Source: a virus. Taken from it: a stretch of 64,000 nucleotides of DNA. A program made the position numbers and the translations under genes. The notes below the pieces were generated by a model that saw nothing but the letters and a program-made list of their open reading frames with translations, had not been told where the DNA came from and ran no database searches. Within the stretch, counting starts at the first letter, position 1. The number at the start of each line of letters is the position of its first letter. Below, piece after piece: positions 1-64,000 of this stretch. The stretch spans positions 63,006 to 127,005 of the IMG/VR virus record IMGVR_UViG_3300024581_003792, one strand, 5' to 3'.

Positions 1-2
1 TT

Positions 3-3000
3 AATCAACTAGGGATACGATCTGTTGGTGATTTTTATCGAAAAACAGACTTCGGCCAGCAGGCGACTTTTGATAAGACTTTAACTACAATAAAAAATAT
101 TGGTTATCAACAGGAGGTTGATTTAGCAAAAGATGCCCTAGACAAAGTAAGAAGTTTAACTGAATCTAAAAAAGCAGCCGTTTCAAAAACAAGATTAAAG
201 GGAGACTTATTCGAAAAAGCCATTTCTATACTAGCAGGTCAACCTTTTAAAAAGGGTAAAGATGCGTTAGATTTCTCAAGGGCACAAGATAGACCTGTAT
301 TGATGGATCCTGAGATTCGAGAGCAGATCGATTTAGGTGAAGACGTCATATATGGTGATGCAGAATCAGGAAGTGGGCACAAACTACATTTAATGAGAGA
401 TAAGGTTATTCGTGAGCTGGAAGAAGGAGGGGAATTATATAGTCTAATTCAAGGAGAAGGCGACATTAATTTACCGGGAGAAACTTTTACAGATATTGTT
501 GCCAACGGATCCGACGCCAAGCCAAAAGACTCATCTAGTATAAAATTAGATGATTTATTAACAAGTAGTCGGACGTCAAGCGGCACAAAAAAAGCGATAG
601 AAAAATCTTTAACAAAAAAATACGAAGGCAAAATAACTCCTGCGCAAAGAAAAAAAGAATACCAAAGAAATGTCAAATTTGATTATTACGTTGACGATGT
701 TAACCTAGAGAATCTAAAAGTAGACAGAAGAACTAGATTAGGCAAAGAACTAGGTAATATAGATCGGCAGTTTTTAGCAGTAACATCTCAAACCAACAGC
801 GACGGCCTTGTTCCTAATTTTGCATCTTTCATGTCTCCTCTTAGATTTGATATAGGCGACGAAAAAAGTAACGGTAAATCTTATGTAGCAAGAACAGCTA
901 AATCAGGAAAATTGTTCCTGCTAGATAGGGGTTTAAATCCATTCAGAGAATATATGGAAAGTCAGGGCAAGCCAACCCCTGTTATGAGTCAAGGAAGAGT
1001 AGGCAAAAGAGACGGATACTGGGTTAATCAATATGAATCAGATATTCTAGAGTGGGCCAAGCAACCTAACCCTCAGATTTTAGAAAGAGATATAAACGAG
1101 AAAAAAGCAAGAGAAGAATCTTTAGAGCATTTTAGGCAAGATCTTAAGCATGGAACTTTTAAGCCTTTAGAAGCAGGCTATCCCTTGCAATTAGGTGGTG
1201 GCGAATTAGTTAGATATAGTCCAGAATCTGGATTCGGAAAAACCATCGTTGATAAGATGGGGCCGGAATACAAACATATTTCTGTTAATGCTAAGAAAAT
1301 ACAAGACTATGCTAGAGACAATAACATAACTAAAAAATTTAATTTCGGTCCCGCGCCCGATTACGCGAAAGCATTAAACACAATGCTTAGACTACCAAAA
1401 GCCGACATTGAAAAACTAGATTTTATAAGGCCAAGAGAAAAAAGTGAAAACGAAAAGAAAAAAGAACTAAGAGATTCTAGCCCCAAAAGTCCAATAAAAT
1501 GGGATGTAAAGCAGGACATGGTAACTAAAAAAAAGAGTTATGCAATCAAAGCTAGTGACGATACATTTTCTTATTTTAAAAAATTCTTAAAGACTAAGGG
1601 CGTACCACAAAGAAGCATTCAGAATATCGATAAAGCCCTTCAAGGTAAAAGCGAAAGGCTTGAAGAAATAAAAAGAACGGCTATTGAAAAAAGTCAATCA
1701 AGATCAGGTAACCAAATGTTTTACGACGCTGCAGTACAGTCAGATAATTTTCTAAAGTCATTTTCTATACCTACTAAAGATCTTTATATTAAAGATTTAT
1801 CTAATTTAATAAAAGAATTTAATTCTACTGTTTATAAAGAATTTAATAGCGGATTGATTGCTGATTATTCACCTGTAGAAATGAATAAAGGGTATGTGCC
1901 TAATTTTATTGGTTTTAATGTACCGAAGAAATCGCATCAATTAATTGAAACATTTAACCAAATAACTGAAAAGAATAAGCTTATACCTACTGTTAATTCT
2001 TTGATGGAGCAAGGCGTGGATCGAGAGACCGCAATTCAGCAAACAAAAGACGATCAATTTGGACAAAAAAAATCGATGTTTAAGATTTTAAACAAGATGA
2101 AGTCCGAAGGTGTTAAACAATTATTCTTTGGGCAGGGTGGCAAAATATTCCCACATCAATCTGCTGGAACTATACCATTTACAATCGATAAAATTAAGGA
2201 TATAATTAATGGTACCGGATATAAAACTAATTTAAAATCAGATGGATTTGTTCCTAACTATGCTGTTACCTTATCAGACGATAAATATTATAATGAGAAG
2301 AGCGTAAAGCACGGAATTAGTCAACTTTATAAAAAGAGTGGAGGGCGACAAAAATTGACCCCGCAAGATTTAGAGTTTGCGTCTGAAAGATACATTTCTG
2401 CAATAAAAGATAGTGGTAAGACTTATCCCGGCGGGAACTTTAATGTCGGTGGTAAAAAGTTCAATTTTAATGAGGTGAGTATGGCTCTAATGAAGCATGG
2501 TCAGTTTTATCAGCCCAAAGAAGGAGAAGCTGTTGATATGTCAGAAGGCTTTGCGGAAGGGCTCATTCCAAACTATGCAGCAAAAATAAGAAACGGCGCT
2601 ATTTATCACAGTAAGACTAATAATAAAGCTGTTAGAGTAAAGAGAGCAGATCAAGCAGAGCGTATTGCATACATTAAACATCACACTCAGGATCATATGT
2701 TTGATCCCGAAGTTCCGTTTTCTGATCTAACACCCGCGACAAAGAAACAAGTTCAGGAATATCTTGGTAGGTCACCAACCAAAGCTAAGGGTTTCGTTCC
2801 TAATTTCGCCGACACTACTCTTTATAGAGGTCAGGGTCGCCCAACTTTGGACACGCCTGACATACTGAGTAATCTTCCGAGTTTTAGTGGTGCTGAAACA
2901 CCAGAAGATATTGTCGGTATTATTCAAAATTTTGTTAAATCTCATGTTAGCGGCGAATTGTCAGGGCAAAGACATAACCCTAATTCCGCCAAGAGGGCAT

Positions 3001-6000
3001 CAGGAGCCGTTTCTTTTTCAACAAGTAAAACGATAGCTAGAGAATTTTCCGGGCTAGGTACGATCAGGAGAAAAGCCACCAATCCAGATGGCAAAGTCTT
3101 TGAGAAAGAAGTTCCCCAGAAGAATATATTTAGCAAGCAAAAATTACTTAAAATTTTGAGTAAAGGCGCCGACATCGAGAATAATGTTTATCCGAAAGTA
3201 CAAGAGTTTAAGCAAGCAATTTCCTCCGGAGCGATACAGAAATGGGCCCAAGAAAACGGTGGAATTTTCTTGAATGTTTCAGGTACATATAATGACCAAG
3301 AAGCTTACGGAAAAATGGGCAAGGTAGAATATGGAAGATTTGAGCATAAATTTTTAGGCAAAAGAATGCCTGCAATTGTTCCTCCAAAAGAAATTGGTTT
3401 CAATAAAAACAAAACATTTCAAATCAGCCCAAGAGAAGAGGAAGTGATGCAGGTATTTGGTGATGGCCTTGTACCCAACTTTGCAGACCCTCAAAAGATT
3501 CGAAATGGTGCAATATATCACAGTCAAACTAACAACAAAGCTGTTAGAGTTGTTCGAGCAAATCAAGCCGAAAGAATAGCGTATATAAAGCATCATACTC
3601 AGGATCACATGTTTGACCCCGAAGTTCCGTTTTCCGATCTAATTCCTGCATCTAAAAAACAGGTTCAAGAGTATCTTGGCAGGAAGTCCAAAAACAAAGC
3701 GAAAGGCTTGATTCCTAATTTTGCTAACCCTCTTCAGGATGCAGTTAATCGCGAGAGAGCTGCAGGCATACCTCAATCAAGAATAAGGATAGAAAAAAGC
3801 AGTCAATTGAAAAGCCCAAAGAATCCCATGGGTCTAGCTGTTACAAATACACGCGATGAACCAGCCGGATTACAGCAAGGAATTAGGCGCGCAAAAAGCA
3901 TGGGTATTGACCCAAAATCTCATGGAGCCTCAAAAGGATTAGTGCCAAATTTTGCCGGAAATAAAGGTCAAGCAAAACAAGAAGGCGGACTAATGCAGCT
4001 TTTTGTTTTTCAGTCCTTATTAAGTACGGCAAATGGATTTTTGCAAGAATTTGCTGAAAACGGAAGTCAGGCAGCTAAAATGTTTTCTGAGGCAGGTCAA
4101 GCCGCTTCCAGTATGGCTTCAGTCTTTTTAACTACAAAAGAAATAGGCAGCCAATTGACCGAAGGCATGGGGATTGATCCTGGCAAAACAATAAACCTGC
4201 GCGATTTATTCTCAGAATCAGGAAGAAGAAAAGCTAAAGCTGGTACAGGAAGGTTTACACAGGGTTTAAAGGCTGCCGCAAAAGATGGCTTTGGTCAGGC
4301 TGGGTCAAAAGGAATACTGCAAGGCGTTAAGGCTTTCTCTGGGGGAATAGCTTCAGCTGGCAAGATGTTGTTGAGATTTACCCCAATGATTGGTAGCCTT
4401 ATAAGTCTTGGAACGGCTGCCAATGAAATTTTTAAATTGTTCAATGATGGAAAAGGCATTATGTCTTTATTTGAAAGCGCTTCAGAAAAAGCGGCTAGAA
4501 ATTTAGAGAAATTATCGAAATCGACAGAAGCTCTTGAATCTGCTCTTGGTGCGTTGCAAAATAAAACAGAGGTTTCAACAAAAATTGAAGAACTCGAGTT
4601 ACTGGGTTCTATGCGTACCCAAAAACAAGAGACTGAATTGTTTCAATTAAAAATGAAAGAGCTCGACATTCAGTCAAAAGTTCAGAAGTCTATGTCTCAA
4701 TTATTTCAGGAAAATGTAACAGGAACAGTTATTGCATCTAAGCTCAGCAATCAATTCACTCAAAGCGGAATTACCGTAGACGAACAGACAGAGACCCTTA
4801 AAAAATTAATCTTGGTACAAAAACAAAGAATTGCGATTGAAGAGGGCACAAAAGCATTTGGGGATTTGATAGAAAAAAGATTTGATAAATTTACAAGTAG
4901 TTTTGATTTTAGCTCTATAACCGGACAAGACGCTGAATTTCTTAAGCAAGCTTCCTCTTTCAGGGGAGCTCAAGCAGGCATGGCTCTTGGTGGAGTGATG
5001 GCTGGATCTGAAGATTTAGACCCAAAAGAAAGACTACGGATACTGGAAGAAAATATAGGGGTCATAGGAAAACTTGACCTGAATAAAATAAGCAAAAGCT
5101 CAGCTGACGGTATCACGGATTTCTTATCGGAAAAACTAAAAGGAACGGAAGACTTTGGCGGTTCATTAATAGCTGCACATATAGGAGATATTCTTGATAC
5201 AATTGATGATGCTGAAGATAATATGGTTGGCTTTGAAAAAATAGAAGCAGCAGCTGCCAAGAATGCACTTGATGCTTTTATTAATCAACTTAAAAAACAA
5301 AAAGACTTGCTCGAAAAGGATGGTGTTGCCCAAACATTAGCTCAAAGCACTGCACAAGTCAAGGAAGAATATTTAAAGATTATTCGTAGCATTAAGGATG
5401 AAAGAAAGCAAAGGCTTCATAGGCAGGATCTCGAAAATAGCATCAGCGCCACACAAAGAAAAATAGCTGAATCTCAAATCTCTTTACTTGATGAACATCA
5501 GGCAATTTCCAAGTCTACTTTAATCAGAAAAGAATCCTCTAGGAAAATAGAAGAGATATCTGAGAAATTTTCAACAGATATTTTAAAAGCCAACAATGCA
5601 TCTCTTGGCGCTATGCAGTCAGTGTCAGAAGAGTTTATTAAGACCGACCAGCTCGCCCAGCAATTTAGAAAAGGCGCTGGCGTTACAATGGCAGATGCTG
5701 TTGAAAACCTTAAAAAGAGTGTTGGGCAGAATCTTACATCTTTAGATTTATCTGGTATAGAAAATGCAATCGGAGAAGCAATATCACCTGCTGACGCGCA
5801 ATCATTAAGAAATTCATTTGCTTCAGTATCTTCGAGGATTGCTCACCTGGATGATAATGGAAAAATAATTAATGAGTTCATGAGGGAGTATGGCTCGATC
5901 ACAGAAGGAACAGTTGCTGCCGCGTTTATGGCCGCATTGAACCAGAAAGAGATAATGCAGCTTACCCAAAAGCAAAAAAATCTATTGACTGATTCTATTA

Positions 6001-9000
6001 ATGATTTAAAAAGAGCAAATCAAATAGCAGAAACTCAAAGAAAAAATGCTCTTAGTATTTTAAAAGAAGACGAAACATTAAAATTAATCCGAGCAAAAAC
6101 TGTAGACGGTGCAAGAGCATTGAAAGATAAATTAAGCGGTATAAATATACCTGAACTATCAATTAAATCAAACCAAGGAGAAACAGCTACTCTCTCAGTA
6201 TTGAATGATGCTCGTCGCGGACAAGTAAAAGCACTAATGGATTCTAGAGCCCTGGATGACAAAGCTTATCAACTTCAAATTGAGAAAAATAGAACAGAAG
6301 CTGAATCTTCTGTGCTATCACTTAGGCAGTTGCAATCTCAAGAAGCAATTTTACGATCAACACAAACCCAAAGTGAAGATTATAAAAATATCATACGCAT
6401 TCAGCAGGCGAAATTTGAATCAGAACTAAGCAACTCTTATTTAACAAAACGAGAAACGGTTGCAAGAGAAGATTTTCTAAAGATAGATTCTAAAAGATAT
6501 AAACTTGTTAACGAGCAGCTGGAAACAGAAATGTCAAATGCTAGAACAACAGCTCGACTAAATCTTGAAAAATTAAAGTTAACATCAATCACAGAGACAC
6601 TAGAAGAAATTGCGGCGACACAAATTAAAGAAGAACTAACTAGCACCCAATCTTCCTCTCTGATAGCTTCCGAAAAAAGCCTACAGCTAATAAAGAACCA
6701 AGAAATTTCTGAACAATTATTTAGAGCCTCCCAGCTACAAGAAAAGAGCAACCAGCTTGATGAGCTAAGACTTGCAGCCCGAAAAGCAAGCATGAGCCAA
6801 CAAGAGTTTGATCAACAAGCAGACACTGAAGTTGCGATTGAACGAGCTAATGCTATTTCTGCCGCAAGATTAAATATTGCAAAATTAAAAAGGTTAAGCA
6901 TTCAAGAAGAATTAAATAAGCAAGTCCAGATTGAGCTTACTGAAGAAATAACTTCTGCTCAAAGGTCTGCACTGATAGCCTCGGAAAAAGCAATTATACT
7001 TTCCGAAATGGGAGAACAAGGCCGACTCCTTCGCCAAGCAAATGAATTACAAGAATCCGCCAACAAGCTGCAAACCTTAGAAAATTCAATAAGAAAAGCG
7101 GGTATGAGCGAAAAACAATTAAGGCTAAATACAGAAGTTGATGTAGCAACGCAAAGAGCTGACGCTATAGCCGGAACCAGGGGCGCCGCAATGCGAGCTC
7201 AAATAACAGGCAGTCCTGAAGATGCGTTAGCTTTCGCTCAATCACTAAAAGAAACAAATAAATCATTAGGTAATGGTACCAGAGCTTTTGATCAATTAAG
7301 AATCAAGATGGCCGAATTAAATGTTTCTGCCGCCGATCTTGGATCTGACTTGGTTGACATAGGTATCGACGGAGCAAGAACAGGGCTTAAGCAATTATTC
7401 AAAGATATTGGATCGGGTGCAAAAAGCGCAAAAGAAGCATGGAGTGATTTTAGTTTAGGACTAGCAGAACAACTTCTTGATAGAGTAATGGAAGATAATA
7501 TCGATAAGATCATAAAAGATCTAACATATGCTTTTACAGGAGAAGACGGAAGTTCTGATGCCGAAAAAATAGCAGGATCAAACAGCCATTTGATCAGTGC
7601 TATAGGCTCACTAGAAGGAGTATTTAAATCCCAGGGAACCCACACCAAAGACTTACAACAAGAATTGCAAAAAGGAATACGTCTTAATGCTCCAACTATG
7701 GATTCAAAACTTTTAGGAATGGCTGAATTCGATAAAAGCATAGCAAATTTAAAAACGCAGGTCGATGCACTCGCTGGAGTTGTAAGTTTAGATGTCTCTA
7801 ATAGAAAAAATGAATCAAGAGAACAAACTAAAGATAGTCAAGATTTGACTGATTTAAATCCAAATGGAACTACTTCAAAATTAATTGAAAATGAGACTCT
7901 GATGCAACAGCAAACAGCAAGAGGTCGAGGGAGAGCCGCCAATCAAGTATTAGCTGATTCTGGATATAATCCAGATGCCATCCATACTCTGCCATCGGGT
8001 ATTTCACATCATAGGAATCCGAAATTAAGAAAATTAGAACAAGCTCAAACTGAAAGCTTAAAAAATATTCGCCACTTTGAATCTAAAATTTCTGATTTAA
8101 ATATGACGCCTGAAAGAAGGGAAGCTTTCAATAAGCTTAATATACAACCCGACAAAAAAGCAGGAGCAAAAAGAGTAGACAAACAAAGGCAAAGTATAGC
8201 AGAAGGTATCGAGTTTACCTTCAGGGAAGGTATTGATCAAACAATACAATCAGACAAACAACATAATATAAGTAACATAGAAGAACTTCAAAAGAATTTT
8301 AAAATAGGAACGGACCCTAAGGCCCGTCCAAATTTGGCTACTCGCTCGATGGTTCCTGAGATGGGAGAGGTTAGTTACTTTAAAGGAGAAGGAGATCCAA
8401 AAGATCCTGGAAACTGGGGCGAGCTTAATATCCCCGAGTTCATGAAGATCAAAGAGCAATCAACTCTTGAAATTCAAAATTTTTTAGGAGTTACTGAAAA
8501 TTTAGCCAAAGTATATAAAGATGTAGCTATTAATGCTGATGCAGCAAAAGATAGCATGGCTAATAATGCAAAACAACATGATGAGTACTCTATTAAACTA
8601 AAAAACGAGCAACAAAATTATGAAAATATAACCTTAGCAATAAGCTCAACCAACCAGGAGCTTAGCTCTTTTTCTTCAGTTATCAGTAAGACAAAACAAA
8701 ATCTAGACACATTTAATAATAAACTAGCAACAAGTAAAAATACTCAACCACAACCAGTGATTGAAAACCCAAAAGCGGGATTAAACCAATCAGGTGGAAT
8801 AATACAAAAATTTGCAGAGGGAGGTTTTGTAAAAGGACCAGCTGGAATAGACAGAGTGCCAGCAATGCTAACAGCTGGAGAATATGTTATACCAAAGGAT
8901 AGAGTCAAAGAACTAGTCCGGGGCGGCGAATTACAATATTTCAATAACGGTACAAGCGGGGAAGGTGCACAACCTAAAAAAAGCAGACTACAGGCCGGAA

Positions 9001-10364
9001 TGGAAGGTGTTGCAAGAACTGTAGTAATGTCAGAGGTCAGTCGAAGAATTGGAGAATCAATCAATAAAAAACAAGATAAGCCGCCGACTTTTGACATGAA
9101 AAGATTAGAGAGACTTAATCTTGGATCTGATGTGAGTCTTAAGAGCGGTGACCCCAGGCTTAGTGGTAAAGCTTTAGCTACAGACCCAGTCATGGAAGAC
9201 TATAAAGAATTTCTACTGGACAAAGCCGCATATAATGCGCAAAAGAAAAACGAAAAATTTAATAAAAGACTTCAGACCTTAGGAACAATCCTTGGTGCTG
9301 CCACTAGCTTCATGATGTCTGAGGTTACGAATATCCTTAAAGAACCTGTGCAGAAATTAGTGCAAGGAGTATCTAATAAAACTGGTGAGATTTTCGGGAA
9401 GTACGGCAATCAGTATACACAGGCAAAAGCCGAAGCTAAATTCAGAGGTCAAGACTTAAATTATTCTGATTTCAAGAAATCAATGTCTGTGTTTGAAAAA
9501 TCTGGGAATAAAGGTTTTTATCAAGGCCCACAAGGTAATCTTTTTTATATGTCTCAAGACAATGCTGGAGATTATGCAACGTTCAATCTAAATCGATTGT
9601 CTGACATTCAAGATATGGGTCCAGCGGAGCAGGCAAAAGTTCTAAATCTTTACAATACAACAAAGGTAAGAACTCAAGCTATGAGGCAATTTGCATCAAA
9701 CAATCAAATGGATGCAAAAGCAGAAATATTTAAAGCTAATGGAGGTAAGATACCAGCAATGCTAACTGCAGGAGAGGCAGTAATACCTTCTTCTATTGCT
9801 CAAAGAATTGGATACGATAACCTCAATAAAATGAATACAACTGGCCAAATTCCAGTAGTAAAAGGCAAGGGTGGGATAGATAATGTAGGACCAGTTGGAT
9901 TAAACGAAGGTGATTTCGTTATAAGAAAAAGCTCTACCGAAAAGCTTTTAAGGGAAAATCCTAGAATGATGCGCTTCGCCATACAAAACCCAGAAGGATT
10001 TAAGCGGGGCGAACAAGGTTATTACCAGGGAGGTATAGTAGGTACAACTCCTTCTACTGCAAGCGCACCATCAGTCACTTCACCTAGGGCCAGCAAGGCT
10101 GCTGCTAGCCCAGTCAATAACATGCAGCCATTGCTTCAAGCTGCTCAATCTCAAAATTCTCAACAAAATAATCAGACCACAAACAATGAGGTCACTAACA
10201 ACATTAATGTGAATGTTACGGTAGATAGAACGGGCAATGAAAGGGTAAGCGCAGACACATCAGAGGGATCATACGAGCAAGAGCAACAGCTAGCTGTAAA
10301 AATAAAATCAAAAGTTCTTGAGGTCATACGAGAGGAGAAGAGGATAGGTGGAGAACTTAGCTGA
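3..10364 (+). CDS. Giant tape-measure-like protein with internal cargo-domain array; 5'-truncated by window edge
   Basis: Frame is open from nt 3 with no stop before the track's TTG at 300. Long helical/coiled-coil body, hydrophobic segments at about 3990-4440, and typical TMP C-terminal motifs (FAEGGFVKGPAGIDRVPAMLTAGEYVIP; NNINVNVTV...IREEKRIGGEL). Lies directly upstream of tail-tip genes. Confidence 0.85.
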   Translation, partial: NQLGIRSVGDFYRKTDFGQQATFDKTLTTIKNIGYQQEVDLAKDALDKVRSLTESKKAAVSKTRLKGDLFEKAISILAGQPFKKGKDALDFSRAQDRPVLMDPEIREQIDLGEDVIYGDAESGSGHKLHLMRDKVIRELEEGGELYSLIQGEGDINLPGETFTDIVANGSDAKPKDSSSIKLDDLLTSSRTSSGTKKAIEKSLTKKYEGKITPAQRKKEYQRNVKFDYYVDDVNLENLKVDRRTRLGKELGNIDRQFLAVTSQTNSDGLVPNFASFMSPLRFDIGDEKSNGKSYVARTAKSGKLFLLDRGLNPFREYMESQGKPTPVMSQGRVGKRDGYWVNQYESDILEWAKQPNPQILERDINEKKAREESLEHFRQDLKHGTFKPLEAGYPLQLGGGELVRYSPESGFGKTIVDKMGPEYKHISVNAKKIQDYARDNNITKKFNFGPAPDYAKALNTMLRLPKADIEKLDFIRPREKSENEKKKELRDSSPKSPIKWDVKQDMVTKKKSYAIKASDDTFSYFKKFLKTKGVPQRSIQNIDKALQGKSERLEEIKRTAIEKSQSRSGNQMFYDAAVQSDNFLKSFSIPTKDLYIKDLSNLIKEFNSTVYKEFNSGLIADYSPVEMNKGYVPNFIGFNVPKKSHQLIETFNQITEKNKLIPTVNSLMEQGVDRETAIQQTKDDQFGQKKSMFKILNKMKSEGVKQLFFGQGGKIFPHQSAGTIPFTIDKIKDIINGTGYKTNLKSDGFVPNYAVTLSDDKYYNEKSVKHGISQLYKKSGGRQKLTPQDLEFASERYISAIKDSGKTYPGGNFNVGGKKFNFNEVSMALMKHGQFYQPKEGEAVDMSEGFAEGLIPNYAAKIRNGAIYHSKTNNKAVRVKRADQAERIAYIKHHTQDHMFDPEVPFSDLTPATKKQVQEYLGRSPTKAKGFVPNFADTTLYRGQGRPTLDTPDILSNLPSFSGAETPEDIVGIIQNFVKSHVSGELSGQRHNPNSAKRASGAVSFSTSKTIAREFSGLGTIRRKATNPDGKVFEKEVPQKNIFSKQKLLKILSKGADIENNVYPKVQEFKQAISSGAIQKWAQENGGIFLNVSGTYNDQEAYGKMGKVEYGRFEHKFLGKRMPAIVPPKEIGFNKNKTFQISPREEEVMQVFGDGLVPNFADPQKIRNGAIYHSQTNNKAVRVVRANQAERIAYIKHHTQDHMFDPEVPFSDLIPASKKQVQEYLGRKSKNKAKGLIPNFANPLQDAVNRERAAGIPQSRIRIEKSSQLKSPKNPMGLAVTNTRDEPAGLQQGIRRAKSMGIDPKSHGASKGLVPNFAGNKGQAKQEGGLMQLFVFQSLLSTANGFLQEFAENGSQAAKMFSEAGQAASSMASVFLTTKEIGSQLTEGMGIDPGKTINLRDLFSESGRRKAKAGTGRFTQGLKAAAKDGFGQAGSKGILQGVKAFSGGIASAGKMLLRFTPMIGSLISLGTAANEIFKLFNDGKGIMSLFESASEKAARNLEKLSKSTEALESALGALQNKTEVSTKIEELELLGSMRTQKQETELFQLKMKELDIQSKVQKSMSQLFQENVTGTVIASKLSNQFTQSGITVDEQTETLKKLILVQKQRIAIEEGTKAFGDLIEKRFDKFTSSFDFSSITGQDAEFLKQASSFRGAQAGMALGGVMAGSEDLDPKERLRILEENIGVIGKLDLNKISKSSADGITDFLSEKLKGTEDFGGSLIAAHIGDILDTIDDAEDNMVGFEKIEAAAAKNALDAFINQLKKQKDLLEKDGVAQTLAQSTAQVKEEYLKIIRSIKDERKQRLHRQDLENSISATQRKIAESQISLLDEHQAISKSTLIRKESSRKIEEISEKFSTDILKANNASLGAMQSVSEEFIKTDQLAQQFRKGAGVTMADAVENLKKSVGQNLTSLDLSGIENAIGEAISPADAQSLRNSFASVSSRIAHLDDNGKIINEFMREYGSITEGTVAAAFMAALNQKEIMQLTQKQKNLLTDSINDLKRANQIAETQRKNALSILKEDETLKLIRAKTVDGARALKDKLSGINIPELSIKSNQGETATLSVLNDARRGQVKALMDSRALDDKAYQLQIEKNRTEAESSVLSLRQLQSQEAILRSTQTQSEDYKNIIRIQQAKFESELSNSYLTKRETVAREDFLKIDSKRYKLVNEQLETEMSNARTTARLNLEKLKLTSITETLEEIAATQIKEELTSTQSSSLIASEKSLQLIKNQEISEQLFRASQLQEKSNQLDELRLAARKASMSQQEFDQQADTEVAIERANAISAARLNIAKLKRLSIQEELNKQVQIELTEEITSAQRSALIASEKAIILSEMGEQGRLLRQANELQESANKLQTLENSIRKAGMSEKQLRLNTEVDVATQRADAIAGTRGAAMRAQITGSPEDALAFAQSLKETNKSLGNGTRAFDQLRIKMAELNVSAADLGSDLVDIGIDGARTGLKQLFKDIGSGAKSAKEAWSDFSLGLAEQLLDRVMEDNIDKIIKDLTYAFTGEDGSSDAEKIAGSNSHLISAIGSLEGVFKSQGTHTKDLQQELQKGIRLNAPTMDSKLLGMAEFDKSIANLKTQVDALAGVVSLDVSNRKNESREQTKDSQDLTDLNPNGTTSKLIENETLMQQQTARGRGRAANQVLADSGYNPDAIHTLPSGISHHRNPKLRKLEQAQTESLKNIRHFESKISDLNMTPERREAFNKLNIQPDKKAGAKRVDKQRQSIAEGIEFTFREGIDQTIQSDKQHNISNIEELQKNFKIGTDPKARPNLATRSMVPEMGEVSYFKGEGDPKDPGNWGELNIPEFMKIKEQSTLEIQNFLGVTENLAKVYKDVAINADAAKDSMANNAKQHDEYSIKLKNEQQNYENITLAISSTNQELSSFSSVISKTKQNLDTFNNKLATSKNTQPQPVIENPKAGLNQSGGIIQKFAEGGFVKGPAGIDRVPAMLTAGEYVIPKDRVKELVRGGELQYFNNGTSGEGAQPKKSRLQAGMEGVARTVVMSEVSRRIGESINKKQDKPPTFDMKRLERLNLGSDVSLKSGDPRLSGKALATDPVMEDYKEFLLDKAAYNAQKKNEKFNKRLQTLGTILGAATSFMMSEVTNILKEPVQKLVQGVSNKTGEIFGKYGNQYTQAKAEAKFRGQDLNYSDFKKSMSVFEKSGNKGFYQGPQGNLFYMSQDNAGDYATFNLNRLSDIQDMGPAEQAKVLNLYNTTKVRTQAMRQFASNNQMDAKAEIFKANGGKIPAMLTAGEAVIPSSIAQRIGYDNLNKMNTTGQIPVVKGKGGIDNVGPVGLNEGDFVIRKSSTEKLLRENPRMMRFAIQNPEGFKRGEQGYYQGGIVGTTPSTASAPSVTSPRASKAAASPVNNMQPLLQAAQSQNSQQNNQTTNNEVTNNINVNVTVDRTGNERVSADTSEGSYEQEQQLAVKIKSKVLEVIREEKRIGGELS
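2583..3683 (+). repeat. Duplicated 63-aa module (2583-2771 and 3495-3683)
   Basis: KIRNGAIYHS...QEYLGR, 58/63 aa identical, with many synonymous nucleotide differences. Confidence 0.97.
2811..3464 (+). other. ADP-ribosyltransferase domain (R-S-E/ARTC class) inside the tape measure ORF
   Basis: LYRG (2820), HVSG, SFSTSxxxAxxF (3012) and E-E-E-V (3435) in canonical order. Confidence 0.75.
6520..7165 (+). repeat. Tandem ~104-aa helical repeat in the TMP
   Basis: ARLN.xKLK..SI...EE.TS.Q.S.LIASEK...A..LQE..N.L....RKA.MS occurs twice, 312 nt apart. Confidence 0.8.
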
Positions 10365-11437
10365 TGAATGGGACAGTTTTAGGTTATGAGCAACAGTTCT
10401 TTGTTAACGGAACACAGATATCTGGAGTTCAAAGTGTAGAAGGTTCCTACGCTATACAAGAAAGACCCATAAATGTATTGGGTTGGGGACATGTCAATAA
10501 AGATTATCATTACGGCATTGACCACATATCTTACGATGATAATAGCTTTATATTAGATGCGAATGGGTTTAGGTTTTTGCAAGAAAAGACATGTATTAGA
10601 GAAAATGAAAGAAGCCCCCATAATATGGCAGTGCTGGACGCACCTCTTGAAGGAGATTTCAGTATAAATTCTATTTTAGTAAGCGAAGACTTTTTTTTAC
10701 AATTTTTAGGTGACGAGCCTTTTACTGGAAGCATACATCACGGTGGTAGTTATTTTGGTTTTTATAGTGGGTACATAACAAATCATAGTGTTTCGTGCAG
10801 CATAGGCCAACTACCCACCACAACAACGAGTATAAAAGTTTTTGGAGATATAGGGGGGTCTCCCGATTTTATTAATCAAGAAAATGATTTCCCTATACTT
10901 AATGAAGATGGCTACCAAGTAGCCACAAGTGATTCTTACAATAATGGAATGTATAACGCTTCTGGAACCTATGAATATCCAGAAATAAAGCTACCAAACC
11001 AAGGGTCAATTATCGTAGAATGTACGGGAGCAAGCACGGATCGAGTCACTTCCTTTAGTCATTCTATTGACATACCAATTGATCCTATATATATTGTTGG
11101 TTCTGCTTATGCCGCGCAAGTAGATGTTATCTGGCCAGTAACCACAGAAACATCTTTTACTTTAGATATCGATGAATACAAGTATCAGAGTCTTAGAAAA
11201 TACATGAGAACTCCTACGGTTCAAGACATAAAAATTATGATTAATGATTGCTTCGGGGAGCCAATACAGTATTATACTGTAAAAAAAGCAAGGCTAATAT
11301 CAGAGACTATGTCGGCCTCAACGGAAGGAAGGTTAACTGTAAATTTAACATATAAATCTTATTATAATAAGAGAGGAGAAAAACCTCACGAGAACGAAAT
11401 GAACTATAGTAGATACTTAAAGGAAAAAGCTGATTAA
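10364..11437 (+). CDS. Putative tail tube-like/hub structural protein
   Basis: Follows the TMP with TGATG coupling; beta-rich, with two similar halves (GVQSVEGSY...PINVLG; RVTSFSHSIDI..DPIYIVG). Confidence 0.55.
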   Translation: MNGTVLGYEQQFFVNGTQISGVQSVEGSYAIQERPINVLGWGHVNKDYHYGIDHISYDDNSFILDANGFRFLQEKTCIRENERSPHNMAVLDAPLEGDFSINSILVSEDFFLQFLGDEPFTGSIHHGGSYFGFYSGYITNHSVSCSIGQLPTTTTSIKVFGDIGGSPDFINQENDFPILNEDGYQVATSDSYNNGMYNASGTYEYPEIKLPNQGSIIVECTGASTDRVTSFSHSIDIPIDPIYIVGSAYAAQVDVIWPVTTETSFTLDIDEYKYQSLRKYMRTPTVQDIKIMINDCFGEPIQYYTVKKARLISETMSASTEGRLTVNLTYKSYYNKRGEKPHENEMNYSRYLKEKAD

Positions 11438-12637
11438 ATGAGTAAGCCTTTTTTTAGATATGAGGATGTACCTTTGTTGTTAGCTGCAGAAGGGCAAGAT
11501 CCAGTTATGGTTTTCGCAAACAGAGCAAGTATATCTGCTAGCCAGCCTTTGGAGGCTAAAAAATTTATAGATGATTACAATATATCTTTTGCTGACGTAT
11601 CCGAAGATGTAGTTTTAAGTGAGGGTGATATTGTTGATTTTTTGCTTGGACCTCCAGGTGGGCCAGGAATGAAGATCCCTGAATCTGTTGAATTAATTAA
11701 AAGCGGACAAAAAATTGCTTACCCAAACGGACAGGCATTATACGTAGAGCAAGACGCTTATGCAGGAGATTATCACATAAAAGTAAAAGCTACCGGTGAT
11801 ACAAAATTAGATGTAAATAAAGATGTGCCCTATGGGGAGATAGACGCCCTTAGGACTTATGCTGCCCAAGGAGAAATTCGAGGCAGGTTGAACATAACTT
11901 ATTATATGAATACTGGTAATATTCATAGTTTTGCAGACTTAACTGGACTAATGGATCCAAACATATATCCTCAAGTCAATGAATCAAAAATTACAGGATC
12001 AATAGGTGATTATAAGTTTCATGATGCATACTTGTCTGAAATGTCTTTTTCTGCTGAACCTTTCCAGGTAATAGAGACAAATTTAGATTTAGATATCTAC
12101 GGCAAAATGGAGCACGTCGAAGGATGGTCAGAAAGAGTTTTTGAGGATTACAATTGTATAAGAGAAGTGCAGTATACTGTACCCCATGCTATGAACACAA
12201 AAATATATGGAGCTAATAGCGTAGGTATACAGCATCCCCTTAGCTTTAATTATAGCATATACGCAAATCAGATTCCGGAAATACCTTTACCTATTAGTGG
12301 TTTAGTTGATGAAGATGGTGAACTACCCACTAGAGTTGCTAAAAACGAAATAGATATAACGATAGACTTAGAGGGTGAAAGACTTGACCCCTTCTTGAAA
12401 ATCACAGGCCAAAGGGCCGATGTAACAATCAGTCTTTCGGATATAGGGTTTGAAGAAGAATTTACGGATAATAACTTCGGAAAACTTAAAGAATTTAAAC
12501 TTGCTGGTAACTTGGTGCTTCCTGACGCTGTTCCGCAAGAGCTAGAGCAGTACGGAGTAGTCGATCAAGATGCATTAGTTGTTTCTGAGGGTGGTTTCCT
12601 TCGTGGCAGAGCAAGCGTAAGGCAATCTTACAGATAA
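11438..12637 (+). CDS. Putative tail structural protein
   Basis: Position in the tail module; acidic, beta-rich 399-aa ORF. Confidence 0.5.
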   Translation: MSKPFFRYEDVPLLLAAEGQDPVMVFANRASISASQPLEAKKFIDDYNISFADVSEDVVLSEGDIVDFLLGPPGGPGMKIPESVELIKSGQKIAYPNGQALYVEQDAYAGDYHIKVKATGDTKLDVNKDVPYGEIDALRTYAAQGEIRGRLNITYYMNTGNIHSFADLTGLMDPNIYPQVNESKITGSIGDYKFHDAYLSEMSFSAEPFQVIETNLDLDIYGKMEHVEGWSERVFEDYNCIREVQYTVPHAMNTKIYGANSVGIQHPLSFNYSIYANQIPEIPLPISGLVDEDGELPTRVAKNEIDITIDLEGERLDPFLKITGQRADVTISLSDIGFEEEFTDNNFGKLKEFKLAGNLVLPDAVPQELEQYGVVDQDALVVSEGGFLRGRASVRQSYR

Positions 12638-15600
12638 TGGACATACCTACTTCAGATTGGGCGCCCGAAAAATCGTACAAAAAGCACGATATCGTAAGAA
12701 TGCGCGATCTTTCGACTCCCTACTATATAGAAAAAGTAGAAGATAAAAAAGTTGATCTACTACTGACGTTGGTTGATGACTGCAACAATAAAATTATAAC
12801 AGATCAATCAAAAAAAGTTGAACTTGACGTAACTGAGTTTAGTCAATTCTTTGAAAGGATTACTGTTCGAGAGACCGCCGAAATAGAATATGGCGTAAAG
12901 TTTAGACTTGATCCAAGAATAGGGTATTCCGCTAAAGTTATGATCAGGAAGGCCAGCGAAGAGTCAACGTTATCGGATCCAAACTTAACATATTTTCAGA
13001 TAGAAGATTATGGTATTGATAAATCGAATTCTGTAGGCATTGGTGTGGGTCTTAAATTTTATGATAAAAAAATGGACGCTATCGATGTGGTTAACCACAG
13101 AAAGATACAGAGAGCAATGGCATCTTCTGAACTCCATCATAGAGAGTGGTATAAAGCACAAATCGACATACATCCAAATGACATTCCTCAAGATGCCGTT
13201 TTTGGCTCTGCATTTATTTTTCTTTATGGATATGATACTGGTGGATTTGAGTTTCGTGATGTTGAAGTATACAACTTGAATCAATTTTTTTATTGCACTG
13301 AGGATCATATTTCCACTACCACCAATGAGCCTAATTATTTAAGATATTGGACTCAGGATTTTATATGGCGACCTTCTTATGGCTCAAGGTCAACTTTTGC
13401 GGCTATGAATGAATCTATGGTTCTTGGAGAAGGATCAGACTATGTAAATAATTTAGCGATCAACTCTTTGCCTTTAGAAATAGATCTAACTTTTAATAAT
13501 AGAACTGACCAGGAAGCTAGGGCAATTATTCATTTTTTACAAGAAAAGCATTTTCCTTATGAGTCTATATTTGGATTAGATTATAAAGGTGAAAGATTAT
13601 TGTCGAGCGATGTGCAAGATTTTAATTTCACATATACTTTTCCTTACAGAAAAGATTTAAAGTATACTTGTGTTGATTTTAGTCACTCAATAACATATAG
13701 AAATAACAATGCGATATCGGCTAAATTCATATGCAATACAGAAAGCAGCCTAAAAAGCGTTGATAGTAATTCTGGTTATAACCAGAGACTAGACGCAATA
13801 TTTCCTGTATTCGTGAATGAAGAAACATTTTTCGAAAAAGGAAAAATAGCGAGACTAGATTCATTTCCGGTAGAAGAGTTTATTGGAGAGGAAGCGCAGG
13901 AAAAAAGCGAAGAATCTCAAGATGATGATGATGAAAAAACAGTAGCCCTAACTTCTTTAGCCGAAATAGAGACATACGAGTACGATGAGAATGGCTACCC
14001 TAAGGCCGGGGTTCTATATTTTCGGGAAGAGCAAAACTTGCAAGTAGGTAACTGTCTTTACATTAGACCTGAATGGCCTGAAAATTCTGTATTCTCGGTT
14101 GGCGTCTGCAAGGTATTTAAAATATTAAGCCCCAAAGCTTTTGTGTTTGGTATAGGTCAAGGATACATCGAAAAAATTACATACACAAAAGAAATATGTC
14201 CGGGGCTAGAATGGCCTCTGGATGAACCAATCAAAGAGATATTCTTGGATTCAAGATTACAGCCTAATGGAGATACTCATAATGTTGGACCTTATGACCC
14301 AATAACAAATGACGAAGATGATCCTCTTGAGGATGACGAAACTCTGGAAAAAATCAGTAGATTAAGCGAAGAAAGAGACGCGCCTGTTGTTATATATAAG
14401 CTTGGTATGTGCCCTGAAGACTGTTTGAGCGCTCAACCAATTTTACCTCCATCTATTAAAGACGGGGTAGTTCCTCATAAAATAATTAATCCAGTAACGG
14501 GAGAAGAAAGGAAGCGTATAATATATTTAAAAAATTATAGAATGCTGCAGATGGAGGCGGACATTACTCCTTCTAGCTATGCTCTTTTTGTTACGCCCTT
14601 ATCTAGTTTTACTCTAGGTCCAGAAGATGATACGCAAGTATTAATTCCGGCTGTGGAGGGAAGAAGTAGTCTTTATATAGAAGACCCAGACTTGATTCCA
14701 AAATATCCTTGGCTGCAAGTTAGGAATTTTGAGCACAGGCCCAGCTTGACATTTAATTTAAACAATCAGCCATCTCATTACAAAAGTGAATTTGTTCAGT
14801 ATTATAATAAGAAATACAAAAAAAGCATAAATCAAAATATGTCCACATTTACTGTGGTGTTTGACAAAAGAAGTGATACTGAAGCTTCAGAAATATTACA
14901 ATTTCTTGAATCTCATTTAGGATATAAAAAATTTAGGTTCGTAATGCCGAGGCCTTATGGTACTGATACAGATCCGCTGACTACTCAAGCTAGACCAAGA
15001 AATTCTACATTTTATTGTCCAAGCTGGGATCACGAGATTGTGTACAAGAACAATCATACTATCACAGCTACATTTATAGAATCTTCAACAGCTATACAAG
15101 AAGATCTTGCAAACCCCAAAGGGCCGTGTTTTGGGGCGCATATATACAATCCTATTACTCAGCATGAGACATCTACTTATTCTTCCGTAGCATACGCATA
15201 CCATCAATCAGGCTTAGAGTACGAAAGAGAAAAAGGTTATTTTCTGAACATAAAACCAAAGCTGATAGAAATAGTTTTTGCAATTGATGTCAATACATCT
15301 ACATTAACACAATATTTAAGCGTGGAAGGTAATTCATACTCAAAATATCAACTGATCAGAGACTCTCTTCTTAAATTAATCTCTGGTTATGCTGATCCAG
15401 TTTCGAGTGATTTAAAGTTTCCCTCAACATACGGTTTCGGTAAATATAATACGCCTGAAATTTCTGACACAGATTCAATACCCCCTTGGTATTCTGCGGG
15501 CGATCCTATTGATGGAGTCATACCTAGCTTGCTTGAGCAAAATTATGAGCATGATCCAGCTAGAGAAAAAACAACAAATGAAACTCTACTAGATCAAGGA

Positions 15601-17787
15601 TATGATATTGAAAAGCTGGAAAGTTTTATTTTTAAAATTGAAGACTATATTATCAATGTAGGTTTTTCTTTTATGGGAGATGCCTCAAATTATCAAAGAC
15701 CCATAACTGGAGGTCGTGTTGCCGATCTACCTAATCATTCTAAATCTTTTGATAAAATAAAAATATTTGAATCCCTAAATACATATGCTCCAGAATCATC
15801 CTCGGGAAAAAACATAACAGATACCTTAGTTGATTGCTTGGCTCAATTCTATAACAGTCCTAAAGCTGGAATAGTTGACAAAAGAATGCTATTCATAGTT
15901 AGTGATTTTAGCTTTGATAGTGATGAATACGACAAATCATTATCTATAATTAATAATCTTAAATTAGGTAATTCTTTAGCAAAAAGAAGACCACTAGATA
16001 GCACTCTTTCTATATTTGGAAATCTTGGTTATTCTATTAATAAAAGAATTAGTGATTATGGAGGATCTGAATCCTGGAGAGTAACTAACGATGAAGATGG
16101 AGAGCAGAAATGGTCAAACATTTATAATCCTGATTTTACTGGAGATTTTAATCCAGATAATTTTGACCCAGATGATTTGCCTTATGAAGACGGCTCTTCT
16201 AATCCAGTTTGGTATAACGAATCTATTGAAACTCTTTGCATACCAGTAGGACTGGGTAAAACTAATTCTGTCAATAGTAATATTGTAAAATATGCAAGTG
16301 ATTACAAAACAGAAAAAGGTTTTGATGATACTCAACTTTACTACAATATAAGTAGCGAAACTCCAGGAGGCCTAGAAGCGCATAGAGCAATCAATTTTTT
16401 TGGAGTAGTGAGCGGTCTGACTGATTTAGTTAGACTAAACAAGCAAGACGGAAAAATAAATATGTTCTCTGTGACAGTTAGCAACTGTGGGCCAAATCCT
16501 ATACAGCTAAAAAATACAATAGTAAGCTTTTCAAAAGAAGCCGGGCAAGCCGAATGGACAACCAAGTCTATGCAGTTCGGTATACCTAAAAATAATGATA
16601 TTCAAAATTTAGAATATATACCAAAATATATAGACAATGAGAATCCAATTGTTGGGCACGGGGGGCAATATGCACAAGACCCAAATAACCAAAAGTTTCT
16701 GAATGAATCCAGATCCAACATCCTTTGGCATAGTTTTAATAATAAATACGAAGTCTATAGAAAAGGAGAACTAGAAGAGATTAACGGCGGATGGAAACCG
16801 GATAAAGAATTGTTTTTTATATCTGATGAATCAGAAAGTATTATTGGGGGTGAAGATTTTATATTAGTTACCGATCCGATTAGGGTTGGTGATGTAAAAA
16901 CAAAAGGAGTATTAAATAATGGAATAGCAAAAAAAGGATTCAAATATAGATCATTTGAGTCTAATTCTGGAATAGAAATACATGATTACAATATAGTTAA
17001 TGTTTCTGAAGAAAATTCTTTTCATGGAGATTATTCTCATTTACCCGTACTACAGAGAGATGAATCTATTGATTTATTTTTTGCAATAAAATCAAATAAA
17101 GAAATAAACTTACAAGAAAGGGCTCAATTGTTTTTTTATGCAGAGGATCTAAAAAGAAAAACGCTTGATTGTTATGCTAATTTTGATTTTGAAATAAATG
17201 TATCCAAGACAGAAAAACCTATTGAGATTCCAAAAATTAAATTAGATAGATGCAAGGGTAGGGTTTTTGCAATTGCAATGTGCAATTCTAATGCAGCTAA
17301 AGACGACAATTTTGATTTATATTTAAACGATACATTAATCCATCAAGAATACAACGAAGATACAAATACTTGGGAGAGCAAAGAACCTGGCAACAGTCCT
17401 CCAACTTTCACTCTTGATAGAGATCAATACTTAGGCAATGTTATATTGGGAGTGAGTCCTTCGGATATAGCGGGTGCAGAAAGAACATTTAGAATATTGC
17501 AGGGTCAAACTGGGTTAAATTGCCCGCCAAGTTTATTGCCCGTCAAATATTTTGACCAAAACTTAATTAAATGGGGAGAAGATGGGCCTAATAAATTATT
17601 TATACAAAATGTAAAAACAAGTAATAATGGTAATTATGGACAATTAATATTTTTATCCTATAAAATAATAAGTGATGACGGAACTGATGTAGAGTTAGCA
17701 GAACCAAACTATATATCTTCTATAGAATATGCGGGAAGAACTGGCGCTAGCTTTGGCCCATATGAAGTAAGAATTGATAGCTGTTAA
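12637..17787 (+). CDS. Minor tail protein with two lambda gpM-like domains, a vWA-like domain and insertions
   Basis: Two gpM-type segments (F.W/HRPS...INS/Q...L/VTF..R.D.EA..I..FL..H...I.A.F) at about 13350-13740 and 14730-15085; IVFAIDVNTS...LFIVSD vWA-like pattern at about 15265-15910. Confidence 0.7.
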   Translation: MDIPTSDWAPEKSYKKHDIVRMRDLSTPYYIEKVEDKKVDLLLTLVDDCNNKIITDQSKKVELDVTEFSQFFERITVRETAEIEYGVKFRLDPRIGYSAKVMIRKASEESTLSDPNLTYFQIEDYGIDKSNSVGIGVGLKFYDKKMDAIDVVNHRKIQRAMASSELHHREWYKAQIDIHPNDIPQDAVFGSAFIFLYGYDTGGFEFRDVEVYNLNQFFYCTEDHISTTTNEPNYLRYWTQDFIWRPSYGSRSTFAAMNESMVLGEGSDYVNNLAINSLPLEIDLTFNNRTDQEARAIIHFLQEKHFPYESIFGLDYKGERLLSSDVQDFNFTYTFPYRKDLKYTCVDFSHSITYRNNNAISAKFICNTESSLKSVDSNSGYNQRLDAIFPVFVNEETFFEKGKIARLDSFPVEEFIGEEAQEKSEESQDDDDEKTVALTSLAEIETYEYDENGYPKAGVLYFREEQNLQVGNCLYIRPEWPENSVFSVGVCKVFKILSPKAFVFGIGQGYIEKITYTKEICPGLEWPLDEPIKEIFLDSRLQPNGDTHNVGPYDPITNDEDDPLEDDETLEKISRLSEERDAPVVIYKLGMCPEDCLSAQPILPPSIKDGVVPHKIINPVTGEERKRIIYLKNYRMLQMEADITPSSYALFVTPLSSFTLGPEDDTQVLIPAVEGRSSLYIEDPDLIPKYPWLQVRNFEHRPSLTFNLNNQPSHYKSEFVQYYNKKYKKSINQNMSTFTVVFDKRSDTEASEILQFLESHLGYKKFRFVMPRPYGTDTDPLTTQARPRNSTFYCPSWDHEIVYKNNHTITATFIESSTAIQEDLANPKGPCFGAHIYNPITQHETSTYSSVAYAYHQSGLEYEREKGYFLNIKPKLIEIVFAIDVNTSTLTQYLSVEGNSYSKYQLIRDSLLKLISGYADPVSSDLKFPSTYGFGKYNTPEISDTDSIPPWYSAGDPIDGVIPSLLEQNYEHDPAREKTTNETLLDQGYDIEKLESFIFKIEDYIINVGFSFMGDASNYQRPITGGRVADLPNHSKSFDKIKIFESLNTYAPESSSGKNITDTLVDCLAQFYNSPKAGIVDKRMLFIVSDFSFDSDEYDKSLSIINNLKLGNSLAKRRPLDSTLSIFGNLGYSINKRISDYGGSESWRVTNDEDGEQKWSNIYNPDFTGDFNPDNFDPDDLPYEDGSSNPVWYNESIETLCIPVGLGKTNSVNSNIVKYASDYKTEKGFDDTQLYYNISSETPGGLEAHRAINFFGVVSGLTDLVRLNKQDGKINMFSVTVSNCGPNPIQLKNTIVSFSKEAGQAEWTTKSMQFGIPKNNDIQNLEYIPKYIDNENPIVGHGGQYAQDPNNQKFLNESRSNILWHSFNNKYEVYRKGELEEINGGWKPDKELFFISDESESIIGGEDFILVTDPIRVGDVKTKGVLNNGIAKKGFKYRSFESNSGIEIHDYNIVNVSEENSFHGDYSHLPVLQRDESIDLFFAIKSNKEINLQERAQLFFYAEDLKRKTLDCYANFDFEINVSKTEKPIEIPKIKLDRCKGRVFAIAMCNSNAAKDDNFDLYLNDTLIHQEYNEDTNTWESKEPGNSPPTFTLDRDQYLGNVILGVSPSDIAGAERTFRILQGQTGLNCPPSLLPVKYFDQNLIKWGEDGPNKLFIQNVKTSNNGNYGQLIFLSYKIISDDGTDVELAEPNYISSIEYAGRTGASFGPYEVRIDSC

Positions 17788-19279
17788 TATGACTTTTATA
17801 AATCCAGATCAATATGATATCAAACTCAGCGAGTTTCATCCTGAGGATATTCTTTGTGGACCTTTGTCTAGTGAGGAAGATCCAGGAAAAACCGCAAACA
17901 CTGAGTCAGGATTAACAATAGAATTAGAGCCAAGCTGCGATCCTACTTTTGATTTTGATTGCAAAAAAATATGTAGAGAGACTACTGTTGAATCAGGAAG
18001 TTTTACTATATCTAATTCTTGCACAATGCCAATTACTATAACAGGGTTCAAAATGACTGACCCCGAAAGGTTTTCTCTTTTTAAATTTCCTGATTATACT
18101 GGAGTTAAAGTTTATCACTCTGGAATAGTAGAGCAGTTGCCGTTCACCCTAGAGCCAGACAAAAAAAAACAAATACATACCTTTTTTCATCCACTTTACG
18201 ATGAATTAATGAACGGAAAGGAAGGAACTATTTTGAATAGAACGGGTGATAAATTTGGTTCGTATGTAAAAATAAAACCAGGATTTCCAATATTAAACTG
18301 CGAAGACGGAGATGCTTGCAAGCCGACTATTATATTAACAGGAGAGTTTCTTGAAAAAGATAGACAAGAAATTACCTGGGGTGATAATAAAGATAATTTT
18401 GATCAAGACTTTAAAAAAGAATCCTTAGAAGGATTGAGGCTAGAGGAAATTAATAACGAATTTTTCTTGCAAAAGAAAACTAGTAGTTTCTTTACCATGG
18501 ATTCATCAAAAAAAATGAGAGAACAGTATATAGATTTTTTACAAGCTACTGTTGATTACGCGATTGAGCTCGAAGACAATTCGTGGTATAATAAATATGG
18601 AGATTATGGTATAACCGGATCACTTGGATTATTCAATGATTTAATAGAGTCAATCCTTAACACCACTGTATCAGCTAGCCTTGAGCAAGCAAATGAATCT
18701 GGCGGAAACATAAAAATAATTGCGAATCAATATCTTGGCACAGATGGAAATAATATTAATTTTGAATTAAAATATGGAGAGCCATCTAATGATGTATCTG
18801 CTTCCGCAACCAATATTACAGTATCAAGATCAGAGGCTGCTGGATCAGAAGTGGACACTTCTGTAGTAGTAGATCAAATAAATGATTATGTGGCTACAAA
18901 TAATTCTGATTTTGTACTATCTAGTGAGCTTGAAGGTTCTGACGGGAAAATACTAGCTTTTTCCAAAAAACTGTCAGGAGGAGGTGATGGTAGAACATAT
19001 ACCTTTAATGCAATAACTACTAGTGATTTTGAGAAAGAGTATCAGCAATTAGATGCTTTCTATAATAAAAAAATAGAATTTAGATCTCAATACAATCAGC
19101 CTAAGATAACACTAACCTATAATGGCAAAAATTACGATGGAATAATTGGCTATAATACGCCCATAAAAAACATTCCACTTATGTCTAATCAGGCAGTTTT
19201 TTACAGATTAGATGGAGCATCTTCAGAAATTTTTTTATGCGATGTAGGAGATTTTGAAAACGATATAATCAGAGAATAA
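17774..19279 (+). CDS. Virion protein with Ig-like (ASH-type) domain
   Basis: SFTISNSCTMPITITGF...LPFTLEP...FHP pattern; located in the tail module. Confidence 0.45.
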   Translation: MIAVNMTFINPDQYDIKLSEFHPEDILCGPLSSEEDPGKTANTESGLTIELEPSCDPTFDFDCKKICRETTVESGSFTISNSCTMPITITGFKMTDPERFSLFKFPDYTGVKVYHSGIVEQLPFTLEPDKKKQIHTFFHPLYDELMNGKEGTILNRTGDKFGSYVKIKPGFPILNCEDGDACKPTIILTGEFLEKDRQEITWGDNKDNFDQDFKKESLEGLRLEEINNEFFLQKKTSSFFTMDSSKKMREQYIDFLQATVDYAIELEDNSWYNKYGDYGITGSLGLFNDLIESILNTTVSASLEQANESGGNIKIIANQYLGTDGNNINFELKYGEPSNDVSASATNITVSRSEAAGSEVDTSVVVDQINDYVATNNSDFVLSSELEGSDGKILAFSKKLSGGGDGRTYTFNAITTSDFEKEYQQLDAFYNKKIEFRSQYNQPKITLTYNGKNYDGIIGYNTPIKNIPLMSNQAVFYRLDGASSEIFLCDVGDFENDIIRE

Positions 19280-19280
19280 C

Positions 19281-20318
19281 ATGAGAGATACCAAAGCATT
19301 TAATAAAGAAATCTTACAGATAGAACCTTCTACTGTTATCTGTTTATATAAAATTAACTTACGAGATCGGGGTCAGTATCTATTTCATGCTGGAGAAAAT
19401 GGATATAAAAATAGAATCATATTCAATGGCGAAAAATATGATTTTATGCCAATTAAGGTAGAAGGTTTTGACATTCACGGTGACGGAAAACTACCTAGAC
19501 CGAAGATGACTTTTTCAAATCATCAAGGTAATATATCTTTGCGCTTAGGAATATTTAAAGACTTTATAAATTATAAGGTTTCAAGAATTAAAACATTTGC
19601 AAAATATTTAGATCAAGAAAATTTTCCTAATAATATTAATCCTCATGGAGACTCTAATCCTGATGTTTCATTTACAGAAGATGTATTTTTTGTTAATGAA
19701 AAAATCGCCGAGAATGATCAGATTGTTGAGTTTGAATTAGTATCGCTATTGGAGCTGCAAAATGCAAGTATACCGTCTCGGACTATGTATTCTAATTATT
19801 GCTCATGGCAGTATAGGAGTAATATAGGTTGCGGGTACAGGGGTAAACCTATATCCGATGGAAAGAATAAGAGATTCGTGTCCAGTGGATACCACGGACA
19901 AATGGTTGGTCAGGAAACTTATTTCGGTCAAGATTATGACAATATTGAATTTGCTAAAAAAAGACCAGAAGATGATCAGTATGAGATTTGGGCAAGAACA
20001 GGAAGATATAATAAGGGTGACGTAGTTAGAGTTGAGGCATATGATGACGATAAAGATATTTATCCAGTAAATATATATGTATGTCTTTCTGACAACGTGA
20101 GATCAAATCCGGCTCTCGATAGGGAGAAATGGGTGCTTGATGATTGCGACAAAACTTTATGCGGATGTAGATTAAGGTTCGGAGAAAATGCAACTGGAGC
20201 GGGTGGTGGATCTAGAATGAACGCGCAAGATTTAGAGCAAGACATGCTTTGGACTGAAAGTGGCAATGGATTACCTTACGGAGGGTTTCCCGGTATTGAC
20301 CCTTATGAGTTTAAATAG
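19281..20318 (+). CDS. Lambda gpL-like tail tip protein (Fe-S cysteines)
   Basis: FHAG, PIKVEGF..G.GKLPRP, NYCSWQYRS..GCGY, DDCDKTLCGCRLRF, LPYGGFPG. Confidence 0.92.
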   Translation: MRDTKAFNKEILQIEPSTVICLYKINLRDRGQYLFHAGENGYKNRIIFNGEKYDFMPIKVEGFDIHGDGKLPRPKMTFSNHQGNISLRLGIFKDFINYKVSRIKTFAKYLDQENFPNNINPHGDSNPDVSFTEDVFFVNEKIAENDQIVEFELVSLLELQNASIPSRTMYSNYCSWQYRSNIGCGYRGKPISDGKNKRFVSSGYHGQMVGQETYFGQDYDNIEFAKKRPEDDQYEIWARTGRYNKGDVVRVEAYDDDKDIYPVNIYVCLSDNVRSNPALDREKWVLDDCDKTLCGCRLRFGENATGAGGGSRMNAQDLEQDMLWTESGNGLPYGGFPGIDPYEFK

Positions 20319-21030
20319 TTTTAATGAAGAGATAATTTCTTACTCTAAGGATAATAAAGCTGAAGAGATTTGCGGTTTTGTTTTACTTTGCCCCGATAAT
20401 TCTGTAGAAATTACAAAAGAAGTCAATGTCAACCCTGATCCTTCTAAATCCTTTTCTATATCACCCCAAAAATTTATAAACTATTCTATCAATAGAAAGA
20501 TATTGGGAATATATCATTCTCACCCTTTCTCTGATGAATCACCTTCGGCGCAGGACATTTTGTGCTCGGAAGAGAGTGGTATACCTTATTTGATATATAG
20601 TCTGCAAACCAATAAATTCTTTTTGTATTACCCTGAATCTTATGATCCTGCCGAATTAATTGGAAGACCCTATGTTAAAGGTTTTTATGAATGCACTTGC
20701 CTGTTGAAAGATTATTTCCTGACGAATTTAAATTTAAATATCACTAAATGGAACAAAAACTATTGGTTGACGGACTCAGACGACGAAGCTAATGATTTAT
20801 TAATTAATATATTAAATAATAACACAAAGAATATAGAAATAAAAGAAATAAAAGAGCATGATATATTAGTGTTTCAAATAAAAAATAACGGAAGAAAGCA
20901 TGTAGGTATTTATTTGGGTAATGATTACTTTATTCACCAGTGCGGTAATACGATATCAAGAAAGCAATTACTGGATAATAGATGGCAGTCAAAAATAAAA
21001 CGCGCATACAGACACCCTTCTTTAGTGTAA
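20305..21030 (+). CDS. Lambda gpK-like tail assembly protein (JAB/MPN + NlpC/P60)
   Basis: EEICG, HSHP...PS..D JAB motif; ECTCLLKDYF and HVGIYLG...IH NlpC motifs. ATG 20305 preferred to 20260 because of the smaller overlap. Confidence 0.9.
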   Translation: MSLNSFNEEIISYSKDNKAEEICGFVLLCPDNSVEITKEVNVNPDPSKSFSISPQKFINYSINRKILGIYHSHPFSDESPSAQDILCSEESGIPYLIYSLQTNKFFLYYPESYDPAELIGRPYVKGFYECTCLLKDYFLTNLNLNITKWNKNYWLTDSDDEANDLLINILNNNTKNIEIKEIKEHDILVFQIKNNGRKHVGIYLGNDYFIHQCGNTISRKQLLDNRWQSKIKRAYRHPSLV

Positions 21031-21048
21031 ATATATAACGGCAAAAGG

Positions 21049-24000
21049 ATGAAACAAGTTATTTTACATGGAGCCTTAGGTAAAAGGTTTGGAAAAAAAT
21101 GGGATCTCAATGTGAGTTCCCCGGGCGAAGCTATCGCAGCTCTTTTCGCAAACAATCCAGAGATAGAAAAATATTTAAATAAAAAACAGCAAGAAGGTGT
21201 TGTTTATGGAATTAAAAAATCTGGCGAACAGGATTTCACAGAAAACAAAGAGTTTCTATTGTCCACAGAAAAAGATTTACACGTTTTTCCAATAGCTCAG
21301 GGTAGCGGTGGATTTGCTGTTAGTTTGATTATGACTGCAATAACTACTGCGGCCAGCATGTATATATCGAAGAAAATGGCTGAAGCCATGGAAAGAGATG
21401 ATGAGACCTTAAAGGTTCAGACTAAATCATACATGTATAATGGGAAAGAGAATAGGTTTACCCAAGGTCAAAATGTGCCTTTGGGTTATGGAAAGCTCAA
21501 CATTGGAACAAATGTTGTCTCTGCATGCACGGTTAACTATGATTACAATTCAGAAACGGGGAAAATATTTAACTTTAGCAAGGGCTTATATAGCTTAATA
21601 CCTAATTACCATAAACATTATCGAGTTGATCTGGGCCCATTGTATTCCTGTTTTGCCCTGAATGTTTTTGATGGAAGCAGTAAGTACGCTTTTGTGGATC
21701 CTGCATTTCAGGAAATAGCAAAAAAAATATCTGATGGAGAATTTGGAGCCACTGATGGTCTGTATGGGGGGTTTGAATCTCTACGAAATCAGCAAGCAAG
21801 ATTTGTTACTATGCCTGAAAAGAAAGGAGATGCCATAGGCGGGTATTACTATTATACTTTTAATTATGCAAAAGGTGTTAACAAACAATTTCTTGGAAAC
21901 TTTGGGTCAAACGGTAATTGGTACCCAAATCCATTAAGTGATATAGAGGGAATGAGGTATGCAGTAACAGAAGCAAATGCCATTAAGAGCTCTTATGTTT
22001 GCCTGCAAAGTATTCCTGTTAAAGAAAATGATAATCAAGCTAAAATATTTTACCCAATAATGTTTAGTGAAGATCCTCTTGAATACCTTCATGGGGATCA
22101 AAGTACAGATAACCCAAGAAATGCATACCCAATACAAGTTGGAGAAAGATGGAGGGGTGCCTCAAAAGCTAACGGGGTAGGATGGTTCAAGCTAGAATCT
22201 ACATCCGTTTACAAATCAATCGACCTAGTATCCGAAGGCCCTGTAGATGGTTTTTCAAATAAAAATGGAGAACTAGCTGTATTTGATAGAGAGTATAAAG
22301 CTAATGAAGGCAATCCTGAGGATTTAAGAAATGCAAAAAATGATTATTTGCAAGGTGTTTTTCTTGATGGAACGCCAGTTAAAGAAATATCTTTTGAATC
22401 AGAATTAGAAGGAGGAATAGATTCATATAATATAAATGAATTTGATATAGATTTAGGGGTCAATAATGAGGGTCATATAGGTACGGAAGATCAATCCCTA
22501 CTAGAACCTCAATATTTATTTACATCATACACGAAGGATATAAACGGAGATTTATATGGACCAAGAACTATAGACTCAAAAACTCTTAAAAATTCAGTAC
22601 CTTCTACCCAATTTAGTGCATCCTCCACCTACGAAGAGGGAGACTATGTAGAACACGATGGAGAAATTTATCGTGTGCAGACCAGCTATAATGAAGCTTT
22701 TATTGAAAGCGGCGATTATACATACGATGCTGAAAACATGGAGAACAACTCTATTATTTATGTAGGTGAACCAGAGAGTGCAACTTTTTACAAAGCAGAT
22801 CAAGGCCTAAATGAATATAAACAATTTAGCGGAGAATATGTAACTGACACCGTACAGTACCAGGAAGGAGATAAGGTAAGGTGTAAAAAGTTTGACTATA
22901 CGATGGGTTACTACAAAATGGGAGTTAACTCTGATAAATTTCTGGGGACTCATAGTAAACAAAAAAATTACGACGGAAAGCAAGGCTATTTATTATTAAA
23001 AGAAAATACTAGGGGCGGACCAAATTCAAACTCAGATTTATATATTATCACAGGAAATGACGCGGGAGAAGGAAAAAGTCTAGCAGAATTCGCAAGCGGT
23101 TTGTCATATTACGAAGATGAGTTTTCAAATTATGCAAATGACCCAATGATTATTTTGCTAAATCCTGACAAGATTCCAGGAGTAGAAGATGGACAAGTTA
23201 AGGTAACTGAAACAACATTCGTTGATGTTCCTGAAGGTGGTGAAATACCCGAAGGGGGAGCGGTTAATGAAACTATTATAACTTTTGATTTTCCGCAAAA
23301 TGTCGTAGAATCTCAAATCGATATAACACCTGGTGGTACTGCAGACCTAGCAGAAGATTTATGGAATCAGATAACTATTAATGCTCCAGACGATATTACA
23401 GATGAAGCGGGTGAGCAGGTTGAATTATTTAAAAATGTTGATGAGTCTGATTTCGATGACATAAAGCTTAGGAGATTCAATGAGGAAAATTATTTATCAC
23501 ATACAATAATTAACCCTTTAGTGGAAGAAGCATATATAACTTTACAAGTTAATGAATTAGCGTATGTCTATCAGGGAGATGAAGTTGAGGTTGAGTATCA
23601 ACTCGGAAAACTCTGGACATTTTTGCTTGCAGCATTGAGTGTGTATCAAATTTTTAAAGGAGTACAAGAAGGAGTAACCCTTGGTGGTGCTGCGGCATCC
23701 CAGGGTACAATTGCTACTGCTGCTACTGGTACATGCGCAACACCGTTCCCTAATGTAGGGGCTTGTATGCTCGCAGGCGCTGTGGGATCGACAGAACCTG
23801 TTAAGGCTGCAGCTTTTATCGCAGGAGGTGTCGCATCTGGGGTTCTGGTTGGTGTACTTGGATTGATACTATCTTTTGTATTAGGCAGTCATAGGTTTAA
23901 GGTAGGTACAAAAGTAGAAAACTCAGGAGAACTTTGGCCCAACAAAGCAAGATTTAGAATAAAATATGGAAACGAAGGCGAGGTACTGTATTCTACTGAT

Positions 24001-26313
24001 GTTTATATGTACGGAATTGCTACTTCTCCTTACAGGAAGGATGTAAAAATATATTTGCCACCCAATCCCGACCAAAAAGATAGAACCATAAAAGTTTATA
24101 AACTTAACAGAGAAAGAAATTTCGTAAAAGAAGGTGAACAAGCAGCTAGATATAAAGAAAAAATGTCGCTTGCGTCAATCACAGAAGTTACACCCGTTCA
24201 ATTAAATTATCCAAATTCAGTAATCATAGGAACAAGAATCAATGCAAAAGATTCGCCTAATATGCCAAAACGAACATATAATATGCGCCTAAAAAAGGTG
24301 CAAGTGCCTGCTAATTATAACCCTGAAACTCGCAAGTATGATGGAAACTGGAGTGGGGATTTCAGTCCAGATCTCAAGTGGACAGATAATCCGGCATGGT
24401 GCCTTTATGATTTAATATCTAATAAAAGATTCGGTGTAGGCAAATTTGGAATAAAAGAAGAAAATATAGATAGATGGACACTATATAAGATAGCCAAATA
24501 TTGTGACCAACTTGTTCCTAGCGGTTACTCACCAAAATATCAAAAAAGAAAGTTGATACAAAATGGCGAGCAAAACGGTAAGCCTAAGTTTTCTATACAA
24601 GGAATTTCATCGAATCAAGATTTTAATTTAGAGTATAATTATCCTGGAAAAAAATTAGCCATATATTATGGCGACTCAACTTATGATTCAATAAGGATAG
24701 ATTCTGTAGATAAAGTGAATCGCACCATAACCTTAGATGTTAATCCTGAGCATGATGATTTCGATTGCGCTGTAGAAATAGACTACCCATTAGTTGAGCC
24801 AAGGTATACCTTGAATGCATATATCATGAACCAAGAGAATGCATTTAAACTAATAAATGAGTTTGCTGCAATATTTAGAGCTTTTGCGTATTGGTCGGGA
24901 GGTGCAATAAACTTTTTCCAAGATGAAAAGAAAGATTCGGTTATGTTATTTTCTAACAATAATATATCTGAAGAAGGATTTAATTACTCAAGTACGCCTA
25001 AGACATCAAGAACTAATTCTTGCAACATCAAATATGTTGATAGATATAATATGTATCGCCCTAAAATAGAAAGAGCTGAAGATAGAGAGGCTGTGCAAAA
25101 TAACAATATGATTGAGCAAACCATTGATGGATTTGGCATAACATCACAAGCTCAAGCCAAGCGCGCAGCAGAATTTGTAGTAAAAGGAGCTAATCTCGAA
25201 ACAGAAATACTTTCATTTAAAACAAGCATGATTGGTTCTTATTTAAAACCCGGCGATGTTATCGATGTACTTGACAATAAAAGAACAGTCGGTAGATTTG
25301 CGGGAAAAGCGGTTGATATACAAGTAGACCCAAGGGGAAGAAATGCAGAAGTTCTTATAGATTACCCAATACATACATACATAGATGCTTACGATAAAGA
25401 AACTTGGAAAACCGTAACCCTTTATGCACCATCAGGCAACGAAACAATTAAATCTCTTGACTCAGATACCGATGTTACTGATCAAAAGATTGACGATATG
25501 AGGGCAACTCAAGTAGGTGAATATCTGGTTTATGATATAGGAGAAGATGACAGAACCCTTAAATTATATAATAATATATATGAATTTGTAGAGGGAGACT
25601 TTACTTGGCTCGAAGCCTTAAGAGATGCTAAAACCCGAAGCGGCCAATTAGCTGTAATCCAAGATGATGTAGCTCAAGATTTGATGTCTATAGTTTTACC
25701 AAAAGATAAAAAGGCTTGGCTTGGAGGGTTTAATAGAGAGAAACCAGATCCAGAGGCTTTACTATGGGTTGGGTCAGATTCATGTGGCGATAATTATATA
25801 GAGTATGAAAATGGTTGGGCTGAAGGCTTCCCTTTATTTACAGACCCCTTGTTAACAGATAAGGAGGAAGAAGACGAAAATATATCTACAGATATACCAA
25901 GAAAACCATGGAGCGTTTCTGCAGACAATCCAACTAGAGATGCTGACGGTAATACCTTGGGTAACTTTATTTTTGTTAGTGGATCTGAAGACCTAAAAAA
26001 GCATGGCAGATGGATGCACGAATCCGGACACTTAAAAAACAATTATATTTTACAAAAAACTTCTGTAGCAGATGATTACTTAAAGGCATTAAAAGACTCT
26101 CAGGGTACAACTTTTATGATGCAGGATTCAGTAAACTTTGCAAATAAGAAACAGTATAAAATAATAAATATAGCTGAAGAATCTAACGGACTGTTTAGTG
26201 TTCAAGCTTTAGAATATAATGTAGATAAATTTGATAATATTGAAAAAGATTTATCGATTAAAGCGCCAGAGTTTCCTGTAATTTTTACAGACCAAAGTGA
26301 CTATAACGAATAG
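21049..26313 (+). CDS. Fused gpI (ubiquitin-like)-gpJ central tail tip protein with C-type-lectin-like insertion
   Basis: N-terminal VILHGALGKRFG..W.L.V.SP.EAI.AL (gpI) and VPLGYGKL; gpJ motifs DLVSEGPVDG, YPNS, WTDNPAWCLYDL, IDRWTLYKIAKYCD; TWLEA...GQLAVI...AWLGG lectin pattern. Confidence 0.88.
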   Translation: MKQVILHGALGKRFGKKWDLNVSSPGEAIAALFANNPEIEKYLNKKQQEGVVYGIKKSGEQDFTENKEFLLSTEKDLHVFPIAQGSGGFAVSLIMTAITTAASMYISKKMAEAMERDDETLKVQTKSYMYNGKENRFTQGQNVPLGYGKLNIGTNVVSACTVNYDYNSETGKIFNFSKGLYSLIPNYHKHYRVDLGPLYSCFALNVFDGSSKYAFVDPAFQEIAKKISDGEFGATDGLYGGFESLRNQQARFVTMPEKKGDAIGGYYYYTFNYAKGVNKQFLGNFGSNGNWYPNPLSDIEGMRYAVTEANAIKSSYVCLQSIPVKENDNQAKIFYPIMFSEDPLEYLHGDQSTDNPRNAYPIQVGERWRGASKANGVGWFKLESTSVYKSIDLVSEGPVDGFSNKNGELAVFDREYKANEGNPEDLRNAKNDYLQGVFLDGTPVKEISFESELEGGIDSYNINEFDIDLGVNNEGHIGTEDQSLLEPQYLFTSYTKDINGDLYGPRTIDSKTLKNSVPSTQFSASSTYEEGDYVEHDGEIYRVQTSYNEAFIESGDYTYDAENMENNSIIYVGEPESATFYKADQGLNEYKQFSGEYVTDTVQYQEGDKVRCKKFDYTMGYYKMGVNSDKFLGTHSKQKNYDGKQGYLLLKENTRGGPNSNSDLYIITGNDAGEGKSLAEFASGLSYYEDEFSNYANDPMIILLNPDKIPGVEDGQVKVTETTFVDVPEGGEIPEGGAVNETIITFDFPQNVVESQIDITPGGTADLAEDLWNQITINAPDDITDEAGEQVELFKNVDESDFDDIKLRRFNEENYLSHTIINPLVEEAYITLQVNELAYVYQGDEVEVEYQLGKLWTFLLAALSVYQIFKGVQEGVTLGGAAASQGTIATAATGTCATPFPNVGACMLAGAVGSTEPVKAAAFIAGGVASGVLVGVLGLILSFVLGSHRFKVGTKVENSGELWPNKARFRIKYGNEGEVLYSTDVYMYGIATSPYRKDVKIYLPPNPDQKDRTIKVYKLNRERNFVKEGEQAARYKEKMSLASITEVTPVQLNYPNSVIIGTRINAKDSPNMPKRTYNMRLKKVQVPANYNPETRKYDGNWSGDFSPDLKWTDNPAWCLYDLISNKRFGVGKFGIKEENIDRWTLYKIAKYCDQLVPSGYSPKYQKRKLIQNGEQNGKPKFSIQGISSNQDFNLEYNYPGKKLAIYYGDSTYDSIRIDSVDKVNRTITLDVNPEHDDFDCAVEIDYPLVEPRYTLNAYIMNQENAFKLINEFAAIFRAFAYWSGGAINFFQDEKKDSVMLFSNNNISEEGFNYSSTPKTSRTNSCNIKYVDRYNMYRPKIERAEDREAVQNNNMIEQTIDGFGITSQAQAKRAAEFVVKGANLETEILSFKTSMIGSYLKPGDVIDVLDNKRTVGRFAGKAVDIQVDPRGRNAEVLIDYPIHTYIDAYDKETWKTVTLYAPSGNETIKSLDSDTDVTDQKIDDMRATQVGEYLVYDIGEDDRTLKLYNNIYEFVEGDFTWLEALRDAKTRSGQLAVIQDDVAQDLMSIVLPKDKKAWLGGFNREKPDPEALLWVGSDSCGDNYIEYENGWAEGFPLFTDPLLTDKEEEDENISTDIPRKPWSVSADNPTRDADGNTLGNFIFVSGSEDLKKHGRWMHESGHLKNNYILQKTSVADDYLKALKDSQGTTFMMQDSVNFANKKQYKIINIAEESNGLFSVQALEYNVDKFDNIEKDLSIKAPEFPVIFTDQSDYNE

Positions 26314-27093
26314 CTAGTTTATTAAGCCAAGCATAATTCTCGTCTCTTTGGCAGGAAGGTCATCCCAGCACTCAGCTGATTTAATTTTATCGTTTTTATA
26401 GATACCTTCTATTTGAGATTTCCACCATTCTTGTATGTGCTTCTTCTTGAATTCGTCAAAAGAATCACAACCTAAAGAGTCTCTAGCTTTTGATTCAAGA
26501 AGGCTTGTGGGGCTAAGAGGATTACCTTTTTTTGTTGGTTTAGAAGGAGATTGGCTGCCATCTGACTTATCAATTTCATCATCACCAACGATATGTACTT
26601 GCAGGAAGTTTCTCACGCATCTTACGAAAGCCCTGTTGCATGCAATTGTCTCTAAGAATTTAGTGGCAAAACTACTTGTATTATTTAATGTAGCATTGGC
26701 CATATCCTGAAAAATTACAGGCTCATTAAAGGTTTCGTAATTAGGTAGGAATTTTACTTCACATGTTACTGCTACATGATCTTCTTCGCATTTTATAACA
26801 TTGTATGAAACGTTAGAAAACCCTCTAAGTTTTGCAAGCTCTTTGATGCCACTAAGTTTTATTAGCAATTGATGATCTGCTAACCCCTCTATGGATCTTG
26901 GGGTATCTTTACCCCTCATTTGAAACCAGCTTCGGTTTGGGAATAAATGTTCTTCCCCGACCATCGCCCTCCAGTTTATTGATCCATCTTCATTGAATTC
27001 GTATTCAACATTTTTAAGTAATCCGTTCTCATCCCTTGAGAAAAGATTGGGGCCAGTTGAGTTATCTATTTCGTTTTGCTTTGTCTTTGGCAT
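26314..27093 (-). CDS. Putative single-strand annealing protein (Rad52/Erf/RecT-like)
   Basis: IACNRAFVRCVRNFLQVHIVGDDEI resembles the SSAP A..RA..RA.R...I....EE helix motif; lies in the operon with SSB. Confidence 0.45.
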   Translation of the reverse strand: MPKTKQNEIDNSTGPNLFSRDENGLLKNVEYEFNEDGSINWRAMVGEEHLFPNRSWFQMRGKDTPRSIEGLADHQLLIKLSGIKELAKLRGFSNVSYNVIKCEEDHVAVTCEVKFLPNYETFNEPVIFQDMANATLNNTSSFATKFLETIACNRAFVRCVRNFLQVHIVGDDEIDKSDGSQSPSKPTKKGNPLSPTSLLESKARDSLGCDSFDEFKKKHIQEWWKSQIEGIYKNDKIKSAECWDDLPAKETRIMLGLIN

Positions 27094-28255
27094 GATTGTA
27101 TATATTTAAGTGTTCTACTTCTTCCCAGAACTCATCGCTATCTATGGCAACTTGATGGTCTTCCGTTTTTTCTATATTGGACTTCCATGCTGCTTTACTA
27201 TAGTAGTGCTTATTGTTTGATATTAAGGTTTTATTACTATGATAGAACGTATTATTACATACTTCAGAGACAAAGTCAAGGTCTTTTTTATTTTTAGGAG
27301 AATACTCTTCCACTGTGTGTTCAAAAAATTTAAGTCTTAATTCTGATATAATATCTTTATTTTTACATAAAAGATTATAATTTATATTTAATCTACTTAG
27401 TGCTTTTAGATATCTTTCGTCTATTGTTTCATCCCCTAAGAATATAGTCATTCCTTTAATGTTTTGTCTTGCGTTATAAATAAGGTTAATATCTATAGCT
27501 TTATTGATCATTAAGTTTACTTTGCGCGTGAGCCAATACTGAAGGGAGTCATCAAGCAATCCATAATCACATCTTAAATTAATTAAATTACTAAACTGAA
27601 AGGAAGAGTCAGGTATAAAGTCGGGGACTACTTCTATGATTTTATTAAAGTAATGCTTGCCTATGTTTAAAGTTTTATATCCAGATAAATCATGATCTAT
27701 ATTCAATAAGTCAAGAATAGAGCTAGCCACTTCTTCTGGTTTTATTTCATTAACTCTCTTAGGGTCTTCATTGTCTCTGAACGAAGGCTTGATTTCACTA
27801 AAATCTGGAGCAAGTTGAATGGTTTTTGATTTTTTATTCCAAACAGGTTTTGAACATTCCGCAAACAGGTTAGAGTATAAGCCTACAATTGGAATGTCAT
27901 GAACACTGGCTAGATGTACAGGTAAGCTATCTATGCCGAAATGTAATTTTGCACCCTTTACAATATATGACATTTGCTTGAATGATGCGCCAAGGGTATG
28001 TATATCGCAGTCATTATAAGGAGGGTCATCGGGACCCCCAACCTGTATAATATCTATTTTTTTTTCAGATAGTTTGGGTTTGATTAAATCAAAAACTACT
28101 TTCCAGTAGTCGTAGTGCCTGGCAGGAGATTTTTTATTATTTGTGTGGAAAGTTATATAATTACTGGAAGTTATTGGATAAAAATGGTTTGTTATTCTAG
28201 GTTTACCAATTTTAACCCCCAATGACTTAGCGTATTCTTCTATAATGTGGCTCAT
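27062..28255 (-). CDS. GT9 (heptosyltransferase-like) C-terminal half plus unknown C-terminal domain
   Basis: IIQVGG, AKLHFGIDSLPVHLASVHDIPIVGLYS. Confidence 0.75.
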   Translation of the reverse strand: MSHIIEEYAKSLGVKIGKPRITNHFYPITSSNYITFHTNNKKSPARHYDYWKVVFDLIKPKLSEKKIDIIQVGGPDDPPYNDCDIHTLGASFKQMSYIVKGAKLHFGIDSLPVHLASVHDIPIVGLYSNLFAECSKPVWNKKSKTIQLAPDFSEIKPSFRDNEDPKRVNEIKPEEVASSILDLLNIDHDLSGYKTLNIGKHYFNKIIEVVPDFIPDSSFQFSNLINLRCDYGLLDDSLQYWLTRKVNLMINKAIDINLIYNARQNIKGMTIFLGDETIDERYLKALSRLNINYNLLCKNKDIISELRLKFFEHTVEEYSPKNKKDLDFVSEVCNNTFYHSNKTLISNNKHYYSKAAWKSNIEKTEDHQVAIDSDEFWEEVEHLNIYNHAKDKAKRNR

Positions 28256-28662
28256 GTTGTGCTATAATATTTCTGCTCTTTTATTTCTGATCTTGTTAAA
28301 TTATTTATTTTCTGTTTGATAAAAAATCTTTCATCATTCTTTCTGTATACAGATATAGATAAATCTATAAATTGTTGATCTAGTTGACCTTCTTTTTCTT
28401 TATTCCTTTGCATTTCAAGTATATCCCATAGCTCTGAATTCACAGCTCTTAAACCATCCATTAGGGTTGATAGTTCAGGCGTTTTTTTGTAGAAAGGTTC
28501 GCAAAGGGGCTTTAATAGATTTAACTCATGAAGAATATCTTTAACCTTAGACTCATCTTTAATTTTCTTCATTTTGACGGAGAGAACAGAGATTTTATCA
28601 AAAAGTTCGCCTACAGATATAGGTGTTGATACTAAATTTGATTTAATCGTCATAAATATCAA
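28252..28662 (-). CDS. DUF6165-like small helical protein
   Basis: PISVGELFDKISVL..K, VN.ELWD, VY..ND.RF.IK.KIN....SEIKEQK.Y. Confidence 0.75.
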   Translation of the reverse strand: MIFMTIKSNLVSTPISVGELFDKISVLSVKMKKIKDESKVKDILHELNLLKPLCEPFYKKTPELSTLMDGLRAVNSELWDILEMQRNKEKEGQLDQQFIDLSISVYRKNDERFFIKQKINNLTRSEIKEQKYYSTT

Positions 28663-30559
28663 ATTGTATTTTATCTCTACCGTTATGAGTATAATTTAGG
28701 ATTTTTTGCGTACCAATATATGGTAGATAAGCCACGTCAAAATAACCTTTATGCCCCTGACTTCCTTCAAGCATCAACAATGATTCCATTTCTTTCGAGT
28801 GAGGGATCATTTTAAATACAGCTGGATGGTCTTCTATTAAAGCATAAAACTTTTCATTTGTTACAAAGTAGATATTATGATCTGGGTATAAATCATTTAA
28901 ATTATCAAGTAGCGCATTTACCCAAAGAACGTCTCCTGCGCTGCCAGGCATTACAACTGCAATTCTTTTTTCTCTACCTTCTTCGCCAAGAATGTCTTCA
29001 AAATAAACACTTTCTCTTATCTTGGAATTTTCCTTATTAGCTACTTTTTTAAAGTAAGAAAGTATTTCTTCTCTTTCTGCACCTTCCTTGATTCTATCCA
29101 TCCAGTGTTGGTGGCCCTTGTCTGATTTTGGGTCAACATCCATCATGAGAATGTTTTTGTAAATATCAACAAGCCATTCTGAGTCACTATCTATTCTTGG
29201 TGGAATGTAGTCAGGGTTTCTTGGTTTTTCTGAAAAATCAAAATCCCAATCACATTCAGGCATTTCATCTATAATTTTTTCTAACTTTTTACCTACAGTT
29301 TCTGTAGAGTAATTATTAATCACAAAGTTTCTTGACTTTTTACCTAGCGCAGCTCGCTTTGCAGGTTTCATGTTGTAAACTTTTGTGAGTTGTTTGGCGA
29401 TGCTTGATGGATAAGTGCTAGCCTTGATGAATTGGGTGCCTGGCTCTCGGTACTCGGCCCATTCAAGGGGAAATCCTCCACTTTCAGTGGAGCACTGATC
29501 TTCTCCGCAGCTATAATTTGTAACCAATGTTATTAGTTCGCATAACTTAGCTTCTTGAATAGGTATTTCTTGACCTCCCGAGGTGAATGGGTGGCAGTAA
29601 ACATCCATTAAATTATATATTTGATTTAACTGGTCTTCTGAGACTCCAGCTCTCACGCTTGTTGTGCTCTGGCTTTTTTTACTTTTGCAGTATTTGCAAT
29701 CAAGCTCCTGTCCTGAATAAGGTTTTACTTCGTAATTTTTACATTTATCGCAATAGTAGGTTGTTAATATATCAAAATTATCTATACCTTTTTCTTCAAT
29801 TAACCTAGGTATATCCCAACCTTCAGCCCAGTTTGTGTGAAGCAAGAGCTTTGCGTTTACATTTGGATTTTGTTGCTTGAAAATCTTAAATCCATCCAAA
29901 AGGTTCGGGACACTTTTTCTTAACTGATTCCTGAATACAAACCCTATTAAAAAACAATTCGAATCAATTTTATGGCGTTCTCTTAGTTTTGCTTTAGACT
30001 CTTCTGTCGCTTTAAAAAAAGTTTCCGTTTCTACTGCTCCGTGTAAAGTTTGAAAATGATTATGCCCGAGTTTTTTCATTTCTCTTTCAGCAAAAGAGGC
30101 CCACCCGAAATAGTGCTTGATGTGATCAGCCGCTTCCACAGCTAGAGGAAGTATTGGTTCTGAATCTAATGTAGTCCATACCATGCAGTTAATTTTATTC
30201 CACCATTTTCTTTCCCAGTATTTGTTAAAAGCCCATATGTCTTCAGCCCCTATATATACATCAGGCTTGACTTCTTTGATTATTTCATCTATCATTTCTG
30301 CGCCATATGCTGCTGACCTAGCTAAGTTTGGGTCTTGATTTAATTCAGCTATCTTAGCTTTATCGTCAGGAAGGGTGCCAAAGCATTTCCATGGCATTTT
30401 TGTTAAGGGAATATGCGATTTAGAAAAACCGTTTGCGGCTTCAATTATTTCATACTTACCAGTGCCATGTAAATATTTAAGTATATTTTTTGAGTTTTTA
30501 CCAAAACCAGTAAAAGCCTTACAGAAATTACTATGGAATAGTATTTTTTTCTTATTCAT
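28643..30559 (-). CDS. GT4 glycosyltransferase with Zn-ribbon insert, DUF4214-like domain and GT9 N-terminal domain
   Basis: TGFG, RNQLRK, IYNLMDVY..PFTSGGQEIPIQEA; CDKC...CKYC; LVDIYKNIL..D.D..G..HW...I..G..REEIL..F; PGSAGDVLWV.ALL..L...YPD. Confidence 0.8.
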   Translation of the reverse strand: MNKKKILFHSNFCKAFTGFGKNSKNILKYLHGTGKYEIIEAANGFSKSHIPLTKMPWKCFGTLPDDKAKIAELNQDPNLARSAAYGAEMIDEIIKEVKPDVYIGAEDIWAFNKYWERKWWNKINCMVWTTLDSEPILPLAVEAADHIKHYFGWASFAEREMKKLGHNHFQTLHGAVETETFFKATEESKAKLRERHKIDSNCFLIGFVFRNQLRKSVPNLLDGFKIFKQQNPNVNAKLLLHTNWAEGWDIPRLIEEKGIDNFDILTTYYCDKCKNYEVKPYSGQELDCKYCKSKKSQSTTSVRAGVSEDQLNQIYNLMDVYCHPFTSGGQEIPIQEAKLCELITLVTNYSCGEDQCSTESGGFPLEWAEYREPGTQFIKASTYPSSIAKQLTKVYNMKPAKRAALGKKSRNFVINNYSTETVGKKLEKIIDEMPECDWDFDFSEKPRNPDYIPPRIDSDSEWLVDIYKNILMMDVDPKSDKGHQHWMDRIKEGAEREEILSYFKKVANKENSKIRESVYFEDILGEEGREKRIAVVMPGSAGDVLWVNALLDNLNDLYPDHNIYFVTNEKFYALIEDHPAVFKMIPHSKEMESLLMLEGSQGHKGYFDVAYLPYIGTQKILNYTHNGRDKIQFDIYDD

Positions 30560-31106
30560 ATAATGGCTCTATATTTGAGTTCTGAAATTTATTGTGGTTC
30601 AATTTAGATAGCCTATGTTCGTAAATATTCTCTACAAGCAGTTTTAGGAAAGTGATTAAGCATTCGCACTCGCCTGGTTCTAGTGAAAGCTTGAATGAAT
30701 TGCCGCCTGATTTAGATATAGTCATTCCAAAGGCAGGTACCTTTTGTTTTTTTTCTTCAAGCTCTTTACTTGATGCGTTGTAATTTTTAATTGTTACATT
30801 CTTATCCCATGGTGTGAACTTTATGGTTGTTTTGTTTTCGCCGCTTTGATGGAATGTGCTCCATTCGTATCTTCTCTGTAAACAATTTATTATTGAGCCA
30901 CACTCAAACTCGTTGAATTTAACGGTTACAGTTTTCTCAGGATTATTCGAATTACCTTGAAAGGTTCCTGATCCATTATTCCATGAATATTGCGCGATGG
31001 CATTTACAAAAAGAACTGGTTCGCTGCTTTTTTTATCGCTTCCCTGAGAGAAAGAAAAACCGAATCCTGTATTACTTTTATTTGGTTTATATATTTGTAT
31101 ACTCAT
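30552..31106 (-). CDS. Whirly/PC4-like ssDNA-binding protein (putative)
   Basis: IYK start, ECGSII...STFH and a terminal L.P.E...L helix resemble the two-repeat Whirly fold. Confidence 0.45.
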   Translation of the reverse strand: MSIQIYKPNKSNTGFGFSFSQGSDKKSSEPVLFVNAIAQYSWNNGSGTFQGNSNNPEKTVTVKFNEFECGSIINCLQRRYEWSTFHQSGENKTTIKFTPWDKNVTIKNYNASSKELEEKKQKVPAFGMTISKSGGNSFKLSLEPGECECLITFLKLLVENIYEHRLSKLNHNKFQNSNIEPLYE

Positions 31107-31107
31107 A

Positions 31108-31494
31108 TTAATCGAAATCTATTTTAACGTTTTTACTTTCGTAAGTTTTTTTTATTTGATCTGGATGTTTTGCGCCTTTTCTTTGTTTAGAGTAATTCTT
31201 GTAATAATTTTCCTTTAAAGGATCTATTCCTCCGTTCTGATCTGCCCTTTTCGCTGAAAGTTCTGAACTTCTGTCCAAGAGATCTCCGAGTGTACCTTTC
31301 GTGTTTTTTGTTTTATTTACAAAGTCTGCATTACTCCATGGGTCAATTGAAGACTCTGTACTTAACTGTGGTAGTGAGTATATCCTTTTCCACTCTAAGC
31401 CTTTTTCATCAGTATAAACTTTATCATCGTTCATCCCGAAGAAAAGCTCAATAACTTCTTCTGTTTTAGGGTTTTGAAATAAATAAATTGGCAT
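31108..31494 (-). CDS. FmdB-like small protein lacking the Zn cysteines
   Basis: MPIYLFQNPKTEEVIE...WKRIYS. Confidence 0.5.
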   Translation of the reverse strand: MPIYLFQNPKTEEVIELFFGMNDDKVYTDEKGLEWKRIYSLPQLSTESSIDPWSNADFVNKTKNTKGTLGDLLDRSSELSAKRADQNGGIDPLKENYYKNYSKQRKGAKHPDQIKKTYESKNVKIDFD

Positions 31495-31502
31495 TATCCG
31501 AG

Positions 31503-31531
31503 ATTATACCAACAAAACATCCAAAAGTCAA
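31503..31531 (-). promoter_or_regulatory. sigma70 promoter TTGACT-N17-TATAAT, 8 nt before ATG 31494
   Basis: Read directly on the minus strand. Confidence 0.8.
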
Positions 31532-31828
31532 TTACTTTTTATCTAAAAAATTAGCTGCAAGCTGTATCAAATCAAGCAAAGAATCAAAAAACCAACAAAG
31601 AGCAGAAGAAGCAAAGGGAAAAAGCAAATAGTTTAAGTTCTTTTCGATAGAATAAAAAAGTAAACCAATAAAAAATCCACACCAAAAACCAAGACAAAGA
31701 CTGCAATTAAATAACTCTTTTAATATTGAGTATTTATTACATATATAATTTCTTGGTTTGGCTAATATGGACCCATATTTAAGGATCCACATTAGACCAA
31801 TACAAGATAATAACTTAAGAATTATCAA
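31532..31828 (-). CDS. DUF1360-like small membrane protein
   Basis: Hydrophobic helices with LFNCSLCLGFW. Confidence 0.6.
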   Translation of the reverse strand: MIILKLLSCIGLMWILKYGSILAKPRNYICNKYSILKELFNCSLCLGFWCGFFIGLLFYSIEKNLNYLLFPFASSALCWFFDSLLDLIQLAANFLDKK

Positions 31829-32003
31829 GCTCTTCTAAGGCTTCCTGTATTACGGATATCTGCTCTTTAGATAAGAGTACTTTTCCGCCAAAGTCATCGG
31901 TTAATGAATACATATCTCCTTGACTTTCTTCTTTTTTTATAGCAGGACAACGCCCTTTTCCGCAGCATAATAATACTGAGTCTCCTTCTCTTCTAATGTT
32001 CAT
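31815..32003 (-). CDS. Small Cys-motif hypothetical protein
   Basis: LCCGKGRCP...LTDDFGGKV; overlaps its neighbours in the operon. Confidence 0.6.
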   Translation of the reverse strand: MNIRREGDSVLLCCGKGRCPAIKKEESQGDMYSLTDDFGGKVLLSKEQISVIQEALEELDNS

Positions 32004-33085
32004 GATTTAATTAATTTTAGTATTTGTTTAATAGTATTAGAGTAACTAAATTTTTCTTTTAGTAAAACTCCAGATTCGTTTTTATTTTTACAGCATTCAA
32101 TAGCTCGCTCTGTAGCTTTATAAAAATCTTCATCTGAAAAAGTGCTTAGATTGCCTTGATTAAAGTCTTGGTCTTTCTTGAAGAATATATTATCGTATAT
32201 TTCTTCTTTACCGTTAGGTTCAATTAATATACTATTTTCTTTTGTCGCCCAATCTTTGTGAGAGGTAGCATTCAGAACTACGCTCCACTTCCCTAAGCAT
32301 GTTGAATTAAACGCAGGTAGGTTCCAACCCTCTGCCCCGCTTAAGCCACTTAGATTGATGTCTATTGCATTATAAACTTCGTTCATCTCTGTGTTAGTTT
32401 TTAAGTGAGGCAAGAAGTTGATATTTTTATAAGATTTTCCATTAAGCGCTGAAGCTATCAAGGATTTCATTTGCTCGTCCTTGAAGAAGGGGTTGCTTAT
32501 ACAGCAAGTTAATTGGTAGTCGTTGTTATCGCCATATTTATCAGCCCAAAGCCTTAGGATCTTAGCTGTATGTTTTCTTTTTTCAAATTTACCAACTAAA
32601 CCAAAATTTATTTTTTCTTCGAGGTAGGTCTTCCCTGTTTCGTAAAAATCTTCATCAAATCCTATCGGAATGTAGCTAGTATTATCGCAACCATAGTCTT
32701 TAAATTTTTCTTGGGAGTGCAGGCTGCTAAATACGGTTTTTTCATTCAAATTAACTAAATTAATTTCTGATTCCGTAGGTTCATCACATTCGTAAAAAGT
32801 ATATAGAAAATTTCTAGATCCAATAGAAGACTCTGACCCTGTTAGATGCCACATTTTAAATGATGGATTTTCTTTTTTGAGATTTTTGAGTCTACTTGAA
32901 TAACTATCTTGTATCCATTTTTTACAATCTTCCGATAGCTTGTCAAAAGCATCAAAGTCCAAGCTGTTACCTATTGGAAAAAAGCAAATTTTTTGGTCTA
33001 ATTTATGTAACTCTCGCAACATATTGACTGTGACATTTCCAAAACTTAATGAATTTATTGGTCCGCTAAAATTTATATATTCCAT
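32000..33085 (-). CDS. GT4-family glycosyltransferase
   Basis: GKFEKRK, EVYNAIDI....AEGWNLPAF. Confidence 0.8.
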   Translation of the reverse strand: MEYINFSGPINSLSFGNVTVNMLRELHKLDQKICFFPIGNSLDFDAFDKLSEDCKKWIQDSYSSRLKNLKKENPSFKMWHLTGSESSIGSRNFLYTFYECDEPTESEINLVNLNEKTVFSSLHSQEKFKDYGCDNTSYIPIGFDEDFYETGKTYLEEKINFGLVGKFEKRKHTAKILRLWADKYGDNNDYQLTCCISNPFFKDEQMKSLIASALNGKSYKNINFLPHLKTNTEMNEVYNAIDINLSGLSGAEGWNLPAFNSTCLGKWSVVLNATSHKDWATKENSILIEPNGKEEIYDNIFFKKDQDFNQGNLSTFSDEDFYKATERAIECCKNKNESGVLLKEKFSYSNTIKQILKLIKS

Positions 33086-33086
33086 A

Positions 33087-33470
33087 TTAAAAGGGCATTT
33101 CTTCTTCTTCGATAATATTCTTTATACTATCAGATGGCTTTGGATTTTCAATCTTTTTTTCTTCTTCTCTTTTTCCATTAGGCAAAAACCTTACTAAGTC
33201 TGCAGAGATGTAGAATTTTTGTCTCTTGTTTCCGTTCTTATCCTCCCATTTATTTACTTTTATTTTGCCTTCTACGTAAACGCAAGAACCTTTCGATAAG
33301 TATTTCGAGCAATTATCTGCGACCTTATTCCAGCACTCGATATCCATGAATATTACTTCATCTTTTGATGAATTGATTGCTATTGGAAAGCTGCATTTAT
33401 TGTAGTCGCCAAACTCTTTGAGTTCAGGATCGCGCGTCAGGTTACCTATTCCGATGAATTTATTAATCAT
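33087..33470 (-). CDS. ssb: Single-stranded DNA-binding protein
   Basis: NKFIGIGNLTRDPEL, YLSKGSCVYVEG, acidic tail EEEEMPF. Confidence 0.95.
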   Translation of the reverse strand: MINKFIGIGNLTRDPELKEFGDYNKCSFPIAINSSKDEVIFMDIECWNKVADNCSKYLSKGSCVYVEGKIKVNKWEDKNGNKRQKFYISADLVRFLPNGKREEEKKIENPKPSDSIKNIIEEEEMPF

Positions 33471-34075
33471 ATGTCTTTGTTTAATTCTTTTTTGATTTTT
33501 AGGATAGCTTTATTATGTATGTTAATGCATCCTTGGATGCTTAAGTTTAGTTTTTCACCAATAGTCTTCCATGGGGTGACTTTGTTGGTCTCTGGATCTA
33601 TATATCTCATTTTAAATATTTTTGATATTCTGGTATCAGGGTCTTCTTTTGCTAGTCCCAGTACTTTATTTAAAAATTCTTGACTTGCAGACTTCTCGTT
33701 ACGGTTTTCGTCTTCTGGTATTTCTCTCATTTTTGGTTGATCTAATTCCATTTCCTTATGGCAATGGTTTTTGTTTTTATTGTAAAGATTTAAGCACATC
33801 CATCTTGTTTCGTTGCCCAGATATGTAGAGAATTTAGTGTTCTTTGATTCGTCGTATCTTAGGGCAGCTTGATATATGTAATAGTTTTTATCTTCTATTA
33901 AATCATTCTTGTAGTTTAATGGTGGCGGGGCGCTCTCTTGGGTGTAGTTATGCACCATGGTCATGTATATTCCACTGTGACGCGAAACTAACTCTATCAG
34001 GCATTCCCCTGACTGCTTTTCTTGCCTTAAGCTATCAATAAGCTCTAAGTCTGACATGTCTTCGATATTTTTCAT
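33467..34075 (-). CDS. Phage-encoded sigma70-family RNA polymerase sigma factor
   Basis: Region 2 AALRYDESKNTKFSTYL and region 4 HTH WKTIGEKLNLSIQGCINIHNKAI; GGAGG upstream. Confidence 0.8.
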   Translation of the reverse strand: MKNIEDMSDLELIDSLRQEKQSGECLIELVSRHSGIYMTMVHNYTQESAPPPLNYKNDLIEDKNYYIYQAALRYDESKNTKFSTYLGNETRWMCLNLYNKNKNHCHKEMELDQPKMREIPEDENRNEKSASQEFLNKVLGLAKEDPDTRISKIFKMRYIDPETNKVTPWKTIGEKLNLSIQGCINIHNKAILKIKKELNKDI

Positions 34076-34090
34076 TATTGAATTTCCTCC

Positions 34091-34123
34091 ATGTTAACAT
34101 AATATCTATAGTTATGTCAACAT
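34091..34123 (-). promoter_or_regulatory. Promoter P2 (TTGACA-N18-TAACAT, extended -10) embedded in a 12-bp inverted repeat
   Basis: atgttaacataa (34091-34102) / ttatgtcaacat (34112-34123), one mismatch. Confidence 0.6.
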
Positions 34124-34169
34124 TATTATTAGATTTACGTGAGAATATATAAGATATACGTAAGATATA

Positions 34170-34191
34170 TCCTTAAACTAAAGTTTAAGGA
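34170..34191. promoter_or_regulatory. Perfect 10-bp-arm palindrome (operator or 5' hairpin)
   Basis: tccttaaact-aa-agtttaagga. Confidence 0.6.
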
Positions 34192-34196
34192 ATAAT

Positions 34197-34224
34197 ATTA
34201 TAACATAAAATTCAAAAATGTCAA
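34197..34224 (-). promoter_or_regulatory. Consensus sigma70 promoter P1 TTGACA-N16-TATAAT with TGn extension, facing the sigma-factor operon
   Basis: Minus strand reads TTGACAtttttgaattttatgtTATAAT. Confidence 0.8.
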
Positions 34225-34973
34225 GTAAAAATTTTAATAATATATCTTTTTGTATCGCCACCAACGGAAAAAAAGTTGAAAAGACAAGAGTTCTAATATC
34301 TTCTATACTAGGTATTAAAAAATATGAAAGCTTTAATATTGATATAAATATATGTGGATGCACGGATAGTTTTGTAGGTATTTCTGGGGTTAATTTGATA
34401 GATGCTTGCCAGGAAGCTAAGAGCGGGATGTTGTCAGCACTTAGGTTTATTGCGGCAGAGGATATTAATACTGATATTTTTGTGTTTGTGGATGATGACT
34501 TTGTTTTCCCGGAAGATTGGTTGCTTAATTTAATAAATTTCAGCGAAGATAATTATTGGGATGTGCTTGGTCATAAAATATTATTACCAAATGGTGACAG
34601 ATTCTGGGATAAGTCTACTTTCAGCCCTCATAGAATGATTAATTATGATGATCCTATAGGTGGAAATTTTTATCAAACAGGTGGGCTCTGGATAATTAAA
34701 TCATCTGTTTACAATCAATGTAAATGGGATGCTTCAATACCTATTAATGCTACAGACAAAGGGTTTAAATACAACGAAGATGTTGACATGAGTATTCGTA
34801 TTAGGGATAATGGTTTCATTTTTAACTTTGACAAAAACAATTTAGTATGGCACAATGATGATTCCTATCATCAAGCGGGTAGCATAGTTTTAAAAACACC
34901 AAGTCACATGAAATTAATAAAAGGAACTTTAAATACCTTTAAAAAATTAGTTGATACTAATAAAAATATTTAA
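34218..34973 (+). CDS. GT-A (GT2-like) glycosyltransferase
   Basis: ISFCIAT, FVFVDDD, NEDVDMS. Confidence 0.75.
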   Translation: MSSKNFNNISFCIATNGKKVEKTRVLISSILGIKKYESFNIDINICGCTDSFVGISGVNLIDACQEAKSGMLSALRFIAAEDINTDIFVFVDDDFVFPEDWLLNLINFSEDNYWDVLGHKILLPNGDRFWDKSTFSPHRMINYDDPIGGNFYQTGGLWIIKSSVYNQCKWDASIPINATDKGFKYNEDVDMSIRIRDNGFIFNFDKNNLVWHNDDSYHQAGSIVLKTPSHMKLIKGTLNTFKKLVDTNKNI

Positions 34974-34978
34974 TAATC

Positions 34979-35695
34979 ATGAATAGTAATAATAACGAAA
35001 CTATAGTAGTTATGGCAAACGGGCCTTCACTAAGGGATGTTGATTTTAATTCCTTTAAACATTTAGATACATTTAGCCTTAATGCGGCTTACAGGATGTA
35101 CAGTAAAATGAATTGGTGGCCAACATATCATGGCTGCTTTGATTATGTGGTTTGCGAGAATCATAGAAAACAGTACCAATCCTTAATTGACGACGCATCA
35201 AATAATATAAAAAAATTTTTTTACATTAATGATTTTAATAAATCACCAAGATTTCAAAGAATTAAATTAAGCGGAGACTTTAATCCTCATAACCCATTAT
35301 GCAGATCAATTAGTGACTTCGACTATTTTCACGATAAAGGGAATTCAGGTGCTAATGCTTGTCAAGTAGCAATCTGCCTTGGTTACAAGAAAATTATACT
35401 ACTTGGAGCAGATTGTAATTACAAAGAAATTGTTGATGGCGCGGAAATATACAAAGATAATGGAGAAAACAGATTAATTATTTCAGAAACTATAAATAAA
35501 AATCCTAACTATTGGTTTGATGACTACCAGCAACCTGGCGACAGATACAACATACCAAATGTAAATGTATTCCAAAAACCTGGCTGGGAAAGTTTGGCTT
35601 CAAAATGCAAGAATACAGATATAGATATAGTTAATTGCAGTGCAGTCAGTAAATTAGATTGTTTCAGAAAATCAACCATAGAAAAAGAAGTTTAA
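34979..35695 (+). CDS. Maf/DUF115/CstII-like putative ulosonic-acid transferase
   Basis: VMANGPSL, FSLN, NSG...Q.AI.LGYKKIILLGAD. Confidence 0.7.
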   Translation: MNSNNNETIVVMANGPSLRDVDFNSFKHLDTFSLNAAYRMYSKMNWWPTYHGCFDYVVCENHRKQYQSLIDDASNNIKKFFYINDFNKSPRFQRIKLSGDFNPHNPLCRSISDFDYFHDKGNSGANACQVAICLGYKKIILLGADCNYKEIVDGAEIYKDNGENRLIISETINKNPNYWFDDYQQPGDRYNIPNVNVFQKPGWESLASKCKNTDIDIVNCSAVSKLDCFRKSTIEKEV

Positions 35696-35696
35696 C

Positions 35697-36752
35697 TTGA
35701 AAATTTTAATAAAATCAACTAAGAACCTAACTGACTATTATGTTCACGCTTACGAAACATGGAAGAAAGCATTATCTCTTTTTGCTGACGTTCGTTATTA
35801 TGGCGAAGGTTATGATGATTTCCTAGGATGGGACGTTTCGGATGAAGATATCTATGATAAACTAGATTTTGTTCCTGAAGTAGAGCTTTGGTGTGGTGGA
35901 CCTGGAAATAAAAAACCCCAATATATTTCTAATGATTTTATACTTCAAAAACCTAATAAAAAAATACCGAAGTTCATACTTTTATGTGATTATTGGGAAA
36001 TTATCAGGGATTGCGATATAAATTCATGGAAACGCAGAGAGACAGAACTCTCAGACATGGGTGTAGTAGGTTACTTCTCCTTTTATCCTCAATCTTATGA
36101 CTGGATGGTAAAAGTTTGTAATACTATATTTAAAAAACATTTTAATTTCCCCTACATTTATGACGAAAAATTTTCAATACAAAATCAAGAAAAAAAATGG
36201 GACATCAACAATCAAGGTTGCGCTGACTTCAACTATCCATTTAGACATTTCGTAAGACAAAAAATTAAAACAAGTGACTTTAATTTATTCGCTACAGATG
36301 GCGCTAATCATCAATACAAAATACTTGATAAAAAACAAGACCCCCTAGAGCTATTCTTCGGCGGAGGAGATCCTGTTACTAATTTCTCAAGACTTCTAAA
36401 CTCATGCTGGATTACGATCACTGATGGTTTCTCCCTATATTCACCACATAAAGAAAAATGGCGGCTGGAAAATTCTGATTTATTTTTAGCTAAATATCCT
36501 CAAACCTTATCCTCTAGTAGTGTGTTATTTTGCCCCCACATAACAAGCTCACATATTGATGAGCTTATCGATGGTTATCATTATGTTTCCATTGATCCAA
36601 ATAATTTCTTAGATAAAATAGAATATTACCTATCAAACAAGGATCAATTAAAATCTATATCTAAAAATGCTAACAAGTGGGCTAAAGATAATTGCTCCGC
36701 CCATATTGTAGGGCAAAGAATTTTAACTCAAATTAAAGAAAATATATCATGA
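35697..36752 (+). CDS. GT-B glycosyltransferase (CgeB/Glyco_trans_1_2-like)
   Basis: C-terminal LIDGYHYV...KIEYYL.N......IS.NA pattern. Confidence 0.6.
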   Translation: MKILIKSTKNLTDYYVHAYETWKKALSLFADVRYYGEGYDDFLGWDVSDEDIYDKLDFVPEVELWCGGPGNKKPQYISNDFILQKPNKKIPKFILLCDYWEIIRDCDINSWKRRETELSDMGVVGYFSFYPQSYDWMVKVCNTIFKKHFNFPYIYDEKFSIQNQEKKWDINNQGCADFNYPFRHFVRQKIKTSDFNLFATDGANHQYKILDKKQDPLELFFGGGDPVTNFSRLLNSCWITITDGFSLYSPHKEKWRLENSDLFLAKYPQTLSSSSVLFCPHITSSHIDELIDGYHYVSIDPNNFLDKIEYYLSNKDQLKSISKNANKWAKDNCSAHIVGQRILTQIKENIS

Positions 36753-37375
36753 AATTTATTATAGGTAAAGAAAGTATAGAACATTATAGACAACCAAATA
36801 GCTACAATCAAGCTGCCTCTAACGAAAGGACTATTGAAGTCGCCTTGGGAATAGATTTTTTCAAAAAGGTCCCAGAAAAGGATTGTCTCGAAGTTGGGGC
36901 GGTAATGCCATATTATGGATACGGAAATCATAAGGTTTTAGATGCCCATGACCCTTATCCTTCCTCAATAAGAAAAGATGCTGCACTTCTTGATTATAAA
37001 GATGAAAATATTTTATGCCTTTCAACCGTAGAGCACATGGGCAATCCAGCTAATAAAGATTTTTACGAAGCTCAATTACCAACAGGAATCAGTCTTGACT
37101 GCTCGCCGGATAGTGGCTTAATTTTCCTTAAAAACGTAATTAAAAATGCAAAAAAATATTTGGTTACAGCTCCAGTTGGTTATTATTTATTTTTCGATAA
37201 ATTATTACAAGAAAACAACCTAGTAGATAAGGCTATAATAATGAAGAGAGATGCTCAAAATATTTGGTCGATAGATCCAGAAAAAGACCTATCTAACACT
37301 TATTCTAAAAAATTTAATAACGCAAATTCAATTTACATTTTTACAAACATTAAAGAATACCATTATAACCTGTGA
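36749..37375 (+). CDS. SAM-dependent methyltransferase-like protein
   Basis: ERTIEV, LEVGAV, ILCLSTVEHMG, LVTAPVG. Confidence 0.55.
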   Translation: MKFIIGKESIEHYRQPNSYNQAASNERTIEVALGIDFFKKVPEKDCLEVGAVMPYYGYGNHKVLDAHDPYPSSIRKDAALLDYKDENILCLSTVEHMGNPANKDFYEAQLPTGISLDCSPDSGLIFLKNVIKNAKKYLVTAPVGYYLFFDKLLQENNLVDKAIIMKRDAQNIWSIDPEKDLSNTYSKKFNNANSIYIFTNIKEYHYNL

Positions 37376-38037
37376 AGTCTCAAATTTTTGAGGGAAAAAT
37401 ATATAAATTGACAGTATACATTCCAATTAAAAAAAACTCGCAGCGAGTTCCCCGTAAAAACTTTAGGAGCTTTCAAGGTAAACCTCTCTGGGAGAATACA
37501 ATTGATAAGTTAAAAGACTTTAATGTATTTGTAGATACGGATTCAGATTCAATTTTTAAACAATGTGAGCATAAAGAATGGGTTACATGTTTCCATAGAA
37601 GAAGACATTTAGCAGGCGATAAAGTTTCGGTGGTAGATTTATTAAAAAATTTCGTAGATCAATTTTCAATTAACGAGCCTATATGCCAAATACACGTTAC
37701 CTCTCCTTTCTTAAATCCTGATCATATAAAATTTGCGTTAGATAAAATTAATAACGAAGGCTATGACTCAGTCTTTTCAGCTGATGTTGTGCAAAATAGA
37801 TTTTGGCGGAAAGAATCTTATGGTTATTGCCCAATCAATCATAATCCTATGAAACTTGAGCAGACCCAAGACCTTCCAGTATATTATATGGAAAATTCTT
37901 ATCTATATGCTTTCTTGCCTAAAGTACTTGAATATAATAACAGAATAGGCTATAATCCTTACATTATAGAAATAGGGTTTCCTTACAATTTAGATATAGA
38001 TACAGAAGAAGATTGGAAATTAGTAAACGTAATATAG
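37372..38037 (+). CDS. CMP-ulosonate synthetase (NeuA-like cytidylyltransferase)
   Basis: IPIKKNSQRVPRKN.R.F.GKPL, TSPF, DIDTEEDW; start position uncertain. Confidence 0.85.
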   Translation: MKSQIFEGKIYKLTVYIPIKKNSQRVPRKNFRSFQGKPLWENTIDKLKDFNVFVDTDSDSIFKQCEHKEWVTCFHRRRHLAGDKVSVVDLLKNFVDQFSINEPICQIHVTSPFLNPDHIKFALDKINNEGYDSVFSADVVQNRFWRKESYGYCPINHNPMKLEQTQDLPVYYMENSYLYAFLPKVLEYNNRIGYNPYIIEIGFPYNLDIDTEEDWKLVNVI

Positions 38038-38039
38038 AT

Positions 38040-38786
38040 ATGAAATTATTCTGGCAACAAATTCCCTCCCCTGTAATAACTGAAATATTCTGTTCATCTT
38101 CTTTTGATGGAGTAGTCTTAGACCTTGAGCACGGGCATTTTAATAATGAAACTTTATACTCATGCATACAAGTAGGCACACTATTAAACAAGAAAGTATT
38201 TGCGCGGTTCTCCCACTTAGACAGGCAATGTATAAGGATGTGTCTAGATGCTGGTACTTCGGGAGTTATCTTGTCCACGGTTGAGACTTTTGAACAAGCT
38301 AAAGAATTTTATGATTACTGCATTTATCCATTTAAAAATCAGACAGAAAAGTTTAATCAAGACAATCGAGGCGTAATAAGAAAATCAATCGTAACAGAAA
38401 CTGGAGGCAAAAGAGGTCAAGGTCTCGTGCGAGAAAATTTATGGGGAATGAAGCCTCTAGAATTAAGGCGCCCAATAATAATACCTCAAATAGAAACAGT
38501 CAAGGGTGTTGAAAACATAGATCATATATCAAGTATAGACTTTGATTATTACCTTGTTGGCCCATATGATTTATCTGCTAGTTTAGGTTCAGTTGGTGAT
38601 TTCAATAATCCTAACTTTAAAAACTGCCTTGAAAAATTAAAATTAATTACTGGAAAAAGTCTAGGTTTTCATATACCATCTGATATTAAAAATAAACTTA
38701 AAGACTACAAAGACTATCCATTCTTAGCTCTAGGCATGGATACAACCTTTATAGCTGAAAAAATAGAAGAAACTTTATCGTTGTGA
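38040..38786 (+). CDS. HpcH/HpaI class II pyruvate aldolase
   Basis: VLDLEHG, LDAG..GVI, G.RGQG, QIETVKGVENI..I, VGPYDLSASLG. Confidence 0.9.
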   Translation: MKLFWQQIPSPVITEIFCSSSFDGVVLDLEHGHFNNETLYSCIQVGTLLNKKVFARFSHLDRQCIRMCLDAGTSGVILSTVETFEQAKEFYDYCIYPFKNQTEKFNQDNRGVIRKSIVTETGGKRGQGLVRENLWGMKPLELRRPIIIPQIETVKGVENIDHISSIDFDYYLVGPYDLSASLGSVGDFNNPNFKNCLEKLKLITGKSLGFHIPSDIKNKLKDYKDYPFLALGMDTTFIAEKIEETLSL

Positions 38787-39814
38787 AAAAAATAATAATA
38801 ACAGGCGTAACTGGTCAAGATGGCAGCCATATGGCTGACTACTTATTAAAGAATACAAATTATAAAATTTATGGAGCGGTTCGTCGTCTCAGCGTCAAGA
38901 ACCACGAGAACATTTTGCATTTGGAAAATGAGCCACGCTTTGAGTTAATAAATATGGACCTCAATGATGCCCACAGCATGAGAGATGCTATCATTGATAT
39001 TCAGCCGGATTACTTTATTAATTTTGCGGCTCAATCTTTTGTTGCGGGCAGCTGGGATTACCCAATTCAAACATGGGATACTGACGCAGATGCAGTTCTT
39101 CATATATTGGAATCAATCAGAAGATTTGCGCCAGCTTGTCGTTTTTATAATGCAGGATCCTCTGAAGAATTTGGTGATGTTATTTATAGCCCCCAAAATG
39201 AAGAGCATCCATTGCGCCCACAATCTCCTTATGGCGCAGCAAAGTGCGCGGCGCGTCACATTGTTAGGGTCTACAGAGAATCTTATGGTTTGTTTGCTAT
39301 CCAAGGCTGGCTATTTAATCACGAGGGCACAAGAAGAGGTCTTGATTTTGTTACAAGAAAAATCAGTAACGGTGTCGCAAAAATTAAGCATGCAATTGAA
39401 AGCGGTAAAGAAATTCCCACTCTGCAGCTCGGCAATATTGATGCTCAACGAGATTGGACTGACGCAGAAGATTTTATGGAAGGGGTTTGGATGATGCTCA
39501 ACAGAGACAAACCAAAAAACTATGTTCTAGCTAGCGGCAAGATGTATACCGTTCGTGAATTTTTGAATGAAAGCTTAAAATGTGCTGACATTAAATTTTT
39601 ATCAAAAGGCTCCGAAGAAAACGAAGAATATTATACCGAAGACGGTAAGCTAATCTTTAAGGTTAATCCAAAATTTTATAGGCCTGCTGAAGTTCATGAG
39701 CTTTGCGGAGATTGTTCTCTGGCAGAGCAGGAGATGGGCTGGACTCGTAAAACTGACTTCTACGGTTTGGTTAAAAAAATGTACAATAACGATTACGAAC
39801 TCCTCTCAAAGTGA
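38783..39814 (+). CDS. gmd: GDP-mannose 4,6-dehydratase
   Basis: ITGVTGQDGS, AAQSFV, SSEEFG, SPYGAAK, FNHE, RDW, RPAEV. Confidence 0.97.
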   Translation: MKKIIITGVTGQDGSHMADYLLKNTNYKIYGAVRRLSVKNHENILHLENEPRFELINMDLNDAHSMRDAIIDIQPDYFINFAAQSFVAGSWDYPIQTWDTDADAVLHILESIRRFAPACRFYNAGSSEEFGDVIYSPQNEEHPLRPQSPYGAAKCAARHIVRVYRESYGLFAIQGWLFNHEGTRRGLDFVTRKISNGVAKIKHAIESGKEIPTLQLGNIDAQRDWTDAEDFMEGVWMMLNRDKPKNYVLASGKMYTVREFLNESLKCADIKFLSKGSEENEEYYTEDGKLIFKVNPKFYRPAEVHELCGDCSLAEQEMGWTRKTDFYGLVKKMYNNDYELLSK

Positions 39815-40755
39815 AAGAAGGTAAAGTTTTTGTAGCCGGCCACAGAGGAATGGTCGGTTCTGCAGTATTAGATAATCTAAAATTAAAAGGCTACAACAAT
39901 ATAGTAACTAGAACTAGAAGCCAATTAGATTTAATTAACCAAAGAGATGTTGATGAATTTTTCGAGAATGAAAAAATTGATTATGTTATTTTATGTGCCG
40001 CTAAAGTTGGAGGTATATTAGCGAATAATACTTATAGGGGTGATTTTATATATGAAAACTTACAAATAGCCTCGAACATTATTAAATCCTCACAGTCTCA
40101 CGGGATTTCAAAATTAATTAACCTTGGATCTTCATGCATTTACCCAAGAGATGCAAGAATACCCATCAAGGAAGAATCACTACTTAGCGGCGTACTAGAA
40201 AAAACAAACGAGCCTTATGCTATCGCTAAAATAGCGGCGCTTAAAATGTGCGAAGCTTTTCATTCTCAATATGGCAGTAATTTTTACTCTTTAATGCCTT
40301 GTAATCTTTATGGCCCCCGAGATAATTTTGACCTTAAAACATCTCATGTTCTTCCAGCTTTTATAAATAAAGTTCATGCCGCAAAACTCTCAGGGCAAAA
40401 AGAAATAGAAGCTTGGGGCAGCGGGAAGCCTTTAAGGGAGTTTCTGTATGTTGATGATCTAGCCAGTGCAGTAACATATTGCCTAGAGAATATCGAGGCG
40501 CAAGATATATATGAGCAAGGAATATCTCACCTTAACTGTGGATCTGAAGACGAGGTTTCTATTTCTGAACTTATGTATATCATACAAGACGTTGTCGATT
40601 ATAATGGCAAGATTGTTTTCGATAAAACAAAGCCTGACGGTACCTTTCGCAAGAAAATGGACAGCACAAGGCTATCAGGATTTGGATTCAAAAATAAAGT
40701 TTCACTTGAAAAAGGAATTCAAAAAACATACAATTGGTATACAAACAATTTCTAA
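39811..40755 (+). CDS. fcl: GDP-L-fucose synthase
   Basis: VAGHRGMVGSA, AAKVGGILAN, LGSSCIYP, NEPYAIAK, NLYGPRDNF, WGSGKPLREFLYVDD. Confidence 0.97.
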   Translation: MKEGKVFVAGHRGMVGSAVLDNLKLKGYNNIVTRTRSQLDLINQRDVDEFFENEKIDYVILCAAKVGGILANNTYRGDFIYENLQIASNIIKSSQSHGISKLINLGSSCIYPRDARIPIKEESLLSGVLEKTNEPYAIAKIAALKMCEAFHSQYGSNFYSLMPCNLYGPRDNFDLKTSHVLPAFINKVHAAKLSGQKEIEAWGSGKPLREFLYVDDLASAVTYCLENIEAQDIYEQGISHLNCGSEDEVSISELMYIIQDVVDYNGKIVFDKTKPDGTFRKKMDSTRLSGFGFKNKVSLEKGIQKTYNWYTNNF

Positions 40756-40757
40756 TT

Positions 40758-40964
40758 ATGACAGAGCAACCAGAAGAAGACACGACAATTACAATTGACG
40801 ACAAAGAATATAAGCTTTCGGATTTTAATGACGAGCAAAAAACTATACTTAGTCACATATCAGATTTAGATATGAAATCAAAAAATACTCAGTTCAACCT
40901 AGATCAATTAAATATTGCCCGTCAGGCATTTATGGATATGTTAAAAAAGTCTCTAGATATTTAA
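40758..40964 (+). CDS. Small coiled-coil hypothetical phage protein
   Basis: TITIDDKEYKLSDF...LDQLNIARQAF. Confidence 0.7.
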   Translation: MTEQPEEDTTITIDDKEYKLSDFNDEQKTILSHISDLDMKSKNTQFNLDQLNIARQAFMDMLKKSLDI

Positions 40965-40989
40965 TTTTTTTTTGCGTGTATAATTCTGT

Positions 40990-41901
40990 ATGCGTAAAAT
41001 AAAATCTCTAGTTACTGGTGGGGCTGGCTTCATAGGCAGTCATCTTGTTGAACGCCTACTCAAAGCAGGGCACGAAGTCGTAGTAGTTGACGATGAGTCT
41101 TCTACTGCTAATTCAAATTTTAACTGGAGAGACGATACTGAGAATCATAAAGTTGACATTTGTGATTTCGATAAACTCGAACCTTTATTCAAAGGAGTAG
41201 ACTTAGTTTTTCATTTAGCTGCAAGATCAAGAATACAGATTTGCGTCCAAGATCCATCTGATGCCGTAAAGAATAATTCCCTCGGAACAGTCAATGTATT
41301 ACAATCTGCAAGATTAAACAATTGCAAGCGAGTAATGTTTGCAGGAACCTCCTCTTGCTATGGTTTAGCGAACCCTATCCCATTAAGAGAAGATATGCCT
41401 AATGATTGCCTAAATCCATATTCAGTGAGTAAAGCTAATTGCGAGGAATTATGCAAAATGTACACAAAGCTTTTTGGGCTTGAAACTGTGCTTTTTAGAT
41501 TTTTTAATGTTTATGGTGAGCGCCAACCTTTAGCCGGCGACTATGCCCCTGTTGTTGGTCTGTTCTTCAGGCAGAAAGAAGCTGGTGAATCGATGACCGT
41601 AGTTGGAGACGGCCTTCAAACCAGAGACTACACTTACGTAAAAGATATAACTGAAGCTATGCACCTGGCAGGCGAATCCGAAAACAAAGAAATTATAGGA
41701 GAGCTTTTTAATTTGGGTACTGGCCGCAATCATTCCGTGCTTGACATTGTTAAGCTAGTCGGTGGCGAGCATAAATTTATTGATGCGAGGCCAGGAGAAG
41801 CTCGTGAAACTTTAGCTGACAACACAAAAGCTAAAACTTTACTCGGATGGAACCCTGCTCAAAGATTTGAAGATTGGATAGAAGCAAATCGACCACAATG
41901 A
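40990..41901 (+). CDS. NAD-dependent nucleotide-sugar epimerase/dehydratase
   Basis: TGGAGFIGSH, YSVSK, RFFNVYG, GDGLQTRDY. Confidence 0.93.
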   Translation: MRKIKSLVTGGAGFIGSHLVERLLKAGHEVVVVDDESSTANSNFNWRDDTENHKVDICDFDKLEPLFKGVDLVFHLAARSRIQICVQDPSDAVKNNSLGTVNVLQSARLNNCKRVMFAGTSSCYGLANPIPLREDMPNDCLNPYSVSKANCEELCKMYTKLFGLETVLFRFFNVYGERQPLAGDYAPVVGLFFRQKEAGESMTVVGDGLQTRDYTYVKDITEAMHLAGESENKEIIGELFNLGTGRNHSVLDIVKLVGGEHKFIDARPGEARETLADNTKAKTLLGWNPAQRFEDWIEANRPQ

Positions 41902-42728
41902 AAATTGGAATAATTGGTAATGGTTTTGTTGGCTCTGCAGTCGCCAACGGTTTCGGTAAGTACGATGTAAAAGTTTTTGACAAGAATCCAGATGCCTCAA
42001 AAAACTCACTACAAGAAGTGCTATCTCAAGATTTTGTTTTTGTCTCTGTGCCTACGCCAATGAAGGATGTCATGGGTGCAGATTGTAATTTATCTATAAT
42101 AGAATCCTGCTTTAGTGAGATAGAATCTTTAGGTTCAAACGCTGTTTTTATTATTAAATCCACCGTCCCAATAGGTACAACTAAATCCTTACAGCGAAAA
42201 CATAAAAACTTAAAGATAATACATTCCCCCGAGTTTTTAACCGCTAAGTTTGCTAAAGAAGATTTTATTAATGCCGATAGGCACATTATTGGTTATACTA
42301 ACAAAAAATCAATCGGCGAAAAAGCAATCAAACTCTTCAAGAAAGCATTCCCGAATATCCAAACAGTATTAATGAAAAGCGATGAATCCGAATCCGTTAA
42401 ATACATAGCGAATTGTTTTTTTGCAACCAAGGTTAGTTTTTTTAATGAAGTCCATTGCTTAATTGAAAAGCTTGGCCTTGACTGGCATTCAATCATCAAC
42501 GGAGTTATCAGCGACAAAAGAATAGGTCAATCGCACTTTCAAGTTCCTGGGCATGATGGAGACAAGGGTTTTGGCGGAACCTGTTTCCCTAAGGATATCA
42601 ATGCTTTAATTAAAACTTTTGAAAAAAATGGACTAGACCCTAAATTATTAAGAGCGGCTTGGGATGTAAACCTCAATGTAAGAAGCGACTTAGATTGGGC
42701 CAGATCAGAATCTGCGGTCAAAAAATAG
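41898..42728 (+). CDS. UDP-glucose/GDP-mannose 6-dehydrogenase family (short, no C-terminal domain)
   Basis: GNGFVG, VPTP, KSTVPIGTT, PEFL, K..AN.F.ATKVSFFNE, GFGGTCFPKD. Confidence 0.9.
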   Translation: MKIGIIGNGFVGSAVANGFGKYDVKVFDKNPDASKNSLQEVLSQDFVFVSVPTPMKDVMGADCNLSIIESCFSEIESLGSNAVFIIKSTVPIGTTKSLQRKHKNLKIIHSPEFLTAKFAKEDFINADRHIIGYTNKKSIGEKAIKLFKKAFPNIQTVLMKSDESESVKYIANCFFATKVSFFNEVHCLIEKLGLDWHSIINGVISDKRIGQSHFQVPGHDGDKGFGGTCFPKDINALIKTFEKNGLDPKLLRAAWDVNLNVRSDLDWARSESAVKK

Positions 42729-42756
42729 ATTGTTAATAACTCGGCAAGGATTGTTC

Positions 42757-42785
42757 TTGCAATACACAATTTTCTATGCTATCAT
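42757..42785 (+). promoter_or_regulatory. sigma70-type promoter TTGCAA-N17-TATCAT (extended -10) upstream of nrdA
   Basis: Read directly in the intergenic region. Confidence 0.55.
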
Positions 42786-42848
42786 AGGAAAATCAGTCAA
42801 ATATTTATTTTTTTTGAAATCCCAAATACCCCTGTGTAAAATAGCTTC

Positions 42849-45323
42849 ATGGACATAAAAGTTAAGAAAAGAAATGGTCGCCTAGAAAACTTCGAAGTAG
42901 ATAAAATCAACGCAAGCGCCCAAAGAGCATGCGAAGAAATAGAGGACGTTTCAGCGAGTGAAATAGTTCTCGACGCCCAACTTCAACTATTCGATAAAAT
43001 CACCACAAAAGAGATAGATCAAGCTCTTATTTTATCTGCCCGAGAAAAGATAGAAAAAGAACCGAACTATTCTTTCGCTGCAGCTAGACTGTTATTGAAT
43101 TGTCTCTACAAAGAGGTATTCAAGGAAGGCGTTGACTCTGACGCATTCAGACTACAATACAGGAAAAGCTTTATACAAAATATCAAAAAGCTAGTTAAAC
43201 AAAATAGAATAGATAAAAGACTGTTAGATTTTGATTTAAATAAATTATCAGAAGCAATAAAAATCAGGAGAGATAAAGATTTTAAATATTTAGGTATACA
43301 AATATTATTTGACAGGTATTTTATTAGGCTTGATGAAAAAATTATGGAAACCCCTCAAGCTTTTTGGATGCGTGTTGCAATGGGATTATCTATTAACGAA
43401 GAAAACAAAGAAGAAAAAGCCATAGAGTTCTACAATCTCTTTAGTCAGTTCTTATACACCCCCTCTACCCCTACCCTTTTTAACAGTGGAACTACTCACT
43501 CACAGCTTAGTTCTTGCTACCTTAATACTTTTGATGATAGTATTGACGGTATTTTTGACGGTGCTTGGCAAGAAGCTCGAAAATCAAAGTACGCCGGTGG
43601 TCTTGGCCTTGATGTTACCCCTTTTCGCTCTACAGGTTCTCATATTCAGGGAACTAACGGCATTTCTAGCGGCTTGGTGCCTTGGCTTAAAATATACAAC
43701 GATTTGCTGGTAGCAGTCAATCAGGGCGGAAAGAGGCCGGGTGCAGGATGCGCTTACTTAGAGCCTTGGCATTTAGATTTTGAAGATTTCCTAAACTTAC
43801 GCAGAAATACGGGAGACGATAGATTACGCTGTCATGATATGAATACAGCCGCTTGGATTCCTGACGAGTTTATGCGTCGCGTTAAGAACGAAGATGTCTG
43901 GTACTTTTTTGATCCAAAAGATACTGAAAATGAAGATGGAAAAAATCTTCATGATCTTTTTGGTAAAGATTTTGACGACCACTATAATAAAATGTGTGAT
44001 GCGGCGGAAGAAGGCTTAATCAAGAACTATAGGATAATACCTGCTAAAGAATTATGGAAAAAGATGCTGAAAGTATTATTCGAAACCTCTCACCCTTGGA
44101 ACACATTCAAAGATCCTTGCAACATAAGGTACACAAATCAACATGAAGGTACTGTTCATAGCTCTAACCTTTGTACTGAAATTACACTTCATACCAAAGC
44201 TTCTAAGTACGAAGAAGGAGAAAAAACAGAAATCGGAGAAACAGCGGTATGTAATTTAGGTTCAATTAATTTATTTAATCATTTAATTCAAAAGCAAGCC
44301 CACGAAGATTCAGGATGGGTTATTGATTATGACAAATTAAAATCTACTATTCATACAGCTATAAGAATACTCGACAATGTAATAGATATAAATTTTTACC
44401 CAACTAAAGAGGCTGCTAATTCAAATCTGCGCAACAGACCTATTGGCTTAGGCATGATGGGCACACATGATGTTTGTCACAAATTAAATATAAATATAGA
44501 TAGCGAAGAAGCGGTTAAATTTAGCAACAATTTGTTTGAGTTTTACTCTCATCATGCTATTTACGCAAGTTCTATACTGGCTAAAGAAAAAGGAAAATAC
44601 GAAACCTATGAAGGTTCTTTATGGAGTCAAAATATATTACCTATCGATTCTTACAATAATCTAATTTCATACCGAGACAAAACAAAACAATCCCCTACGG
44701 GTAAAGGTGAGTCATTGGAATCTTGGAGTAAAGTTCGGGAGCACATCAAAGAGTTTGGGATGAGAAACTCCAATGTTATGGCTATTGCTCCTACCGCAAC
44801 CATTGGTTACATTAACGGAGTAGAGCAAAGTATTGAGCCAAACTTTTCAGTGCTATTTGTTTACGAAAATAAAAGTGGAAACTTTTACATAACAAATCAA
44901 CATTTCGTAAATGACATGAAAGAAAGAGGATTATGGTCTTCAGAAATTGCAGCAATGGTTAAAGGTGCAGACGGAGATCTTTCTTTATTAAACGGAGCTA
45001 TACCAGAAGATTTAAAAGAAAAGTATTGCACCGCTTTTGACAGAGATATGTTAAAACTTGTTGATTGTAATGCGGCTAGGCAAAAATGGGTTGACCAAGC
45101 AATAAGCTTCAACCTATACAATAAAACGACATCTCTGAAATATTTAAATGATATTTATATATCTTGCTGGAAAGCTGGACTAAAAACTACTTATTACCTA
45201 AGAAATAGAGCGGCCAGTAAAATTGAGAAATCCACAGGGTCAGAAGCTTCAGAAACCTCAGAGCAGTCAGCCTGCAGCATAGAGGCAATGAAAAATGGGG
45301 AAACCTGCGAAAGTTGTCAGTAA
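42849..45323 (+). CDS. nrdA: Class I ribonucleotide reductase alpha subunit with ATP cone
   Basis: VKKRNG ATP cone, PSTPTLFN, LSSC, SNLCTEI, VCNLGS, APTAT, KTTYY, C-terminal CESCQ. Confidence 0.98.
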   Translation: MDIKVKKRNGRLENFEVDKINASAQRACEEIEDVSASEIVLDAQLQLFDKITTKEIDQALILSAREKIEKEPNYSFAAARLLLNCLYKEVFKEGVDSDAFRLQYRKSFIQNIKKLVKQNRIDKRLLDFDLNKLSEAIKIRRDKDFKYLGIQILFDRYFIRLDEKIMETPQAFWMRVAMGLSINEENKEEKAIEFYNLFSQFLYTPSTPTLFNSGTTHSQLSSCYLNTFDDSIDGIFDGAWQEARKSKYAGGLGLDVTPFRSTGSHIQGTNGISSGLVPWLKIYNDLLVAVNQGGKRPGAGCAYLEPWHLDFEDFLNLRRNTGDDRLRCHDMNTAAWIPDEFMRRVKNEDVWYFFDPKDTENEDGKNLHDLFGKDFDDHYNKMCDAAEEGLIKNYRIIPAKELWKKMLKVLFETSHPWNTFKDPCNIRYTNQHEGTVHSSNLCTEITLHTKASKYEEGEKTEIGETAVCNLGSINLFNHLIQKQAHEDSGWVIDYDKLKSTIHTAIRILDNVIDINFYPTKEAANSNLRNRPIGLGMMGTHDVCHKLNINIDSEEAVKFSNNLFEFYSHHAIYASSILAKEKGKYETYEGSLWSQNILPIDSYNNLISYRDKTKQSPTGKGESLESWSKVREHIKEFGMRNSNVMAIAPTATIGYINGVEQSIEPNFSVLFVYENKSGNFYITNQHFVNDMKERGLWSSEIAAMVKGADGDLSLLNGAIPEDLKEKYCTAFDRDMLKLVDCNAARQKWVDQAISFNLYNKTTSLKYLNDIYISCWKAGLKTTYYLRNRAASKIEKSTGSEASETSEQSACSIEAMKNGETCESCQ

Positions 45324-45726
45324 ATATTCGGCGGGAGTAGCTATACTCTATGGCTCGTCCATCTTGTTAGCAAAAAGATGTGAGTTCTGCAATATTACAG
45401 GCAAAAAAGTATCATTCCCCGGCTACTGGTCTATATTTGCAGGAGCGATGGATGAAGGAGAATCAAGTAAGGAATGTGCGTCTAGAGAATTATTTGAAGA
45501 AACTCAGATTAGCATAGATCCTAATGATCTTGAGTTTATCTCTACAAAGAAAAACGCTCACGGCGTACTAGACATTTACTCTTTTAATGCAGATACATTA
45601 CTTGTACCTAAATTAAACTTTGAACATACCCAATTTGGTTGGTTTAATATAAATGAACTAGATTCTTTCAGTGACAAAATAGACCTAGAATTAATGCAGT
45701 TAATAATAGACCACAAATATAAATAA
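45295..45726 (+). CDS. Nudix hydrolase
   Basis: G.MDEGES..ECA.RELFEET Nudix box; start position uncertain. Confidence 0.88.
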   Translation: MGKPAKVVSKYSAGVAILYGSSILLAKRCEFCNITGKKVSFPGYWSIFAGAMDEGESSKECASRELFEETQISIDPNDLEFISTKKNAHGVLDIYSFNADTLLVPKLNFEHTQFGWFNINELDSFSDKIDLELMQLIIDHKYK

Positions 45727-45748
45727 TTTTTTTGTGTAATCTATAGGC

Positions 45749-46063
45749 GTGAACCTCATTATAGAAGCGCCTCTCTGCGAACCGCCAAGCGAAATTTCTT
45801 CGTTTAGAGATATTACGCTTTACGGCAAAACATTTGTCTTCGAGGATATAGTTCTTCTTTGTCAAAAAGGTACTCGTTCTTTTTATTGGAAATGGCTTAA
45901 GAAACATGGCGCACATGATTTTGTTTCTTATTTAGCCTCAGATCATGAAACAATAGAGGGAATATTAATGCATAGCGAGAGAGGAGACTTCGTTATAGAT
46001 AGAATCAATACAGTAAACCTAAACAAAATAATATGTTTTTTTCAAAATTTAAGATTAATATGA
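45749..46063 (+). CDS. Hypothetical protein
   Basis: GTG start after the GTGTAA motif; ATGA coupling to the next gene. Confidence 0.6.
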   Translation: MNLIIEAPLCEPPSEISSFRDITLYGKTFVFEDIVLLCQKGTRSFYWKWLKKHGAHDFVSYLASDHETIEGILMHSERGDFVIDRINTVNLNKIICFFQNLRLI

Positions 46064-46335
46064 AAACTAGAACTTTAATTACCCTTGTTTTATGCTTATT
46101 TGTTGGTAATTGCGCCACACAAAAGAATGTACGTCAATCTTCTTACCATGGTCTATCTGCAGCGGCAAAGCCAAACCCAACAGCACAACTCTCAACGCCT
46201 CAATCAAGTATTGAAATAAACACAGAAGCTCCACTTAATGCGATAAGTTGGATAATTGGCGGAATATTTGTATTCTGTTTATTTAATGGGGCTAGTATAT
46301 ATTTTTATTCTAGATATAAAAAAAATAAAAAGTGA
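46060..46335 (+). CDS. Small lipoprotein-like protein with C-terminal TM helix
   Basis: MKTRTLITLVLCLFVGNC signal/lipobox-like segment; C-terminal hydrophobic helix then KKNKK. Confidence 0.6.
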   Translation: MKTRTLITLVLCLFVGNCATQKNVRQSSYHGLSAAAKPNPTAQLSTPQSSIEINTEAPLNAISWIIGGIFVFCLFNGASIYFYSRYKKNKK

Positions 46336-46337
46336 TC

Positions 46338-46366
46338 TTGACATAAGTTTGATTTCGTAGTATTAT
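46338..46366 (+). promoter_or_regulatory. sigma70 promoter TTGACA-N17-TATTAT, 6 nt before the nrdB ATG (leaderless)
   Basis: Read directly. Confidence 0.8.
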
Positions 46367-46372
46367 ATCACT

Positions 46373-47386
46373 ATGTCAGATAAAAATGGTCAACTTCTAT
46401 CTCAAAATATCGCCGGTGTAAATCGAATCTTACCTCATAAGCACAAGTATGCATGGGATTTATTCCTCAAAAGTTGCGCAAACAATTGGATGCCTACAGA
46501 GATTTCTATGCAAAACGATATTAATCAATGGAAAAATAATGAAATCACAGAAGATGAAAAACTCCTTGTTAAGCGGTGTTTGGGCTTTTTTGCTGGAAGC
46601 GAGTCTTTGGTTGGCAATAACCTCCTTCTTTCTGCTTTTAGATATATTACTGACGCTGAATGCCGTCAGTACATTTTGCGCCAAGCATTTGAAGAAAGCC
46701 TTCACAATCTTACGATAGTTTATGTGTGTGATAGTTTAGACTTGGATATTGATGAAGTCTTTACTGCTTACGAAACTATCCCAAGCATTAAAGCTAAAGA
46801 CGACTTTCTGATGAGTATTACTGATGATCTTAGTCGTCAAGATTTTGATTCAACAACTACACAAGGTAAGCAAGAAATACTAAGAAATTTCTTAACCTAC
46901 TGGATTGTTTGCGAAGGCACATTCTTTTTTAGCGGCTTTGCAATGTTGCTTGCTTTAGGAAGACAGAATAAACTTCAAGGAATCTCCGATCAAATTAAAT
47001 ATACATTAAGGGACGAAAGTTCCCATATTGCTTTTGGAACATACCTAATCAATACATTGATCGAGCAAAATCCAGAAATTTGGACTGAAGAAATTCAAAA
47101 CGAGTTTATAGAGCACATGAAAAAGGCTGTTGAACTAGAAATAGCCTACGCTAAAGATGTACTGCCGACGGGTATTTTAGGCCTAAACTCAGAAATGTTT
47201 GTTGACTATATGTATTATATTGGTAATAGAAGACTCGAAGCTATAGGCTTAGATTACAGATTCCCTAGTGACAAAAACCCATTTCCTTGGTTAGGAGAAG
47301 TTGTTGATGTTCAGGCTATGGGTAATTTCTTTGAAAGAAGAGTAAGAGAATACCAGCAGAGCGGTTCCCTAGAAGACGATTTTTGA
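46373..47386 (+). CDS. nrdB: Ribonucleotide reductase beta subunit, class Ic-like
   Basis: GFFAGSESLVGNN, EESLHNLTI, EGTFFFSGF, RDESSH, NFFERRV.EY. Confidence 0.95.
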   Translation: MSDKNGQLLSQNIAGVNRILPHKHKYAWDLFLKSCANNWMPTEISMQNDINQWKNNEITEDEKLLVKRCLGFFAGSESLVGNNLLLSAFRYITDAECRQYILRQAFEESLHNLTIVYVCDSLDLDIDEVFTAYETIPSIKAKDDFLMSITDDLSRQDFDSTTTQGKQEILRNFLTYWIVCEGTFFFSGFAMLLALGRQNKLQGISDQIKYTLRDESSHIAFGTYLINTLIEQNPEIWTEEIQNEFIEHMKKAVELEIAYAKDVLPTGILGLNSEMFVDYMYYIGNRRLEAIGLDYRFPSDKNPFPWLGEVVDVQAMGNFFERRVREYQQSGSLEDDF

Positions 47387-47423
47387 TATAAATCTCGATG
47401 GTTCATTATTATAATGAATTGTT

Positions 47424-47957
47424 TTGGATAATTATAAAAATACTTTAATAAGAAAATTAAAAGCTGAATGCTCAGAGGTAAACAAAGAACTTTCTGAGGT
47501 TGAAGTCTTATTTAATCAAGCTGTTCCTCTTTTTTGCGCTGCTGTTAATAAGTATTGCGACATAAATTCCTGTAAAAATCCACTAGAAGATTTACCTGAA
47601 GACAAAGAAGACGAACGAAAGAATGTAACGCCAAAGCTTAAATCTGTCTACAGAAAAATCGCAGTTAAGACTCACCCAGATAAACTATCAAGCTCAGAAG
47701 AGGGTCTGGATCTATACCAAGACGCAACAAATGCAAAAAAAAATAATCAAGTTGACAAGATTATTAGTATTGCAAAAGATCTAAAAATAGACATCTACGA
47801 CTTCTCATATCAAGATATTAAGTCAATCGAAGAGTCAATAAAACACACTCAATCTAAAATTGAAAAAATAAGGGTAAGTTACCCTTGGGTTTGGTTTTTC
47901 TCCACAGTTAAAAAAAGAGAAGATATTATATCTAGGTTCGTCCTTAATAAAGTGTAA
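47424..47957 (+). CDS. J-domain (DnaJ-like) protein
   Basis: LKSVYRKIAVKTHPDK; start position uncertain (TTG). Confidence 0.75.
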   Translation: MDNYKNTLIRKLKAECSEVNKELSEVEVLFNQAVPLFCAAVNKYCDINSCKNPLEDLPEDKEDERKNVTPKLKSVYRKIAVKTHPDKLSSSEEGLDLYQDATNAKKNNQVDKIISIAKDLKIDIYDFSYQDIKSIEESIKHTQSKIEKIRVSYPWVWFFSTVKKREDIISRFVLNKV

Positions 47958-48075
47958 TACATAATTTATGGACTATAGCCTTATAATTTGTAGATTTTTT
48001 AATATTTTGTTTAAATTTATTTATAAATTAAGGAGTTTATGGTAAAAAATGTAATCATCGGTATTAAGGAAATCA

Positions 48076-48183
48076 ATGGCTCGGCTAATTATAAAGAAGA
48101 CTGCTACTTTAGTTCTAAAGAAGCTTTCTCGAATTATTGTAAAAGAAGCTGAGCCAGAAGCTCCTCCTCCTCCGCCTACTTAA
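48076..48183 (+). CDS. 35-aa basic peptide with polyproline tail (not in the ORF track)
   Basis: MARLIIKKTATLVLKKLSRIIVKEAEPEAPPPPPT; AAGGA upstream; TAATG coupling to 48183. Confidence 0.5.
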   Translation: MARLIIKKTATLVLKKLSRIIVKEAEPEAPPPPPT

Positions 48184-48827
48184 TGATGATCAATTTAATC
48201 AAAAAAACCTGTAAAAATATAAAAAATGTGTACGAACTTAATAGCCTCCGAGTTCTAGAATATCTTGAAAGGGAAATAAGATATGAAGACTCTTTGCGCT
48301 ATTATACAGATCAAATAAAAACAAACAAATTAACAATGGAATACGAAGCATACGATTTTAATAACCAAATCCATAGCTTGAGCTCCATGCCAGAGCCGGC
48401 TATTGAAGAAATTATAAGAATAAATAAAAAGATCACAGAACACACTTGGGGCGTTATACTAGAATCAGATAAAGTGACCGATCTAAATGTATACGTTGGT
48501 CAAATGAATAAAGTTCAAATCAATGCAAGACAAGCTAATTTTTATGTGGTTACAGATTCTGAGGATTTACTTCTTCGCCTGCATAATATTTTCAACTGGA
48601 TGAATAAAGTTTTTTATATTGTACCGAATACATACAATAGTAATATAGAAGAAGAATACAGAGCAAGTATTAATTTTCATTGCCTGAAACATTTAGACAA
48701 ACATATCTCTACCCCAAACTCTACATATATGAATATGCTTAAGCAAATTGGCGGCAAACAGGTTACAGTCCCAAACCCTAATAGAGTATTTTGTTTTAAC
48801 TCCAAAAGATTGGTGCCAGAAGCATGA
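48183..48827 (+). CDS. Divergent fucosyltransferase-like (GT-B C-lobe) protein
   Basis: FYVVTDS...INFHCL......ISTPNSTY resembles the FucT motif II/III region. Confidence 0.4.
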   Translation: MMINLIKKTCKNIKNVYELNSLRVLEYLEREIRYEDSLRYYTDQIKTNKLTMEYEAYDFNNQIHSLSSMPEPAIEEIIRINKKITEHTWGVILESDKVTDLNVYVGQMNKVQINARQANFYVVTDSEDLLLRLHNIFNWMNKVFYIVPNTYNSNIEEEYRASINFHCLKHLDKHISTPNSTYMNMLKQIGGKQVTVPNPNRVFCFNSKRLVPEA

Positions 48828-49753
48828 AAAGAATATCATACATAGTTTGCTCTCGTAATGATAATTATAACGGCGATTCTGTGGGCAGATGCGTCAACAC
48901 AGTAAATCATGCTTGCGAAATTATCAAAAAAAATAACGTCGAAGATCAATCCGAAGTGGTGCTTGTTGACTGGTGTTCAAGAAATACTCCAATGAAAGAC
49001 GCCATCACTAGCAGACTGGCTCCAGAAACTCAAGGCTTGCTTAAAATTGTCACTGTTCCGCCTGATATAGCAGACAAGCACCAAGGCGACTCACCATTCT
49101 CTGAGGTTCATGCCATGAATGTAGGGTTTCGCCAGATGGAAGGTAAGCATTTTGCTCGTATCGATCAAGATACATTGATAGGCCAGCGTTTTATGGATTG
49201 GTTTTATCATGAGTTTGAAGTTAAAGATTATGGTTGGCCGTGGCCCCGTGCATCTTTTTGCAGCCGCCGAAATCTAGATGAATCACAATCTCATCATTCT
49301 GTTTTTCGTGATTTTATATATGACCAACAACTTTCTTATAAGGTTGAGATTTGTCATGAGCACAATCATTACAGTCGATTGATGCCCAATAAGCAAATTT
49401 TTCCTTTTTATGGTGGCGCTGTCGGAGTCATGATGGTAGAGCGTGAATGTTACTTAGAGCACAAAGGTTTCAATGAACAGCTTGTGTATATGAATAGTAT
49501 GGACACTGAGTTTATGAATAGAATCGCCGCAAAAGAAGATATCTACAATCTCTGCTTGGCGATTGACGCAGATTTCTATCATCAATTTCATGGTCGTGAT
49601 GATGGTGCGTCGAATGATACTACCCAGCCGCATGCGCAACAAGAAGGCGCCAGGAAAACTAATTCTTTAGATGTTAGAAACAAGTTGCTAGACAACCCCA
49701 ACTCAGATAACTGGGGCTTGCTTGACGAAGATTTGGAGGTTACAGCTTTATGA
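48824..49753 (+). CDS. GT-A glycosyltransferase
   Basis: SRNDNY.G, VVLVDW, AMNVG, RIDQD, GFNE. Confidence 0.7.
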   Translation: MKRISYIVCSRNDNYNGDSVGRCVNTVNHACEIIKKNNVEDQSEVVLVDWCSRNTPMKDAITSRLAPETQGLLKIVTVPPDIADKHQGDSPFSEVHAMNVGFRQMEGKHFARIDQDTLIGQRFMDWFYHEFEVKDYGWPWPRASFCSRRNLDESQSHHSVFRDFIYDQQLSYKVEICHEHNHYSRLMPNKQIFPFYGGAVGVMMVERECYLEHKGFNEQLVYMNSMDTEFMNRIAAKEDIYNLCLAIDADFYHQFHGRDDGASNDTTQPHAQQEGARKTNSLDVRNKLLDNPNSDNWGLLDEDLEVTAL

Positions 49754-50601
49754 GTAACGTTATTTATGTAATTAATGATTTGCCAAAGGATACTGACTTT
49801 GCGAATCCTGGCTATAAAGATATGGCTTGGGTCCCTCATTGCCTTGGATCTATTGAAAAGTATGCAGAGAAAATTGGCTGCGATTTAAAGATTATATCAA
49901 TGTCAGATTTTCCTGGCTATCAAGATATACATCAATATACATTCAGCCATTACCAGAAAAGCACTTTTGTTAAAGTTTTGTTTTTACATGAGTTTTTAAA
50001 GACGGACTACGATAAATTCGCATTGCTTGATCTCGATATGGTGGTTAGTAAAACTGCCCCTGATATTTTTGAGTATCATAAAGATGATGAGTTCATGATG
50101 CAGTACGGGTTCAATGAAGCGGTAGTCAAGAAGAATGAAGTATTCTTAAAAGAATATTTAAAAGCTATTCCTGAAGATGAAGATGTTTATTGGTTTAATG
50201 AGAAAACTCAACGGAATATACCTAAGTATAATTTAAATCTTGGCTGCTACATTATGAGCCGCAAGATTGTATCCGAGATGGTTGAGGTATTACCAGACCA
50301 ATATTCTATCGTAGATTTCCTAAAAGAACATAACTTGATTGATAACCCAGTTTTAGAAATACTAGGAGAACGAAAAGATTTTATCGATCAAGATATGTAC
50401 GGTTATGCATATGCTAAAACAACTGTGACCGATCACCACAAGCCTCTTCAATGGGCGTGGAATGCAAATTATCAAGCTTGCTTTCAAAAAGGCGAAGACA
50501 ATAAAGATTTTTACTTGTGCCATCTTTGCGGTGAAGACGGAAAGCAGTTCTTATTGGACAATTTAGATAACCCCGAAGTTATGGAGAAAATCGATGTATA
50601 G
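49750..50601 (+). CDS. GT-A glycosyltransferase (GT34/GT8-like)
   Basis: KYAEKIGCD, DYDKFALLDLD, NLG, DQD. Confidence 0.7.
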   Translation: MSNVIYVINDLPKDTDFANPGYKDMAWVPHCLGSIEKYAEKIGCDLKIISMSDFPGYQDIHQYTFSHYQKSTFVKVLFLHEFLKTDYDKFALLDLDMVVSKTAPDIFEYHKDDEFMMQYGFNEAVVKKNEVFLKEYLKAIPEDEDVYWFNEKTQRNIPKYNLNLGCYIMSRKIVSEMVEVLPDQYSIVDFLKEHNLIDNPVLEILGERKDFIDQDMYGYAYAKTTVTDHHKPLQWAWNANYQACFQKGEDNKDFYLCHLCGEDGKQFLLDNLDNPEVMEKIDV

Positions 50602-51280
50602 TTATGAGCATAAGTTCATTTATGTACATATTCCAAAGTCTGGCGGTACATTTATCAAGCATTACCTTTTGTCAAATATAGAGCCTGGGTACGAAGAAAA
50701 TCAAAACCAGCAAGACTACGACGATAAATATAAAACTACATGCGAAAGGGCTATAGGGGGAATACTTCATGAGGTGCCTGATTACAAAAACTATTTTAAA
50801 TTTACTATAGTACGTAATCCTTTTGACCGTGTGGTTTCTATGTTTTCTTATCTTGGCGGCTGGAAGTATGATTATTTCGTAGAGAATAATATTGATTCGC
50901 CTAAAATGCCTTATGTACAAAAGTTTCATGAATTTTATATCAATAATGACTTCGACGGTTTTATTGATTATGCGTATGAGCAAAAAGCCATCAAAGAGTT
51001 TCATGCGGGATATTATGAAACTAATTTAAACAGAGTAACAGTTAGGGGCAGAGTAGAGATTGATAAGTTCTTCAAGGTAGAAGATATGCAAGAGTGCTTA
51101 TTTCAGTTACAGATGAAACTTGGCTTTGAAAGCCGCAAAGGATTTGACGACTGGCGGAAGAACAGTAGTGCAGAATACAAAAAGAAAAAAAGCTACAAAG
51201 ATTATTATTCAACATACAGCAAAGACTATATAGAAAAACACTTTGCAGAAGATTTAGTTTATTTTAATTATGGATTCTAA
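50594..51280 (+). CDS. Sulfotransferase family 2
   Basis: HIPKSGGT PAPS loop; VRNPFDRVVS. Confidence 0.9.
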   Translation: MYSYEHKFIYVHIPKSGGTFIKHYLLSNIEPGYEENQNQQDYDDKYKTTCERAIGGILHEVPDYKNYFKFTIVRNPFDRVVSMFSYLGGWKYDYFVENNIDSPKMPYVQKFHEFYINNDFDGFIDYAYEQKAIKEFHAGYYETNLNRVTVRGRVEIDKFFKVEDMQECLFQLQMKLGFESRKGFDDWRKNSSAEYKKKKSYKDYYSTYSKDYIEKHFAEDLVYFNYGF

Positions 51281-52070
51281 GTTTGTAGTTTTCGGCCAAG
51301 AAAGAGCGGGAACAACAAGTTTGATTTCTGCTCTTAATAAAAATGATCGTATTGTTCATGAGCCGCTATCTTCCTTGACTGGAGACCTTGAGCATAATTC
51401 AAGGTATACTGAAATCATAGAAGAACACGGAATGAACCCAGAATACTTACCAAAGTCAGATCATATACCGTATTTTAATAAGTTTAATAATATATCGGAA
51501 GATAAAGATAAGCTTTGGAATTTTTTAGATGATTTGTTTAAAACATTTGATGGAGTCAAGCATGTCTGGTGTACTGTTTCAGAAGCTGGTAATGAAAATT
51601 TTATATATTATTGTGCGGCGCACGGTATAAAAATTATATATCAATATAGAGAAAGTGCATTTTATCCTGCAGTTTCGTGGCAGCTAGCAAATCAAGTTCA
51701 AGTTTGGCAGCTGGGCGAACAAAAAGAGCACAAAGAAAAAGTTGACTCATTCGAATACCAAGAATTAGAAGAGGCGCCAATACAAAGAAGAATTAAATGG
51801 TATAAAAAATATTTACCACATTATCATGAACTACTTCCGCCTGATGCGTATATTTCTAAATACGAAGACCTTTACGGTCTAGAAACTTACGAACAAAGGC
51901 TTGCTCAATTTGATAATATGATTGCGTACCTTGATATAGAACTTGATTACAATAATGTTGAGAACTTTTTAAGTACAGGCAGAAGGGTATTTGGCAAAAA
52001 AGCATACGATAAGATACCTAATTATCAAGAAATGTTTGATAAATATGGGGACGAGAAGATTGCGTTATGA
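51270..52070 (+). CDS. Sulfotransferase (Stf0-like)
   Basis: GQERAGTT, HEP, YR....AVS, KYEDL. Confidence 0.75.
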   Translation: MDSKFVVFGQERAGTTSLISALNKNDRIVHEPLSSLTGDLEHNSRYTEIIEEHGMNPEYLPKSDHIPYFNKFNNISEDKDKLWNFLDDLFKTFDGVKHVWCTVSEAGNENFIYYCAAHGIKIIYQYRESAFYPAVSWQLANQVQVWQLGEQKEHKEKVDSFEYQELEEAPIQRRIKWYKKYLPHYHELLPPDAYISKYEDLYGLETYEQRLAQFDNMIAYLDIELDYNNVENFLSTGRRVFGKKAYDKIPNYQEMFDKYGDEKIAL

Positions 52071-52954
52071 ATGATTATTATTATTTTTCTCGCGACACTG
52101 GCTGGGGAGATACCCTGTGGCATCTTACGAACGCCTTAATGTATTGTGAGCAGAATAAAAAAAGTATACTTATTGATATGCGTGGGCATTGGGCTAGCAA
52201 GGGCGATAAAAATCTATTTAGTGAATATTTTCACCATATTGACACAGATATTGACGTTATAGTTAATGAAGAATACATAGACCAACTTAAAAAAGACGCC
52301 CAGCAACATTCTGAATCTATATTAGTAATAAAAAACCCACTAAAAGACAGAAAAGAATCTAAAAAATTTTATGATTCATTTGACCGCATAAATGTTCACG
52401 GTACGATAGCTAAAGAAATAGATGAGATTCGCGAGAAATACTTCGCCGGCAATTATGTAGTAGGTGTGCATGCGCGTACTTCCAATGGAGAGGTATTGCC
52501 GCCAAGAACTGGAAACTCAAATCGTTTTCAGGGAGAAAGAAATGCAATACAAACTATTTTTGATATCTATAAAGAAAAGATTAATCATACATTATTTGAC
52601 TCACCCCGAGCCTTTTTAAAAGCTTGCGATAATTATAAATTTTTTGTCGCTACAGATTCAAAGCAGTTTGTTGATTTGTTTGAAAAAGAATATGGCAACA
52701 CAATCGTAACCGAAAGATACTTTGCTCCTCCAGGATGCGGTACAGGTCATGAAAAAGGCGAGCAGTCCACAGATTTACAAATTAAAATGGAAGAAAAATA
52801 CGGACGCATAAACATAGCTAAAGAAGCATTAGTTGACTTTTATCTGTTACAGTATACAAATTTTCTATTTAAAAACTTTAGTAGATTCAATGAGTTTTGT
52901 TTGTATAAAGGTATACCAAATTTTCACATTAATTTTCAGGAGAAGTGTTATTGA
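52067..52954 (+). CDS. NodZ-like alpha-1,6-fucosyltransferase (GT23)
   Basis: TGWGD.L, IDMR, VGVHAR..NGE, FVATDS, EALVDFYLL. Confidence 0.75.
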   Translation: MNDYYYFSRDTGWGDTLWHLTNALMYCEQNKKSILIDMRGHWASKGDKNLFSEYFHHIDTDIDVIVNEEYIDQLKKDAQQHSESILVIKNPLKDRKESKKFYDSFDRINVHGTIAKEIDEIREKYFAGNYVVGVHARTSNGEVLPPRTGNSNRFQGERNAIQTIFDIYKEKINHTLFDSPRAFLKACDNYKFFVATDSKQFVDLFEKEYGNTIVTERYFAPPGCGTGHEKGEQSTDLQIKMEEKYGRINIAKEALVDFYLLQYTNFLFKNFSRFNEFCLYKGIPNFHINFQEKCY

Positions 52955-53593
52955 ATGATAAGCCATAAACATAAATGCATATTCCTGCATATCCCGAAAG
53001 CGGCGGGCACATCAATCGAAAGGTTTTTGCGTGAAGTTGATATAGAGATACCTCAAAAAGTTTTAAGGAAGCGTGGTTTCTCAAGGTTCTTGAACGATCA
53101 TCTTGATTATTATGTTTTTTCTTTTGTTAGAAACCCGTATGACCGTTTCGTATCTGCATGGAAGTGGGGAGAATTACAATATCGAGTTCATCCAGATATA
53201 CCATTTCATCAAAAAAAGAGGTCGGTATCTTTTGAAGAATATGTTCAATTAACGATTGACGATGAATACAGAATGTTTAATAAAGATCTTTGGAGCGAGT
53301 ATGACGCTTATCATACTTTACCTCAGTTTGAATTTTTTCCCCAATTAAATGGCGGGCATTATTTTACTGACAAGATAAACCCTAAATTTACCTGCGATTT
53401 TATCGGGAGCTTCGAGAATCTAAACGAAGACTTTAATCAAGTCTGCAGAAGCATACATCTCGATACCTTAAAACTACCCCACGCATACAACTCAAAAACA
53501 TTTAAAGAAGACGCTATATGGACAGATGAGCTAAAAAGTAAAGTTCATAATTATTACAAAAAAGATTTTGAATTATTTAACTACAAAAAATGA
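52955..53593 (+). CDS. Sulfotransferase family 2
   Basis: HIPKAAGTS; FVRNPYDRFVS. Confidence 0.9.
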   Translation: MISHKHKCIFLHIPKAAGTSIERFLREVDIEIPQKVLRKRGFSRFLNDHLDYYVFSFVRNPYDRFVSAWKWGELQYRVHPDIPFHQKKRSVSFEEYVQLTIDDEYRMFNKDLWSEYDAYHTLPQFEFFPQLNGGHYFTDKINPKFTCDFIGSFENLNEDFNQVCRSIHLDTLKLPHAYNSKTFKEDAIWTDELKSKVHNYYKKDFELFNYKK

Positions 53594-54417
53594 AATATAT
53601 AAATATAGTTGACTTTTTATATAAATATAAAGATAGAGAAATTACATACGTTCCAAATCAAGGCAACGGAGGAGACAGTGTTATTGCTTTTGCTACTTTA
53701 CAGTTATTCGATAAATTAGGTTTAAAATATAAATTATCTAAAGACAAGAGATATAAAAACAAACTTTTATTTTTTGGCGGCGGTGGAAGCATGAATGGAA
53801 TGTGGTCTACGGGGATTAATTTCTTAAAAAAGAATCATAAAGATAACGAAATTGTCGTCTTGCCTCATTCTTATGCCCTTATAGGCAATAATCAAGACGA
53901 ACTAAAAAAAACATTAAGTTCACTAGGAGGTAATGTAACTCTTATAGCTAGAGAGTTAAAGTCATCAGAAGCGTTATCATTTTTTTCACATAAATCTAAT
54001 ATTCATTATGCTCATGATTTAGCTTTTAGCATAACCGATATTGACCAATATAAAAATGCTTCACATATTGATGTAGGTTACATGATGAGAACAGACGGAG
54101 AAGGTAGAAAAATTTGGGCTAAAAATTGCCCAGGACGAAATATAGATCTTTCAATTGAGCTACAGGTAAAACCAAGCTATTGGAATATTTTTGAAAGGGA
54201 TGGGGTTAATTACAGCAACCAAAGAATGTTTGAGCACGTAAGTCAATACAAAACAATTCACACAAATAGACTTCATGCTGCAATCGTAGGCGCTTTATGC
54301 GGGAACAATGTAAAATTCTATAGAAATACTTACTGGAAGAATACATCTATATATGATGGTTCATTCAAGCCCCTTGGTTATACTAACGTTGAATTCCTAG
54401 ACAAGCCAAATTGGTAA
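53590..54417 (+). CDS. Polysaccharide pyruvyltransferase family
   Basis: GNGGD..I, GGGG, LPHS, ARE..S, HDLAF, TNRLHAAI. Confidence 0.85.
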   Translation: MKYINIVDFLYKYKDREITYVPNQGNGGDSVIAFATLQLFDKLGLKYKLSKDKRYKNKLLFFGGGGSMNGMWSTGINFLKKNHKDNEIVVLPHSYALIGNNQDELKKTLSSLGGNVTLIARELKSSEALSFFSHKSNIHYAHDLAFSITDIDQYKNASHIDVGYMMRTDGEGRKIWAKNCPGRNIDLSIELQVKPSYWNIFERDGVNYSNQRMFEHVSQYKTIHTNRLHAAIVGALCGNNVKFYRNTYWKNTSIYDGSFKPLGYTNVEFLDKPNW

Positions 54418-54418
54418 T

Positions 54419-55165
54419 ATGAACCTCAAAATTATATCATTTTGCAATTATCCTTATCGAGAAATAGCCCTTAACTGGGTAAAACATCTTGAAGCTCTAG
54501 CTATAGATAACTATGAGGTATTATGTCTAGATCTTGAGTCCGATGAATATTTAAAATCTCATGACTGTAATTCAAGAGTACTAGATGAATTTAATGATGA
54601 CTGGATCTCTGGATGTAAACATACAATGCGTCGAACTTTTATATTCAAAAAGTATTTAGAGGATGGTATTGATATTATTCATTCAGATACCGATGCTCTT
54701 TGGCTAAAAAACCCAATACCTGAATTGATAGAATCCAACAATCAGGATATTATCGTTTCAACCGTTCGTCATAGCGGAGCATTTCCGCCAGAAGTTCGTG
54801 AAGCTTTCGGTTTTACCTGCTGCATGGGTTGGGTATTTTTTAGAAGCAACCAGAATACAATCAATTATTTGGATAAATTTTTGAATACTCGCGAGATTAA
54901 AGGTTCAGATCAGAAAAATTTTAATCAATTTCTATTGCATAATCAGCCGGCATCTCAACCTCATAAGATTGGCGATGAATTAACTATCGATAATGCCGCC
55001 GATCAAGACTATAATTATCAAGAGCTCTCCTTATTAGCACTAAGTAAGCCGCTAGTTAAACGCGGTCCAATAGAAGACGAAACATATGTCTGGCATCCAA
55101 ACACAAAAAAAGAAGCGGAATACAAAAAAGACTCATTCATTAAGGCTCGAAAATGGAAAATTTAA
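54419..55165 (+). CDS. Nucleotide-diphospho-sugar transferase (GT77-like)
   Basis: ALNWV, HSDTDALWLKNP, CMG, DQ..FN. Confidence 0.8.
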   Translation: MNLKIISFCNYPYREIALNWVKHLEALAIDNYEVLCLDLESDEYLKSHDCNSRVLDEFNDDWISGCKHTMRRTFIFKKYLEDGIDIIHSDTDALWLKNPIPELIESNNQDIIVSTVRHSGAFPPEVREAFGFTCCMGWVFFRSNQNTINYLDKFLNTREIKGSDQKNFNQFLLHNQPASQPHKIGDELTIDNAADQDYNYQELSLLALSKPLVKRGPIEDETYVWHPNTKKEAEYKKDSFIKARKWKI

Positions 55166-55623
55166 TATCACACCTTGAAGGCTCTAATAAGCATATCATC
55201 AATTTAGTAAAGCTTGATAGCGGTGAAGTAGTCAATTCAACAAGTAAATGGTTAAGTGATCGCTGGTTTTTGCGCGAAACAAACTTTGCAAAAGATTTAA
55301 TATGTGTAGAAATTAGCCCTTATAAAAGCAAAAAAGACTCAAATACATTTGTGGGCGAGAAATATTTGGGGCATAAAGTTTACAAATCTTTATCTAATTC
55401 TCCAACATCTATCGATTTTTTATCCATACTTGATCCTGATATTGCTCTTGAAGTTTTAGAGTCTATCGATTTTTTCAAGTATACAATTAAATATTTCTGT
55501 ATCGCCATCAATCCAGTAAAAACAAAAGACTTTAAGCAAAACAAAAAAGATATAGAGTTATTTATGAAGGATAAGGCTAAATTTGTAAAACAAAATAGAA
55601 CTGAGCTTTTGTATTCAAAATGA
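55153..55623 (+). CDS. Hypothetical protein resembling an FkbM methyltransferase C-terminal part
   Basis: IDFLSI.....EVLESIDF.KY.I..FCI. Confidence 0.35.
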   Translation: MENLISHLEGSNKHIINLVKLDSGEVVNSTSKWLSDRWFLRETNFAKDLICVEISPYKSKKDSNTFVGEKYLGHKVYKSLSNSPTSIDFLSILDPDIALEVLESIDFFKYTIKYFCIAINPVKTKDFKQNKKDIELFMKDKAKFVKQNRTELLYSK

Positions 55624-56510
55624 AAACTGCAATAGCTTCCACATTTTTTTTTAGAAAATCGATATACCATATAGAAGAATGGATACAACACCACTTAAAG
55701 TTTGGCGTTGATAAAATATTTTTATATGAATCAAGCGATTACAATCTTATAAAATCAGATGAAGATACCAAAAGACAAATCAATCTACCAGATTTAGAAT
55801 ACATAAAAGAAGAAGACGTTTGTGCTTTTTATTTAAAAATCAAAGAGAAATATCAATCCGAAGTAACTTTTCTCAGGCATAACCCAAAACTATCTTCGCA
55901 TTGTAATACCAAAATACACGATCCCTGGATTTACAATCAAATGAGTGGGTTATTTCATTTTAAAAACACTTTTTGCGATCAATTTGACTGGGCCTCAACT
56001 ATAGATCTAGACGAATATCTATATTCAAAAAACTTTAAATCATTAAAAGATGTCCTTGAAGAGTTTAATGCTTATGACTTTTGCATTATGAAATGGATAG
56101 CTCTCGAATCCTGCTTTCTAAATTTAAATACGCCAAATCTTAAGAAAACACAATGCTTAGAACCTCTGATTGATGTTTTAAATAAATACATATATAAAAC
56201 ATCTTGCAATAAATTTATTAATAATATTAGTTTACACCACCCTAAATTCATTAAAAAAAATAAATGTAAAATCATTAAAATGAACTTTGATGATTTAGGG
56301 TTTTTGCACTTCAAATTAAATGATTTATGTAAAAAATCAATAGAACATTGGTCTAATAAAAAATTCAACCTATCAGAATTTAATTTGCATTTTAAATATC
56401 ATAATATCATAGATTATGATGGTTTTATAGATCTTCCTAACAAGCAAGATATTTCTCAAAAAGAAAATTTGGAGGTTTTAAATTCTTTCGACTGGGACTA
56501 TATCGTGTAA
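55620..56510 (+). CDS. GT92/GT2_4-like glycosyltransferase
   Basis: IEEWIQHH...GVDKIFLY, W...IDLDEYL. Confidence 0.8.
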   Translation: MKTAIASTFFFRKSIYHIEEWIQHHLKFGVDKIFLYESSDYNLIKSDEDTKRQINLPDLEYIKEEDVCAFYLKIKEKYQSEVTFLRHNPKLSSHCNTKIHDPWIYNQMSGLFHFKNTFCDQFDWASTIDLDEYLYSKNFKSLKDVLEEFNAYDFCIMKWIALESCFLNLNTPNLKKTQCLEPLIDVLNKYIYKTSCNKFINNISLHHPKFIKKNKCKIIKMNFDDLGFLHFKLNDLCKKSIEHWSNKKFNLSEFNLHFKYHNIIDYDGFIDLPNKQDISQKENLEVLNSFDWDYIV

Positions 56511-56521
56511 CAATAACTACC

Positions 56522-58243
56522 ATGAAAAATATACAAATAAAAACAGGCGCAAACCTAAGCCGCTTACTTCAATCCACAGTAAACATACCTCAGGCATTTA
56601 CTGAGCTTGTTAAAAATTCAATTCAAAACTTTGCGACTTTTTGCAAAATAGATTTTGATCAATCAAGCGCCACTATCATCGATGACGGCCAAGGGTTTGA
56701 TCATTTTGAAGATGAAAACGGCATGACTGGATTTGAAAAATATTTTGTTTTCGGTAACTCTTATGATTTAACTGGCGGAAAAGGAGTCAAGCTTGGCCAA
56801 ATGGGGATCGGCGGCAAATTAGCCAACGATAAACTTTCGCATGAAACAGATATACATTGGACTATTGAAACAAAAAACAAACACGGAAAGTGTTTCTTGG
56901 TTGAATATAAACCTTCTGGGACTGAGTTTTTAAATGAATACTCCCCTTCCTTAACAGAGATTTCGCCAGAAGACTGCTCTATAGAAACTCGATCTGGCAC
57001 TAAAATCACAATAGTCACCCTTAAAGAAAACATTCAAAAAGATGGCTGGCCATCGGGGGCAATCAGTGGAGAGCTTTGCGCATTTTTTGGTTTCTTGTTA
57101 CCTCAACTAGAAAAAGAAGGAAAAAAGTTCAACATTTATCTTAATGGCAAAAGTTTGGATTTTTCATATAAACTTCCTGGCTCAAACATTCCCATTATCC
57201 GTCGCTCTTTTGATTATGACTATTATGGCGAAACAAAAACAGGAAACATTGAGTTTAGGCTTTCATTAATTTACAACCGAGCTTTGATTAAAAATCATCC
57301 ACTCAAAAATATCGATATTATTTCAAAAGTTAAGATTTGCCCTTTTCATTTATCAGATCAAGATATGATTGAATCTACACTCAGTTGGCTGGAGCATAAA
57401 AATGGAGAAGAGATAGAGAATAGAGATAAAATTCACAATGTATTCAATCAGTTAATTGGGTTTATTTCTTGCGATGAGTTATCCGAAATCATGGACAACA
57501 CTGGAATGCCCGCAAAAGATTTATCTCATCATGGTTTACGCAATGATCATCCAGTAACGATACCTTTTTACAATCGTGTTTATAAAGTGATAATTGAATG
57601 GGTCGTTGAATATATCAAGTTGAATCAAGAAGAAAAAATGAATATTCTTGATTCTTTAGCTAACGAAGTTTCAAGCATGCTGGCGGAATATTTTGAAGAT
57701 GAAGATTTTTCTGATCTTTGGGATGACGAAGAGGAAGAAGAAGACGACGAAGACTTAACAGAAGAAGAAATTCAGGAAGAAGAAGAACGAAAAGAATTAG
57801 AAAAATTTGCTGAATTCACTATCGACAAAGAATGGACTTTTGAGCCAGAACCAGAAGAACCTGAACCAGAAGAAGAAGAGGAAGAGGAGCCCAAGCCTGA
57901 AAATAACATTCCGCCTCTTTGGAATAAATTTAAAAACCAAAAGCTCAAACAATCCAAAAGATTAAGATATAAAATTATTGATTTCGGAGAAGAGCAAAAA
58001 AAGTTAATGTCCAAGGTGGATGATATCTCTGACTTTACAATATTAATCAATAATGGAAACCCAAAATTTCAAAGGCTTTATAAAGAAAACTCACCTTTTC
58101 TTTTATCGCTCCATATTTCTGAAATGTTAATTCGAGAAGTTTCTATGTATAGAAATCCATTAGCTAGACCCTCAGATATAGATGAAAGCATTAGTGATTT
58201 CTATGAAAACAAGTATTCTCAAATAAAAGAAAAGAGTGGATAA
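56522..58243 (+). CDS. GHKL (HATPase_c/MORC-like) ATPase with acidic linker
   Basis: ELVKNS, DDGQG, GQMGIGGK, GTKITI; Glu/Asp/Pro-rich tract at about 57690-57900. Confidence 0.85.
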   Translation: MKNIQIKTGANLSRLLQSTVNIPQAFTELVKNSIQNFATFCKIDFDQSSATIIDDGQGFDHFEDENGMTGFEKYFVFGNSYDLTGGKGVKLGQMGIGGKLANDKLSHETDIHWTIETKNKHGKCFLVEYKPSGTEFLNEYSPSLTEISPEDCSIETRSGTKITIVTLKENIQKDGWPSGAISGELCAFFGFLLPQLEKEGKKFNIYLNGKSLDFSYKLPGSNIPIIRRSFDYDYYGETKTGNIEFRLSLIYNRALIKNHPLKNIDIISKVKICPFHLSDQDMIESTLSWLEHKNGEEIENRDKIHNVFNQLIGFISCDELSEIMDNTGMPAKDLSHHGLRNDHPVTIPFYNRVYKVIIEWVVEYIKLNQEEKMNILDSLANEVSSMLAEYFEDEDFSDLWDDEEEEEDDEDLTEEEIQEEEERKELEKFAEFTIDKEWTFEPEPEEPEPEEEEEEEPKPENNIPPLWNKFKNQKLKQSKRLRYKIIDFGEEQKKLMSKVDDISDFTILINNGNPKFQRLYKENSPFLLSLHISEMLIREVSMYRNPLARPSDIDESISDFYENKYSQIKEKSG

Positions 58244-58260
58244 TTAACGCAAAAAACACC

Positions 58261-59025
58261 ATGAAGGTTATATATCTCATGGGAATATATGATCATTTCC
58301 CAAACTATTTCTTACACACCATACCTTCTGTATTGACTTACGCAGAATCTATTGGTGCGCAAGTTGTGTTCAAGCATCTACCCGACCAGAAGCTGCTAGA
58401 AAAAAATCAAAAAAAACTTGAACATTTAAATATTAAATACGAGCCGCTTACTCACAGAGATTACTGGGACACTTTTAGATTCAAAAAAGTTTTAGATAGG
58501 TGTTGGTATAAATTTTCGGTAATGCATGACTTCTATGAATCCCAATACGATAAAGCCTTAGTTCTGGACCTAGACATTTTAATTCACAAAAAATGCCCAA
58601 ATATATTTAAAAACATCAAAAACAATCTTATCATATCACAATGCGATAAACATTTAATCAGGGCGTATACCGGGGTTATTTTAAAGATTGCCAAAGAACG
58701 AAGAGACCAAAGCATGATTTCAAAATTAAAAAAATACCCCTTTTTGTTTAATGGTGGACTCTGCGGGTACGACAAAAAGTTCTTAAGCAAATTCATGAAA
58801 TATGTCATCCCTCCGGACACATCAATTAAATCTGTTGCAGATCAAGGTTTAATGACATACAAGCTACTTGAGTCAAATTTAAATTTTAAAATCTTACCCC
58901 CAAGCATTCACGCTAACCCGAACCTGGTAGACTTCTTGCCTATGTTTGCTCATTTTACTTGCGCAAGCCACAAGTCGGACATATCGCCATTCCTGGAAGC
59001 TAACCCTGACACTTACTTCCAATGA
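58261..59025 (+). CDS. GT-A glycosyltransferase (GT8/GT34-like)
   Basis: YDKALVLDLD, FNGG, DQG, FAHF. Confidence 0.75.
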   Translation: MKVIYLMGIYDHFPNYFLHTIPSVLTYAESIGAQVVFKHLPDQKLLEKNQKKLEHLNIKYEPLTHRDYWDTFRFKKVLDRCWYKFSVMHDFYESQYDKALVLDLDILIHKKCPNIFKNIKNNLIISQCDKHLIRAYTGVILKIAKERRDQSMISKLKKYPFLFNGGLCGYDKKFLSKFMKYVIPPDTSIKSVADQGLMTYKLLESNLNFKILPPSIHANPNLVDFLPMFAHFTCASHKSDISPFLEANPDTYFQ

Positions 59026-59963
59026 GTTCTTTTACTCCATACAGAATAATAGGTGAACCTAATTTATTTGACCTAAACTTCGAGGAAGACAGGTTCAGGT
59101 TTGGCCGAGTAGTAATAGAAAAACGTAATGGTAAATTAATTAATCATTACTATGACCACTCTCCATGGAAGTTTGGCGCTGCAAATCTTAAAGCTACAAG
59201 TTTTATAAAACAAATAGAAAGAGCGGACAATAGCCTTTCTTTGCCAGACTTCAAACCGCTTAAAATATATTTTATCGATGTACCACCTAAGGTTGAAATA
59301 ATAAACCAATCAAAAGAACCTATACTGTTTCAATCTTACATAGATAAGTCTGAGCCTCAATGCCCTAATAACTTAAAACGTCATCCCGAATTTACTTGCT
59401 GTCCCGATTTTACCTTCTGGGATTGGTGCGGCATGAAATATGATCAATACTTTAGTAAAATTCGCACCGCTGGAGAATCAAAACCAGCTTCTTCAAAAAT
59501 GTTTTGGCGTGGAACAAATTACCCAAAGCTTCGTGGTCCATTAGTTAATCTTAGTAAAAAGTATCCAGACTTAATTGATGCTCAATTCTCGAAACCCAAT
59601 AAAAATGATACTAATTTCATATCCCTGGAAGATGCTGTTGCTGGTTACTCTTATTTTATTGACCTACAAGCCTCTGGTTGGAGTCCAAGAGTTAAATATT
59701 TCCTTCAATCACGTCGTTTAACTTTTTTACAAGAACGCTTTCACAAAGCATACTATGAAAAAGATTTGGTTCCCATGGAGCACTACATACCGATTAAAAA
59801 AGATCTATCTGATCTTGTTGATAAAATTAATTGGGCAAACAGTAACCCCAAAGCAGTTGAAGAAATTATAGAAAACGCTTTCAATTTTAGTATACTAAAT
59901 TTTTCGATAGATGCTATAAACAAAAAGTGGCTAGAAGTAATAGAGTCTACACAAAGAGACTAA
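59022..59963 (+). CDS. GT90 (CAP10/POGLUT-like) glycosyltransferase
   Basis: PDFTFW.W, FWRG, R..L, WS.RVKY, L.P.EHYIP....SDL. Confidence 0.85.
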   Translation: MSSFTPYRIIGEPNLFDLNFEEDRFRFGRVVIEKRNGKLINHYYDHSPWKFGAANLKATSFIKQIERADNSLSLPDFKPLKIYFIDVPPKVEIINQSKEPILFQSYIDKSEPQCPNNLKRHPEFTCCPDFTFWDWCGMKYDQYFSKIRTAGESKPASSKMFWRGTNYPKLRGPLVNLSKKYPDLIDAQFSKPNKNDTNFISLEDAVAGYSYFIDLQASGWSPRVKYFLQSRRLTFLQERFHKAYYEKDLVPMEHYIPIKKDLSDLVDKINWANSNPKAVEEIIENAFNFSILNFSIDAINKKWLEVIESTQRD

Positions 59964-59974
59964 AACATTTTTCT

Positions 59975-60640
59975 ATGTACGATTTAATTATATTAACCAC
60001 GGCAATTGATAGACCTGATTTACACAATCAGACCTTGCGGCCATTTTTTAATATGCTTGAAAAACAGGAGATTGATCACAAGTGGATTGTTAATTTAGAT
60101 TCTCCATTTAATAAAAGAGAAGCATCATTAAATAATCTTAAAACGTTTAATTATAGCTACCATGGTCACGATATACATATGTCAAGTAAGGCATGCTTTT
60201 ACTCAGCAGCAAAGCATGTTATAACTGCTGCATACGATGATCTAGTTGATCTTGATGGATATGTAATGTGGCTGGAGGATGACTGGGATTTACTTATTCC
60301 ATTTAACATGCGAGAATTAATAGATAGCGATTATGAATATATTGGCTTTCATTTTCATCACTTTTTTGAATTTTCGTTTAACCCAACTATGTGGCGTAAA
60401 GAGTTCTTTGTTGAAAATGTATATGAACCTTTTGTAGCTTCAGAAGAATCTATTGATCCGGAGCAGTTACTAATTAATTACCATAAACAAACGAGAGCTA
60501 AAGATCCTAATCACTTAAAAAATGTTAATCGAATTAATTTTAACGGTGTATTTCAAGATGCTGGCAGAAAATGGGGCGAGCAATATAATTTAAAAAAATG
60601 GAATAAAAACAAAACAGGAGGAAGCATTAGTTATGCCTAA
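59975..60640 (+). CDS. GT-A-like glycosyltransferase
   Basis: LTTAIDRP, VMWLEDDW, SFNPTMW. Confidence 0.6.
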   Translation: MYDLIILTTAIDRPDLHNQTLRPFFNMLEKQEIDHKWIVNLDSPFNKREASLNNLKTFNYSYHGHDIHMSSKACFYSAAKHVITAAYDDLVDLDGYVMWLEDDWDLLIPFNMRELIDSDYEYIGFHFHHFFEFSFNPTMWRKEFFVENVYEPFVASEESIDPEQLLINYHKQTRAKDPNHLKNVNRINFNGVFQDAGRKWGEQYNLKKWNKNKTGGSISYA

Positions 60641-61364
60641 AGCCTCCATAATATTATCTTCTTATAATAACTTATCCTCGCTTGAGTTAAGCATTGAAAG
60701 CTTAAAACACCAAACAGAAAAGAATTTTGAAATTGTTATAGCTGATGACGGATCAACAGATGGTACAGTAGAATATTTAAACAAGGAAGGTATTAAATAT
60801 TTTAGCCGCCCAAACGAAGGTTATAGACTTGCGTATATATGGAATAGGGGTGCAGAATTAGCATCTGGAGATAGATTTATTTTTGGCAATGCGGATATCA
60901 TATCTCATCCCAAAAGAATTGAAGAGCATTTATTATGCGGCAATAATTTAGTTGCTGGAATTTATCCATCAATACCTATTGATTATGTGCATATCATAAC
61001 CAAACATAAGATAAAATATGATTTTTGGTCGATAGATTTAATAGCTACAGAAGATAGAAGAAAAGATTATATTTCAGGCATCAAAAAACCTAAATTAAAT
61101 CATGGCAAAAAAATACCGCCGCGATATATGTATGGAGGAAACTGGTCTTGCCCCGCTAATGTCTTCAAAAAACTTGATGGACTTGACGAAGGATTTAAGG
61201 GTTGGGGCGGCGAAGATTTTGACTTTGCCAGAAGAGCTCAGCTAGATGGGCATGATATTATATTTAATCAAAATTGCATTGGTTATCACTTGGATCATGA
61301 GACTGTGAATAGAGATGAGACGCGCTCAATAGGTAAAGGTTACTTTGAAAAAAAATGGTCATGA
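60633..61364 (+). CDS. GT2 glycosyltransferase with GT7-like C-terminus
   Basis: IADDGSTD, WNRG, GLDEGFKGWGGED. Confidence 0.9.
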   Translation: MPKASIILSSYNNLSSLELSIESLKHQTEKNFEIVIADDGSTDGTVEYLNKEGIKYFSRPNEGYRLAYIWNRGAELASGDRFIFGNADIISHPKRIEEHLLCGNNLVAGIYPSIPIDYVHIITKHKIKYDFWSIDLIATEDRRKDYISGIKKPKLNHGKKIPPRYMYGGNWSCPANVFKKLDGLDEGFKGWGGEDFDFARRAQLDGHDIIFNQNCIGYHLDHETVNRDETRSIGKGYFEKKWS

Positions 61365-62152
61365 AGCCCAAGATAATAGATGCCTTCATGTTTAATAATG
61401 AGCTTGATATACTTAATTTCAGGCTACATGAATTAAACGATCATGTAGATAAGTTTGTTATATATGAAAACTCATGGACTTTTAGCGGTAACAAGAAGCT
61501 ATTTTACTTTGAAGAAAACAAGGAAAGATTTTCTAAATTTTCTAATAAGATAGTTCACATAAAAAGTAATACTCGGGGCAAAGACAACTGGAAAAGAGAA
61601 TACGCTCAAAGGTATGAGGTCTTAACTAAAGGCGTGTCTTCTCTTAATTTAGATGATGGAGATATTGTATCGTTCTGTGATTTGGATGAAATTATAGACC
61701 CTAAATTAATCTTAAATTACAAAGAAGAGTTGCCCCAAGATACCCCACTTTTAGTTTGCCCTCATTGGTTTAATGTATCGTGGGATTGTTATCTTGGTGC
61801 ATGGGATCATTATAGTATCATATTCTCTTATTGGCGCGAGATTAAAAAAAGAATGAACCGATGGAAGGGTATGCAATGTGGCTGGCGTTGGGACCACCCT
61901 AAATTCCCTAAACCAATTAGGCGGCAAGAATTATCTGGCTGGCATGCATCTTGGTTTATGAAGCCTGAAGATTTAATCGTTAAACTACAAAGCTTTGCTC
62001 ATAACGGAGAAGAATGGGTTGACGAATTATTACAAAACATTGATATCGTCAAGGATAGGATTGAATTAGGCCTTGATATTCAAGGCAAAAAAAAATCAAA
62101 AAACTTCAATGAAGGCTATCCAGTCTACAAAGACTATATTACCTATGAATAA
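61361..62152 (+). CDS. GT17 (MGAT3-like) GlcNAc transferase
   Basis: FNNELDIL..RL.EL...VD.FVI.E...TFSG..K, DLDEI, GWH.SW, KLQSFAH. Confidence 0.88.
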   Translation: MKPKIIDAFMFNNELDILNFRLHELNDHVDKFVIYENSWTFSGNKKLFYFEENKERFSKFSNKIVHIKSNTRGKDNWKREYAQRYEVLTKGVSSLNLDDGDIVSFCDLDEIIDPKLILNYKEELPQDTPLLVCPHWFNVSWDCYLGAWDHYSIIFSYWREIKKRMNRWKGMQCGWRWDHPKFPKPIRRQELSGWHASWFMKPEDLIVKLQSFAHNGEEWVDELLQNIDIVKDRIELGLDIQGKKKSKNFNEGYPVYKDYITYE

Positions 62153-62774
62153 TTTAAAATTAATTTCTGTAATTAGTTCGGGCGACGATAAATACAAGCC
62201 TATTCATGATAATTTTTGCGCTAATATATCATCTTTTGATTCAATTATTTCTAAGGTTGAGGTCATAAATGTTGACGCAAAATCTGGCGACTGGCAAAGC
62301 CAAGGTTTCCTCGATACTGTATATAAAAAATTGGACTTTACCCATCAATTATTAAAACAAGGTTATACTGTTTTTTGCACAGATTTAGATATCTTTTACT
62401 TGAAAGATCCGATAAAGTATATGTATAAGCTACTTAATGATTTTGATATTGTCGGGCAGAATGATTTCGGTAGACTTTGTACAGGTTTTTATATGGTGAA
62501 ACCTTCTGATTTAACGATAGATCTTTTTGATACGAGCGAGAAACTCGTATTAGACGGTGAGCAAAGTGATCAAAATTACATTCACGCTAAATTACAATCA
62601 GATAAATATTCTGATTTAAAAGTTCATAAGCTTGATCGAGATAATTTTCCTAATGGCTATCGCTGGTATAAATGGCATAAAAGATTAAATCCATCTATCG
62701 TTCACTATAATAGTATAGACTCTATACAAGGAAAGATAGATAAAATGAAACAATTTAATCATTGGTTAGTATGA
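62145..62774 (+). CDS. Nucleotide-diphospho-sugar transferase (GT77-like)
   Basis: TDLDIFYLKDP, CTGF, DQ, FPNG, VHYN....K. Confidence 0.8.
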   Translation: MNNLKLISVISSGDDKYKPIHDNFCANISSFDSIISKVEVINVDAKSGDWQSQGFLDTVYKKLDFTHQLLKQGYTVFCTDLDIFYLKDPIKYMYKLLNDFDIVGQNDFGRLCTGFYMVKPSDLTIDLFDTSEKLVLDGEQSDQNYIHAKLQSDKYSDLKVHKLDRDNFPNGYRWYKWHKRLNPSIVHYNSIDSIQGKIDKMKQFNHWLV

Positions 62775-63364
62775 TATCTTTTGACAGAAATATAATCTTT
62801 ATCCATAACCAAAAATGCGGAGGAACTTCTATTGAAAAAAGTTTTTTTACGAGAGAAGAATATGAGTTTCATTACAAAAATGATAAAATCTTTGGTAAAC
62901 TATACCACTCAGGTATATCAAGCTATATAGAAGAATATAGCTTTGACCTTGTAAAAAAATGCACAATATTTTCATCTACCAGAAACCCGTGGTCTCGAAT
63001 TATTTCTTTTATTTTTTGGAGGGCCAAATTCAAGGGGATTGAAATAAACAATTTTACAAAAGATTTTTTCCTATCAGAACTTTACGACCCAGAGCAAGGC
63101 ATGCCTCTCGCTACTTTAAAATCTTGCATTGGCAATAATATTAGCCCAGAACTCAACACGCCCAAATCGAATATCTTAAAAATTGAAAATATAACAAATG
63201 AGCTAAGTGAGTTTTGCGAGCGAAACAATTTTAGTTATCAACCTGTTAGCACTTTAAATACTTCGAATCATCTCGATTACCGGCATTACTACGACAAAGA
63301 AACCAGGGATATTATTGGCGATTTATTTTCAGATGATATTGATTTTTTTAACTATGATTTTTGA
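62771..63364 (+). CDS. Sulfotransferase family 2
   Basis: FIHNQKCGGTS, RNPWSRIIS. Confidence 0.85.
   Translation: MISFDRNIIFIHNQKCGGTSIEKSFFTREEYEFHYKNDKIFGKLYHSGISSYIEEYSFDLVKKCTIFSSTRNPWSRIISFIFWRAKFKGIEINNFTKDFFLSELYDPEQGMPLATLKSCIGNNISPELNTPKSNILKIENITNELSEFCERNNFSYQPVSTLNTSNHLDYRHYYDKETRDIIGDLFSDDIDFFNYDF

Positions 63365-64000: not shown

Follow-up and report, generated by a model that had tools for sequence, protein, structure and literature searches.

The tail of an uncultured marine jumbo phage probably carries a changeable kit of enzymes into its host, because relatives of the phage swap whole modules of the tape measure protein (TMP) at a short recurring peptide. Judged from the protein and its homologues, a modular cargo array within this TMP is very likely. 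In the arrangement that we propose, the variable array would be built between a TP901-type N-terminal core and a long helical ruler, and its cargo would here comprise a PD-(D/E)xK-like module, an ADP-ribosyltransferase (ART), five families of no known function (one of them present twice) and a constant end module of 70 aa.

The array within the tape measure protein

The TMP ORF exceeds the window (the whole stretch of DNA analysed, 64,000 nucleotides), starting 3 kb upstream of its edge. Extended in the whole 213,830-bp genome, the gene spans genome positions 59987-73369 and encodes 4460 aa. Its N-terminal core (aa 1-631) matches PF10145 (2.8e-26, 93.1 bits against a cut-off of 33.2), TIGR01760 (1.7e-38, 132.6 bits against a cut-off of 28.8) and phrog_4211 (4e-51), and 14 PHROGs annotated as TMP match the protein at E<=1e-4. 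By the lambda-like tail-tip genes that sit downstream (12637-26313, plus strand; PHROGs and Pfam matches), the ORF is identified as the TMP of a long-tailed phage. These genes, all on the plus strand, encode a gpM-like domain within a 1716-aa protein, a gpL-like protein (19281-20318), a gpK-like protein with JAB and NlpC/P60 domains (20260-21030) and a gpI-gpJ fusion (21049-26313), and the same order from the TMP through M, L, K and I-J is present in relatives. On sequence grounds, the source is an uncultured marine jumbo phage of about 214 kb with a lambda-like tail tip, and the 4460-aa ORF is its TP901-type TMP.

The gene start, the core, the first motif, the first cassette and the second motif lie upstream of the window (L001:4987-8007), and the TMP body occupies 3957-10364 (plus strand; 2135 aa plus the stop codon). 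By region, the composition of the body is rich in Ala, Leu, Glu, Gln and Lys and poor in Pro and aromatics, as is typical of helical coiled coils, and two PAMLTAGE.VIP motifs lie near its C-terminus. The cassette array is thus placed, by these matches and compositions, as an internal insertion between the canonical 631-aa core and the helical body. It does not lie at the N-terminus of the TMP, which is taken up by the core. A preliminary description of this DNA had seen a membrane-like body beginning directly after the last motif; the sole strong membrane-like hydrophobic segment of the protein (aa 429-457) lies instead inside the upstream core.

A heptapeptide at every cassette border

A regular-expression scan found 10 copies of G-[LFY]-[VI]-P-N-[FY]-[AIV] in the TMP, against 0.001 expected by chance from the protein's composition, and a six-frame scan of all 213,830 bp gave no further copy outside the TMP. 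The motif is restricted to the globular array and is missing from the long helical body. Eight copies had been reported for the window, and all eight stand as placed, on the plus strand in a single frame, the glycine codons beginning at nt 804, 1890, 2244, 2559, 2790, 3465, 3705 and 3936. As a count for the gene the figure was too low: two further copies lie upstream of the window (at aa 632 and 889), and the total is therefore 10 motifs and nine cassettes. Copy 3 (GLVPNFA, 804-824) falls in a linker with pLDDT below 50 in AlphaFold model m61bf67988173, as copy 7 (GFVPNFA, 2790-2810) does in model m20ac74260a4f; copies 4 (GYVPNFI, 1890-1910) and 8 (GLVPNFA, 3465-3485) also occupy low-confidence linkers. 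Copies 5 (GFVPNYA, 2244-2264) and 9 (GLIPNFA, 3705-3725) are sites of insertion in relatives, copy 6 (GLIPNYA) spans 2559-2579, and copy 10 (GLVPNFA, 3936-3956) forms the junction between array and body. The reported distances between motifs (355, 111, 98, 70, 218, 73 and 70 aa) are confirmed; they become 356, 112, 99, 71, 219, 74 and 71 aa with a six-residue motif. On both sides the cassettes are flanked by an extended form of the peptide, [AS]-x-G-[LF]-[VI]-P-N-[FY]-A.

The 10 copies share a mean nucleotide identity of 0.728, which equals the expectation from amino acids and codon usage (0.728 +/- 0.016), and third codon positions differ between copies. Since synonymous codons vary freely, the motif is selected as a peptide and not as DNA; the comparison of the copies argues that it is kept for a protein-level job and that the peptide is under strong purifying selection. 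A check that made no use of the regular expression, anchored on the constant end module, found 215 of 262 junctions to be canonical and 259 of 262 to retain an x-P-[NSG]-[FYL] core.

Predicted domains of the cassettes

In order, the nine cassettes are F1, F12, F8, F21, F5, F13a, F3, F13b and F0, all on the plus strand, with F13 being the duplicated family. Confident domains were predicted by AlphaFold for four of the nine (F1, F8, F21 and F3; two models), and all seven motifs that the two models cover sit in linkers with pLDDT below 50. The overall pTM of 0.39 points to the lack of a fixed arrangement between domains. The models thus bear out the earlier impression of globular segments between motifs: no predicted domain crosses one, and the view that the motifs border autonomous domains is supported.

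Cassette F3 (2811-3464, 218 aa) carries R1949 (in YRG, nt 2826-2828), a conserved SG...S-x-[ST] block (from nt 3000 onwards) and E2152-x-E2154 (nt 3435-3443) in the canonical R-S-E order. Across 31 homologues the R, the S, the G and both E residues do not vary, and the list of structure-search matches consists almost entirely of ART folds. By fold and catalytic residues, F3 is predicted to be an ADP-ribosyltransferase of the R-S-E clade (the cholera/pertussis/C3-like toxin clade), in agreement with the ART call made earlier. It has no Pfam, NCBIfam or PHROG match and no PDB profile match, and its sequence marks it as a separate, very divergent ART family. Of 1.84 billion clusters, 31 belong to that family; almost all of these bear the motif, and the family is found almost exclusively within such TMPs. 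As first described, F3 and the two F13 copies on either side of it (copy a, 2580-2789, 70 aa; copy b, 3486-3704, 73 aa; 82% identical) each fill one segment between motifs. F13 is not ART-specific, because in relatives it also adjoins cassettes of other kinds.

F1 (aa 638-888, upstream of the window) has D792, E804 and K806 invariant in 43 homologues, giving a D...(D/E)-x-K signature. In the AlphaFold model these residues lie on successive strands between two helices, in a helix/three-strand/helix pattern, and F1 is accordingly a candidate PD-(D/E)xK-like nuclease module. Fold searches with the 1141-residue multi-domain model that contains F1 returned mainly helical hairpins.

Seven of the nine cassettes have no function recognisable by Pfam, PHROG or NCBIfam. 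F12 (aa 896-1274; its C-terminal 267 aa at 3-803) was modelled mostly at low confidence, and about 40 residues are invariant in its conserved half. F8 (825-1889, 355 aa) was defined by clustering as a family of unassigned fold that occurs in 16-20 relatives; it has 23 invariant residues (alignment A3), pLDDT above 90 over model residues 658-1000, and no Pfam or PDB match. F21 (1911-2243, 111 aa) is predicted to be a small, mostly helical domain (pLDDT about 75-93, model residues 1022-1120), and F5 (2265-2558, 98 aa) occurs in 20 relatives, where 11 different cassettes stand to its left. F0 (3726-3935, 70 aa; alignment A5 and HMM search), the constant end module, is the most conserved stretch of the array, with a mean column identity of 52% (alignment A5) and no PDB or Pfam match.

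Exchange of cassettes among relatives

We examined 121 independent giant metagenomic TMPs from JGI, ENA, NCBI and Logan assemblies; no cultured relative was found. All 121 carry the motif (3-19 copies each, 882 in total) and a full-length match to the F0 HMM (E 1e-35 to 1e-46), F0 being the last cassette in 119 of them, and this universality carries an ascertainment bias, as the relatives were found via words shared with this array. Their 761 inter-motif segments fall into 168 families (at least 70% mutual coverage), arranged in 105 architectures. The arrays of relatives also include an HTH module and a staphylococcal-nuclease-type (SNase) module that passes the Pfam cut-off.

Among close relatives the motifs persist and entire segments between them differ, with homology breaking at the motif. 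The closest, P0007 (86% identity over 2222 aa), is without the ART block F13-F3-F13. In P0004 an extra 158-aa cassette is found at motif copy 5, where nucleotide identity goes from 0.97 upstream of the motif to 0.94 within it and 0.33 downstream of it, and in P0005 an extra cassette of 117 aa is found at copy 9. Within the array, 75% of 394 BLASTP HSP ends lie no more than 15 aa from a motif, against 16% expected. These alignments support the view that the cassettes are units of evolution. Because the motif alone is common to all cassette borders, in-frame recombination between motif copies would swap, insert or delete cassettes. The preliminary description had suggested a recombination joint; crossovers do map to the motif, but its DNA is no more conserved than the amino acids require.

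Relation to known systems

Enzymatic domains embedded in TMPs have precedents in the cell-wall motifs of mycobacteriophages, in T5 pb2 and in the lytic domains of staphylococcal phages. To our knowledge, these enzymatic TMPs have a single cell-wall hydrolase motif or two of them, as a rule close to the C-terminus. They resemble the present case in that the TMP is a vehicle for catalytic domains acting at infection, whereas here and in relatives the cassettes are delimited by 3-19 motifs, are shuffled between close relatives and are of unrelated, mostly cytoplasm-directed types (ART, nuclease-like, HTH). MARTX toxins likewise hold swappable effector domains in one polypeptide, but they are bacterial toxins that free these domains by a cysteine protease domain of their own, and none such was seen here. 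T4 Alt, an ART that travels in the virion and is injected along with the DNA, and the T4 internal proteins, which lose a short targeting peptide to the prohead protease (it cuts at L/I-x-E), are separate, head-packaged proteins, whereas our array is inside the TMP and no L/I-x-E site was seen in it. Polymorphic toxins have short peptides, VENN of CdiA and PxxxxDPxGL of Rhs, that mark module exchange by recombination. There the peptide forms a single border before a single C-terminal toxin with its immunity gene; here it stands on both sides of every module in a virion protein, with no sign of immunity genes.

The array also resembles the polyvalent proteins of phages and conjugative elements, mosaic giant polypeptides with ART, nuclease, DNA-binding and many novel domains, for which entry into the host alongside the DNA and proteolytic processing have been predicted, and which include zincin-like, assemblin-like or other peptidase domains (PMC5512222, Iyer et al. 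2017). Both have several unrelated effector-type domains in mosaic architectures (here ART, PD-(D/E)xK-like, SNase, HTH and many uncharacterised ones). Polyvalent proteins are described as head-packaged or conjugation-linked (PMC5512222), and that description, from which the term "tape measure" is absent, has no counterpart of the heptapeptide that marks every border here. The cassette array differs from them by its carrier, the TMP, and by its border motif. Sle1-type TMP-related effectors of actinobacterial contractile injection systems (CIS) are TMP-derived and tube-packaged, and serve as a reconfigurable platform whose functional domain varies among relatives and can be exchanged (Nagakubo et al. 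2026, PMC13277306); according to the abstract, this is a single C-terminal domain in a non-phage CIS, and the abstract has neither a junction motif nor a multi-cassette array. We found no published description of a motif-fenced TMP array of the present kind.

Probable delivery of the array and possible role of the motif

According to the paper on the neck structure of phage 80alpha, the TMP is a trimer with its N-termini at the DNA end, serves as a pilot protein when ejected, and on gels is "often seen fragmented" (10.1101/2024.12.10.627806). By analogy, virions are likely to contain the array, at about three copies each, and to pass it to the host, and because the TMP is ejected ahead of the DNA, the array would arrive at the first moment of infection. 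Before the phage expresses any gene, the cassettes could then work as enzymes of host takeover or anti-defence. The motif would be read by one conserved factor, and the role that we favour for it, tentatively, is that of a candidate proteolytic site, at which the cassettes would be separated from one another and from the structural regions of the TMP. Taken as a whole, the chain of array, virion delivery and motif processing has, in our estimate, a little less than an even chance of being right. That it represents a general plug-and-play platform of long-tailed phages, in which any domain between two copies of G-phi-[VI]-P-N-[FY]-A would be stowed in the tail along with the TMP and released within seconds of infection by one factor, is a more doubtful extension. 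If true, the cassette families, which number more than 160 and of which almost none has known relatives, would form a large pool of new enzymes for host takeover and anti-defence.

A near-invariant P-N core is no less typical for a binding motif or a turn than for a cleavage site, and the motif may, though this is somewhat unlikely, remain uncut and serve as a docking or handling peptide for one conserved partner, with the array staying joined to the TMP in the host envelope. The partner could be the tube lumen or a tail assembly chaperone at loading, or a host chaperone or translocon at entry, and the cargo would be kept transport-competent. A nearly invariant peptide of 7-10 residues with a fixed P-N core, set in disordered linkers, fits such a role, as do the tandem motifs only 2-29 aa apart in some relatives, which suit a repeated binding site and add nothing for cleavage. 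An I-P-N core also occurs in WEYIPNV, a peptide bound by SurA, and entry of phage HK97 needs the periplasmic chaperone FkpA. Nor was a protease found: Pfam recognised no peptidase domain in 13 arrays, in which most cassettes are of unknown fold, and none of the prohead-protease families S78, ClpP and S49 in the phage genome. Against docking, the motif is confined to the array although the helical body also needs loading and ejection, and unrelated enzymes with different targets would work better once released.

The tail-tube lumen is roughly 4 nm wide, and a folded domain of 22-40 kDa in three copies fits it badly. If the array is carried in the tail, the cassettes would for this reason need to be stored unfolded or in another place; the same shortage of space would suit an array that is a late-gene polyprotein, severed while the tail is assembled or earlier, absent from the virion, and active in the already infected cell (for example in breaking down host DNA or modifying host proteins) or in tail assembly only. 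Motifs at both outer ends (between core and F1, and between F0 and body) would make the whole array excisable, and array length is not correlated with body length across relatives (r = -0.15), which would be expected of an array with no part in setting tail length. We nevertheless consider such excision improbable: it would part the core from the ruler, yet every relative keeps the two in a single ORF; to make enzymes late and in the same amounts as a structural protein would be odd; and 105 architectures in 121 proteins, a turnover typical of conflict genes, better fit effectors of first contact.

The absence of a recognisable function from most cassettes could also mean that the segments are structural filler or decoration, with the motif a linker tolerated in recombination. 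This is very improbable given the invariant ART residues and D...ExK of F1, the SNase of relatives, the purifying selection on a peptide whose codons are free, and an F0 more conserved than the TMP body. Crossovers at the motif might suggest a DNA-level recombination signal, or the pattern might be an artefact of assembly or gene calling, but we give these next to no weight, as the motif's nucleotide identity and third positions follow the amino acids, the same architecture recurs in 121 independent proteins, and F0 has matches in 407 IMG/VR stretches.

An array of cassettes within a tape measure protein

Extended in the whole genome (a single virus record of 213,830 bp, 35.7% G+C, 100% complete according to CheckV, with the window at positions 63006-127005), the ORF under study runs past the 5' end of the window to a start at genome position 59987 and encodes 4460 aa. 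Residues 1-631 match the TP901-type tape measure protein (TMP) core in Pfam, NCBIfam and PHROGs (PF10145, 2.8e-26; TIGR01760, 1.7e-38; phrog_4211, 4e-51), and downstream come lambda-like genes for a gpM-like domain, gpL, gpK (JAB plus NlpC/P60) and a gpI-gpJ fusion. These matches and this gene order identify the ORF as the TMP of a phage with a long tail and a lambda-like tip. Since the canonical core precedes the array, the latter is an insertion internal to the TMP and not an extension of its N-terminus.

The eight motifs reported in the preliminary description were all found in place; with two further copies upstream of them (aa 632 and 889), this makes ten copies of G-[LFY]-[VI]-P-N-[FY] where 0.001 would be expected; a six-frame scan found none elsewhere in the genome. 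The ten copies bound nine cassettes, from the N-terminal core to a body of 2135 aa, such that every cassette is bordered on both sides and both outer edges of the array are marked. Composition by region shows a body rich in Ala, Leu, Glu, Gln and Lys and poor in Pro, and an array high in Lys, Pro and Tyr that resembles globular basic domains. The body after the last motif has the helical-type composition first ascribed to it, but the sole strong membrane-like segment (aa 429-457) falls in the N-terminal core, upstream of the array.

The motif is conserved as a peptide

In relatives the motif consensus is A-S-x-G-[LF]-[VI]-P-N-F-A, with a variant, G-x-[VI]-P-N-L, in P0144, one of the short matches to the ADP-ribosyltransferase-like cassette. 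The 100% G, P and N of the sequence logo follow from the regular expression itself, and we replaced the logo by a count anchored on F0, the constant 70-aa last module, whose junctions were located by HMM independently of that expression: 215 of 262 were canonical, and the core x-P-[NSG]-[FYL] was present in 259. Third codon positions of the motif vary freely, and the ten copies share a mean pairwise nucleotide identity of 0.728, the value expected from the residues they encode and the codon usage of the gene (0.728 +/- 0.016). Because nucleotide identity is no higher than these two factors predict, the motif is maintained for function at the protein level, and recombination at the motif is a consequence of its conservation, not its cause. 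The same two observations led us to reject the motif as a DNA recombination signal; of the earlier suggestion that it is a recombination joint, what stands is that homology breaks at motifs, although they are not conserved as DNA. In loci L001-L004, 28 of the 41 motif copies use CCT for Pro, whereas in the rest of the genes it accounts for 156 of 494 Pro codons (chi-square, p<0.001); AAC, too, is commoner for Asn in the motif than elsewhere (p=0.014), the overall nucleotide identity still being that predicted from the amino acids.

Relatives and the cassette as unit of change

A protein search with the array returned 297 giant TMPs (2.7-6.4 kaa), every one metagenomic; together with 407 IMG/VR stretches they show a clade that occurs widely in aquatic viromes. 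No cultured match came from megablast or tblastn searches of 50,697 phage records, and a host search of genome collections returned only 8 MAG contigs from unrelated phyla, which are probably mis-binned phage DNA. In 121 relatives the motif occurs 3-19 times per protein (882 in total), the first copy near aa 630-650, and the 761 inter-motif segments, clustered at >=70% mutual coverage, give 168 families, of which 97 have a single member. The 121 proteins show 105 architectures, and the ADP-ribosyltransferase-like (ART) family by itself is found next to 22 different left neighbours. F1 is usually first, and F0 is present in 121/121 and last in 119/121, a universality of F0 and motif that carries ascertainment bias, since the relatives were found by the words they share with this array. 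Apparent stand-alone ART cassettes were rejected, the short matches being contig fragments or split TMPs. The 6389-aa P0113 has 19 motif copies, some of them grouped much further along the chain (aa 4123-4730 and 6106-6197), which shows that a second array can follow distal to the first.

It had been predicted that in close relatives the segments would vary while the motifs persist, and this is what we find. When BLASTP was run against this TMP, 75% of the 394 HSP ends inside the array lay <=15 aa from a motif (expected, 16%). The closest relative, P0007 (86% identity over 2222 aa of the body), has F0 immediately after F5, without the F13-ART-F13 block, and carries F16 in place of F12 plus an additional F14. 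P0004 carries an insertion across which nucleotide identity falls from 0.97 on the upstream side, through 0.94 within the motif, to 0.33 on the downstream side.

What the cassettes are

F1 bears an invariant D...E-x-K on a helix/strands/helix pattern and is, by sequence and model, PD-(D/E)xK-like; relatives contain an HTH as well as SNase cassettes that score above the Pfam cut-off. Searched one by one in Pfam, PHROGs and NCBIfam, the cassettes of this TMP gave no match, and its window part as a whole protein matched nothing in Pfam or PHROGs. Member-by-member Pfam searches of the F1 and F8 families returned no consistent family, and PDB profile searches with F3 (the ART cassette), F1, F8, F12 and F0 returned nothing below E 0.2. 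The C-terminal half of F12 (L001:8209-8730, aa 1075-1248, partly window 3-725) retains about 40 invariant residues, among them YGD, G-x-GH, MR-x-K-x-x-RE and LPG-x-x-F-x-DI, which suggest a candidate enzyme; no database entry matches it, and its AlphaFold model is poor. The F12 cassette of P0004 additionally bears a CI-repressor-type HTH.

The ART cassette, modelled with both flanking motifs from a 31-sequence alignment, forms a domain that spans residues 14-229 (mean pLDDT 75), and both motifs fall below pLDDT 50. A 1141-residue model of F1-F12-F8-F21 gave pLDDT >90 for F1 and F8, about 85 for F21 and mostly low confidence for F12, all five motifs being low-confidence linkers; since its pTM is 0.39, we predict no fixed inter-domain arrangement. 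No predicted domain crosses a motif, in keeping with the original view that motifs bound separate domains. Foldseek and VIA-align searches with this four-cassette model returned weak kinase and helical-hairpin rows only, and were uninformative for F1 or F8.

Proposed function

Phage proteins that enter with the DNA precede phage gene expression and are thus a first line against host defences; those known to accompany the DNA are head-packaged. A TMP carrying shuffled enzymes would give a second, tail-borne route. In other long-tailed phages the TMP occupies the tube as a trimer, its C-termini at the tip and its N-termini against the DNA end and the tail completion protein, and it exits as a pilot protein, frequently fragmented on gels (10.1101/2024.12.10.627806). 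As the TMP elsewhere is a trimer with its N-termini at the DNA end, the N-proximal array would exit the tail just before the DNA, and about three copies of each enzyme would reach the cell before transcription. The storage and passage of three copies of 200-400 residue domains in a narrow tube is a physical puzzle: either the cassettes pass unfolded or the delivery reading is partly wrong. The comparative evidence is strong; delivery, cleavage and activity we infer.

The motif stands at every border, is disordered in the models and is under strong peptide-level selection; it behaves like a recognition signal. We tentatively prefer to see in it a candidate processing site; that it is instead an uncut docking or handling peptide is somewhat less likely. 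No protease was recognised in the arrays scanned. A general prohead-protease site is unlikely, as no other protein of the genome bears the motif and Pfam S78, ClpP and S49, three common prohead-protease families, were not detected in the genome. If the motif is a processing or loading signal, it might become a tool to load chosen proteins into phage tails. The invariant junction peptide also offers a simple handle for finding all such cassettes in metagenomes; the 168 families in 121 proteins are nearly all without known fold or function.

Among known systems, TMPs with lytic motifs, T4 Alt and internal proteins, MARTX toxins and the demarcation motifs of polymorphic toxins are neighbours of the array. 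The nearest concept is that of polyvalent proteins, mosaic multi-effector phage proteins (Iyer et al. 2017, PMC5512222), in an article that does not mention 'tape measure'; built-in peptidases are invoked there, whereas no peptidase was recognised in the arrays here. Sle1, a TMP-related CIS effector, is described with one exchangeable domain (PMC13277306), compared with many cassettes here. In none of the compared systems do a TMP carrier, many cassettes and a universal junction peptide occur together, and a full-text literature search for the motif strings together with tape measure proteins found no relevant paper.

Neighbouring genes and the TMP body

Directly before the TMP, proteins of 769 aa (L001:1215-3524) and 452 aa (L001:3591-4949) have similar N-terminal sequences and no Pfam or PHROG match; the stretch from these to the TMP contains no obvious pair of tail-assembly-chaperone genes. 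Two conserved genes of unassigned function (window 10364-12637; 357 and 399 aa) separate the TMP from the gpM-like protein, and relatives have them in the same place (337-357 and 400-402 aa); here the first gene has a Phage_tube_2 match below threshold (E 0.0097). In the 1716-aa protein that follows (window 12637-17787), the gpM-like minor tail domain (PF05939) is confined to aa 698-815, the remainder being unannotated. The helical body contains an internal duplication of ~104 aa (window 6552-7170), with similar stretches starting ARLNLEKLKL and ARLNIAKLKR at a spacing of 104 aa. In the C-terminal part of the TMP a motif, PAMLTAGE.VIP, occurs twice (window 8859-8882 and 9753-9776), each copy preceded by a Gly-rich stretch and the first covered by one weak match to an unannotated PHROG (phrog_13338, 6.6e-07).
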